Positions 1-64,000 of a DNA stretch of 64,000 nucleotides are shown here, one piece after another. A model generated the notes under the pieces. That model ran no database searches. It was not told where the DNA came from and saw only the letters and a list, made by a program, of their open reading frames with translations. Origin of the DNA: Euprymna scolopes (lineage: Eukaryota); NCBI GenBank assembly GCA_053919585.1, contig CM132795.1; one strand, written 5' to 3'. The translations under genes were made by a program, and so were the position numbers. The stretch's first letter is position 1. Each line of letters opens with the position of its first letter.

Positions 1-572
1 CCAAGGGGCTGCCCAGATATTTTTTCATTTTATTTTTTTTTTGCATCCAGAAAGCTCTTTCACTAGGGCGCTGGAATTCAAATCCCACTTTTCTGACCTT
101 GTGTCAAATCTTTCCACCGTCGGAGGGAGATAAACGTAAAGTCATAAAATCCAGCCTTTTAACGTAGCTATACTTATGTATGTTATAATGAAAGTGCAAC
201 GAATGTAATCAATATTCATATTTATATCTTATTTGTTAATGTGCTGCTACTAATTTGTTAATGTGTTGCATTATTAATTTATTTTATATAAATTGTCATT
301 CAGTAAGAAATTTAGCTTAATCAAACCTCCACATTTTATCCATTACTTTATATATATATATATTATCGAGCTTAAATTAAAACATCTTCAATAATTATGT
401 GTACAAATACAACTGAGAATTTCGTGGAATTTTCGTTTGATGTTAAGCACACGAATTGAAATGGAAAGTTACTTGCAGTTACGATAGAAAACAGTTCTTG
501 CTGTGAATGCCTCATAAACCAGAGATTGCGGGTCAGTGGAGCACCTTTTATAGAAATATCGAGAAGACAAAG

Positions 573-925
573 CCTAACAAGGTTATTTCTGTGAGAAAAG
601 GATTTAAGAGTACAAAAAAGATCATTCCACTAGATTACGAAGTCGATTTTGTACTCTGTCAAAGCAAGAAATAGTCCTCTGGGTGACATTTACCAGCAAT
701 GTTCTATTTACTTTCTGAAGCAATAGATTGATCTAATCATTTTTTCAGCAACCTTTCCAACAGATTGGATGTACATCTTACATTTTAGATCTGGAATGAA
801 AGTCAGTCCTGGATAGAGTAGAGAGAGACTAGCAATGTCTCTTCTGTAAGAAAAAATTTGTAATGGAGACAAAAGATCATCCCACTAGCTTTGAAAGTCG
901 ATTTTGTACCATGTAAAGGCACGAA
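573..925 (+). repeat. Degenerate local direct repeat (~95 bp, two copies ~255 bp apart)
   Basis: AAAAGATCATTCCACTAGATTACGAAGTCGATTTTGTAC (~616-654) vs AAAAGATCATCCCACTAGCTTTGAAAGTCGATTTTGTAC (~871-909), with weaker similarity extending upstream. Confidence 0.65.
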
Positions 926-1149
926 AATCTGCTCAGATCGCAACAGCTGTATACCATTGATTTCTCGTTTGCGGCGATCATTGGTCTTCACTGGAAGTTG
1001 GGTACCTATAAGCCTCCCCAAAGTCCAAGTTTTTTTTTTTTTGCACTCGTCAACGGAGGTCTGGTTAGTGCTTTCTCTTGTCGGTCTGTCCATATTCCTT
1101 AATCCTCATTTATTTGGTATAGTGCCAGTTTATGATGATACACACACAA

Positions 1150-2656
1150 AAAAAATGGAGAGGTGATACCTTACAATTATACAGTTGATGCCATGTAATG
1201 TTCCTTTGCTTTTTACATCTGTAGTTGTTTCTGCGTGTCCAATTTGTGTTCGTGTGTGTTAGTCTCCACATTCAAGGGTTTTCCTTAATATTTCTGCAGT
1301 TTTCATTATTGTTATCTGGCATATCTTTTCAGTCATCCCTCTGATTCTAATCTGTTCCGTGGTTTTTTTTTTTTCAAAGTTTGTTGGTATCGTTCCTAGC
1401 GCCACATAATTGGTGGTGTTATCTACTTTCTTCATTTTCCAGACCCCTTTGAGCTCTCTGGTAAGTTTCGTGTATTTGCTCCAATCTACGTGTCCTTCAT
1501 CTTCACTCTGTGGTCTGCTGAAACGATAAAATCTACAATCTGGCAGGATTTTTCCTTCTTGTTAACTATTATGATATCCGGCTTTCTTACTTGGATGGAC
1601 ATCCGTTTGTATATACATGTCCATAAAATCTTGTGGCTCCTTTTCTAGTACTGCTGCCGGTTTGTGTTTGTACCATTTGTCTGGGTGTTCAAGATGTAAT
1701 CGCCTACATAATTGCCAATGTGCTGCCTTTCACACTTGATCGTGTCTATTTTTATATTGGGGTGGGCTAGTTTTCTGCATTCACTTATTATGTGGTTTAT
1801 TGTTTCGCCTCTTTGTCCACAGAGTCTGCATTTGCTGTTTTCTTGTGTTTTATCGATTCTTGCTTTGATATGGTTGGTTCTTATCGAGTTATCTTGTGCT
1901 ACAGTTATTAGAGATTCAGTTTCCCTGTTTAAGTTTTCGTTTTTGTAGCCATTTCCAAGTGCATTCATCATCCTTATGAATCGTCCGTGTTTTTCTTTCC
2001 CCGTCTTACTCCTTGTCTCGTTTTCTATTTTGTTTCTTTCTTTCATGTCTCTTGCTGTAGTAATTATTTTCACAGTGTTCTGCATTATGTATTTTCTAGT
2101 TCCTGTTTGTGTTATTTACACAGTCTTCTGTAAAAACCAGACCTATTCCTCTGTCTTTCCTTTTCACATTTAGTCATTCACTATCATTCTTTGGGTGTAA
2201 TGCATTGTGCATTGTCATGAGTTTCCTGGTCTTCTGATCGAGATTCTTTAGTTCTTTTTTTTTTCTTTCTGGTCCGGCTTATAAACGGTCCAGTGTATCT
2301 TCTAGTGACACTGCCCACGTGTTTATTCCTTTAATTAAATTTCTACTATATAGTTTAGTTTCGAGGAGTTTTCTAGCTCTTCTGAGGTAATACTTTTCAA
2401 TTTTCTCTTTCATTTCTGTTGCTTGGATGGTGTCTCCTCTTAGTAAGCGGTGTACATTTTTCCATACCGAATTCCATTTGGATATCCTGCTTAAAGATTT
2501 TGGTCGTGTTTATCGGCGTCTCTGGTTCTGGCTTTGATTTTGCAAATAGTTTCAGCTCATCCATGGACATTAGGCGGTCCATTCTATATTAGTGAACTTA
2601 TATCCGGTTTGACATTTTCTTAGTATATTGTTCAGGGGCATCATGACTGTAATGAA
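1150..2656 (-). mobile_element. 5'-truncated, decayed R4/Dong-like non-LTR retrotransposon (RT C-terminal half, CCHC zinc knuckle, restriction-like endonuclease)
   Basis: Minus-strand translation gives the RT motif region RLMSMDELKLFAK...MEFGMEKC, then ETESLITVAQDNSIRTN, the zinc knuckle CRLCGQRGETINHIISEC, RHD after a frameshift, and the RLE motif RKPDIIIVNKK, ending TAEILRKTLE. Several stops and frameshifts; the left boundary is approximate. Confidence 0.85.
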
Positions 2657-2659
2657 GTG

Positions 2660-2660
<1 letters not shown>

Positions 2661-2709
<49 letters not shown>

Positions 2710-2729
2710 CATTATTATTATTATTATTA
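2661..2729. repeat. (TTA)n microsatellite
   Basis: Directly visible; abuts the 5'-truncated end of the R4/Dong-like LINE. Confidence 0.95.
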
Positions 2730-3023
2730 CTATAAACGCTAATATACCAGCTGGTATATATATATGTAAATGCTTGTGGGAGTGGCTGCCTATGGTGCGT
2801 GTATCTATTCTTTCGTTTGTTTACGATCTATTTGTTCAGGCAGCTGTTGATTTATAGTAAATTAGCCTCATCTCGACTAAATCATCAACAACGTTCGCCA
2901 GGCACCGGCTTTGTTTAGACTATCAGTACTGAAAGCAAAATTACAAAATAAAACACAAGTTCAAAGGACAAAAAAATAAACATGCGTAACAACAAACGCG
3001 GTAAACAAAGAAAGATAAATACG

Positions 3024-3025
3024 TA

Positions 3026-3092
<67 letters not shown>
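3024..3092. repeat. (TAA)n microsatellite
   Basis: Directly visible. Confidence 0.95.
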
Positions 3093-3095
<3 letters not shown>

Positions 3096-3267
3096 TACCA
3101 GGATAATTAATGTAATTCCTTGAGACATCTTCTTTTCGTTGGTTTATCTTTTTTCTTTTCTTTTTTTTTTCTTTTGCTGTCGTTGTTTTTTGTTTGTTTT
3201 TGTTTATTTCTTTGGGTTTCATGTCGAACGGCATCACATTGTATGAATTTCATGACATTTAGAAAGG

Positions 3268-3490
3268 TTTCTTCTTCTTCTTCTTCTTCTTCTTCTTCTT
3301 CTTCTGTCTTTTTCTTCTTTTTTTTCTTTTTCGGTTTCTTTTTTTTCCAGTTCTTGTTTTTCTTTTTCTTTTTTTTTCTATTTTCTCAGTTTTGTTGCTC
3401 TTCTTCTTCTTTGTTTTTTCTGATTTCTCATTTTTTTTTCTTTTTCTTTATCTACTTCTAATTGTCTCCTTTCTTTCTTTTTATTTGTTT
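3268..3490. repeat. (TTC)n microsatellite decaying into a T/C-rich low-complexity tract
   Basis: Directly visible. Confidence 0.9.
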
Positions 3491-3569
3491 TCGTCCATTT
3501 TTCATTATTAATTCGTAAAAATCAGAAGGCAAATTTATTTTATTTATTTAAATATTTATTATTTAGACC

Positions 3570-3890
3570 ATTCAGAAACATCTTTTTGATACAACGTTTC
3601 CGTTGATTTAACCTCCGACCTTTTTAAAGTTCATCACGGTAAATTTAAGTCTATACTTAATTTCGAACGAAAACCTTTATTTAACTCACTGACGTAGCTT
3701 GTTCTCCTTCCGTCAGCCATAAACAAGTAGGAGTCATAAGTAATTCATAATTGCATTCTTAGTATCGCTCGTACAGAGAATTAGACTCTCAACTCCTTGA
3801 TGGCTCTCATTTAAAAATGATTATTACATAGCACTTATACCCGGTCATTATGGACTTTCATTAGAAGTAGCATTCTAATCGTCTAATCAG
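3570..3890 (-). mobile_element. Decayed dispersed repeat, possibly a Penelope-like terminal repeat
   Basis: Minus strand reads ...AAAAAGGTCGGAGG...CGGAAACGTTGT, resembling the CTGAAGAAGG...CGAAACGTTG motif of Penelope-type terminal repeats. A related fragment (TTGTTACAACGTT) lies at ~6330-6390. Recognised from memory only. Confidence 0.35.
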
Positions 3891-3899
3891 AGAAAAGTT

Positions 3900-4436
3900 T
3901 ATAATCCATGATTATACAGTTATTACAAAATCTATAATCTGTGACTAAAAACAAGTTAAAATTAGATATTAAATAACGAATAACATTAACGAATATCATG
4001 TCTTCGAATGTTTGAATCTGTGATTATAAGGTTATTATACAAATTACAATCTGTTATTAAAATATTATAAGATTATTGTAAAATATATAATCTGTGAATC
4101 TATGATCATAAGATTATTATATAATCTATAATCTCTGATTGTAAGAATTATAAAATTATAAGATTATTATAGAATCTATAATCTGTAGCTATAAGATTAT
4201 AAGATTATTGCAGTACTTATAATCTGTGATTAGGTTATAAGCTTATTATAAAATCTAAAATCCGTGATTATTAGAATTATAAGATTATTATAGAATCTAT
4301 AATCTGCGATTATATGATTATAAGATTATTATAGAATCTATAATCCGGAATTTTATGATTATAAGATTATAAGGTTATTATAGAATCTATAATCGGTGAT
4401 TAAATGATTATTATAGAATCTATAATCTGTTAATAT
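3900..4436. repeat. Degenerate AT-rich minisatellite built from ATAAGATT / GATTATTATAGAATCTATAATCTG modules
   Basis: GATTATTATAGAATCTATAATC recurs at ~4162, 4283, 4325, 4375 and 4406, with diverged copies upstream. Confidence 0.85.
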
Positions 4437-4450
4437 AAGATTCCAAGATT

Positions 4451-4480
4451 ACTAGCAGAACTACCCAGCGTTGCTCAGGA
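4451..4480 (-). mobile_element. Helitron-like 3' terminus fragment (hairpin + CTAG)
   Basis: ACTAGCAGAACTACCCAGCGTTGCTCAGG parallels the terminus at 11937 (ACTAGCAGTTCAGCCCGGGTTTGCTCGG); on the minus strand a decayed hairpin is followed by CTAG|T. Confidence 0.5.
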
Positions 4481-5135
4481 TCATAAGACAAAAACAAAAG
4501 AAAGTGTTTATTTGTAAATGAAGCAATTCGATAAAATGCTGCCATCATATTTAGGTGCCCCCCACCCCTGCGCTTAGCAGCTGTGATCCAAAATTGATAA
4601 TGGTCGATCAATTAGTTTTTGTGTGTATTTTATTCAAACAAATATTAAACATTTAATGGTGAAATTTTACCGTGGCTTTAATTAAGATCGCATTTAGTAG
4701 TATGCCGCCGGATCGAGCTGAAATAATAACGTTATTATTTTAGAGGAATGCTTTGTTTACTATTCTGTACTTACATATGTTATGAGGACTTATGAAGAAG
4801 ACGGAGACTGATTTTTTATTTAGATAGAATTTTCAGATAAAATCCATTTTTTTAGCATGATTTGTTTATGAAAAGGTTGTACAGATTAGGTAGAAAACTC
4901 CTTCCACTTCCCATGTGTATGTGTGTGGGCGCATACGTAACAGGTTATGCAGGGTGTAGGCCACAGTCGGAGATATTACGTATGATTTAAAAATAGACAA
5001 CGTCCAGTATCCAAAGAATGTAACTTACTAAAAAATAAAAACATATTTTTAAAACCCCAACACAATAAAATTGTGTAAGAAAGAGAAAAAAGATTAAAAT
5101 AAGACAGAAATGAATGTATAATAAAAATAGGAGTT

Positions 5136-5136
<1 letters not shown>

Positions 5137-5166
<30 letters not shown>

Positions 5167-5183
5167 AAGAAGAAGAAGAAGAA
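5137..5183. repeat. (GAA)n microsatellite
   Basis: Directly visible. Confidence 0.95.
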
Positions 5184-6186
5184 ATGTTATCGGAATGTCA
5201 GACACCTGTTCAGCTGATCACACGCACACAAATACACGCATGCACAGACTGTAATAAGAACCCTTAGCAAAGGGAACTACGCACAGTGTGGGAGAGACCG
5301 GCAGATTAAGCCCTTTACACACACTTTGGGCGCTGTAGAATAATAGGGAACAGCTACGAAGCAACTAATAGTAATTTGTATCGTACGTCCGGAAGCACGC
5401 ACACACACACATGACTGTAATCATCTATTCATTAAATGAACTTGACGCCAGGCGAAATAATATGTCTTAGTGACACCATATTTTAATTTAATAACCGTTC
5501 GTTTAAAAAGTGAAGAACCGGACACCGGAATATTAAAATTTTCACAGTTCAGCCAATCAGAATGGGCGGACTTTAGCGGGGGAGACATCATTAATTATGA
5601 ATCGGAAATTGGAAAGATTATGTTAAGTCTCTGTATGTATGAGCCAGTTACGGTCGGTGTAATCACAGAATCTATGGAACGTGCAGAACTCGTCCCGGTG
5701 ACAACTGGTAGCAGTGGTAGGACTAAATATTTAGAGAGAAAAATGGGAACTCCTTCCTCTAACGATGTTGCGATAGTGATGGTGTTGCTAGTAAGATACA
5801 ATGTAGTGTTTTATTATCACGACTGAATGTGTCTAAATGGTGTTCGACAGGTATATATAAAAGTGGCTATTGCCCTAGATGTATTGAATTTGTATGTTGC
5901 AAACACACGATACTTTTGCCCAGAGGGGAATTCTAGCAGCTATTTTATTAATATAGCGATAAGATTATTATTATCTATAATTTGTGACTTTAAAGACATT
6001 TAAATTAGAAAATCACGATATTAAATGTCGAATAATATGAATGAATATCATGTTTCCGAGTTTTTGAGATAAGGAATGATAATTTGTCTATGAAAATGCA
6101 AGAACGATTATTGAAAACTTGTGTTGATGAAATATAAAAATGTATTGAGTCCCAAAAAATAAAGTTTCTTTTTAATACTAGAAAAA

Positions 6187-7242
6187 TGGGTGTGGTACGT
6201 TTCGGCGTCACTGTTTCAGCTTGGCTGATCGGGCGTAGCCGATTCGGCGTGTAGTCGATTCGGAAAAGGAATGGTTCGGCGTCAAATTAGCGCTTTGTTA
6301 TGTTTATATTTTTAAAATTAATTTAGTAGATTGAGATTGTCGGACTGACTTCCTCATCTTGGTTGTTATTGTTACAACGTTACAGACAATTACTATTAAT
6401 TTAGTAAACGAAGATTTTTTTAATAAAATTGAAATAAAATTATTAAAAGAAATGTTTTTAATTTAATTTTAAAAACGAACTTAAAAAATAATTGTTTATT
6501 TAAAAACAAACAACAACACTCAGTCGTCAACAAGATTACATTTTCATATTTTTTTTCTTTATTAAAAACAATTTCAAAATATTTATTTTTAATATTAGTT
6601 TTTCATCCTTAAAAAATTCATTATAAAATAATTAACCAAAAGTTTTTGTAAAACTATGAGTTTTCCTTAAAAATCAGTTAAAATGATACAAACATCAAAA
6701 ACTTCGAACCATGTTTATTTAAAACACAAGAAAAAAACAAACAACACTGAAGTTATGTTTTCATATTTTGTTTCTTAATTAAAAACTGAACTTAAAATAA
6801 CCGTGTTTATATAAAACACCTAATAAAAGCACACAACATTCAGTCGTCAACAACGGGACTATATTTTTATATAGTTTTTATATTTTTTATATAGTTTTTT
6901 TTTTATATATTTTATATAGTTTTTATATAGTTTTTCTTAAGAAAAAGAAAAAACACAACTGAAAATATTTTAAAGTCTTTTGTCCTTTAAAAATTAATTA
7001 GAAAATGATTAACCAAAAAGAGTTTTTCGAAAACATGATTTTTCTTAAAAACAGTGAAGGTGATATTTTTATACTGTTTTTATTAATTAAAAAAAGTTAT
7101 AAAATCTTTATAAAAATGTGGATGGTGTGGTCGACGCCAAATTATTCCTCTGTCGAATCGGCCACGCCGCTGAATCGGCTGAGCCAAATCGGCTGAGCCG
7201 ACCCGACTAAGCCGAAACAGCGACGCTGATACGTCCGATTCA
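6187..7242. mobile_element. Non-autonomous DNA transposon with ~100-bp modular TIRs (foldback/MULE-like MITE)
   Basis: 6195-6285 (GTACGTTTCGGCGTCACTGTTTCAGCTTGG...TTCGGCGTC) is the reverse complement of 7131-7240 (GACGCCAAA...CTAAGCCGAAACAGCGACGCTGATACGT). The TIRs contain ~10-bp TTCGGCG/CCGA subrepeats and the interior is AT-rich with internal direct repeats. Candidate 9-bp TSD: CTAGAAAAA (6178-6186) / TTAGAAAAT (7243-7251). Confidence 0.7.
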
Positions 7243-7555
7243 TTAGAAAATACACGTTTCAGTACAGGTAAAAATGAATCCGCCAAACACAATATTTTTG
7301 CAGAACGTTTACAAATATTACAGTCAAAATAGATTGATATGAAATTTTAAAAATCCATTATATTATTTTGATTCTTGAAAATTCTGAAATCTGACGCTTA
7401 AGTTGAGGTGGCGTTAATTGAAGATGCAATTAAATTAATTTTTTTGTCTTAATAAAAGACGATTGTATCTTTTTTCATTTTTTCTATCTATCTTGCAGTC
7501 TAGCTAGCTAGCTATGAGATTCTCTCACTCTTTCTAAATATATAAATATATATAT

Positions 7556-7564
7556 GTGTGTGTT

Positions 7565-7639
<75 letters not shown>
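7556..7639. repeat. (TG)n microsatellite
   Basis: Directly visible. Confidence 0.95.
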
Positions 7640-7646
<7 letters not shown>

Positions 7647-7745
7647 ACAAAGAGGAAAATTAGTTAAACACAAAAAAAATCATCAGTTCCTGTGTTTAAT
7701 TGTTTTCAACATCATTTAATTTTTTGATATATCACGTATTTTATC

Positions 7746-7748
<3 letters not shown>

Positions 7749-7798
<50 letters not shown>
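7749..7798. repeat. (AT)n microsatellite
   Basis: Directly visible. Confidence 0.95.
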
Positions 7799-7799
<1 letters not shown>

Positions 7800-7801
<2 letters not shown>

Positions 7802-8250
7802 TCCTCGCGCGAAAGCGCAGGACACAAAATGTTTTAAATAATAATAATAATAATAGAATACCAATAACAAAGTCTTTCGCTAGCGAGGACTACTATTGAG
7901 CGTAACCAGTTATACACTCCTTTTGAAATTTTCATCTCTATTTTTTTCGTTATCTACTGAATATTTTTGATGAAACCTATATGAAATATGTTCCTTATTA
8001 AATTGTAAAGATTTTCTATTCTGAAAGAAGTTTTAAAAAAATTAATCTAAAAAAGTTATTTTAAAGTTTTTGTTAAAACTGATTTTCTTATTATTCAGAC
8101 ATGTATGACAAAGAGAGAGTTGCAAAAAAGAGTTGTGGAGTGAGGAGAATTACAAACTGAAACAGAGATATTCAGACCTGTAATAATACAAAGAGGGGGT
8201 TGCAAAAATGAGTTGTGGTGTGAGGAGAAATACAATCTGAAATAGAGAGT
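7800..8250. mobile_element. Possible Helentron/HINE-like non-autonomous element remnant
   Basis: Short GC-rich inverted repeats TAGTCCTCGC(GCGAAAG) at 7800-7816 and (CTTTCGCTA)GCGAGGACTA at 7874-7892 flank an (AAT)n tract; a ~78-bp tandem duplication follows at ~8096-8250. Confidence 0.35.
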
Positions 8251-8344
8251 AGGAGAGTTTTTATAAATACATACAAAATCACATTCATCTTTTTTTTAAA
8301 TCCAAATTAATAAATTAAATAAAATATAATCTTAAAAAGATAGA

Positions 8345-8651
8345 ATACAAGTTAGAAAAGCATTTCATCCAAGGCATGAAAATTGTTAAACAAAATGTTT
8401 TTACTATAGGCTTTAAAAATAAAGGTACAAGATTCAATTTGAAATTTATTTATCTTCAAAGTGCACTTTTATACATTTTACAAAGTAAGGTATTAAATTT
8501 GCATACCTTACTTTGTAAAATTTATAAAAGTACACTTTGAAGATAAATAAATTTCAAATTGAATCTTGTACCTTTATTTTTAAAGCCTATAGTAAAAACA
8601 TTTTGTTTAACAATTTTCATGCCTTGGATGAAATGCTTTTCTAACTTGTAT
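8345..8651. repeat. Near-perfect palindrome, ~149-bp arms with a 9-nt spacer
   Basis: 8345-8493 is the reverse complement of 8503-8651, with only two mismatches seen near the centre; spacer TAAATTTGC. Confidence 0.95.
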
Positions 8652-8655
8652 ATAT

Positions 8656-9080
8656 TAGTGTTGGGGCAATTCATCGGAATCGGGAATTGGAAAAATCGGA
8701 GCTTTTTCGGGTATCAGAATCGGTATCGGCATCGAAAAAATGTGAGCCTATTTTCCGATGCCAAAACCGATTCCTTAAATTATCTTTTTATTTGATTTTG
8801 GTTTAAGAAACCTCTTCAACTGCTTGTAGTATTAATCAAATCATAAAACTTTCTTGATTTAAACTTCCAGTAAGACTAAAATCTCTAGATCACCCCATCA
8901 TAAGTGTGTTTTTTTATGTTTGAGAAAATATAGGCACATTTAAGATGTGTTTTTACAGTAATCAGGACAAACTAACTTATGCTTAAATATTTAGAGATTT
9001 ATAAAGAATGGGAATCGGAATTTAGTACAGAATCGGTAATTGTATCGGAATTGGGAAATATTGGAATCGTCCCATCACTA
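8656..9080. mobile_element. hAT-like MITE (~425 bp)
   Basis: TIRs TAGTGTTGGGGC (8656) and GTCCCATCACTA (ends 9080; reverse complement TAGTGATGGGAC), with many subterminal (A)ATCGG motifs at both ends. The 8-bp TSD is not well preserved. Confidence 0.65.
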
Positions 9081-9113
9081 ATATGTGTGTGTTTGTGTTC
9101 ATATGTATGTGTG

Positions 9114-9732
9114 NNNNNNNNNNNNNNNNNNNNNNNNNNNNNNNNNNNNNNNNNNNNNNNNNNNNNNNNNNNNNNNNNNNNNNNNNNNNNNNNNNNNNNN
9201 NNNNNNNNNNNNNNNNNNNNNNNNNNNNNNNNNNNNNNNNNNNNNNNNNNNNNNNNNNNNNNNNNNNNNNNNNNNNNNNNNNNNNNNNNNNNNNNNNNNN
9301 NNNNNNNNNNNNNNNNNNNNNNNNNNNNNNNNNNNNNNNNNNNNNNNNNNNNNNNNNNNNNNNNNNNNNNNNNNNNNNNNNNNNNNNNNNNNNNNNNNNN
9401 NNNNNNNNNNNNNGACTCTCAGGTTGCATGAATCTGACATATTCAACATGCCGGCTAATGGCCATCGGGTGAAGTTAGTCAACCTTTAATTTTTGCAGGC
9501 ATTAGTTTTACTCGAACGAACCAGGGTTAGAACAATAATAGATGACTNNNNNNNNNNNNNNNNNNNNNNNNNNNNNNNNNNNNNNNNNNNNNNNNNNNNN
9601 NNNNNNNNNNNNNNNNNNNNNNNNNNNNNNNNNNNNNNNNNNNNNNNNNNNNNNNNNNNNNNNNNNNNNNNNNNNNNNNNNNNNNNNNNNNNNNNNNNNN
9701 NNNNNNNNNNNNNNNNNNNNNNNNNNNNNNNN
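9114..9732. other. Two N-runs (9114-9413, 300 nt; 9548-9732, 185 nt)
   Basis: Directly visible; the outer edges adjoin TG- and GA/GATA-type simple repeats. ORFs spanning them are artefacts. Confidence 0.99.
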
Positions 9733-10041
9733 GACAGAGAGATACATAGATAGAAATATAACACGATAAAAATACACACATGCATAAATATAACTGTATA
9801 ACGGCAGACGCATTAGCAGGTCGATGCAGGTCCATATAGAAATATGGCAACACACACTGACACACACACACACAATTTAGCAACCTGTTCAGCGTTTCCC
9901 TTTCATAAAATATGCTTACATATGATATATTAATTCATACAGATTTCGTAGTTATTGATATAGAGACAATTTTCTATTGATTATTATATTGTACCTAATA
10001 TATAGTCATGATTTCAAAAGTAAAGAAAAACATATATGGGT

Positions 10042-10120
10042 TGGTGCCATCAGCTAGAATCGAAGCAAAAACATTTTAGCGTAACAATCTCATTCCTTAC
10101 CGTGTGAGCTAACAAGAGAC
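10042..10120 (-). pseudogene. tRNA-like relic (tRNA pseudogene or SINE head)
   Basis: Minus strand GTCTCTTGTTAGCTCACACGGTAAGG...TTGTTAC...GCTTCGATTCTAGCTGATGGCACCA has an A-box-like TAGCTCANNNGG, a B-box-like GCTTCGATTC, tRNA-like length and a terminal CCA. The stems are poorly paired. Confidence 0.35.
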
Positions 10121-10214
10121 GGATAGAAAAACCTTAAAAATTTACTGTATAAATGTATATTTGCGCATGCGTAGAAGTAACAAGTTTAGTCTAGTTATGA
10201 GTGCCAAGTTACAA

Positions 10215-10401
10215 TTTTTTTTCGATTTTAACCCGTTACTAACTATTTTTACTGGCTTAAAACTAAATCGAATTTTTTCCACAGGTCCAAACTCCCTATA
10301 TATCAACCTTGAGGTTTGTAAACCAAAAATTGACAGGAGTTTGGTAGAGACCCTTCCGCACACGGATAGATATATACATACAAACACACACATACACACA
10401 C

Positions 10402-10440
<39 letters not shown>
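10215..10440 (-). mobile_element. Fragment of the same Helitron-like family as 11938-12725, ending in (CA)/(GATA)n
   Basis: AAACCAAAAATTGACAGGAGTTTGGTAGAGACC matches the internal repeat unit at 12065-12100, 12355-12390 and 12515-12546. Confidence 0.65.
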
Positions 10441-10456
10441 TGAGGAACCTTATTCG

Positions 10457-11420
10457 TGTGTGAGAGAAAGTAAGTTCCCTATAGACTCCTAAACGGCTGT
10501 GGCAATTTGTTTTCTTTCACACAGATGTACATTATATCACTGGCAGTGTTGTTTTTATCAGAATGTGACAGAGCTTTATTATGTGAGAAATCCAAGGCGG
10601 TTTCCACTTACCTTGCTGGTTCCATTTGTTTAGTTGGTAGGATTGATAATAACATTTTGATACTAATAATGTTTGGCTAATCAAACTATGTGTTCCGAGA
10701 GATGGTAGTGGGTTATTGTTTTGAGATTTTGTCGACGCGGATGTGAACCCGATGTTTCAAAGTTGCACCATGTAAGAAACTTTTGATGAAAAATTACTTA
10801 ATTAATATCCACACGTGATTTTACCAAATTGGTCAATTAGGGTGAATTCAATTTTGACGCTACCAAGGTGGATTGGCTGAATAAAACCCAGACGTCGTCA
10901 AACTCACTCCGTTACCATACTATAAGGTGTGCAGGAATGAGTTTTGGCAGTTGAATTGATTTTTTTCTGTGCGAACTGTTCACACGACTGTAAAACTGCG
11001 TTATTAAAAAAGGAAAATTGCATATATTTTTCATTTAATTTTACTATATAGTAGCAAATATTGTATTCGTGAGTTTTTTAATGATTTATCTTTATAAAAA
11101 TGAGTATTTACGATTGGAATTTATCATATTCGTTGCATACGGAATTCGTGACTTAAATATAAAACGAACGCCGTCTATGTGAGTTGATTTCTTTCAGGAG
11201 ACAGCAAGCAGGTAAAAGCGGTCAAATCCAACGCTGGTCCAAACTGTCGTCTGTGGCACTCATATTTTCCTGGAAACTTTTAGTTGTTCTCTTTGTTTGT
11301 TTCTTTCCTCCTATTTCATCAGCCCCTGTCATCGTATAGGCAATCAAGGCCACGCTACTGACCTTTGTTGGGTGTTCCGAAATTGAAACCCTTAGGACTT
11401 CGGAGTCTTCACTTGTTACA
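10457..11420 (+). mobile_element. Putative 5' LTR (copy A) of a decayed LTR retroelement
   Basis: Colinear with 59115-60611 (e.g. TTCCATTTGTTT, GGATGTGAACCCGA, TAAAACTGCGTTA, AAATATAAAACGAACGCC, TTGATTTCTTTCAGGAGACAGCAA, TTAGGACT). Begins TGTGTGAGAGAAAGTAAGT, ends GTTACA and is followed by a PBS-like sequence. Confidence 0.6.
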
Positions 11421-11676
11421 TTTTGTGCCATGACCAGAAATCACCCTGAGTTGAGAACAATCATGAACATTAGTCACATTTGGTGACCGTCACGATCACG
11501 CAGGATTTTATCTCTGTTAGACAATCACGAACTTTGGTCACTTTTAGTTGCCGTCACGCAGAATTCTGACCCTGTTACATCTATTAGAGCACATCAGTTT
11601 GATCCTGTTATAGTTGGTGTCAGTAACGCAAGATTTCACGTCTGGAGATTGTGTCAACCCACAGTGCTGGGTGAGT
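11415..11676 (+). promoter_or_regulatory. Tandem array of five LTR-end + primer-binding-site-like cassettes, followed by a GTGAGT splice-donor-like motif
   Basis: GTTACA-tt-TTGTGCCATGACCAGAAATC (11423); GTCACA-tt-TGGTGACCGTCACG (11481); GTCACT-tt-TAGTTGCCGTCACGCAGAATTC (11545); GTTACA-TCTATTAGAGCACATCAGTTTGATCC (11580); GTTATA-gt-TGGTGTCAG (11615); G|GTGAGT at 11671. Confidence 0.55.
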
Positions 11677-11728
11677 AAATTTTCTCTTTTGACTTCAGCT
11701 ATTTTTGCCTTTTTCGTCGGTGTGGACC

Positions 11729-11729
<1 letters not shown>

Positions 11730-11785
<56 letters not shown>
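11730..11785. repeat. (GA)n microsatellite
   Basis: Directly visible. Confidence 0.95.
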
Positions 11786-11787
<2 letters not shown>

Positions 11788-11868
11788 ATTAATATAAAAG
11801 AAAATATAACTATTGATTAACAGTAGTTATATGTTAAAGTGAAAAATAGTTAACGCTTTTATTGTTTG

Positions 11869-11870
<2 letters not shown>

Positions 11871-11937
<67 letters not shown>
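11871..11937. repeat. (AT)n microsatellite
   Basis: Directly visible; the Helitron 3' end abuts it. Confidence 0.95.
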
Positions 11938-11938
<1 letters not shown>

Positions 11939-12725
11939 TAGCAGTTCAGCCCGGGTTTGCTCGGACCCTGTGTATTGTTCATAACTTTATGTGCATATGA
12001 ATATATATATATTATATATTTGGAATCATGTCCAGGAAACCTACATCTAAAATTTCAAGTGTTTAGACCAAAAATTGACGGAGGAGTTTGCAGAGGTCAA
12101 CTTTTCCAACTTTGACCTCTTGGCAGCCAAATTTTCGCCCAAAAACTAATTTAAAACCTTGCTGCATGTTTGAAACCACTTTATGTAAAATTTCAAATGT
12201 TAAGACCCAAAACTGGCTGAATAGTTTGCTAGAGACCGCAAAGCTAAAATCTTTTGAACTGTGACCTCTTGACAGCCAAATTTTCGACCTATAACCGATT
12301 AAAAACCTTGCCCTATGTCTGAATACACTTTATGTAAAATTTCAAATGTTTAGACCCAAAATTGGCTGGGTAATTTGGTAGAGACCGCAGAGGTCAAATT
12401 TTTTAAAACTTTGACTCCAATTTTGACCCCTTAACATTAATTGTTTTGGGCTCAAATCAAGTTAAAATGTTTGATCCATTTCCAAGTAACCTGCCTCTAA
12501 ATATTTAAGTGTTTAGACCCAAAATTGGCGAAGGAGTTTGGTAGAGTTTTGACCTCTTGACAAATTTAAGGCCAAAATCTGATTTAAAAGATTTCCCAAA
12601 TCTCAATACCCCTTATGTAAAATCTGTAGTCTGTAGACTGAAAATTGACAGAGTAGTTTGGTAGTGAAATGTACACACACATACACACACATATACTCGC
12701 ACACAGACAATTTCACTTTTATAGA
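11938..12725 (-). mobile_element. Non-autonomous Helitron with an internal tandem array of ~120-160-bp units
   Basis: Minus strand starts TCTATAAAAGTGAAA (12725) followed by a (TG)-rich tract, and ends with the hairpin CCGAG-CAAA-CCCGG then CTAG|T (11941-11938). The unit AAAATTTCAAGTGTTTAGACCCAAAATTGGC...GTTTGGTAGAG recurs at ~12049, 12187, 12336, 12498 and 12618. Confidence 0.8.
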
Positions 12726-14218
12726 AAAATGTTTGATGCCTATAAACTACCGAATGTAGTGCCACGGTGTCTAACACACTCTACAGCATGGCCGAGTTTT
12801 GATTTGGCCATAAGCGTAGAGATACAAAGAAATGCATTCCCAGAATTCCCTTTCTAGATCGATCTTTTTCTGCACGGACTGTTATGAGGTGAGCACGCAT
12901 ATTTCTTTCTCTCCGTAAATGGGGGGAGCGCCCCTCCCTCAATACTAGTTAGGGTATGTTAGTTAGTTTTGAAAAGTCTATTGCTTATGTTTAATTGTAA
13001 AAATTAATTTTAATTTGTATATTGTATTGTAATATATTTTTTGTAAAACAAATAGTTAAGATTATGCGATATATAATACAATTGTGTCGCGTGTCGTTTT
13101 TTGTGTCTGACATAAATACCTTCATTGAAGAACGAGGTGGCCCTGAGAAAAAGTAAGATTCCAACCCGAATGCCACCAAAGGTCAAGTCGTTTCCTGGGA
13201 GAAGAAGGATCCACACAGCCACATCGAACATCGTAGGTATGCTTTTCTTCTTACAGACTCTAACGACTGGCCCATCGTCACATCATCATGGAACCGTGTC
13301 TAAGACGATTAGTGTAACAGTCTCATGCCAGTGACCGGCTGATCGGGTTATATAAGCTGTGTTTAAAGAAAGAAGATTAGTGTTTGTAATTACAATTTTT
13401 TAAGCCCGAGTCGTGCTTTAAAAAAAGGAAAGAGTGCCGAATTTAACGTGTAATGGCTGTTGTTAATCAGTAATTGAATAAATTGAAAATGAGTGCTTAG
13501 GCGGGAACAAAAGTTGTCGATCCAAGAGAGTCGGATGGATAGTTGCACGCGGTCAGTGAGAGACATTGTTTTGGGTGCGTATGAATCTGCGGGTGGATTG
13601 GTATCACGATTTACCGAGCGGAAATTAAAAAAGCAGTCTCGATTGTCCTGGGAGTAGCTGCGGTCATCACGAAAGAAAGAGCACTCTGGTAAGAGGATCA
13701 CGGTCAGGAGGATGTTCAAACTCGAAAAGCGAGCGAGTGAAGTAAGCTCGGTGAAAGGTGAAAGACCCATTCAACCTCCATTAGCAGATGCGCTAGGACA
13801 AGCGTTATTGGACGGAGACATTAGGGCAGATGTCGCTAGATTTTGACTTGGCCCCAGACAATGTTGTGGAAGGTCGCCAACGTGCAAAAATGTCACGACC
13901 GATAATGGTCAATAAAATCCCGCTGCGCCCGATGTCGAAACCAGACGAAAACTGGGAGGAAAAGTCATGGAGCAGTCCGGAATGTTGTCACTTTAGCCAC
14001 GAATCTAAGTGGTGTACTGACGCGGCAGATTGCCGACAGGGGATTAAAAAGTAGGAGTACATAATGCCCCACGATCCCCCAAATGGCAAGGTTTGGAGAA
14101 TCGAGCCTGCCCTTGCCCAACGATGGGGATATTGATACTGATGGTCATTGGTTGCAAGAGAAGGGGCGAGAATCAGTGAAACCACCTGTAAAAGTCTGTT
14201 GATGTTTATTTGTGTTTG

Positions 14219-17200
14219 ACGATAATTTGAAGGCCTTTAAACTGAATGCTTCTGATTTATGTTTATGCTTGAGATTATTTTATTCTTAAGGATAAATTGA
14301 AAGTCTTGGAACTGATTGTTTCTGTTTTTTTGAAAAAAAAATGTCGTGTGTGCTTTGATACTATTTTATTTTTAACGATAAATTGAAAGTCTTGGAACTG
14401 ATTGTTTCTGGGGGGGGGTTAAATGTTGTCGTGTGTGCTTTGATACTATTTTATTCTTAACCATAAATTGAAAGTCTTGGAACTGATTGTTTCTGTTTTT
14501 TGAAAAAAAATGTTGTCGTGTGTGCTTTGATACTATTTTATTTTTAACGATAAATTGAAAGTCTTGGAACTGATTGTTTCTGTTTCTTGAAAAAACAATG
14601 TTGTCGTGTGTGCTTTGATACTATTTTATTTTTAAGGATATATTGAAAGTCTTGGAACTGATTGTTTCCGTTTTTTGAAAAAACATGTTGTCGTGTGTGC
14701 TTTGATACTATTTTATTTTTAACGATAAATTGAAAGTCTTGGAACTGATTGTTTCTGTTTCTTGAAAAAAAATGTTGTCGTGTGTGCTTTGATACTATTT
14801 TATTTTTCACGATATATTGAAAGTCTTGGAACTGATTGTTTCTGTTTTTTGAAAAAAAAATGTTGTCGTGTGTGCTTTGATACTATTTTATTTTTAACGA
14901 TAAATTGAAAGTCTTGGAACTGATTGTTTCCGTTTTTTGAAAAAACATGTTGTCGTGTGTGCTTGGATACTATTTTATTTTTAACGATAAATTGAAAGTC
15001 TTGGAACTGATTGTTTCCGTTTTTTTTAAAAACATGTTGTCGTGTGTGCTTTGATACTATTTTATTTTTAACGATAAATTGAAAGTCTTGGAACTGATTG
15101 TTTCAGTTTTTTGAAAAAAATCTTGTCGTGTGTGCTTTGATACTATTTTATTTTTAACGATAAATTGAAAGTCTTGGAACTGATTGTTTCTGTTTTTTGA
15201 AAAGAAATGTTGTCGTGTGTGCTTTGATACTATTTTATTTTTAACGATAAATTGAAAGTCTTGGAACTGATTGTTTCTGTTTTTTGAAAAAAAATGTTGT
15301 CGTGTGTGCTTTGATACTATTTTATTTTTAACGATATATTGAAAGTCTTGGAACTGATTGTTTCTGTTTTTTGAAAAAAAAATGTTGTCGTGTGTGCTTT
15401 GATACGATTTTATTTTTAACGATATATTGAAAGTCTTGGAACTGATTGTTTCTGTTTTTTGAAAAAAATGTTTTCGTGTGTGCTTTGATACTATTTTATT
15501 TTTAACGATAAATGTAAAGTCTTGGAACTGATTGTTTCTGGGGTTTTTTTAAATGTTGTAATGTGTGCTTTGATACTATTTTATTCTTAACCATAAATTG
15601 CAAGTCTTGGAACTGATTGTTTCTGTTTTTTGAAAAAAAATGTTGTCGTGTGTGCTTTGATACTATTTTATTTTTAACGATATATTGAAAGTCTTGGAAC
15701 TGATTGTTTCTGTTTTTTGAAAAAAAATGTTGTCGTGTGTGCTTTGATACTATTTTATTTTTAACGATAAATTGAAAGTCTTGGAACTGATTGTTTCTGT
15801 TTCTTGAAATACAATGTTGTCGTGTGTGCTTTGATACTATTTTATTTTTAACGATATATTAAAAGTCTTGGAACTGATTGTTTCCGTTTTTGAAAAAACA
15901 TGTTGTCGTGTGTGCTTTGATACTATTTTATTTTTAACGATAAATTGAAAGTCTTGGAACTGATTGTTTCTGTTTCTTGAAAAAAAATGTTGTCGTGTGT
16001 GCTTTGATACTATTTTATTTTTAACGATAAATTGAAAGTCTTGGAACTGATTGTTTCTGTTTTTTGAAAAAAAAATGTTGTCGTGTGTGCTTTGATACTA
16101 TTTTATTTTTAACGATAAATTGAAAGTCTTGGAACTGATTGTTTCCGTTTTTTGAAAAAAACATGTTGTCGTGTGTGCTTTGATACTATTTTATTTTTAA
16201 CGATAAATTGAAAGTCTTCGAACTGATTGTTTCCGTTTTTTTAAAAAACATGTTGTCGTGTGTGCTTTGATACTATTTTATTTTTAACGATAAATTGAAA
16301 GTCTTGGAACTGATTGTTTCTGTTTTTTGAAAAAAAAATGTTGTCGTGTGTGCTTTGATACTATTTTATTTTTAACGATAAATGCAAAGTCTTGGAAATG
16401 ATTGTTTCTGTTTTTTGAAAAGAAATGTTGTCGTGTGTGCTTTGATACTATTTTATTTTTAACGATAAATTGAAAGTCCTGGAACTGATTGTTTCAGTTT
16501 TTTGAAAAAAATCTTGTCGTGTGTGCTTTGATACTATTTTATTTTTAACGATAAATTGAAAGTCTTGGAACTGATTGTTTCTGTTTTTTGAAAAGAAATG
16601 TTGTCGTGTGTGCTTTGATACTATTTTATTTTTAACGATAAATTGAAAGTCTTGGAACTGATTGTTTCTGTTTTTTGAAAAAAAATGTTGTCGTGTGTGC
16701 TTTGATACTATTTTATTTTTAACGATATATTGAAAGTCTTGGAACTGATTGTTTCTGTTTTTTGAAAAAAAAATGTTGTCGTGTGTGCTTTGATACGATT
16801 TTATTTTTAACGATATATTGAAAGTCTTGGAACTGATTGTTTCTGTTTTTTGAAAAAAATGTTGTCGTGTGTGCTTTGATACTATTTTATTTTTAACGAT
16901 AAATGTAAAGTCTTGGAACTGATTGTTTCTGGGGTTTTTTTAAATGTTGTCGTGTGTGCTTTGATACTATTTTATTCTTAACCATAAATTGAAAGTCTTG
17001 AAACTGATTGTTTCTGTTTCTTGAAATACAATGTTGTCGTGTGTGCTTTGATACTATTTTATTTTTAACGATATATTAAAAGTCTTGGAACTGATTGTTT
17101 CCGTTTTTGAAAAAACATGTTGTCGTGTGTGCTTTGATACTATTTTATTTTTAACGATAAATTGAAAGTCTTGGAACTGATTGTTTCTGTTTCTTGAAAA

Positions 17201-20200
17201 AAAATGTTGTCGTGTGTGCTTTGATACTATTTTATTTTTAACGATAAATTGAAAGTCTTGGAACTGATTGTTTCTGTTTTTTGAAAAAAAAATGTTGTCG
17301 TGTGTGCTTTGATACTATTTTATTTTTAACGATAAATTGAAAGTCTTGGAACTGATTGTTTCCGTTTTTTGAAAAAACATGTTGTCGTGTGTGCTTTGAT
17401 ACTATTTTATTTTTAACGATAAATTGAAAGTCTTCGAACTGATTGTTTCCGTTTTTTTAAAAAACATGTTGTCGTGTGTGCTTTGATACTATTTTATTTT
17501 TAACGATAAATTGAAAGTCTTGGAACTGATTGTTTCTGTTTTTTGAAAAAAAAATGTTGTCGTGTGTGCTTTGATACTATTTTATTTTTAACGATAAATG
17601 CAAAGTCTTGGAACTGATTGTTTCTGTTTTTTGAAAAGAAATGTTGTCGTGTGTGCTTTGATACTATTTTATTTTTAACGATAAATTGAAAGTCTTGGAA
17701 CTGATTGTTTCTGTTTTTAGAAAAAAAATGTTGTCGTGTGTGCTTTGATACTATTTTATTTTTAACAATATATTGAAAGTCTTGGAACTGATTGTTTCTG
17801 TTTTTTGAAAAAACATGTTTTCGTGTTTGCTTTGATACTATTTTATTTTTAACGATAAATTGAAAGTCTTGAAACTGATTGTTTCTGTTTCTTTAAAAAA
17901 AAAATTGTCGTGTGTGCTTTGTTACTATTTTATTTTTAACGATATATTGAAAGTCTTGGAACTGATTGTTTCTGTTTTTGGAAAAAAAAATGTTGCCGTG
18001 TTTGCTTATATACTATATTATTTTTAACGATAAATTGAAAGTCTTGGAACTGATTGTTTCTTTTTCTTGAATACAAATTTGTCGTGTGTGCTTTGATACT
18101 ATTTTATTTTTAACGATATATTGAAAGTCTTGGAACTGATTGTTTCTGTTTTTTGAAAAAAAAATGTTGTCGTGTTTGCTTTGATACTATTTTATTTTTA
18201 ACTATATATTGAAAGTCTTGGAACTGATTGTTACTGTTTTTTGAAAAAAAAATGTTGTCGTGTGTGCTTTGATACTATTTTATTTTTAACGATAAATTGA
18301 AAGTCTTGGAACTGATTGTTTCTGTTTTTTGAAAAAAAAATGTTGTCGTGTGTGCTTTGATACTATTTTATTTTTAACGATTAATTGAAAGTCTTGGGAC
18401 TGATTGTTTCTGTTTTTTGAACAAAAATGTTGTCGTGTGTGCTTTGATACTATTTTATTTTTAACGATAAATTGAAAGTCTTGGAACTGATTGTTTCTGT
18501 TTTTTGAAAAAAAATGTTGTCGTGTGTGCTTTGATACTATTCTATTTTTAACGATATATTGAAAGTCTTGGAACTGATTGTTTCTGTTTTTTGAAAAAAA
18601 ATGTTGTCGTGTGTGCTTTGATACTATTTTATTTTTAACGATAAATTGAAAGTCTTGGAACTGATTGTTTCTGTTTTTTGAAAAAACATGTTGTCGTGTG
18701 TGCTTTGATACTATTTTATTTTTAACGATATATTGAAAGTCTTGGAACTGATTGTTTCTGTTTTTTGAAAAAAAAATGTTGTCGTGTGTGCTTTGATACG
18801 ATTTTATTTTTAACGATATATTGAAAGTCTTGGAACTGATTGTTTCTGTTTTTTGAAAAAAATGTTGTCGTGTGTGCTTTGATACTATTTTATTTTTAAC
18901 GATAAATTGAAAGTCTTGGAACTGATTGTTTCTGGGTTTTTTTTAAATGTTGTCATGTGTGCTTTGATACTATTTTATTCTTAACCATAAATTGAAAGTC
19001 TTGGAACTGATTGTTTCTGTTTTTTGAAAAAAAATGTTGTCGTGTGTGCTTTGATACTATTTTATTTTTAACGATAAATTGAAAGTCTTGGAACTGATTG
19101 TTTCTGTTTTTTGAAAAAAATGTTGTCGTGTGTGCTTTGATACTATTTTATTTTTAACGATAAATTGAAAGTCTTGGAACTGATTGTTTCTGTTTCTTGA
19201 AAAAAAATGTTGTCGTGTGTGCTTTGATACTATTTTATTTTTAACGATATATTAAAAGTCTTGGAACTGATTGTTTTCGTTTTTTGAAAAAACATGTTGT
19301 CGTGTGTGCTTTGATACTATTTTATTTTTAACGATAAATTGAAAGTCTTGGAACTGATTGTTTCTGTTTCTTGAAAAAAAATGTTGTCGTGTGTGCTTTG
19401 ATACTATTTTATTTTTAACGATAAATTGAAAGTCTTGGAACTGATTGTTTCTGTTTTTTGAAAAAAAAATGTTGTCGTGTGTGCTTTGATACTATTTTAT
19501 TTTTAACGATAAATTGAAAGTCTTGGAACTGATTGTTTCCGTTTTTTGAAAAAACATGTTGTCGTGTGTGCTTTGATACTATTTTATTTTAAACGATAAA
19601 TTGAAAGTCTTCGAGCTGATTGTTTCTGTTTTTTGAAAAAAAAATGTTGTCGTGTGTGCTTTGATACTATTTTATTTTTAACGATAAATGTAAAGTCTTG
19701 GAACTGATTGTTTCTGTTTTTTGAAAAGAAATGTTGTCGTGTGTGCTTTGATATTATTTTATTTTTAACGATTAATTGAAAGTCTTGGAACTGATTGTTT
19801 CTGTTTTTTGAAAAAAAATGTTGTCGTGTGTGCTTTGATACTATTTTATTTTTAACGATATATTGAAAGTCTTGGAACTGATTGTTTCTGTTTTTTGAAA
19901 AAACATGTTGTCATGTGTGCTTTGATACTATTTTATTTTTAACGATATATTGAAAGTCTTGGAACTGATTGTTTCTGTTTTTTGAAAAAACATGTTTTCG
20001 TGTTTGCTTTGATACTATTTTATTTTTAACGATAAATTGAAAGTCTTGAAACTGATTGTTTCTGTTTCTTGAAAAAAAAAATTGTCGTGTGTGCTTTGTT
20101 ACTATTTTATTTATAACGATATATTGAAAGTCTTGGAACTGATTGTTTCTGTTTTTGGAAAAAAAATTTGTCGTGTGTGCTTTGATACTATTTTATTTTT

Positions 20201-23200
20201 AACGATATATTGAAAGTCTTTGAACTGATTGTTTCTGTTTTTTGAAAAAAAAATGTTGTCGTGTTTGCTTATATACTATATTATTTTTAACGATAAATTG
20301 AAAGTCTTGGAACTGATTGTTTCTTTTTCTTGAAAAAAAATTTGTCGTGTGTGCTTTGATACTATTTTATTTTTAACGATATATTGAAAGTCTTGGAACT
20401 GATTGTTTCTGTTTTTTGAAAAAAAAATGTTGTCGTGTTTGCTTTGATACTATTTCATTTTTAACGATATATTGAAAGTCTTGGAACTGATTGTTTCTGT
20501 TTTTTGAAAAAAAATGTTGTCGTGTGTGCTTTGATACTATTTTATTTTTAACGATAAATTGAAAGTCTTTGGACTGATTGTTTCTGTTTTTTGAACAAAA
20601 ATGTTGTCGTGTGTGCTTTGATACTATTTTATTTTTAACGATAAATTGAAAGTCTTGGAACTGATTGTTTCTGTTTTTTGAAAAAAATGTTGTCGTGTGT
20701 GCTTTGATACTATTCTATTTTTAACGATATATTGAAAGTCTTGGAACTGATTGTTTCTGTTTTTTGAAAAAAAATGTTGTCGTGTGTGCTTTGATACTAT
20801 TTTATTTTTAACGATAAATTGAAAGTCTTGGAACTGATTGTTTCTGTTTTTTGAAAAGAAATGTTGTCGTGTGTGCTTTGATACTATTTTATTTTTAACG
20901 ATAAATTGAAAGTCTTGGAACTGATTGTTTCTGTTTTTTGAAAAAAAATGTTGTCGTGTGTGCTTTGATACTATTTTATTTTTAACGATATATTGAAAGT
21001 CTTGGAACTGATTGTTTCTGTTTTTTGAAAAAAAAATGTTGTCGTGTGTGCTTTGATACGATTTTATTTTTAACGATATATTGAAAGTCTTGGAACTGAT
21101 TGTTTCTGTTTTTTGAAAAAAATGTTGTCGTGTGTGCTTTGATACTATTTTATTTTTAACGATAAATTGAAAGTCTTGGAACTGATTGTTTCTGGGTTTT
21201 TTTTAAATGTTGTCGTGTGTGCTTTGATACTATTTTATTTTTAACGATATATTAAAAGTTCTTGGAACTGATTGTTTTCGTTTTTTGAAAAAACATGTTG
21301 TCGTGTGTGCTTTGATACTATTTTATTTTTAACGATAAATTGAAAGTCTTGGAACTGATTGTTTCTGTTTCTTGAAAAAAAATGTTGTCGTGTGTGCTTT
21401 GATACTATTTTATTTTTAACGATAAATTGAAAGTCTTGGAACTGATTGTTTCTGTTTTTTGAAAAAAAAATGTTGTCGTGTGTGCTTTGATACTATTTTA
21501 TTTTTAACGATAAATTGAAAGTCTTGGAACTGATTGTTTCCGTTTTTTGAAAAAACATGTTGTCGTGTGTGCTTTGATACTATTTTATTTTAAACGATAA
21601 ATTGAAAGTCTTCGAGCTGATTGTTTCTGTTTTTTGAAAAAAAAATGTTGTCGTGTGTGCTTTGATACTATTTTATTTTTAACGATAAATGTAAAGTCTT
21701 GGAACTGATTGTTTCTGTTTTTTGAAAAGAAATGTTGTCGTGTGTGCTTTGATATTATTTTATTTTTAACGATAAATTGAAAGTCTTGGAACTGATTGTT
21801 TCTGTTTTTTGAAAAAAAATGTTGTCGTGTGTGCTTTGATACTATTTTATTTTTAACGATAAATTGAAAGTCTTGGAACTGATTGTTTCTGTTTTTAGAA
21901 AAAAAATGTTGTCGTGTGTGCTTTGATACTATTTTATTTTTAACGATATATTGAAAGTCTTGGAACTGATTGTTTCTGTTTTTTGAAAAAACATGTTGTC
22001 ATGTGTGCTTTGATACTATTTTATTTTTAACGATATATTGAAAGTCTTGGAACTGATTGTTTCTGTTTTTTGAAAAAACATGTTTTCGTGTTTGCTTTGA
22101 TACTATTTTATTTTTAACGATAAATTGAAAGTCTTGAAACTGATTGTTTCTGTTTCTTGAAAATAAAAATTGTCGTGCGTGCTTTGTTACTATTTTATTT
22201 ATAACGATATATTGAAAGTCTTGGAACTGATTGTTTCTGTTTTTGGAAAAAAAATTTGTCGTGTGTGCTTTGATACTATTTTATTTTTAACGATAAATTG
22301 AAAGTCTTGGAACTGATTGTTTCTGTTTTTTGAAAAAAAAATGTTGTCGTGTTTGCTTATATACTATATTATTTTTAACGATAAATTGAAAGTCTTGGAA
22401 CTGATTGTTTCTTTTTCTTGAAAAAAAATTTGTCGTGTGTGCTTTGATACTATTTTATTTTTAACGATATATTGAAAGTCTTGGAACTGATTGTTTCTGT
22501 TTTTTGAAAAAAAAATGTTGTCGTGTTTGCTTTGATACTATTTCATTTTTAACGATATATTGAAAGTCTTGGAACTGATTGTTTCTGTTTTTTGAAAAAA
22601 AATGTTGTCGTGTGTGCTTTGATACTATTTTATTTTTAACGATAAATTGAAAGTCTTGGAACTGATTGTTTCTGTTTTTTGAAAAAAAAATGTTGTCGTG
22701 TGTGCTTTGATACTATTTTATTTTTAACGATTAATTGAAAGTCTTGGGACTGATTGTTTCTGTTTTTTGAACAAAAATGTTGTCGTGTGTGCTTTGATAC
22801 TATTTTATTTTTAACGATAAATTGAAAGTCTTGGAACTGATTGTTTCTGTTTTTTGAAAAAAATGTTGTCGTGTGTGCTTTGATACTATTCTATTTTTAA
22901 CGATATATTGAAAGTCTTGGAACTGATTGTTTCTGTTTTTTGAAAAAAAATGTTGTCGTGTGTGCTTTGATACTATTTTATTTTTAACGATAAATTGAAA
23001 GTCTTGGAACTGATTGTTTCTGTTTTTTGAAAAGAAATGTTGTCGTGTGTGCTTTGATACTATTTTATTTTTAACGATAAATTGAAAGTCTTGGAACTGA
23101 TTGTTTCTGTTTTTGAAAAAAAATGTTGTCGTGTGTGCTTTGATACTATTTTATTTTTAACGATATATTGAAAGTCTTGGAACTGATTGTTTCTGTTTTT

Positions 23201-26200
23201 TGAAAAAAAAATGTTGTCGTGTGTGCTTTGATACGATTTTATTTTTAACGATATATTGAAAGTCTTGGAACTGATTGTTTCTGTTTTTTGAAAAAAATGT
23301 TGTCGTGTGTGCTTTGATACTATTTTATTTTTAACGATAAATGTAAAGTCTTGGAACTGATTGTTTCTGGGGTTTTTTTAAATGTTGTCGTGTGTGCTTT
23401 GATACTATTTTATTCTTAACCATAAATTGAAAGTCTTGGAACTGATTGTTTCTGTTTTTTGAAAAAAAATGTTGTCGTGTGTGCTTTGATACTATTTTAT
23501 TTTTAACGATATATTGAAAGTCTTGGAACTGATTGTTTCTGTTTTTTGAAAAAAATGTTGTCGTGTGTGCTTTGATACTATTTTATTTTTAACGATAAAT
23601 TGAAAGTCTTGGAACTGATTGTTTCTGTTTCTTGAAATACAATGTTGTCGTGTGTGCTTTGATACTATTTTATTTTTAACGATATATTAAAAGTCTTGGA
23701 ACTGATTGTTTCCGTTTTTGAAAAAACATGTTGTCGTGTGTGCTTTGATACTATTTTATTTTTAACGATAAATTGAAAGTCTTGGAACTGATTGTTTCTG
23801 TTTCTTGAAAAAAAATGTTGTCGTGTGTGCTTTGATACTATTTTATTTTTAACGATAAATTGAAAGTCTTGGAACTGATTGTTTCTGTTTTTTGAAAAAA
23901 AAATGTTGTCGTGTGTGCTTTGATACTATTTTATTTTTAACGATAAATTGAAAGTCTTGGAACTGATTGTTTCCGTTTTTTGAAAAAACATGTTGTCGTG
24001 TGTGCTTTGATACTATTTTATTTTTAACGATAAATTGAAAGTCTTCGAACTGATTGTTTCCGTTTTTTTAAAAAACATGTTGTCGTGTGTGCTTTGATAC
24101 TATTTTATTTTTAACGATTAATTGAAAGTCTTGGAACTGATTGTTTCTGTGTTTTGAAAAAAAATGTTGTCGTGTGTGCTTTGATACTATTTTATTTTTA
24201 ACGATAAATGCAAAGTCTTGGAAATGATTGTTTCTGTTTTTTGAAAAGAAATGTTGTCGTGTGTGCTTTGATACTATTTTATTTTTAACGATAAATTGAA
24301 AGTCTTGGAACTGATTGTTTCTGTTTTTAGAAAAAAAATGTTGTCGTGTGTGCTTTGATACTATTTTATTTTTAACGATATATTGAAAGTCTTGGAACTG
24401 ATTGTTTCTGTTTTTTGAAAAAACATGTTGTCATGTGTGCTTTGATACTATTTTATTTTTAACAATATATTGAAAGTCTTGGAACTGATTGTTTCTGTTT
24501 TTTGAAAAAACATGTTTTCGTGTTTGCTTTGATACTATTTTATTTTTAACGATAAATTGAAAGTCTTGAAACTGATTGTTTCTGTTTCTTTAAAAAAAAA
24601 AATTGTCGTGTGTGCTTTGTTACTATTTTATTTTTAACGATATATTGAAAGTCTTGGAACTGATTGTTTCTGTTTTTGGAAAAAAAAATGTTGCCGTGTT
24701 TGCTTATATACTATATTATTTTTAACGATAAATTGAAAGTCTTGGAACTGATTGTTTCTTTTTCTTGAAAACAAATTTGTCGTGTGTGCTTTGATACTAT
24801 TTTATTTTTAACGATATATTGAAAGTCTTGGAACTGATTGTTTCTGTTTTTTGAAAAGAAAATGTTGTCGTGTTTGCTTTGATACTATTTTATTTTTAAC
24901 GATATATTGAAAGTCTTGGAACTGATTGTTTCTGTTTTTTGAAAAAAAAATGTTGTCGTGTGTGCTTTGATACTATTTTATTTTTAACGATAAATTGAAA
25001 GTCTTGGAACTGATTGTTTCTGTTTTTTGAAAAAAAAATGTTGTCGTGTGTGCTTTGATACTATTTTATTTTTAACGATTAATTGAAAGTCTTGGGACTG
25101 ATTGTTTCTGTTTTTTGAACAAAAATGTTGTCGTGTGTGCTTTGATACTATTTTATTTTTAACGATAAATTGAAAGTCTTGGAACTGATTGTTTCTGTTT
25201 TTTGAAAAAAATGTTGTCGTGTGTGCTTTGATACTATTCTATTTTTAACGATATATTGAAAGTCTTGGAACTGATTGTTTCTGTTTTTTGAAAAAAAATG
25301 TTGTCGTGTGTGCTTTGATACTATTTTATTTTTAACGATAAATTGAAAGTCTTGGAACTGATTGTTTCTGTTTTTTGAAAAAACATGTTGTCGTGTGTGC
25401 TTTGATACTATTTTATTTTTAACGATATATTGAAAGTCTTGGAACTGATTGTTTCTGTTTTTTGAAAAAAAATGTTGTCGTGTGTGCTTTGATACGATTT
25501 TATTTTTAACGATATATTGAAAGTCTTGGAACTGATTGTTTCTGTTTTTTGAAAAAAATGTTGTCGTGTGTGCTTTGATACTATTTTATTTTTAACGATA
25601 AATTGAAAGTCTTGGAACTGATTGTTTCTGGGGTTTTTTTAAATGTTGTCGTGTGTGCTTTGATACTATTTTATTCTTAACCATAAATTGAAAGTCTTGG
25701 AACTGATTGTTTCTGTTTTTTGAAAAAAAATGTTGTCGTGTGTGCTTTGATACTATTTATTTTTAACGATAAATTGAAAGTCTTGGAACTGATTGTTTCT
25801 GTTTTTTGAAAAAAAATGTTGTCGTGTGTGCTTTGATACTATTTTATTTTTAACGATAAATTGAAAGTCTTGGAACTGATTGTTTCTGTTTCTTGAAAAA
25901 AAATGTTGTCGTGTGTGCTTTGATACTATTTTATTTTTAACGATATATTGAAAGTCTTGGAACTGATTGTTTTCGTTTTTTGAATAAACATGTTGTCGTG
26001 TGTGCTTTGATACTATTTTATTTTTAACGATAAATTGAAAGTCTTGGAACTGATTGTTTCTGTTTCTTGAAAAAAAATGTTGTCGTGTGTGCTTTGATAC
26101 TATTTTATTTTTAACGATAAATTGAAAGTCTTGGAACTGATTGTTTCTGTTTTTTGAAAAAAAAATGTTGTCGTGTGTGCTTTGATACTATTTTATTTTT

Positions 26201-29200
26201 AACGATAAATTGAAAGTCTTGGAACTGATTGTTTCCGTTTTTTGAAAAAACATGTTGTCGTGTGTGCTTTGATACTATTTTATTTTAAACGATAAATTGA
26301 AAGTCTTCGAGCTGATTGTTTCTGTTTTTTGAAAAAAAAATGTTGTCGTGTGTGCTTTGATACTATTTTATTTTTAACGATAAATGTAAAGTCTTGGAAC
26401 TGATTGTTTCTGTTTTTTGAAAAGAAATGTTGTCGTGTGTGCTTTGATATTTTTTTATTTTTAACGATTAATTGAAAGTCTTGGAACTGATTGTTTCTGT
26501 TTTTTGAAAAAAAATGTTGTCGTGTGTGCTTTGATACTATTTTATTTTTAACGATAAATTGAAAGTCTTGGAACTGATTGTTTCTGTTTTTAGAAAAAAA
26601 ATGTTGTCGTGTGTGCTTTGATACTATTTTATTTGTAACGATATATTGAAAGTCTTGGAACTGATTGTTTCTGTTTTTTGAAAAAACATGTTGTCATGTG
26701 TGCTTTGATACTATTTTATTTTTAACGATATATTGAAAGTCTTGGAACTGATTGTTTCTGTTTTTTGAAAAAACATGTTTTCGTGTTTGCTTTGATACTA
26801 TTTTATTTTTAACGATAAATTGAAAGTCTTGAAACTGATTGTTTCTGTTTCTTGAAAAAAAAAAATTGTCGTGTGTGCTTTGTTACTATTTTATTTATAA
26901 CGATATATTGAAAGTCTTGGAACTGATTGTTTCTGTTTTTGGAAAAAAAATTTATCGTGTGTGCTTTGATACTATTTTATTTTTAACGATATATTGAAAG
27001 TCTTGGAACTGATTGTTTCTGTTTTTTGAAAAAAAAATGTTGTCGTGTTTGCTTATATACTATATTATTTTTAACGATAAATTGAAAGTCTTGGAACTGA
27101 TTGTTTTTTTTTCTTGAAAAAAAATTTGTCGTGTGTGCTTTGATACTATTTTATTTTTAACGATATATTGAAAGTCTTGGAACTGATTGTTTCTGTTTTT
27201 TGAAAAAAAAATGTTGTCGTGTTTGCTTTGATACTATTTCATTTTTAACGATATATTGAAAGTCTTGGAACTGATTGTTTCTGTTTTTTGAAAAAAAATG
27301 TTGTCGTGTGTGCTTTGATACTATTTTATTTTTAACGATAAATTGAAAGTCTTGGAACTGATTGTTTCTGTTTTTTGAAAAAAAAATGTTGTCGTGTGTG
27401 CTTTGATACTATTTTATTTTTAACGATTAATTGAAAGTCTTGGGACTGATTGTTTCTGTTTTTTGAACAAAAATGTTGTCGTGTGTGCTTTGATACTATT
27501 TTATTTTTAACGATAAATTGAAAGTCTTGGAACTGATTGTTTCTGTTTTTTGAAAAAAATGTTGTCGTGTGTGCTTTGATACTATTCTATTTTTAACGAT
27601 ATATTGAAAGTCTTGGAACTGATTGTTTCTGTTTTTTGAAAAAAAATGTTGTCGTGTGTGCTTTGATACTATTTTATTTTTAACGATAAATTGAAAGTCT
27701 TGGAACTGATTGTTTCTGTTTTTTGAAAAGAAATGTTGTCGTGTGTGCTTTGATACTATTTTATTTTTAACGATAAATTGAAAGTCTTGGAACTGATTGT
27801 TTCTGTTTTTTGAAAAAAAATGTTGTCGTGTGTGCTTTGATACTATTTTATTTTTAACGATATATTGAAAGTCTTGGAACTGATTGTTTCTGTTTTTTGA
27901 AAAAAAAATGTTGTCGTGTGTGCTTTGATACGATTTTATTTTTAACGATATATTGAAAGTCTTGGAACTGATTGTTTCTGTTTTTTGAAAAAAATGTTGT
28001 CGTGTGTGCTTTGATACTATTTTATTTTTAACGATAAATGTAAAGTCTTGGAACTGATTGTTTCTGGGTTTTTTTTAAATGTTGTCGTGTGTGCTTTGAT
28101 ACTATTTTATTCTTAACCATAAATTGAAAGTCTTGGAACTGATTGTTTCTGTTTTTTGAAAAAAAATGTTGTCGTGTGTGCTTTGATACTATTTTATTTT
28201 TAACGATATATTGAAAGTCTTGGAACTGATTGTTTCTGTTTTTTGAAAAAAAATGTTGTCGTGTGTGCTTTGATACTATTTTATTTTTAACGATATATTG
28301 AAAGTCTTGGAACTGATTGTTTCTGTTTTTTGAAAAAACATGTTGTCATGTGTGCTTTGATACTATTTTATTTTTAACAATATATTGAAAGTCTTGGAAC
28401 TGATTGTTTCTGTTTTTTGAAAAAACATGTTTTCGTGTTTGCTTTGATACTATTTTATTTTTAACGATAAATTGAAAGTCTTGAAACTGATTGTTTCTGT
28501 TTCTTTAAAAAAAAAAATTGTCGTGTGTGCTTTGTTACTATTTTATTTTTAACGATATATTGAAAGTCTTGGAACTGATTGTTTCTGTTTTTGGAAAAAA
28601 AAATGTTGCCGTGTTTGCTTATATACTATATTATTTTTAACGATAAATTGAAAGTCTTGGAACTGATTGTTTCTTTTTCTTGAAAACAAATTTGTCGTGT
28701 GTGCTTTGATACTATTTTATTTTTAACGATATATTGAAAGTCTTGGAACTGATTGTTTCTGTTTTTTGAAAAAAAAATGTTGTCGTGTTTGCTTTGATAC
28801 TATTTTATTTTTAACGATATATTGAAAGTCTTGGAACTGATTGTTACTGTTTTTTGAAAAAAAAATGTTGTCGTGTGTGCTTTGATACTATTTTATTTTT
28901 AACGATAAATTGAAAGTCTTGGAACTGATTGTTTCTGTTTTTTGAAAAAACATGTTGTCGTGTGTGCTTTGATACTATTTTATTTTTAACGATTAATTGA
29001 AAGTCTTGGGACTGATTGTTTCTGTTTTTTGAACAAAAATGTTGTCGTGTGTGCTTTGATACTATTTTATTTTTAACGATAAATTGAAAGTCTTGGAACT
29101 GATTGTTTCTGTTTTTTGAAAAAAAATGTTGTCGTGTGTGCTTTGATACTATTCTATTTTTAAAGATATATTGAAAGTCTTGGAACTGATTGTTTCTGTT

Positions 29201-32200
29201 TTTTGAAAAAAAATGTTGTCGTGTGTGCTTTGATACTATTTTATTTTTAACGATAAATTGAAAGTCTTGGAACTGATTGTTTCTGTGTTTTGAAAAAACA
29301 TGTTGTCGTGTGTGCTTTGATACTATTTTATTTTTAACGATATATTGAAAGTCTTGGAACTGATTGTTTCTGTTTTTTGAAAAAAAAATGTTGTCGTGTG
29401 TGCTTTGATACGATTTTATTTTTAACGATATATTGAAAGTCTTGGAACTGATTGTTTCTGTTTTTTGAAAAAAATGTTGTCGTGTGTGCTTTGATACTAT
29501 TTTATTTTTAACGATAAATTGAAAGTCTTGGAACTGATTGTTTCTGTTTTTTGAAAACAAAATGTTTCGTGTGTGCTTTGATACTATTTTATTTTTACGA
29601 TATATTGAAAGTCTTGGAACTGATTGTTTCTGTTTCTTGAAAAAACATGTTGTCGTGTGTGCTTTGATACTATTTTATTTTTAACGATATATTCAAAGTC
29701 TTGGAACTGATTGTTTCTGTTTTTTGAAAAAAAAATGTTGTCGTGTGTGCTTTGATACTATTTTATTTTTAACGATATATTGAAAGTCTTGTAACTAATT
29801 GTTTCTGTTATTTGAAAAAAAATGTTGTCGTGTGTGCTTTGATATTATTTTATTTTTAACGATAAATTGAAAGTCTTGGAACTGATTGTTTCTGTTTTTT
29901 GAAAAAACATGTTGTCGTGTGTGGTTTGATGCTATTTTATTTTTAACGATAAATTGAAAGTCTTGGAACTTATTATTTCTGTTTTTTGAAAAAAAATTTT
30001 GTCGTGTGTGCTTTGATACTACTTTATTTTTAACGATAAATTGAAAGTCTTGGAACTGATTGTTTCTGTTTTTTGAAAAAAAAATGTTGTCGTCTGTGCT
30101 TTGATACTATTTTATTTTTAACGATAAATTGCAAGTCTTGGAACTGATTGTTTCTGTTTTTTGAAAAAAAATGTTGTCGTGTGTGTTTTGATACTATTTT
30201 ATTTTTAACGATATATTGAAAGTCTTGGAACTGATTGTTTCTGTTTTTTGAAAAAACATGTTGTCATGTGTGCTTTGATACTATTTTATTTTTAACGATA
30301 TATTGAAAGTCTTGGAACTGATTGTTTCTGTTTTTTGAAAAAACATGTTGTCGTGTGTGCTTTGATACTATTTTATTTTTAACGATAAATTGAAAGTCTT
30401 GGAACTGATTGTTTCTGTTTTTTGAAAAAAAAATTTGTCGTGTGTGCTTTGATACTATTTTATTTTTAACGATATATTCAAAGTCTTGGAACTGATTGTT
30501 TCTGTTTCTTGAAAAAAAATGTTGTCGTGTGTGCTTTGTTACTATTTTATTTTAAACGATATATTGAAAGTCTTGGAACTGATTGTTTCTGTTTTTGGAA
30601 AAAAAATGTTGTCGTGTTTGCTTATATACTATTTTATTTTTAACGATAAATTGAAAGTCTTGGAACTGATTGTTTCTGTTTCTTGAAAAAAAATGTTATC
30701 GTGTGTGCTTTGATACTATTTTATTTTTAAGGATATATTGTAAGACTTGGAACTGATTGTTTCTGTTTTTTGAAAAAAATATGTTGTCGCGTTTGCTTTG
30801 ATACTATTTCATTTTTTACGATATATTGAAAGTCTTGGAACTGATTGTTTCTGTTTCTTGAAAAAAAAAGGTTGTCGCGTGTGCTTTGATACTATTTTAT
30901 TTTTAACGATATATTGAAAGTCTTGGAACTGATTGTTTCTGTTTTTTGAAAAAAAATGTTGTCGTGTGTGCTTTGATACTATTTTATTTTTAACGATAAA
31001 TTGAAAGTCTTGGAACTGATTGTTTCTGTTTTTTGAAAAAAAATGTTGTCGTGTGTGCTTTGATACTATTTTATTTTTAACGATAAATTGAAAGTCTTGG
31101 AACTGATTGTTTCTGTTTTTTGAAAAAAATGTTGTCGTGTGTGCTTTGATACTATTTTATTTTTAACGATAAATTGAAAGTCTTGGAACTGATTGTTTCT
31201 GTTTTTTGAAAAAACATGTTGTCGTGTGTGCTTTGATACTATTTTATTTTAACGATAAATTCAAAGTCTTGGAACTGATTGTTTCTGTTTTTTGAAAAAA
31301 AATGTCGTGTGTGCGTTGATACTATTTTATTTTTAACGATATATTGAAAGTCTTGGAACTGATTGTTTCTGTTTCTTGAAAAAAAAATTTGTCGTGTGTG
31401 CTTTGATACTATTTTATTTTTAACGATATATTGAAAGTCTTGGAACTGATTGTTTCTGTTTTTTGAAAAAAAAATGTTGTCGTGTGTGCTTTGATACTAT
31501 TTTATTTTGAACGATATATTGAAAGTCTTGGAACTGATTGTTTCTGTTTTTTGAAAAAAACTGTTGCGTGTGTGCTGTGATACTATTTTTTTTTTAACGA
31601 TAAATTGAAAGTCTTGGAACTGATTGTTTCTGTTTTTTGAAAAAAAATGTTGTCGTGTGTGCTTTGATACTATTTTTTTAACGATATATTTAAAGTCTTG
31701 GAACTAATTGTTTCTGTTTTTTGAAAAAATATGTTGTCGTGTGTGCTTTGATACTATTTTATTTTCAACGATATATTGAAAGTCTTGGAACTGATTGTTT
31801 CTGTTTTTTGAAAAAAAAATGTTGTCGTGTGTGCTTTGATACTATTTTATTTTTAACGATATATTGAAAGTCTTGGAACTGATGTTTTCTGTTCTTGAAA
31901 AAACATGTTGTCGTGTGTGCTTTGTTACTATTTTATTTTTAACGATATATTGAAAGTCTTGGAACTGATTGTTTCTGTTTTTTGAAAAAAAAATGTTGTC
32001 GTGTGTGCTTTGATACTATTTTATTTTTAACGATAAATTGAAAGTCTTGGAACTGATTGTTTCTGTTTCTTGAAAAAACATGTTGTCGTGTGTGCTTTGA
32101 TACTATTTTATTTTTAACGATATATTGAAAGTCTTGGAACTGATTGTTTCTGTTTTTTGAAAAAAAATGTTGTCGTGTGTGCTTTGATACTATTTTATTT

Positions 32201-35200
32201 TTAACGATATATTGAAAGTCTTGGAACTGATTGTTTCTGTTTTTTGAAAAAAAAATGTTGTCGTGTGTGCTTTGATACTATTTTTTTTTTAACGATATAT
32301 TGGAAGTCTTGGAACTGATTGTTTCTGTTTCTTGAAAAAAAATGTTGTCGTGTGTGCTTTTATACTTTTTTATTTTTAACGATATATTGAAAGTCTTGGA
32401 ACTGATTGTTTCTGTTTCTTGAAAAAACATGTTGTCGCGTGTGCTTTGATACTATTTTATTTTTAACGATAAATTGAAAGTCTTGGAACTGATTGTTTCT
32501 GTTTTTTTTTAAAACATGTCGTCGTGTGTGCTTTGATACTATTTTATTTTTAACGATAAATTGCAAGTCTTGGAACTGATTGTTTCTGTTTTTTGAAAAA
32601 AAATGTTGTCGTGTCTGCTTTGATACTATTTTATTTTTAACGATAAATTGAAAGTCTTGGAACTGATTGTTTCTGTTTTTTGAAAAAAATGTTGTCGTGT
32701 GTGCTTTGATACTATTTTTTTTTTAACGATACATTGAAAGTCTTGGAACTGATTGTTTCTGTTTTTTGAAAAAACATGTTGTCGTGTGTGCTTTGATACT
32801 ATTTTATTTTTAACGATAAATTGAAAGTCTTGGAACTGATTGTTTCTGTTTTTTTGAAAAAACATGTCGTGTGTGCTTTGATACTATTTTATTTTTAACG
32901 ATATATTGAAAGTCCCTGAACTGATTGTTTCTGTTTCTTGAAAAAAAATTTTGTCGTGTGTGCTTTGATACTATTTTATTTTTAACGATATATTGAAAGT
33001 CTTGGAAATGATTGTTTCTGTTTTTTGAAAAAAAAATGTTATCGTGTGTGCTTTGATACTATTTTATTTTTAACGATATATTGAAAGTCTTGGAACTGAT
33101 TGTTTCTGTTTTTTGAAAAAAATATGTTGTCGCGTTTGCTTTGATACTATTTCATTTTTTACGATATATTGAAAGTCTTGGAACTGATTGTTTCTGTTTC
33201 TTGAAAAAAAAAGGTTGTCGCGTGTGCTTTGATACTATTTTATTTTTAACGATAAATTGAAAGTCTTGGAACTGATTGTTTCTGTTTTTTGAAAAAAAAT
33301 GTTGTCGTGTGTGCTTTGATACTATTTTATTTTTAACGATAAATTGCAAGTCTTGGAACTGATTGTTTCTGTTTTTTGAAAAAAAATGTTGTCGTGTGTG
33401 CTTTGATACTATTTTATTTTTAACGATAAATTGAAAGTCTTGGAACTGATTGTTTCTGTTTTTTGAAAAAAAATGTTGTCGTGTGTGCTTTGATACTATT
33501 TTATTTTTAACGATAAAATGAAAGTCTTGGAACTGATTGTTTCTGTTTTTTGAAAAAACATGTTGTCGTGTGTGCTTTGATACTATTTTATTTTTAACGA
33601 TAAATTGAAAGTCTTGGAACTGATTGTTTCTGTTTTTTTGAAAAAAAATGTCGTGTGTGCTTTGATACTATTTTATTTTTAACGATATATTGAAAGTCTT
33701 GGAACTGATTGTTTCTGTTTCTTGAAAAAAAAATTTGTCGTGTGTGCTTTGATACTATTTTATTTTTACGATATATTGAAAGTCTTGGAACTGATTGTTT
33801 CTGTTTTTTGAAAAAAAAATGTTGTCGTGTGTGCTTTGATACTATTTTATTTTTAACGATATATTGAAAGTCTTGGAACTGATTGTTTCTGTTTTTTGAA
33901 AAAAAATGTTGTCGTGTGTGCTTTGATACTATTTTATTTTTAACGATAAATTGAAAGTCTTGGAACTGATTGTTTCTGTTTTTTGAAAAAAAATGTTTTG
34001 TGTGCTTTGATACTATTTTTTTAACGATATATTTAAAGTCTTGGAACTGATTGTTTCTGTTTTTTGAAAAAATATGTTGTCGTGTGTGCTTTGATACTAT
34101 TTTATTTTTAACGATATATTGAAAGTCTTGGAACTGATTGTTTCTGTTTTTTGAAAAAAAAATGTTGTCGTGTGTGCTTTGATACTATTATATTTTTAAC
34201 GATATATTAAAAGTCTTGGAACTGATGTTTTCTGTTTCTTGAAAAAACATGTTGTCGTGTGTGCTTTGTTACTATTTTATTTTTAACGATATATTGAAAG
34301 TCTTGGAACTGATTGTTTCTGTTTATTAAAAAAAAAATGTTGTCGTGTGTGCTTTGATACTATTTTATTTTTAACGATAAATTGAAAGTCTTGGAACTGA
34401 TTGTTTCTGTTTCTTGAAAAAACATGTTGTCGTGTGTGCTTTGATACTATTTTATTTTTTACGATATATTGAAAGTCTTGGAACTGATTGTTTTTGTTTT
34501 TTGAAAAGAAATGTTGTCGTGTGTGCTTTGATACTATTTTATTTTTAACGATATATTGAAAGTCTTGGAATTGATTGTTTCTGTTTTTTGAAAAAAAAAT
34601 GTTGTCCTGTGTCCTTTGTTACTATTTTATTTTTAACGATATATTGGAAGTCTTGGAACTGATTGTTTCTGTTTCTTGAAAAAAAATGTTGTCGTGTGTG
34701 CTTTGATACTTTTTTATTTTTAACGATATATTGAAAGTCTTGGAACTGATTGTTTCTGTTTCTTGAAAAAACATGTTGTCGCGTGTGCTTTGATACTATT
34801 TTATTTTTAACGATAAATTGAAAGTCTTGGAACTGATTGTTTCTGTTTTTTTTTTAAAACATGTTGTCGTGTGTGCTTTGATACTATTTTATTTTTAACG
34901 ATAAATTGAAAGTCTTGGAACTGATTGTTTCTGTTTTTTGAAAAAAAAATGTTGTCGTGTGTGCTTTGATACTATTTTATTTTTAACGATATATTGAAAG
35001 TCTTGGAACTGATTGTTTCTGTTTTTTGAAAAAAAATGTTGTCGTGTGTGCTTTGATACTATTTTATTTTTAACGATAAATTGAAAGTCTTGGAACTGAT
35101 TGTTTCTGTTTTTTGAAAAAACATGTTGTCGTGTGTGCTTTGATACTATTTTATTTTTAACGATAAAATGCAAGTCTTGGAACTGATTGTTTCTGTTTTT

Positions 35201-38200
35201 TGAAAAAAAATGTTGTCGTGTGTGCTTTGATACTATTTTATTTTTAACGATAAATTGAAAGTCTTGGAACTGATTGTTTCTGTTTTTTGAAAAAAATGTT
35301 GTCGTGTGTGCTTTGATACTATTTTATTTTTAACGATAAATTGAAAGTCTTGGAACTGATTGTTTCTGTTTTTTGAAAAAACATGTTGTCGTGTGTGCTT
35401 TGATACTATTTTATTTTTAACGATAAATTGAAAGTCTTGGAACTGATTGTTTCTGTTTTTTTGAAAAAAAATGTCGTGTGTGCTTTGATACTATTTTATT
35501 TTTAACGATATATTGAAAGTCTTGGAACTGATTGTTTCTGTTTCTTGAAAAAAAAATTTGTCGTGTGTGCTTTGATACTATTTTATTTTTAACGATATAT
35601 TGAAAGTCTTGGAACTGATTGTTTCTGTTTTTTGAAAAAAAAATGTTGTCGTGTGTGCTTTAATACTATTTTATTTTTAACGATATATTGAAAGTCTTGG
35701 AACTGATTGTTTCTGTTTTTTGAAAAAAAATGTTGTCGTGTGTGCTTTGATACTATTTTTTAACGATATATTTAAAGTCTTGGAACTGATTGTTTCTGTT
35801 TTTTGAAAAAAAATGTTGTCGTGTGTGCTTTGATACTATTTTATTTTTAACGATATATTGAAAGTCTTGGAACTGATTGTTTCTGTTTTTTGAAAAAAAA
35901 AATGTTGTCGTGTGTGCTTTGATACTATTTTATTTTTAACGATATATTAAAAGTCTTGGAACTGATGTTTTCTGTTTCTTGAAAAAACATGTTGTCGTGT
36001 GTGCTTTGTTACTATTTTATTTTTAACGATATATTGGAAGTCTTGGAACTGATTGTTTCTGTTTCTTGAAAAAAAATGTTGTCGTGTGTGCTTTGATACT
36101 TTTTTATTTTTAACGATATATTGAAAGTCTTGGAACTGATTGTTTCTGTTTCTTGAAAAAACATGTTGTCGCGTGTGCTTTGATACTATTTTATTTTTAA
36201 CGATAAATTGAAAGTCTTTGAACTGATTGTTTCTGTTTTTTTTAAAAACATGTTGTCGTGTGTGCTTTGATACTATTTTATTTTTAACGATAAATTGAAA
36301 GTCTTGGAACTGATTGTTTCTGTTTTTTGAAAAAAAAATGTTGTCGTGTGTGCTTTGATACTATTTTATTTTTAACGATATATTGAAAGTCTTGGAACTG
36401 ATTGTTTCTGTTTTTTGAAAAAAAATGTTGTCGTGTGTGCTTTGATACTATTTTATTTTTAACGATATATTGAAAGTCTTGGAACTGATTGTTTCTGTTT
36501 TTTGAAAAAACATGTTGTCGTGTGTGCTTTGATACTATTTTATTTTTAACGATAAATTGCAAGTCTTGGAACTGATTGTTTCTGTTTTTTGAAAAAAAAT
36601 GTTGTCGTGTGTGCTTTGATACTATTTTATTTTTAACGATAAATTGAAAGTCTTGGAACTGATTGTTTCTGTTTTTTGAAAAAATATGTTGTCGTGTGTG
36701 CTTTGATACTATTTTATTTTTAACGATAAATTAAAAGTCTTGGAACTGATTGTTTCTGTTTTTTGAAAAAACATGTTGTCGTGTGTGCTTTGATACTATT
36801 TTATTTTTAACGATAAATTGAAAGTCTTGGAACTGATTGTTTCTGTTTTTTTTGAAAAAAATATCGTGTGTGCTTTGATACTATTTTATTTTTAACGATA
36901 TATTGAAAGTCTTGGAACTGATTGTTTCTGTTTTTTGAAAAAAAAATTAGTCGTGTGTGCTTTGATACTATTTTATTTTTAACGATATATTGAAAGTCTT
37001 GGAACTGATTGTTTCTGTTTTTTGAAAAAAAAATGTTGTCGTGTGTGCTTTGATACTATTTTTTTTTTAACGATATATTGAAAGTCTTGGAACTGATTGT
37101 TTCTGTTTTTTGAAAATAAATGTTGTCGTGTGTGCTTTGATACTATTTTATTTTTAACGATAAATTGAAAGTCTTGGAACTGATTGTTTCTGTTTTTTGA
37201 AAAAAAATGTTGTGTGTGCTTTGATACTATTTTTTTAACGATATATTGAAAGTCTTGGAACTGATTGTTTCTGTTTTTTGAAAAAATATGTTGTCGTGTG
37301 TGCTTTGATACTATTTGATTTTCAACGATATATTGAAAGTCTTGGAACTGATTGTTTCTGTTTTTTGAAAAAAAAATGTTGTCGTGTGTGCTTTGATACT
37401 ATTTTATTTTTAACGATATATTAAAAGTCTTGGAACTGATGTTTTCTGTTTCTTGAAAAAACATGTTGTCGTGTGTGCTTTGTTACTATTTTATTTTTAA
37501 CGATATATTGAAAGTCTTGGAACTGATTGTTTCTGTTTTTTGAAAAAAAAATGTTGGCGTGTGTGCTTTGATACTATTTTATTTTTAACGATAAATTGAA
37601 AGTCTTGGAACTGATTGTTTCTGTTTCTTCAAAAAACATGTGGTCGTGTGTGCTTTGATACTATTTTATTTTTAACGATATATTGAAAGTCTTGGAACTG
37701 ATTGTTTTTGTTTTTTGAAAAAAAATGTTGTCGTGTGTGCTTTGATACTATTTTATTTTTAACGATATACTGAAAGTCTTGGAACTGATTGTTTCTGTTT
37801 TTTGAAAAAAAAATGTTGTCGTGTGTGCTTTGTTACTATTTTATTTTTAACGATATCTTGGAAGTCTTGGAACTGATTGTTTCTGTTTCTTGAAAAAAAT
37901 GTTGTCGTGTGTGCTTTGATACTTTTTTATTTTTAACGATATATTGAAAGTCTTGGAACTGATTGTTTCTGTTTCTTGAAAAAACATGTTGTCGCGTGTG
38001 CTTTGATACTATTTTATTTTTAACGATAAATTGAAAGTCTTGGAACTGATTGTTTCTGTTTTTTTTAAAAACATGTTGTCGTGTGTGCTTTGATACTATT
38101 TTATTTTTAACGATAAATTGAAAGTCTTGGAACTGATTGTTTCTGTTTTTTGAAAAAAAAATGTTGTCGTGTGTGCTTTGATACTATTTTATTTTTAACG

Positions 38201-41200
38201 ATATATTGACAGTCTTGGAACTGATTGTTTCTGTTTTTTGAAAAAAACTGTCGTCGTGTGTGCTTTGATACTATTTTATTTTTAACGATATATTGAAAGT
38301 CTTGGAACTGATTGTTTCTGTTTTTTGAAAAAAAATGTTGTCGTGTGTGCTTTGATACTATTTTATTTTTAACGATATATTGAAAGTCTTGGCATTGATT
38401 GTTTCTGTTTTTTGAAAAAAAATGTCGTGTGTGCTTTGATACTATTTTATTTTTAACGATATATTGAAAGTCTTGGAACTGATTGTTTCTGTTTTTTGAA
38501 AAAAAATGTTGTCGTGTGTGCTTTGATACTATTTTATTTTTAACGATATATTGAAAGTCTTGGAACTGATTGTTTCTGTTTTTTGAAAAAACATGTTGTC
38601 GTGTGTGCTTTGATACTATTTTATTTTTAACGATAAATTGAAAGTCTTGGAACTGATTGTTTCTGTTTTTTGAAAAAAAATGTTGTCGTGTGTGCTTTGA
38701 TACTATTTTATTTTTAACGATATATTGAAAGTCTTGGAACTGATTGTTTCTGTTTTTTGAAAAAAAAATTTGTCGTGTGTGCTTTGATACTATTTTATTT
38801 TTAACGATATATTGAAAGTCTTGGAACTGATTGTTTCTGTTTTTTGAAAAAAAAATGTTGTCGTGTGTGCTTTGATACTATTTTATTTTTAACGATAAAT
38901 TGAAAGTCTTGGAACTGATTGTTTCTGTTTCTTGATAAAACATGTTGTCGTGTGTGCTTTGATACTATTTTATTTTTAACGATATATTGAAAGTCTTGGA
39001 ACTGATTGTTTTTGTTTTTTGAAAAAAAATGTTGTCGTGTGTGCTTTGATACTATTTTATGTTTAACGATATACTGAAAGTCTTGGAACTGATTGTTTCT
39101 GTTTTTTGAAAAAAAAATGTTGTCGTGTGTGCTTTGTTACTGTTTTATTTTTAACGATATATTGGAAGTCTTGGAACTGATTGTTTCTGTTTCTTGAAAA
39201 AAAATGTTGTCGTGTGTGCTTTGATACTTTTTTATTTTTAACGATATATTGAAAGTCTTGGAACTGATTGTTTCTGTTTCTTGAAAAAACATGTTGTCGC
39301 GTGTGCTTTGATACTATTTTATTTTTAACGATAAATTGAAAGTCTTGGAACTGATTGTTTCTGTTTTTTTTTTTAAACATGTTGTCGTGTGTGCTTTGAT
39401 ACTATTTTATTTTTAACGATAAATTGAAAGTCTTGGAACTGATTGTTTCTGTTTTTTGAAAAAAAAATGTTGTCGTGTGTGCTTTGATACTATTTTATTG
39501 TTAACGATATATTGAAAGTCTTGGAACTGATTGTTTCTGTTTTTTGAAAAAAAATGTTGTCGTGTGTGCTTTGATACTATTTTATTTTTAACGATATATT
39601 GAAAGTCTTGTAACATATTGTTTCTGTTTTTTGAAAAAAATGTTGTCGTGTGTGCTTTGATACTATTTTATTTTTAAGGATAAATTTAAAGTCTTGGAAC
39701 TGATTGTTTCTGTTTTTTGAAAAAAAAATGTCGTCGTGTGTGCTTTGATACTATTTTATTTTTAACGATATATTGAAAGTCTTGGAACTGATTGTTTCTG
39801 TTTTTTGAAAAAAAATGTTGTCGTGTGTGCTTTGATACTATTTTATTTTTAACGATAAATTGAAAGTCTTGGCATTGATTGTTTCTGTTGTTTGAAAAAA
39901 AATGTCGTGTGTGCTTTGATACTATTTTATTTTTAACGATATATTGAAAGTCTTGGAACTGATTGTTTCTGTTTTTTGAAAAAAAAATGTTGTCGTGTGT
40001 GCTTTGATACTATTTTATTTTTAACGATATATTGAAAGTCTTGGAACTGATTGTTTCTGTTTTTTGAAAAAACATGTTGTCGTGTGTGCTTTGATACTAT
40101 TTTATTTTTAACGATAAATTGAAAGTCTTGGAACTGATTGTTTCTGTTTTTTTGAAAAAAAATGTCGTGTGTGCTTTGATACTATTTTATTTTTAACGAT
40201 ATATTGAAAGTCTTGGAACTGATTGTTTCTGTTTTTTGAAAAAAAAATTTGTCGTGTGTGCTTTGATACTATTTTATTTTTAACGATATATTGAAAGTCT
40301 TGGAACTGATTGTTTCTGTTTTTTGAAAAAAAATGTTGTCGTGTGTGCTTTGATACTATTTTATTTTTAACGATATATTGAAAGTCTTGGAACTGATTGT
40401 TTCTGTTTTTTGAAAATAAATGTTGTCGTGTGTGCTTTGATACTATTTTATTTTTTAACGATAAATTGAAAGTCTTGGAACTGATTGTTTCTGTTGTTTG
40501 AAAAAAAATGTTTTGTGTGCTTTGATACTATTTTTTTAACGATATATTTAAAGTCTTGGAACTGATTGTTTCTGTTTTTTGAAAAAATATGTTGTCGTTT
40601 GTGCTTTGATACTATTTTATTTTTAACGATATATTGAAAGTCTTGGAACTGATTGTTTCTGTTTTTTGAAAAAAAAATGTTGTCGTGTGTGCTTTGATAC
40701 TATTTTATTTTTAACGAAATATTAAAAGTCTTGGAACTGATGTTTTCTGTTTCTTGAAAAAACATGTTGTCGTGTGTGCTTTGTTACTATTTTATTTTTA
40801 ACGATATATGTAAAGTCTTGGAACTGATTGTTTCTGTTTTTTGAAAAAAAAATGTTGTCGTGTGTGCTTTGATACTATTTTATTTTTAACGATAAATTGA
40901 AAGTCTTGGAACTGATTGTTTCTGTTTCTTGAAAAAACATGTTGTCGTGTGTGCTTTGATACTATTTTATTTTTAACGATATATTGAAAGTCTTGGAACT
41001 GATTGTTTTTGTTTTTTCAAAAAAAATGTTGTCGTGTGTGCTTTGATACTATTTTATTTTTAACGATATACTGAACGTCTTGGAACTGATTGTTTCTGTT
41101 TTTTGAAAAAAAAATGTTGTCGTGTGTGCTTTGTTACTATTTTATTTTTAAAGATATATTGGAAGTCTTGGAACTGATTGTTTCTGTTTCTTGAAAAAAA

Positions 41201-44200
41201 ATGTTGTCGTGTGTGCTTTGATACTTTTTTATTTTTAACGATATATTGAAAGTCTTGGAACTGATTGTTTCTGTTTCTTGAAAAAACATGTTGTCGCGTG
41301 TGCTTTGATACTATTTTATTTTTAACGATAAATTGAAAGTCTTGGAACTGATTGTTTCTGTTTTTTTTTAAAACATGTTGTCGTGTGTGCTTTGATACTA
41401 TTTTATTTTTAACGATAAATTGAAAGTCTTGGAACTGATTGTTTCTGTTTTTTGAAAAAAAAATGTTGTCGTGTGTGCTTTGATAATATTTTATTTTTAA
41501 CGATATCTTGAAAGTCTTGGAACTGATTGTTTCTGTTTTTTGAAAAAAAATGTTGTCGTGTGTGCTTTGATACTATTTTATTTTTAACGATATATTGAAA
41601 GTCTTGTAACTAATTGTTTCTGTTTTTTGAAAAAAATGTTGTCGTGTGTGCTTTGATACTATTTTATTTTTAAGGATAAATTTAAAGTCTTGGAACTGAT
41701 TGTTTCTGTTTTTTGAAAAAAAAATGTCGTCGTGTGTGCTTTGATACTATTTTATTTTTAACGATATATTGAAAGTCTTGGAACTGATTGTTTCTGTTTT
41801 TTGAAAAAAAATGTTGTCGTGTGTGCTTTGATACTATTTTATTTTTAACGATAAATTGAAAGTCTTGGCATTGATTGTTTCTGTTGTTTGAAAAAAAATG
41901 TCGTGTGTGCTTTGATACTATTTTATTTTTAACGATATATTGAAAGTCTTGGAACTGATTGTTTCTGTTTTTTGAAAAAAAAATGTTGTCGTGTGTGCTT
42001 TGATACTATTTTATTTTTAACGATATATTGAAAGTCTTGGAACTGATTGTTTCTGTTTTTTGAAAAAACATGTTGTCGTGTGTGCTTTGATACTATTTTA
42101 TTTTTAACGATAAATTGAAAGTCTTGGAACTGATTGTTTCTGTTTTTTTGAAAAAAAATGTCGTGTGTGCTTTGATACTATTTTATTTTTAACGATATAT
42201 TGAAAGTCTTGGAACTGATTGTTTCTGTTTTTTGAAAAAAAAATTTGTCGTGTGTGCTTTGATACTATTTTATTTTTAACGATATATTGAAAGTCTTGGA
42301 ACTGATTGTTTCTGTTTCTTGAAAAAAAATGTTGTCGTGTGTGCTTTGATACTATTTTATTTTTAACGATATATTGAAAGTCTTGGAACTGATTGTTTCT
42401 GTTTTTTGAAAATAAATGTTGTCGTGTGTGCTTTGATACTATTTTATTTTTAACGATAAATTGAAAGTCTTGGAACTGATTGTTTCTGTTTTTTGAAAAA
42501 AAAATGTTTTGTGTGCTTTGATACTATTTTTTTAACGATATATTTAAAGTCTTGGAACTGATTGTTTCTGTTTTTTGAAAAAATATGTTGTCGTGTGTGC
42601 TTTGATACTATTTTATTTTTAACGATATATTGAAAGTCTTGGAACTGATTGTTTCTGTTTTTTGAAAAAAAAATGTTGTCGTGTGTGCTTTGATACTATT
42701 TTATTTTTAACGAAATATTAAAAGTCTTGGAACTGATGTTTTCTGTTTCTTGAAAAAACATGTTGTCGTGTGTGCTTTGTTACTATTTTATTTTTAACGA
42801 TATATGTAAAGTCTTGGAACTGATTGTTTCTGTTTTTTGAAAAAAAAATGTTGTCGTGTGTGCTTTGATACTATTTTATTTTTAACGATAAATTGAAAGT
42901 CTTGGAACTGATTGTTTCTGTTTCTTGAAAAAACATGTTGTCGTGTGTGCTTTGATACTATTTTATTTTTAACGATATATTGAAAGTCTTGGAACTGATT
43001 GCTTTTGTTTTTTCAAAAAAAATGTTGTCGTGTGTGCTTTGATACTATTTTATTTTTAACGATATACTGAACGTCTTGGAACTGATTGTTTCTGTTTTTT
43101 GAAAAAAAAATGTTGTCGTGTGTGCTTTGTTACTATTTTATTTTTAAAGATATATTGGAAGTCTTGGAACTGATTGTTTCTGTTTCTTGAAAAAAAATGT
43201 TGTCGTGTGTGCTTTGATACTTTTTTATTTTTAACGATATATTGAAAGTCTTGGAACTGATTGTTTCTGTTTCTTGAAAAAACATGTTGTCGCGTGTGCT
43301 TTGATACTATTTTATTTTTAACGATAAATTGAAAGTCTTGGAACTGATTGTTTCTGTTTTTTTTAAAAACATGTTGTCGTGTGTGCTTTGATACTATTTT
43401 ATTTTTAACGATAAATTGAAAGTCTTGGAACTGATTGTTTCTGTTTTTTGAAAAAAAAATGTTGTCGTGTGTGCTTTGATAATATTTTATTTTTAACGAT
43501 ATCTTGAAAGTCTTGGAACTGATTGTTTCTGTTTTTTGAAAAAAAATGTTGTCGTGTGTGCTTTGATACTATTTTATTTTTAACGATATATTGAAAGTCT
43601 TGTAACTAATTGTTTCTGTTTTTTGAAAAAAATGTTGTCGTGTGTGCTTTGATACTATTTTATTTTTAACGATAAATTTAAAGTCTTGGAACTGATTGTT
43701 TCTGTTTTTTGAAAAAAAAATGTCGTCGTGTGTGCTTTGATACTATTTTATTTTTAACGATATATTGAAAGTCTTGGAACTGATTGTTTCTGTTTTTTTA
43801 AAAAAAATGTTGTCGTGTGTGCTTTGATACTATTTTATTTTTAACGATAAATTGAAAGTCTTGGCATTGATTGTTTCTGTTTTTTGAAAAAAAATGTCGT
43901 GTGTGCTTTGATACTATTTTATTTTTAACGATATATTGAAAGTCTTGGAACTGATTGTTTCTGTTTTTTGAAAAAAAATGTTGTCGTGTGTGCTTTGATA
44001 CTATTTTATTTTTAACGATATATTGAAAGTCTTGGAACTGATTGTTTCTGTTTTTGGAAAAAAAATGTTGTCGTGTGTGCTTTGATACTATTTTATTTTT
44101 AACGATAAATTGAAAGTCTTGGAACTGATTGTTTCTGTTTTTTGAAAAAAAATGTTTCGTGTGTGCTTTGATACTATTTTATTTTAACGATATATTGAAA

Positions 44201-47200
44201 GTCTTGGAACTGATTGTTTCTGTTTCTTGAAAGAAAATGTTGTCGTGTGTGGTTTGATGCTATTTTATTTTAACGATAAATTGAAAGTCTTGGAACTGAT
44301 TGTTTCTGTTTTTTGAAAAAAAATGTTGTCGTGTGTGCTTTGATACTATTTTATTATTAACGATAAATTGAAAGTCTTGCAACTGATTGTTTCTGTTTTT
44401 TGAAAAAACATGTTGTCGTGTGTGGTTTGATGTTTTTTTATTTTTAACGATATATTGAAAGTCTAGGAACTGATTATATCTGTTTTTTGAAAAAGAATGT
44501 TGTCGTGTGCGCTTTGATACTACTTTATTTTTAACGATAAATTGAAAGTCTTGGAACTGATTGTTTCTGTTTTTTGAAAAAAAAATGTTGTCGTGTGTGC
44601 TTTGATACTATTTTATTTTTAACGATACATTGAAAGTCTTGGAACTGATTGTTTCTGTTTTTTGAAAAAAATGTTGTCGTGTGTGCTTTGATACTATTTT
44701 ATTTTTAACGATATATTGAAAGTCTTGGAACTGATTGTTTCTGTTTTTTGAAAAAACATGCTGTCATGTGTGCTTTGATACTATTTTTTTTTAACGATAT
44801 ATTGAAAGTCTTGGAACTGATTGTTTCTGTTTTTTGAAAAAACATGTTTTCGTGTGTGCTTTGATACTATTTTATTTTTAACGATAAATTTAAAGTCTTG
44901 GAACTGATTGTTTCTGTTTTTTGAAAAAAAAAATGTTGTCGTGTGTGCTTTGATACTATATTATTTTTAACGATATATTCAAAGTCTTGGAACTGATTGT
45001 TTCTTTTTCTTGAAAAAAAAATGTTGTCGTGTGTGCTTTGTTACTATTTTATTTTTAACGATATATTGAAAGTCTTGGAACTGATTGTTTCTGTTTTTGG
45101 AAAAAAAAATGTTGTCGTGTTTGCTTATATACTATTTTATTTTTAACGATAAATTGAAAGTCTTGGAACTGATTGTTTCTGTTTATTGAAAAAAAATTTG
45201 TCGTGTGTGCTTTTATACTATTTTATTTTTAACGATATATTGTAAGTCTTGGAACTGATTGTTTCTGTTTTTTGAAAAAAAAATATTGTCGTGTTTGCTT
45301 TGATACTATTTTATTCTTTACGATATATTGAAAGTCTTGGAACTGATTGTGTCTGTTTTTTGAAAAAAAATGTTGTCGTGTGTGCTTTGATACTATTTTA
45401 TTTTTAACGATAAATTGAAAGTCTTGAAACTGATTGTTTCTGTTTTTTGAAAAAAAAATTTGTCGTGTGTGCTTTGATACTATTTTATTCTTAACGATAA
45501 ATTGAAAGTCTTTGAACTAATTGTTTCTGTTTTTTGAAAAAAACATGTTGTCGTGTGTGCTTTGATACTCTTTTATTTTTAACGATATATTGAAAGTCTT
45601 GGAATTGATTGTTTCTGTTTATTGAATAAAAATGTTGTCGTGTGTGCTTTGATACTATTTTATTTTTAACGATAAATTGAAAGTCTTAGAACTAATTGTT
45701 TCTGTTTTTTGAAAAAAAAATGTTGTCGTGTGTGCTTTGATACTATTTTGTTTTTAACGATATTTTGAAAGTCTTGGAACTGATTGTTTCTGTTTTTTGA
45801 AAAAAAAATGTTGTCGTGTGTGCTTTGATACTATTTTATTTTTAACGATAAATTGAATGTCTTAGAACTAATTGTTTCGGTTTTTTGAAAAAAAAATGTT
45901 GTCGTGTGTGCTTTGATACTATTTTATTTTTAACGATAAATTGAAAGTCTTGGAACTGATTGTTTCTGTTTTTTGAAAAAAAATGTTGTCGTGTGTGCTT
46001 TGATACTATTTTATTTTTAACGATATATTCAAAGTCTTGGAACTGATTGTTTCTGTTTTTTGAAAAAAACATGTTGTCGTGTGTTCTTTGATACTATTTT
46101 ATTTTTAACGATACATTAAAAGTCTTGGAACTGATTGTTTCTGTTTTTTGAAAAAAAATGTTGTCGTGTGTGCTTTGATACTATTTTATTTTTAACGATA
46201 TATTCAAAGTCTTGGAACTGATTGTTTCTGTTTTTTGAAAAAAAAATGTCGTCGTGTGTGCTTTGATACTATTTTATTTTTAACGATATATTGAAAGTCT
46301 TGGAACTGATTGTTTCTGTTTTTTGAAAAAAAATGTTAACGTGTGTGCTTTGATACTATTTTATTTTTAACGATAAATTGAAAGTCTTGGAACTGATTGT
46401 TTCTGTTTTTTGAAAAAAAATGTCGTCGTGTGTGCTTTGATACTATTTTATTTTTAACGATAAATTTAAAGTCTTGGAACTGATTGTTTCTGTTTTTTGA
46501 AAAAAAATGTTGTCGTGTGTGCTTTGATACTATTTTATTTTTAACGATAAATTGAAAGTCTTGGAACTGATTGTTTCTGTTTTTTGAAAAAACATGTTGT
46601 CGTGTGTGCTTTGATACTATTTTATTTTTAACCATATATTGAAAGTCTTGGAACTGATTGTTTCTGTTTTTTGAAAAAAATGCTGTCGTGTGTGCTTTGA
46701 TACTATGTTATTTTTAACGATATATTCAAAGTCTTGGAACTGATTGTTTCTGTTTTTTGAAAAAAACATGTTGTCGTGTGTGCTTTGATACTATTTTATT
46801 TTTAACGATACATTAAAAGTCTTGAAACTGATTGTTTCTGTTTTTTGAAAAAAAATGTTGTCGTGTGTGCTTTGATACTATTTTATTTTTAACAATATAT
46901 CCAAAGTCTTGGAACTGATTGTTTCTGTTTTTTGAAAAAAAAATGTTGTCGTGTGTGCTTTGATACTATTTTATTTTTAACGATATATTGAAAGTCTTGG
47001 AACTGATTGTTTCTGTTTTTTGAAAAAAAATGTTAACGTGTGTGCTTTGATACTATTTTATTTTTAACGATAAATTGAAAGTCTTGGAACTGATTGTTTC
47101 TGTTTTTTGAAAAAAAATGTCGTCGTGTGTGCTTTGATACTATTTTATTTTTAACGATAAATTGAAAGTCTTGGAACTGATTGTTTCTGTTTTTTGAAAA

Positions 47201-50200
47201 AAAATGTTGTCGTGTGTGCTTTGATACTATTTTATTTTTAACGATAAATTGAAAGTCTTGGAACTGATTGTTTCTGTTGTTTGAAAAAACATGGTGTCGT
47301 GTGTGCTTTGATACTATTTTATTTTTAACGATATATTGAAAGTCTTGGAACTGATTGTTTCTGTTTTTTGAAAAAAATGCTGTCGTGTGTGCTTTGATAC
47401 TATTTTATTTTTAACGATAAATTGAAAGTCTTGGAACTGATTGTTTCTGTTTCTTGAAAAAAAAATGTTGTCGTGTGTGCTTTGATACTTTTTTATTTTT
47501 AACGATATATTGAAAGTCTTGGAACTGATTGTTTCTGTTTCTTGAAAAAAAATGTTGTCGTGTGTGCTTTGATACTATTTTATTTTTAACGATATATTGA
47601 AAGTCTTGGAACTGATTGTTTCTGTTTTTTGAAAAAAAATGTTGTCGTGTGTGCTTTGATACTATTTTATTTTTAACGATATATTGAAAGTCTTGGAACT
47701 GATTGTTTCTGTTTTTTGAAAAAAAAAATGTTATCGGGTTTGCTTTGATACTATTTCATTTTTAACGATATATTGAAAGTCTTGGAACTGATTGTTTCTG
47801 TTTTTTGAAAAAAAATGTTGTCGTGTGTGCTTTGATACTATTTTATTTTTAACGATATATTGAAAGTCTTGGAACTGATTGTTTCTGTTTCTTGAAAAAA
47901 CATGTTGTCGTGTGTGCTTTGATACTTTTTTTAACGATATATTGAAAGTCTTGGAACTGATTGTTTCTGTTTTTTGAAAAAAAATGTTGTCGTGTGTGCT
48001 TTGATACTATTTTATTTTTAACGATATATTGAAAGTCTTGGAACTGATTGTTTCTGTTTTTTGAAAAAAAATGTTGTCGTGTGTGCTTTGTTACTATTTA
48101 TTTTTAACGATATATTGAAAGTCTTGGAACTGATTGTTTCTGTTTCTTGAAAAAAAATGTTGTCGTGTGTGCTTTGATACTTTTTTATTTTTAACGATAT
48201 ATGTAAAGTCTTGGAACTGATTGTTTCTGTTTCTAGAAAAAAAATGTTGTCGTGTGTGCTTTGATACTATTTTATTTTTAACGATAAATTGAAAGTCTTG
48301 GAACTGATTGTTTCTGTTTTTTGAAAAAACATGTTGTCGTGTGTGCTTTGATACTATTTTATTTTTAACGATAAATTGAAACTCTTGGAACTGATTGTTT
48401 CTGTTTTTTGAAAAAAAAATGTTGTCGTGTGTGCTTTGATGCTATTTTATTTTTAACGATAAATTGAAAGTCTTGGAACTGATTGTTTCTGTTTTTTGAA
48501 AAAAAATGTTGTCGTGTGTGCTTTGTTACTATTATATTTTTCACGATAAATTGAAAGTCTTGGAACTGATTGTTTCTGTTTTTTGAAAAAAAAATGTTGT
48601 CGTGTGTGCTTTGATACTATTTTATTTTTAATTATAAATTGAAAGTCTTGGAACTGATTGTTTCTGTTTCTTGAAAAAAAAATGTTGTCGTGTGTGCTTT
48701 GATGCTATTTTATTTTTAACGATAAATTTAAAGTCTTGGAACTGATTGTTTCTGTTTCTTAAAAAAACATGTTGTCGTGTGTGCTTTGATACTATTTTAT
48801 TTTTAACGATACATTTAAAGTCTTGGAATTGATTGTTTCTGTTTCTTGAAAAAAAATGTTGTCGTGTGTGCTTTGATACAATTTAATTTTTACGATAAAT
48901 TGAAAGTCTTCGAACTAATTGTTTCTGTTTTTTGAAAAAACATGTTGTCGTGTGTGCTTTGATACTATTTTATTTTTAACGATACATTGAAAGTCTTGGA
49001 ACTGATTGTTTCTGTTTTTAAAAAAAATGTTGTCGTGTGTGCTTTGATACTATTTTATTTTTAACGATATATTGAAAGTCTTGGAACTGATTGTTTCTGT
49101 TTTTGGAAAAAAAAATGTTGTCGTGTGTGCTTTGATACTATTTTATTTTTAACGATATATTGAAAGTCTTGGAACTGATTGTTTCTGTTTTTTGAAAAAA
49201 AATGTTAACGTGTGTGCTTTGATACTATTTTATTTTTAACGATAAATTGAAAGTCTTGGAACTGATTGTTTCTGTTTTTTGAAAAAAATTTTTGTCGTGC
49301 GTGCTTTGATACTGTTTTATTTTTAACGATATATTGAAAGTCTTGGAACTGATTGGTTCTGTTTTTTGAAAAAACATGTTGTCGTGTGTGCTTTGATACT
49401 ATTTTATTTTTAACGATAAATTGAAAGTCTTGGAACTGATTGTTTCTGTTTTTTGAAAAAAAATGTTGTCGTGTGTGCTTTGATACTATTTTATTTTTAA
49501 CGATATATTGAAAGTCTTGGAACTGATTGTTTCTGTTTTTTGAAAAAAAATGTTGTCGTGTGTGCTTTGATACTATTTTATTTTTAACGATATATTGAAA
49601 GTCTTGTAACTAATTGTTTCTGTTTTTTGAAAAAAATGTTGTCGTGTGTGCTTTGATACTATTTTATTTTTAACGATAAATTGAAAGTCTTGGAACTGAT
49701 TGTTTCTGTTTTTTGAAAAAAAAATGTTGTCGTGTGTGCTTTGATACTATTTTATTTTTAACGATATATTGAAAGTCTTGGAACTGATTGTTTCTGTTTT
49801 TTGAAAAAAAATGTTGTCGTGTGTGCTTTGATACTATTTTATTTTTAACGATAAATTGAAAGTCTTGGCTTTATTGTTTCTGTTTTTTGAAAAAAAATGT
49901 CGTGTGTGCTTTGATACTTTTTTATTTTTAACGATATATTGAAAGTCTTGGAACTGATTGTTTCTGTTTTTTGAAAAAAAATGTTGTCGTGTGTGCTTTG
50001 ATACTATTTTATTTTTAACGATAAATTGAAAGTCTTGGAACTGATTGTTTCTGTTTTTTGAAAAAAAATGTTTTGTGTGTGCTTTGATACTATTTTATTT
50101 TAACGATATATTGAAAGTCTTGGAACTGATTGTTTCTGTTTCTTGAAAGAAAATGTTGTCGTGTGTGGTTTGATGCTATTTTATTTTTAACCATATATTG

Positions 50201-52219
50201 AAAGTCTTGGAACTGATTGTTTCTGTTTCTTGAAAAAAAAATGTTGTCGTGTGTGCTTTGTTACTATTTTATTTTTAACGATATATTGAAAGTCTTGGAA
50301 CTGATTGTTTCTGTTTTTGGAAAAAAAATGTTGTCGTGTTTGCTTATATACTATTTTATTTTTAACGATAAATTGAAAGTCTTGGAACTGATTGTTTCTG
50401 TTTCTTGAAAAAAAAATGTTGTCGTGTGTGCTTTGATACTATTTTATTTTTAACGATATATTGTAAGTCTTGGAACTGATTGTTTCTGTTTTTTGAAAAA
50501 AAAATGTTGTCGTGTTTGCTTTGATACTATTTTATTCTTTACGATATATTGAAAGTCTTGGAACTGATTGTTTCTGTTTTTTGAAAAAAAATGTTGTCGT
50601 GTGTGCTTTGATACTATTTTATTTTTAACGATAAATTGAAAGTCTTGAAACTGATTGTATCTGTTTTTTGAAAAAAAAATTTGTAGTGTGTGCTTTGATA
50701 CTATTTTATTCTTAACGATAAATTGAAAGTCTTGGAACTGATTGTTTCTGTTTTTTGAAAAAAACATGTTGTCGTGTGTGCTTTGATACTCTTTTATTTT
50801 TAACGATATATTGAAAGTCTTGGAATTGATTGTTTCTGTTTCTTGAAAAAAAATGTTGTCGTGTGTGCTTTGATACTATTTTATTTTTAACGATAAATTG
50901 AAAGTCTTAGAACTAATTGTTTCTGTTTTTTGAAAAAAAAATGTTGTCGTGTGTGCTTTGATACTATTTTATTTTTAACGATATTTTGAAAGTCTTGGAA
51001 CTGATTGTTTCTGTTTTTTGAAAAAAAATGTTGTCGTCTGTGCTTTGATACTATTTTATTTTTAACGATATATTGAAAGTCTTGGAACTGATTGTTTTTT
51101 TTGTTTTTTTTTTTAAATGTTAACGTGTGTGCTTTGATACTATTTTATTTTTAACGATATTTTGAAAGTCTTGGAACTGATTGTTTCTGTTTTTTGAAAA
51201 AAAATGTTGTCGTCTGTGCTTTGATACTATTTTATTTTTAACGATAAATTGAATGTCTTAGAACTAATTGTTTCTGTTTTTGAAAAAAAAATGTTGTCGT
51301 GTGTGCTTTGATACTATTTTATTTTTAACGATAAATTGAAAGTCTTGGAACTGATTGTTTCTGTTTTTTGAAAAAAAATGTTGTCGTGTGTGCTTTGATA
51401 CTATTTTATTTTTAACGATATATCCAAAGTGTTGGAACTGATTGTTTCTGTTTTTTGAAAAAACATGTTGTCGTGTGTGCTTTGATACTATTTTATTTTT
51501 AACGATACATTAAAAGTCTTGGAACTGATTGTTTCTGTTTTTTGAAAAAAAATGTTGTCGTGTGTGCTTTGATACTATTTTATTTTTAACGATATATTGA
51601 AAGTCTTGGAACTGATTGTTTCTGTTTTTGGAAAAAAAAATGTTGTCGTGTGTGCTTTGATACTATTTTATTTTTAACGATATATTGAAAGTCTTGGAAC
51701 TGATTGTTTTTTTTGTTTTTTTTTAAATGTTAACGTGTGTGCTTTGATACTATTTTATTTTTAACGATAAATTGAAAGTCTTGGAACTGATTGTTTCTGT
51801 TTTTTGAAAAAAAATGTTGTCGTGTGTGCTTTGATACTATTTTATTTTTAACGATAAATTGAAAGTCTTGGAACTGATTGTTTCTGTTTTTTGAAAAAAC
51901 ATGTTGTCGTGTGTGCTTTGATACTATTTTATTTTTAACGATATATTGAAAGTCTTGGAACTGATTGTTTCTGTTTTTTGAAAAAAAATGTTCTGTGTGC
52001 TTTGATACTATTTTTTTTTTAACGATGAATTGAAAGTCTTGGAACTGATTGTTTCTGTTTTTTGAAATAAATGCTGTCGTGTGTGCTTTGATACTATTTT
52101 ATTTTTAACGATAAATTGAAAGTCTTCGAACTGATTGTTTCTGTTTAAAAAAAAAATGTTGTCGTGTGTGCTTTGATACTATTTTATTTTTAACGATAAA
52201 TTGAAAGCATTTAAACTGA
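14219..52219 (+). repeat. ~38-kb satellite DNA array, 87-bp monomer, ~435 head-to-tail copies
   Basis: Consensus AACGATAWATTGAAAGTCTTGGAACTGATTGTTTCTGTTTTTTGAAAAAAAATGTTGTCGTGTGTGCTTTGATACTATTTTATTTTT (87 nt). Single orientation, no foreign insertions seen; length varies mainly in the T6-G-A(7-10) tract. Confidence 0.99.
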
Positions 52220-52538
52220 CGAATAGACGGTCGTTACTGTCGATATTTGTTGTCGAAAAGAAAAGATGATATAATGTAGAAAGTTATACTTTTGAAAATT
52301 TAATTGAAAAAAAAATGGAGATATTTAAACTGAGGCATAGAAATAGTTTAACTTTAAAAATAAAGAGTTGAGAAAAGATAGTTTTACATAAGGATATAGA
52401 GAGATGGATAATTTACACTAATCCTTAGAGAAAAAAGTAACCACCGGTACTGACGTTGTTCGGATTTTTATAATGCATCCAGATAAGGATATGATATGGC
52501 GTGCTCAATTTTTAGATGCTTTTGTGATCAAGTTGAGT

Positions 52539-53947
52539 TGTAATTGCAGACCAATAAGTCTCCTGTGTCTTATGAGTAAGTTGCTGCAATCCATATTAAA
52601 TAGAGAAATAGTCAACCACCTCAGCAGAAACAACCTTCTTAGTGACACACAATATGGTTTCCGCTCTGCAAGATCTACCACAGATGTGCTGATGGTTATA
52701 TCTAACAGGATTAGTTAATCTCTTTACAAAGGCTTCCTTTCGAGGGCAATTGCTCTTGACATATCAAAGGCCTTCGACAAGGTATGGCATAAGGGTCTAC
52801 TTCACAAGATTTCAAGCTACGGTATAACTGGAAATGTTTTCTCAATCATTAAATCATTTCTCTCCGATAGGCTCATAAGAGTAGTGGTCGATGGACAAAA
52901 ATCAGACGCCTGCAGTATTAATGCTGGAGTCCCTCAGGGGTCAATCCTGGGCCCAACTCTCTTCCTGATCTACATCAATGACCTCCCTAAACACATACTT
53001 AAATCATTCGTTGGCATCTATGCTGATGACACGACCATCTACGGCAACACGTCAAAGGCTGTAAATGACAAAGTTCTCTCTGATTCTCTCTCCTCTGATC
53101 TTGAGCGCGTGGTTCAGTGGGGGAAGACGTGGCTGGTTACCTTTAATGCATCTAAAACCAAACTCCTATCCTTACATAATCAACGCTCTGATCCCCATCT
53201 GGCATTAATTGGGATGGATGGCTCTCGTCTGGGAGAGGCCCCGTGTTTTGACAAGCTTCTGGGTTTGACTTTTACTCCTGATCTGAAATGGAATACGTAC
53301 ATCAAGTCTGTTGCCAAGGTCGCTGGAAAGATAGTTGGGTCCTTCTACCGCTCCAGAAGATATCTCACGACTGATGCAATTCTCTATCTATATAAAAGCC
53401 AAGTACGTCCAAGGATGGAATACTGCTGCCATATCTGGGCAGGAGCAGCTAAAAACAGCTTATCCTGCCTTGACAGAGTACAAAATAGACTTCGTGGTTT
53501 AGTCGGGGTGCCCTTTTCTCTACCCTGCAACCTCTCTCCCACAGAAGAGACGTTGCGAGCCTATCCTTGTTTTATCGTTATTTCCATGGCAGGTGCTCGT
53601 CTGAACTCCAATCTCTGGTCCCCCCTCGCCAATCTTTCACGAAAAACACCCGTCTAGCTGAATCCACTGTGAAAAATTTCCCCTACTCTTTATCTAATCA
53701 AAACGTGGATTCCATGAGCAAAACTTCTTTCTTAGAACTGCACGCCTGTGGAACTCTGTTCCGTGTGCCTGCTTCCCACCTGACTACAACTTGGATGTGT
53801 TCAAGTCCAACGTTAACAAATTCCTAATGAACCGCCCCTTTAAGTAAACACTGCAACAAATCTCCATACTAACGTAATGTACATGCAATAACCCTTATCC
53901 CTGAGTGGCTTCCGATAAGTGGTGACCACTGTGTAAAAAAAAAAAAA
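52539..53947 (+). mobile_element. 5'-truncated CR1-group LINE (RT pseudogene + 3' UTR + poly-A)
   Basis: RPISLL, QYGFR, LDISKAFDKVWH, GVPQGSILGPTLFLIYINDL, YADD and MEYCCHIWAGA motifs. In-frame stop at 52716-52718, frameshifts near the C-terminus, A-tail at 53935-53947. Confidence 0.92.
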
Positions 53948-54076
53948 TTAATAACGTATATGTGCTCAGCATATTGTTTAGATTTAAAATTGCCGGTACG
54001 GATTGTAATTGAATTTTATATAACAGATGAATGTAATAACAGAAATAAAAAAGATTTTTTATGATTTTGCATCTTA

Positions 54077-55048
54077 AGCCAAAACAAAAAAGTCCGTTAA
54101 TATGCAGGGCTTAAAATAGAAAGGGAAAAAGAGGAACCAGCTAACCAAAAACAGTCCGTTAATGTGCAGGGTTTAAAATAGAAGGGGAAAAAGAGAAACC
54201 AGCTAGCCAAAAACAGTCCGTTAATGTGCAGGGCTTAAACTATAAGGGGAAAAAGAGAAACCAGCTTGCCAAAAACAGTCCGTTAATGTGCAGGTTTTAA
54301 AATAGAAGGGGAAAAAGAGAAACCAGCTAGCCAAAAACAGTCCGTTAATGTGCAGGGTTTAAAATAGAAGGGGAAAAAAAGAAACCAGCTAGCCAAAAAC
54401 AGTCCGTTGATGTGCAGGGTTTAAAATAGAAGGAGAAAAAGAGGAACCAGCTAGCCAAAAACAGTCCGTTAATGTGCAGGGTTTAAAATAGAAGGGGAAA
54501 AAGAGAAACCAGCTAGCCAAAAACAGTCCATTAATGAGCAGGGTTTAAAATATAAGGGGAAAAAGAGAAACCAGCTAGCCAAAAACAGTCCGTTAATGTG
54601 CAGGGTTTAAAATAGAAGGGGAAAAAGAGAAACCAGCTAGCCAAAAACAGTCCGTTAATGTGCAGGGTTTAAAATAGAAGGGGAAAAAGAGAAACCAGCT
54701 AGCCAAAAACAGTCCGTTAATGTGCAGGGTTTGAAATAGAAGGGGAAAAAGAGAAACCAGCTAGCCAAAAAACAGTCCGTTAATGTGCAGGGTTTAAAAT
54801 AGAAGGGGAAAAGAGAAACCAGCTAGCCAAAAACAGTCCGTTAATGTGCAGGGTTTAAAATAGAAGAGGAAAAAGAGAAACCAGCTAGCCAAAAAACAGT
54901 CCGTTAATGTGCAGGGTTTGAAATATAAGGGGAAAAAGAGAAACCAGCTAGCCAAAAACAGTCCGTTAATGTGCAGGGCTTAAAATAGAAGGGGAAGAAG
55001 AGGAACCAGCTAGCCAAAAACAGTCCGTTAATGTGCAGGGCTTAAAAT
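54077..55048 (+). repeat. 62-bp minisatellite, ~15.5 copies
   Basis: Unit AGCCAAAAACAGTCCGTTAATGTGCAGGGTTTAAAATAGAAGGGGAAAAAGAGAAACCAGCT repeated with few variants. Confidence 0.97.
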
Positions 55049-55588
55049 TATTTTGTTATGCAATATACTCCACGACTCATAAATGAAAGCTGAAGTTATC
55101 TTCCTTCATTAGAAGAGAAAACATACTTAATACCTACAACTTCTTTTTATTCGCATCTACTGAAAATTTGCCCATATACCTATTTACTTAACTATATATA
55201 CGGAAGACGCCATAACTTATATTTTACCTCCAGTTATACCCGTACTGTATTGCACTTACATCCCAACTCTACTGTCATCTAAACTATAGACTGGGCACAG
55301 AATAAATTTAGTTTAATTCTTAATACCTAGTCATACTGTAAGGTTATCCTATTTCTTAGCTAACATATAAATAAAATAAATAAATAAAAATCTAAAGGAA
55401 AAATTCTAGCCACATAATTAACTCCTTTCTAACAAGCCTGCTTGCAAATATAGTTGCTTCCACTGCATGAGCTTTACTCACCCCCTCTTCCAGTAAAAAT
55501 GAAATAGCAATGCCCTAAATCACTTTGAGGAGTGTAACTTTTCAGTAGATATATAACCTCTACAAACTAACCTAGAAACATTAACTGA

Positions 55589-58500
55589 CCACGCGGGGTC
55601 GCAGAAATACCTGCATTAGGACCCAGGCGTGGAGCACTCTCTCGGTGCTGATGGACCCAGTTGATCTTACCAGATCATCCGTCTAGGAGAAGGAAAATGA
55701 ACGTTGTTTTCCCTACTCCTGACACATCCCACCCCTCTAAACTGGGCACTTGGGAGTGCTTGAGTGCCACATATGCCAGTGCAATAAGATTGGGTTGACC
55801 TTCGTCTGATGGGTTGAGAGTACCGGATTGACAGTTCCTGGCTGCTGTTTCGGACTGGTAGTACAGTTTCCCTAACTCTTTGGTAGATCTTAGAGAGGCT
55901 GCTCCATCAACAGTTGTATAGTATCGGGATGTTTGTAGTACCATATCGCGCATGGAAAGGGACCCTGCACTCATCTCCGGTGGGCTTTTCTGAGGCCACA
56001 ATCCTAGTTGATGAAAGTTTAGCTGATGGTCTACTGTGTTGCATGTCTGGTATTCTGCATAACCACTTGTTCAGCACCTCCTTACCTAAACTGAAACTCT
56101 TTAAAAAATGACAGTACAATAAAAAAAATACACTTAAACCAGGTTTAGGTTCAAACAAAATCAACTTGTCTCTTCCCTTGAGGCTTGCATTTACGAACAT
56201 CCGTGGACTTAGAACTAATTTAGATGATGCTGAAACATTTTCCCTAACAAACACCCCGGACATCTTACACTAAGTGAGACTAACCTACACTCCTCCATCC
56301 CCTTTAATTACTTTAACATGACTGGATATCTCCCACTCTGCCGTAAGAACTCTGACAGACATATGCACGGACTTGGAGTCTATATTCTTAATACTCTCCT
56401 CCTGACTAGAGAAACAAACCTAGAATCGGACGATCAAGCCGTTATGTGCTTTAGACTTAACATGCAACATAACATTAGCGACTTTTATTTTTTCTACCGC
56501 TTTGCCTCGACCCAGGACTTCACCATAATAAACAAAGTCTCTGACAGCATAGATAGAATACTCTCCCTCGACACTAGTGCACAAGTACATGTATTTGGTG
56601 ACTTCAATGTCCACCACAGAAATTGGCTTGGATTCTCTACTTACACCGACGCAGCTGTTAGCACAAAGCATAGCTTCTCTATATCTCACTCCCTAACATA
56701 GATGGTTACGTTTCCAACCCGTTTCCCAGACAAGCAAAAACAACACGCTTCACTTCTTGATCTGTTTCTGACCACAGTTCCCGATAATTGTATAACGAAT
56801 GCCCACAGTTCACTTGGGAACTCTGATCATGCAGTGATAATGGTCGAAATTACCCTAAACTCTAGATCCAAAACTGAAAGCTATTGCTCAAAACAACGAG
56901 ATATTATAAAAAGGCTGACTGAGAAGCCATCATGGATCTTATCAGAGATGCCCTGTGAGGAAATATCTTTTCTCTTCCTGCTGAAGAGTGCGCAAATGAG
57001 ACCACTGAATGGTTAAAAACGGGAATTGAAGCACATGCTCCCACACGGAAATTTTATAGCAAGCCACACTCTTCCTAATGGTTTACTTCTACTTGTGCAA
57101 CTGCCATTGCGCAAAGGCAGCATGCGTACCGCAGATTTAACCGACATAAGTCCAGTTCAAGCAGACAGAAGTATATAGAAGCTAGAAGTAATTGTAAGAA
57201 AAAAATAGCGACAGCTAAGAGAGAATTTACTGAAACTATCAAAAATCGCATCGAAGCACAAAGATTAGGAACCCATGACTTCTGGAAAATCTACAACAGT
57301 GTAGTAAATAATGGGTAATCAACAATTCCCCACTAACCAACAATCATGAGTTTGTTTGCTCAGCAACCGAGAAGGCTAATATGCTTTCCAGTCGGTTTGC
57401 TTGCAACTCCACACTGGGCCCTGCTAACCACCCCCTCCCTGACATTCGTTTGCGGACAGACGCCAGGTTAGACGATCTGAAAATCACTCCATCTCAGGTG
57501 CATACTATCATAAAAAACCTTGACACTTCAAAAGCATGTGGACCTGATCTCATCCCGGCTGTGCTATTAAAAAATGCTCCGCCAAAGTAGCTCCAATTCT
57601 CTCCAAACTTTACAACAAATGCCTTAATGAATCTTGCTTTCCGGGCTGCTGGAAAACTACTTCTGTGGTACAAGTTTTCAAGAATTCTGGCGAAAGAACT
57701 GACCTATTAAATTATTGCCCCATTAGCCTCCTCCCACTTTTTGCCAAAATATTTGAGTCCATAATTAACCAAGCTCTAGTCCATCACCTTACATATGCTA
57801 AACTTCTGACCGACCAACAATATAGATTTAGACAAGCACGTTCCACAGCAGATATCCTAACTGTAATCTCTGACCTATATACCATTCACTAGACAAAGCA
57901 AGGGAGGGTAGAGCTTTTGACAGGGTATGCCATGAAGGTCTTCTCAGGAATATCAGATCATACGGTATCACTGGACGAATACTAAACATAATTAAATCCT
58001 TTTTAGATAAGAGAAAAATCCAGGTTGTCCTCGACAGTCGTACATCTAAACAATATGATATAAATGCGGGAGTGCCTCAAGGGTCTATCCTTGGAACTTT
58101 GTTATTCCTAATATTCATGAATGACCTCCCTCACAAAATTGCCTCTGAGATGGGTATATATGCTGATGACACCACGCTCTTTAACAGGACACCAAATGAA
58201 CACATATCTAAGGAAATGACAGAAACACTAGCAGATGACCTCACATCTGTAGTGGAATGGGGACAAAAATGGATGGTAACATTCAATGCTGCCAATACTA
58301 AACTTATTTCCTTCAATAATTACAAGAAACCTTGTCTACCACCAATAGCAATGGCCAAAGGCTCTTTATCTGAAAGTACTTCTTTTAAATTCCTCGGCCT
58401 AACGTTCACAGGAAACATGAGTTAAAACAATTATATTGAGAACATTGCCAGGACCGCTGCGAAGAAGGTAGGCTCTCTCTACCGTGCTAGGAATCTACTA

Positions 58501-59034
58501 ACGCCCGAAAGAATCATGTAACTTTATAAGGCCACCATTCGCCCATGTATGGAGTATTGCTGTCATATTTGGGCTGGTGCATCTGCTACTAGTCTCTCGC
58601 TCCTAGACAAGGTCCAAAAGAGAGTCTCCAACCTGATAGGTCCTGAACTGTCATCTAAGCTTCAGACTCTGTCTCACCGACAAAATGTTGCATCCCTCTG
58701 CCTGTTCTACAAGTATTTCAATGGTGAATGCTCTGACGAACTGCAAGCACTTGTACACGCACGACGTAAATACCCCTATACAGTGGAGATCCCTTGATGT
58801 AAGAGAGTTTTCTACTCCAGTAGTTTCTTCCCCAGAACCACTAGACTTTGGAATTCCATTCCGACTCCCTGCTTCTCCAACTGTACTTACATGCAGAAGT
58901 TCAAGTGTAATATGAACCGACATCTTACTTCCCAACTCCCTACATAGTACCCCAGTAGCGTATGTCCCTGATAGTAGCCCCCTACACCAAAGTGGCAATG
59001 TGCCTTGTTTGGGATGAAAATGTTATAAAAAAAA
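55589..59034 (+). mobile_element. Near full-length decayed CR1-group LINE (APE endonuclease + RT), ~500-nt structured leader, no ORF1 seen
   Basis: Endonuclease motifs FTNIRGL, SETNL, GDFNVHH, LDLFLT and SDH (56190-56830); RT motifs KACGPDLIP, PISLL, PQGSILG, YADD and MEYCCHIWAG; A-tail at 59027-59034. Many stops and frameshifts; the 5' boundary is approximate. Confidence 0.9.
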
Positions 59035-59114
59035 TTTGTAACTTTTTGGAGAACTATAATTGAACTAAACGTTTGACCCCAGATCAGACTATGCAATGGT
59101 CCAAGGAAAGATAA

Positions 59115-60611
59115 TGTGAAAAAACTAAGTAGAAAGCGAGTAATCGCCCTTGATACGAACTGACCTTTTGTTTTAATAATGAATTAGACAAAGATACATA
59201 TATAACCCTTTCTTGCATATAAGAAATTTTGCAGAATTAGTGCATGTTGCATAAATTTTAATTTTTTTTTTTTGATCGACTGAATAAATACCCTGTACAA
59301 ACTTGTTGACATTGCTGAGCTAGAAGTTTTATGTCAGCGACTGAAGAAGCTACCAGGCTGACTACGGGTTGATCACTGACGAGTGAAACACGTATGAACG
59401 GGTTAGACTCAACTGTTTTCTTTGGAAGTTGGGTGAACTAAGGGCTTGAATGTGACCCACCCACCTATGATGATCGAAAATTACATCAATAACGGTTAAA
59501 ATAGAGCTGAATTAGAGCGTTATTTTGTGAGCAATCCCGGGCGGTTCCCGGTTGCATTGCTGATTCCATTTGTTTGGTTGGTGACTCAAATCAAAATAAG
59601 GAACAATAACTTCAGCTGAGTGAATTTGAGATGATAATATTTTGATACTAATGTTTCGCTAATCAAACCACGTATTTCGAGAAATGGTAGTGAGTTATTG
59701 TTTTCAGTTTTTGTAAAGGTGGATGTGAACCCGAGGTAAAAGTTTAAAAAATTTCGCTATGTGAGAAACTTTTGATGAAAATTTTCTAAATTGATATGCA
59801 CAAGTAATTTGACTAAACTGGCCAACCAAGTCGAATTCAATGTTAACTCTATGAAGGTGAATTGGCTGAATGAAACACTAGACCTCATTAAACTCACGTC
59901 GTTACCTTCCTATGAGAAGATGTGCAAGAGTGAGTTTTTACAGTTGCAGTTGAATTGAGTTGAGAGCAGTGTTGTAAGGAGTCAAGTTTGAACCGCCCCT
60001 CCAGCCACGCTACATCACCTCGCTTACTGACTGAAAGAAAGATAGAACGGAAAAAAAGAAAAGTTTTTTTCTTGTGCCAACTGACCATACGACTTTAAAA
60101 CTGCGTTAATAAAAAAATATATATTTTTTTCGTTTAATTTTACTGTATAATAGCAAATATTGTAGTTATGAAATTTATTTAATAATTAATCTTTATAAAA
60201 AGAATTACTGACTGAAGTTTATTTTATTTGTTGCCTCCGAAATTCATGACTCAAATATAAAACGAACGCCATCTATTTGAATTGATTTCTTTCAGGAGAC
60301 AGCAATCAGGAAAAGGACAGCAAACCTAACGCCGGTCCAGCCTGTAGCTCGTGGCACTCATATTTCCCTGGAAACTTTGAGTTGTTTTGTTTGGTGTTGC
60401 TTTCTTTGATTTTTTTTCCCTCCTATTTTTATAATTATTTTTTAAATTTTATTTTTACCTACGGACCACTGGTGAAGCAAGGAATAAGAGAAATCGAGCA
60501 TCAAACCCAGATATCATATAGGCGATCAAGGCTATGCTACTGAACTTTCTTGTATGTTCCAAAATCGGAACCACTTAGGACTACACTTACGTACCGGTCT
60601 TAACTTCGACA
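59115..60611 (+). mobile_element. Putative 3' LTR (copy B), preceded by a polypurine-tract-like AAGGAAAGATAA
   Basis: Homologous to 10457-11420 with extra segments. Starts TGTGAAAAAACTAAGT right after the purine run at 59103-59114, ends CGACA, and has no PBS downstream. Confidence 0.55.
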
Positions 60612-61047
60612 ATCGAAAAAATACATTGAAAGAAGGAGCGGGCGATTTTGACTAAAGTTACCACTTTGTACAGCCTAACATCAAAAGTGCATCTGAGAAG
60701 TTTTGTTACTACACAAGTAGAAAGGCTTAGGATATACAATCAAGAGCATGTTCCTTGATATAACAGGAGCAGGTCTCAAATGAATGTTTCTGTTTAGAGC
60801 ACAATTTAACCATGATACTTGATTTTTGCATTTTAAACTTTAGTTCACATAAAAATAATTTTATAAAATCGACAGTTGGTTACCTACAGTGCTATGTTGT
60901 ACACTACAATGTATTGTGGGATACGTAACTATGGGGAGAGATATGAAGGAAGAGTCGAAAAATTGTCGATTTTACCGATTTTGATGGCAATAAAATATAG
61001 AAGGGTGAAATATTCGTTGATCCTCGTTCATTAGGTCTCCCTGCTTG

Positions 61048-61048
<1 letters not shown>

Positions 61049-61134
<86 letters not shown>
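61049..61134. repeat. Compound (CA)n-(TA)n-(TG)n microsatellite (self-complementary)
   Basis: Directly visible. Confidence 0.9.
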
Positions 61135-61278
61135 TCAATTTGTTTTTATAGAAGCAGTAATTACTGCTTCTGTAAAGACAAATTGAAAATGTAACTTGCT
61201 CTACTTCCGTATTGGGCACTCTTGTATTAACTTCGTTATATTTCACCGGTTACCTTACTTTTGAAAAATAGCAACCTC

Positions 61279-61282
<4 letters not shown>

Positions 61283-61333
<51 letters not shown>

Positions 61334-61566
61334 GCCATAACGAGACATATACGGCATACTGACGTTGAAATTCTAGGCGCTGTATGTGCTTTCCGCTTAT
61401 CCAAGCATTTGTTTCCAGTCGTCCTGAACCTCCACTTACCACTGGTATTCAATAATGTCGACTCAGGAGAGGTGTGGTTGGAGACTCAGCAACTCTTGCC
61501 ACTAAAAAAATTCATGCGCAGGCACCCTTACCGTGGCTATCCATAGTCTGTCAAGACTGCAGAAGG

Positions 61567-61623
<57 letters not shown>
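61283..61623 (+). mobile_element. ~240-bp SINE-like insert (61332-61569) flanked on both sides by (TA)n
   Basis: Discrete moderately GC-rich segment between two long (TA)n runs. Pol III boxes are not convincing; the call rests on size and context. Confidence 0.35.
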
Positions 61624-61627
<4 letters not shown>

Positions 61628-61928
61628 CAAAGGGTTACCACATCAAGGCCTAAATGCCCCTCGAGGATAAAGTTTATTGTGTGTATTGTAGTCGTTAGGA
61701 CAATACTGTAATAATCGTTTGTGATGGCTCTTCGGTATAATTAGATTATTTACGAGGACGGTTCAATAAGAACTTGTTTACATTGGACTTGAAGATGATG
61801 ATATTGTCGTTAAATGGAAAGTAGACCAGCTGAACAGAGTTTCACAGGCTGGCAGTTCTAGGTAGAATGTTTTGTACATGCACACATACATACAGATATC
61901 TATATATTATATATTCCAATTTAATATA

Positions 61929-63161
61929 TTGAGTTGAGAAGAATGTTGTTGCTGAATTTTTTTATTTAAATTTTATATTTTCAAATAAGTTTATGTTATA
62001 ATACCTTGACTTATGTATGATTTTAAATAGTATTTTTTAGCTCCATCTAATCGTTTAAATTACAATCGTTTTAAAACAATTATGTCTTCTTTTCAGAACG
62101 TAGAATACAAGATGAAAAAAAGCAAATTCGCACAATTTTCTTATTTCAATTCAAGCTAGGACGAAAAGCTGCTGAAACATCTCGCGATATCAACGAAGGG
62201 TTTGGCCCAGAAACAACTACTGAACGTACAGCATAATGGTGGTTTAAGAAATTTCATGGCGGCGATGAGAGTCTTGAAGATGATGAGCGTAGTGGTCGGC
62301 CATCGGATGTTGATAACGACCAATTAACAGCCTTAGTCAAAGTGAATAAACGCACAACTGTTCGAGAACTTGCTTCTGAATTAGTAATGCATATAACGAT
62401 TCCATACCACTTGGGAGAAATTGGAAAGAAAAAAAAAACTTAAAAAATGGGTGCTCCACGAATTGAACGACAACCAAAGAAGCGCCATATAAAGTGTCAT
62501 CTTCCCTTCTTTTACACAACAATAACGACCCGTCTCTTGACAAGGTTGTGACTTGCGATGAAAAGTGGCTTCTTTACAACTGGCGAGACTCAGCTCAGTG
62601 GTTAGACGCTGACGGAGCTCCACCACACTTCTCGAAGCCAGAGTTGCACCAAAAGAAGGTCATCCTGACTGTTTGGTGGTCTGTGACCTGTCTCATCCAT
62701 TACAGTTTTTTGAATGCAGGCGAAACCAATACGACGGAGAAGTACTGTCAACAAATGGATGAAATGCATCAGAAACTTCGACAACAGCACCCAGCATTAG
62801 TCAACAGAAAAGGTCAAATTTTCCTCCACGACAATACCCGACCGCACATTAATAAACCGAATTGAGCTACGAAATCCGCCTCTTCCACCATACTCTCGAG
62901 ACATCTCACCTACCGACTGTCATATTTTTAAGCATATCGACAAATTTCTGCGTGAAAAATGCTTCAAAAACCTAAGCGATATCAAATACGCCTTCAGCGA
63001 TTTCATCGCTACAAGGACCCAACATTTTTACATTACTGGCAGAAAAAAAAAAAAATCTACGTTGGTAAAAGTGTGTTGATTTTGATCAAGAAATTTTTGT
63101 TTGATCCGAAATGTGTTCATCTGAATTTAAAAATTAAAAACCGCAAGAACCGTTTTGTCAA

Positions 63162-63166
<5 letters not shown>
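61929..63166 (+). mobile_element. Decayed mariner (Tc1/mariner DD34D, Hsmar1/cecropia-like) element, ~1.24 kb
   Basis: Degenerate TIRs TTGAGTTGAGAAGAATGTTGTTGCTG / CCGCAAGAACCGTTTTGTCAATCTGA, each flanked by TA; contains the transposase pseudogene. Confidence 0.85.
62112..63090 (+). pseudogene. Mariner transposase pseudogene
   Basis: KQIRTIFLFQFKLGRKAAET, WWFKKF, DDERSGRPS, WVLHEL (WVPHEL), VTCDEKW, LHDNTRPH and PPYSRDISPTDCHIF (YSPDL-like); stops and frameshifts. Confidence 0.92.

Positions 63167-63234
<68 letters not shown>
63166..63234. repeat. (TA)n microsatellite at the mariner 3' end
   Basis: Directly visible. Confidence 0.95.
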
Positions 63235-63237
<3 letters not shown>

Positions 63238-64000
63238 ACAAATATATTTGAACATGAATAGATAGATGATCACGTTTCGTCTTCTCGCTTAAACTTGAAA
63301 CCGACCAAAACTGTTAAAATAACAAGACATTGGCGGGAAATATTATCGCACATCTGAAAGATTCGTCGACAATCCGAGTCCTCCTGATTCGGCATCTTTT
63401 CTTTCACTTGCTAAGCTTCAACGAGTCTCGACTTGAAAATACGAAAACGCCTTACATTCTTCGACAACTGCATCAATAATATGGGTATTTCACAACAAAA
63501 CCAAAACGCTTGAAAAAAAAATAATAAAAGAAAATAACATTAAAAAAAAGCTAACTGCACTCAGCTTTATTTTTGGAAAAAAATTTTGCATGGATTTTTC
63601 AGAAAAAAATCCCCATTTTTCGGATGAAATTTCAAAAGAGCTTTTTCTCGCCTTGGCAGAATGCAAAACCTGCTTCAAAATCTAGTAAGGATTTGCTGGT
63701 CTCTCTCTTCTTTATCCTTACATGAAAAGTGCTTAACTGAACTCTAATGTCTGATTCCTCCTCGTAAGGCATTCATTGCAGGAATTCGTCTTATATCACT
63801 CCTTTTTTTGCCTTCAGGTAGAATTTCCATCGGAACAATATTTTTCAGAAACTTTTCGCCTACAAAACACATTATCATGGGATTGCTTTCTTGTTGATTG
63901 CAACTTGGTCGTCTTGAAATCTTATACGTCTTTTTTATCAATTCATCCCAAACAAGGCACAGAGCCACTTAGTCGCGAGGGGCTACTATTTGGGATCAAA

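What the first reader, a model, noticed from the sequence alone, without database searches (positions are those of the whole stretch)
11415..11676. Tandem 'primer-binding-site library': five LTR-end + tRNA-complement cassettes behind one LTR
Seen: directly after the putative LTR end (GTTACA, 11415-11420), the pattern 'GT(T/C)ACA-like hexamer, 0-2 nt, PBS-like sequence' recurs five times, with PBS-like starts at 11423, 11481, 11545, 11580 and 11615, and is followed by a G|GTGAGT donor-like motif. By-eye comparison with remembered invertebrate tRNA 3' ends: unit 1 TTGTGCCATGACCAGAAATC-ACCCTGAGTT matches the tRNA-His complement TGGTGCCGTGACCAGGATTCGAACCTGGGTT at 16/20, and the match continues through the T arm, beyond a normal 18-nt PBS. 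Units 2 and 3 (TGGTGACCGTCACG..CAGGATT) resemble Arg(TCG)/Ser-type PBSs. Unit 4 (AGAGCA...GTTTGATCC) resembles the initiator-Met complement, including its distinctive T-loop. Unit 5 begins TGGTGTCAG, like a Leu-type PBS. Established: LTR elements normally carry one PBS 1-3 nt after the 5' LTR. Inference: a non-autonomous element may have accumulated alternative priming cassettes, letting it borrow RT/tRNA primers from several autonomous partners or recording successive priming events. I do not know of a description of this arrangement. The alternative is divergent duplication of a single PBS, since units 2, 3 and 5 resemble each other.
Basis: partly seen in the sequence, partly recalled or inferred. 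Interest (0 to 1): 0.8.

Follow-up and report, generated by a model that had tools for sequence, protein, structure and literature searches.

The report
Tandem antisense tRNA-His copies behind LTR
Right after the 5' LTR of an old, non-coding LTR retrotransposon sit five decayed cassettes that all descend from the reverse complement of one host tRNA (tRNA-His), in relatives nearly the whole tRNA, so this is a fossil of reverse transcriptase copying its primer and then duplicating it, not a library of sites for different tRNAs.

Summary
The pattern is real. The LTR ends at 11420 (GTTACA), as five independent right ends in relatives confirm. Five "CA-hexamer + 2 nt + TGG-like" cassettes follow, at 11423, 11481, 11545, 11582 and 11615.

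The multi-tRNA reading fails. I fetched host tRNA-His(GTG) genes and compared their reverse complement plus CCA. Cassettes 1-3 and 5 of the window each match it better than shuffles. Across about 26 family copies, cassettes 2, 3 and 4 match it (mean z 2.5-4.2). The initiator-like and Thr controls do not.

- Cassettes 2, 3 and 5 share derived changes, so they are duplicates of an already diverged cassette.
- The Leu-like start of cassette 5 is a minority variant (7 of 26 copies; most read TGGCG).
- No multi-copy host tRNA ends in ...ACGGTCA.

Some relatives carry a near full-length antisense tRNA-His (positions 1-73, 65-73% identical) directly after the LTR. Other LTR families here also extend their His primer-binding site (PBS) to 38-45 nt.

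Best reading: plus-strand synthesis read through the primer tRNA, then cassettes were duplicated, possibly at a GTTAC shared by the LTR end and the tRNA copy. This window copy is decayed and silent in three polyA RNA runs. It is a new variant of a known kind.

The parts
10500..11420 (+). 5' LTR of an old LTR retrotransposon. The start is approximate and the first ~50-70 nt are diverged. It ends in GTTACA.
   Evidence: Aligns to 59471-60404 at 77-80% identity. Family LTRs start TGTGAC.... The terminus is verified at five right ends in relatives.
11421..11422 (+). 2-nt spacer (TT) between the LTR and the PBS
   Evidence: Direct reading. The same CA+TT+TGG junction is found 437 times in the genome, against 0 for the control pattern.
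11423..11468 (+). Cassette 1. A decayed tRNA-His PBS running through the T arm (11423-11452 = reverse-complement positions 1-31). It is followed by 16 nt that resemble the complement of the tRNA 5' end, so the middle of the tRNA copy is deleted.
   Evidence: Local alignment score 32 against shuffle mean 15.0, sd 3.1, p about 0.002. Relatives have the undeleted copy.
11469..11532 (+). Cassette 2. Hexamer GTCACA (11473-11478), TT, then a diverged tRNA-His reverse-complement copy from 11481, ending in the complement of the tRNA 5' end.
   Evidence: p about 0.016 in the window. Family level: mean z 3.5, 17 of 24 copies at p<0.05. Related to cassettes 3 and 5.
11533..11581 (+). Cassette 3. Hexamer GTCACT (11537-11542), TT, then a tRNA-His reverse-complement copy of about positions 1-33 from 11545. 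It ends in GTTACA (11574-11579) plus TC.
   Evidence: p about 0.001 in the window. Family level: mean z 4.2, 23 of 26 copies.
11582..11614 (+). Cassette 4. A short, strongly decayed tRNA-His reverse-complement copy (about positions 1-28). It ends in GTTATA (11607-11612) plus GT.
   Evidence: In the window alone it is not significant (p 0.056 for His, 0.11 for the initiator-like control). Across the family, His gives mean z 2.45 with 14 of 28 copies at p<0.05; the initiator-like control gives z 0.5 with 3 of 28.
11615..11645 (+). Cassette 5. A copy of the cassette-2/3 type and the most diverged from the tRNA.
   Evidence: Against cassette 3, mean z 3.1; against cassette 2, z 4.2. Against tRNA-His, weak at family level (z 0.9) and p about 0.022 in the window. 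The start reads TGGCG in 14 of 26 copies and TGGTG in 7.
11670..11676 (+). GGTGAGT, a splice-donor-like motif at the end of the leader
   Evidence: Direct reading. Exact in 11 of 29 copies at the homologous place. No use was seen in RNA reads.
11870..13350 (.). Later insertion into this copy: an (AT)n run, a 149-bp tandem repeat and other repeats
   Evidence: Family homology stops near 11866 and resumes at 13350. Tandem repeats.
13352..14300 (+). Internal region of the element, with no coding domains found in relatives
   Evidence: Collinear with L035 positions 2231-3241. ORF and Pfam scans of relatives were negative.
14300..52100 (+). 87-bp satellite grown from the element's own internal tandem repeat
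   Evidence: About 420 copies. Monomers align to L035 3130-3241 and L040 2691-2828. Not related to the tRNA cassettes.
59451..60625 (+). 3' LTR of the same element. It starts TGTGACCC. Its end is diverged and approximate.

Best explanation
The window holds one old, non-coding LTR retrotransposon that primes reverse transcription with tRNA-His. Its leader begins with a tRNA-His primer-binding site that does not stop after 18 nt. It continues as a reverse-complement copy of the primer tRNA. In the window this runs through the T arm, with a piece of the tRNA 5' end. In several relatives it covers positions 1-73 of 75.

Four further, more decayed copies of the same cassette follow in tandem. Each is preceded by a CA-ending hexamer and 2 nt, like the LTR terminus. 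All five cassettes descend from tRNA-His. Cassettes 2, 3 and 5 are duplicates of an already diverged cassette.

Likely origin (inferred). During plus-strand strong-stop synthesis the reverse transcriptase read past the usual stop at m1A58 and copied the primer tRNA, which is still joined to the minus strand. This fixed 'U5 end - TT - antisense tRNA' in the element. The cassette was then duplicated by one of two routes. Either the growing strand re-aligned at the pentamer GTTAC, which occurs both at the LTR terminus and at reverse-complement positions 29-33 of tRNA-His, predicting a 36-nt unit (observed 37 and 33 nt). Or ordinary slippage or unequal exchange at the DNA level did it.

Cassettes 3-5 were already in the ancestor of the sampled copies. 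The number and form of the LTR-proximal cassettes still vary among copies.
For: Shown:
- Two LTRs with TG...CA ends.
- Host tRNA-His(GTG) genes called by ARAGORN. Their 3' 22-mer occurs 2416 times at up to 3 mismatches, against 0 for the control.
- The genes are followed by TTGA or TGTC, not CCA, so the TGG of the cassettes reflects mature tRNA.
- Strict test: 23 leader matches against 0 in 60 control segments.
- Per-cassette tests in the window and across the family.
- Cassettes 2, 3 and 5 are mutually related, z 3-5.6.
- Near full-length antisense tRNA in L029 (56 of 77 columns), L024, L015, L009, L081 and L098.
- Cassettes 3, 4 and 5 are found at collinear places in 26-28 of 29 copies.
- LTR-proximal cassettes vary in number. 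The last 11-20 nt of the LTR plus TT recur in the leader in 7 of 17 copies, against 0.6 expected.
- Other, unrelated LTR families in this genome also extend the His PBS to 38 nt (L083, L095) or 45 nt (L087, L088, L092). Others stop at 18-19 nt (L082, L091, L094, L099).

Established knowledge: unmodified primer tRNA is copied to its 5' end in plus-strand strong-stop synthesis, m1A58 normally stops it, and tRNA-His is a known primer (review PMC13191261, read).
Against: - The read-through step and the GTTAC re-alignment are inferences from anatomy. No intermediate was observed.
- The review says fully copied products are not active templates in HIV-1, so fixation must have been a rare event.
- Cassette 5 matches the tRNA only weakly, and cassette 4 is not significant in the window alone.
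- My idea that the cassette-4 segment was the anticodon arm of cassette 3's tRNA copy failed.
- Rfam and ARAGORN do not call any of the antisense copies a tRNA, which fits decay but gives no independent support.
- The panel of other host tRNAs I could test was small: Thr/Lys-type, an initiator-like 3' end, and two pattern searches.
Confidence: 0.75

Rival explanations
1. Multi-tRNA priming library. Each cassette is a PBS for a different tRNA (His, Arg/Ser, initiator Met, Leu), letting a non-autonomous element use several partners.
For: The first 10 nt of cassettes 2 and 3 (TGGTGACCGT) would pair with a tRNA ending ...ACGGTCA-CCA. One singleton genomic site with a T-arm-like context and that ending exists (C1:183959233). 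I could not fetch it.
Against: - The initiator-like 3' end does not match cassette 4 (z 0.5, 3 of 28 copies), while tRNA-His does (z 2.45, 14 of 28).
- Cassette 5 starts TGGCG in most copies. The Leu-like TGGTG is a minority form (7 of 26) and may be a CpG-decay change.
- A correctly spaced pattern for a T loop plus ...GACGGTCA shows no enrichment (77 hits against 164 for the control). The looser pattern gives 6 unrelated singletons, in a genome where real tRNA genes are highly multi-copy.
- The fetched candidates are not tRNAs by ARAGORN; for L073 and L074 Rfam agrees.
- Cassettes 2, 3 and 5 share derived states and also match tRNA-His through the T arm.
Confidence: 0.04
2. No reverse-transcription origin. 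An antisense tRNA-His-derived SINE or tRNA pseudogene landed next to the PBS, or a piece of a tRNA-His gene array was captured, and ordinary minisatellite slippage made the array.
For: The genome is full of tRNA-like dispersed repeats (506,012 first-look candidates; SINE-like hits) and tRNA-His arrays. Copy number varies among copies as in any minisatellite.
Against: - The antisense copy starts exactly at the PBS position, 2 nt after the LTR's CA.
- It includes the complement of CCA, which the genes do not encode.
- Independent LTR families with different LTR ends show the same contiguous extension from position 1 of the PBS.
- Cassette spacing is 33-88 nt, not the roughly 284 nt of the gene arrays.
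Confidence: 0.1
3. Functional array. The long complement is selected as an extended primer-template interaction, and the downstream cassettes (CA hexamer + 2 nt + TGG...) serve as alternative tRNA-His initiation sites, each supplying an integrase-ready CA end. This adds a function to the main explanation and can be true together with it.
For: Each cassette keeps a CA-type hexamer and a 2-nt spacer before TGG across the family. In locus L084, the LTR end, one cassette and a second LTR-terminus-like ...GGGTTACA are followed at once by an unrelated repeat, as expected for a right end made by priming at the second cassette. Extended tRNA-template pairing is known for Ty1 (PMC3681743).
Against: - Five of the six right ends examined (all but L084) stop at the first GTTACA with no extra cassette. 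The window's own 3' LTR end is too diverged to score.
- Downstream cassettes are too diverged from tRNA-His in their first 18 nt to pair well.
- L084 is a single case whose context I could not fetch. A search for it by internal sequence did not list it.
Confidence: 0.15

Closest known systems
Canonical tRNA primer-binding site of LTR retrotransposons and retroviruses
   Same: It starts 2 nt after the LTR's terminal CA, is complementary to the 3' end of a mature tRNA including CCA, and uses tRNA-His, a known primer.
   Different: The complementarity runs on for 31 nt in the window and up to 73 nt in relatives, instead of about 18. The cassette is repeated in tandem.
Read-through plus-strand strong-stop products (the 'P1' product when the primer lacks m1A58; review PMC13191261)
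   Same: The product predicted there, U5 followed by a complement of the whole tRNA, is exactly the anatomy seen after this LTR.
   Different: Those products are known from in vitro work and methyltransferase-mutant cells and are described as non-productive. Here the product appears fixed in a transposing family, and partly in other families.
Extended primer-template interactions (Ty1 extended PBS, cited in PMC3681743; from my own knowledge also the Ty3 bipartite PBS and the HIV-1 and RSV contacts outside the PBS)
   Same: Leader sequence complementary to tRNA parts beyond the acceptor end.
   Different: Those are short, separate boxes kept by selection. Here it is one contiguous antisense copy that decays like neutral sequence.
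Tandem repeats in LTR-element leaders and minisatellite-like repeats inside transposable elements
   Same: A short-period array in the 5' untranslated leader, with copy number varying among family members.
   Different: The repeated unit is the priming cassette itself: LTR-terminus-like hexamer, spacer and tRNA complement.
Strong-stop-DNA model for tRNA-derived SINEs (Ohshima and Okada, squid SINE; recalled from memory, not retrieved)
   Same: Read on the other strand, each cassette is 'tRNA with CCA + a few nt of U5 complement', the layout of a minus-strand strong-stop molecule.
   Different: The cassettes sit inside an LTR element and are not dispersed as independent SINE copies. No link to any SINE was tested.

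Membership tests
LTR retrotransposon | Two long terminal repeats in direct orientation | tested here: met
   Window 10523-11307 against 59471-60404 at 77-80% identity. L035 has LTRs about 5.5 kb apart at 77-85% identity.
LTR retrotransposon | LTR termini TG...CA | tested here: met
   Starts TGTGAC in L032, L033, L034, L036 and the window's 3' LTR. Ends GTTACA or close variants (GTTTTACA, GTTATA) at five right ends.
LTR retrotransposon | PBS complementary to a host tRNA 3' end within a few nt of the 5' LTR | tested here: met
   tRNA-His. 14/18 in the window; about 17/18 in L098 and 18/18 in L081, read from the printed junctions.
LTR retrotransposon | Polypurine tract just upstream of the 3' LTR | tested here: inconclusive
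   Only short purine runs (AAGGG, AAAGGGGG) 7-40 nt upstream in the window, L035 and L040.
LTR retrotransposon | Target-site duplication | tested here: inconclusive
   Flanks were printed for L035 and L033. The LTR starts are too decayed or truncated to read a duplication.
Autonomous LTR retrotransposon (Ty3/gypsy, BEL/Pao, copia, retrovirus-like) | gag/pol domains (protease, reverse transcriptase, RNase H, integrase) | tested here: not met
   No ORF over 110 aa in L035 or L040. Ten sense ORFs gave no Pfam hit above noise. So the element is non-autonomous or fully decayed, and the superfamily is unassigned.
tRNA gene or tRNA-derived SINE | Cloverleaf recognised by tRNA models; sense orientation with its own promoter and tail | tested here: not met
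   ARAGORN finds 0 in the window and family loci. Rfam gives no tRNA hit at E up to 1 in six loci with the best copies. The copies are antisense and start at the PBS position.
   One singleton candidate remains unexamined.

The most novel reading that the evidence does not exclude
In this genome, reverse transcriptases of several unrelated LTR families repeatedly read through their tRNA-His primer, perhaps because tRNA-His here carries a weak or absent m1A58 stop. Whole or partial primer copies then become fixed in element leaders. There they can be re-copied into tandem 'LTR-end + PBS' cassettes, and these may occasionally act as new initiation sites (locus L084). That would be a natural, heritable record of plus-strand strong-stop read-through. 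It would also be a route by which tRNA modules enter retroelements.
Probability: 0.3. Interest if true: 0.7.

Novelty: new variant of a known kind. Interest (0 to 1): 0.5.

Why it matters
Textbook reverse transcription says the plus-strand strong-stop DNA ends 18 nt into the primer tRNA, and that read-through products are dead ends. Here the read-through product (LTR end, spacer, antisense copy of nearly the whole tRNA including CCA) appears to have been fixed. It was inherited by a family with at least 84-161 candidate copies and duplicated in tandem. Partial extensions recur in other LTR families that use the same tRNA.

This gives two testable links:
- between a tRNA modification state (m1A58 on tRNA-His of this species) and the architecture of its retroelements;
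- between primer copying and the origin of tRNA-derived modules.

It also corrects an attractive but wrong reading (a multi-tRNA library) that by-eye comparison of T-arm-sharing tRNA ends invites.

Tried and rejected
- The 87-bp satellite is not derived from the tRNA cassette, despite a similar unit length.
- The cassette-4 segment is not the anticodon arm of cassette 3's tRNA copy: mean z -0.55 over 26 copies. It is instead a short separate His-type cassette.
- The initiator-Met reading of cassette 4 fails. The host sites I used for the initiator-like 3' end are not called tRNAs by ARAGORN or Rfam. The control is therefore only a 3'-end sequence.
- My first loose pattern for a tRNA ending ...ACGGTCA was mis-spaced by one N. 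Its hits were not tRNAs. The corrected pattern gave 6 singletons.
- Rfam on the six best loci gave no tRNA hit.
- Pfam on ten sense ORFs gave nothing.
- RNA reads: three polyA RNA-seq runs gave 1 read on 10400-12000 and no joint at GGTGAGT. The contigs of run X2 may be DNA. So there is no evidence of expression of this copy.
- A G(-1) signature of mature tRNA-His at the cassette ends was ambiguous.
- Literature searches for natural multiple or tandem PBS, or for whole-tRNA copies behind an LTR, found nothing relevant. The library is incomplete, so this is weak evidence of novelty.
L084 was not among the 40 scored hits of an internal-region search.

Full report
**Context.** The window comes from a 5.9-Gb eukaryotic assembly with very large tRNA gene arrays. 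The stretch 11380-11700 belongs to a dispersed repeat family. Forty scored copies are 67-85% identical to it, and an internal probe finds 161 candidates. Extending ten copies showed that homology starts sharply at TGTGAC.... In L035 the first roughly 1.1 kb recurs 5.5 kb downstream at 77-85% identity. That makes it an LTR element with LTRs of about 1.15 kb and an internal part of about 4.3 kb.

In the window, the 5' LTR (about 10500-11420) pairs with a 3' LTR at 59451 to about 60625. Between them, the element's own internal 87-bp repeat has grown into a satellite of about 38 kb. A later insertion occupies 11870-13350. No ORF longer than 110 aa and no Pfam domain was found in two full relatives.

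**Observation.** Five independent right ends in relatives stop at GTTACA or close variants (GTTTTACA, GTTATA) and continue into unrelated flank. After 11420 come TT and then five cassettes, each preceded by a CA-type hexamer and two bases. The starts are 11423, 11481, 11545, 11582 and 11615. GGTGAGT follows at 11670. A repeat finder already groups 11473-11494, 11537-11558 and 11607-11628 as one family.

**Which tRNA.** A 22-mer for the tRNA-His 3' end, first guessed from the element and from memory, occurs 2416 times in the host at up to 3 mismatches. The control pattern occurs 0 times. Two fetched places contain three tRNA-His(GTG) genes by ARAGORN. Their flanks do not encode CCA. I used the reverse complement of one gene plus CCA (75 nt) as the probe.

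In the window, four cassettes beat composition-matched shuffles:
- cassette 1: p about 0.002;
- cassette 3: p about 0.001;
- cassette 2: p about 0.016;
- cassette 5: p about 0.022.

An initiator-like 3' end and tRNA-Thr do not match any cassette.

Across the family:
- At a threshold above the 99th percentile of shuffles, 23 matches fall in the leaders of 20 of 30 copies. None falls in 60 control segments from the LTRs and interiors of the same loci.
- With a 33-nt probe, leaders hold 2.1 matches on average, against 0.09 in controls. Twenty-one of 29 copies have two or more.
- Cassettes anchored at homologous places give mean z of 3.5 (cassette 2), 4.2 (cassette 3), 2.45 (cassette 4) and 0.9 (cassette 5) for tRNA-His. 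The initiator-like control gives at most 0.5 and Thr at most 0.75.
- Cassettes 2, 3 and 5 resemble each other (z 3.1-5.6) and share changes away from the tRNA. They are therefore copies of an already diverged cassette.

**The other tRNA assignments.**
- The Leu-like start of cassette 5 (TGGTG) is the minority state. Fourteen of 26 copies read TGGCG, so the window's T may be a CpG-decay change.
- A correctly spaced search for a T loop followed by the acceptor end that cassettes 2 and 3 would need gave 77 hits, against 164 for the control.
- The two T-loop-like hits are not tRNAs.
- A looser pattern was first mis-spaced by me. When corrected, it gave six unrelated singletons. One of these (C1:183959233) could be a single-copy tRNA whose last 10 nt would pair with cassettes 2 and 3. 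I could not fetch it.

**More than a PBS.** In several relatives the first cassette is a near full-length antisense tRNA-His:
- L029: positions 1-73, 56 of 77 columns identical;
- L024, L015, L009, L081 and L098: 65-70% identical.

This is about the same decay as the family as a whole. The window's cassette 1 has the first 31 positions and then 16 nt resembling the complement of the tRNA 5' end, so the middle is deleted.

Twenty junctions fetched with the pattern 'CA-end, TT, His PBS' (437 genomic matches, control 0) belong to several families with unrelated LTR ends:
- some stop at 18-19 nt (L082, L091, L094, L099);
- others run on to 38 nt (L083, L095) or 45 nt (L087, L088, L092).

**Variation.** Cassettes 3, 4 and 5 are found at collinear positions in 26-28 of 29 copies, so they predate the spread of the sampled copies. 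The LTR-proximal part differs among copies. There are one to three cassettes, and in 7 of 17 copies the last 11-20 nt of the LTR plus TT recur 26-105 nt downstream (0.6 expected).

**Mechanism.** It is established that plus-strand strong-stop synthesis copies the primer tRNA still attached to the minus strand. It normally stops at m1A58, and it copies an unmodified tRNA to its 5' end (PMC13191261). 'U5 end - TT - antisense whole tRNA with CCA complement' is exactly that read-through product.

I infer that such a product was once fixed and then duplicated. The pentamer GTTAC occurs both at the LTR terminus and at positions 29-33 of the antisense tRNA, 36 nt apart. Re-alignment of a growing strand, or DNA slippage, between the two would make 36-nt units of 'A, 2 nt, positions 1-28, GTTAC'. 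Cassettes 3 and 4 are 37 and 33 nt long and end in GTTACA and GTTATA. The longer cassettes 1 and 2 end at the complement of the tRNA 5' end, followed by a 12-nt LTR-terminus-like spacer. This fits a jump from the end of the tRNA template back to the U5 end. None of these steps was observed.

**Function.** Whether the downstream cassettes ever primed is open. Five of the six right ends examined (all but L084) show no extra cassette; the window's own 3' LTR end is too diverged to score. In L084, however, the LTR end, one cassette and a second terminus-like ...GGGTTACA abut an unrelated repeat. I could not obtain its context. The window copy shows no expression in three polyA RNA runs.

**Comparison and verdict.** The closest known things are:
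- the canonical PBS;
- the experimentally known read-through strong-stop product;
- the extended but discontinuous tRNA contacts of Ty1 (PMC3681743);
- ordinary leader minisatellites.

I found no description of a natural element with a whole antisense primer copy and tandem priming cassettes. The searchable library is partial, so this is weak evidence.

The finding is real. The multi-tRNA interpretation is wrong. What remains is an unusual variant of a known kind.

Noticed in passing
window 14300-52100: About 38 kb of 87-bp satellite (about 420 monomers) lies inside a single LTR element. It derives from that element's short internal tandem repeat (L035 3130-3241, L040 2691-2828), so this is a satellite born from a transposable-element internal repeat.
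   Followed up: partly
L084 (G000:C18:112572793-112573135, reverse strand): LTR end, TT, one His cassette and a second LTR-terminus-like ...GGGTTACA are followed immediately by an unrelated repeat. This could be a right end made by priming at a second cassette, or a leader broken by an insertion.
   Followed up: partly
L083, L095, L087, L088, L092 (fetched): LTR families with unrelated LTR ends carry tRNA-His PBSs that continue contiguously to 38-45 nt of the tRNA complement. L087, L088 and L092 also hold extra fragments resembling the anticodon-stem region 74-236 nt downstream.
   Followed up: partly
G000:C11:1.68-2.16 Mb (L041-L070) and G000:C40:48.03-48.05 Mb: Huge tRNA gene arrays. ARAGORN made 627 tRNA calls, mostly Thr(TGT) variants, in 30 overlapping 3-kb loci. 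tRNA-His genes lie in an array with a period of about 284 bp.
   Followed up: no
L075, L076 and G000:C22:2.69-2.91 Mb: A cluster of initiator-Met-like sequences lacks a normal anticodon arm and is not called tRNA. A dispersed 3' fragment ends in CCA (L076), suggesting a retro-copied tRNA 3' piece.
   Followed up: no
L009 432-600 (- strand): U2 snRNA-like sequence, 32 bits, E 0.0025, below the gathering score. Probably a pseudogene.
   Followed up: no
window 8345-8651 and 2660-3094: A near-perfect 149-nt inverted repeat with a 9-nt loop, and a second pair of 65-72-nt inverted repeats about 300 nt apart.
   Followed up: no
window 12108-12404: 149-bp tandem repeat (2 copies, 83% matches) inside the insertion that interrupts the element. 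It is shared with L010 and L028.
   Followed up: no
window 9114-9413 and 9548-9732: Runs of N (gaps or masked). I left them untouched.
   Followed up: no
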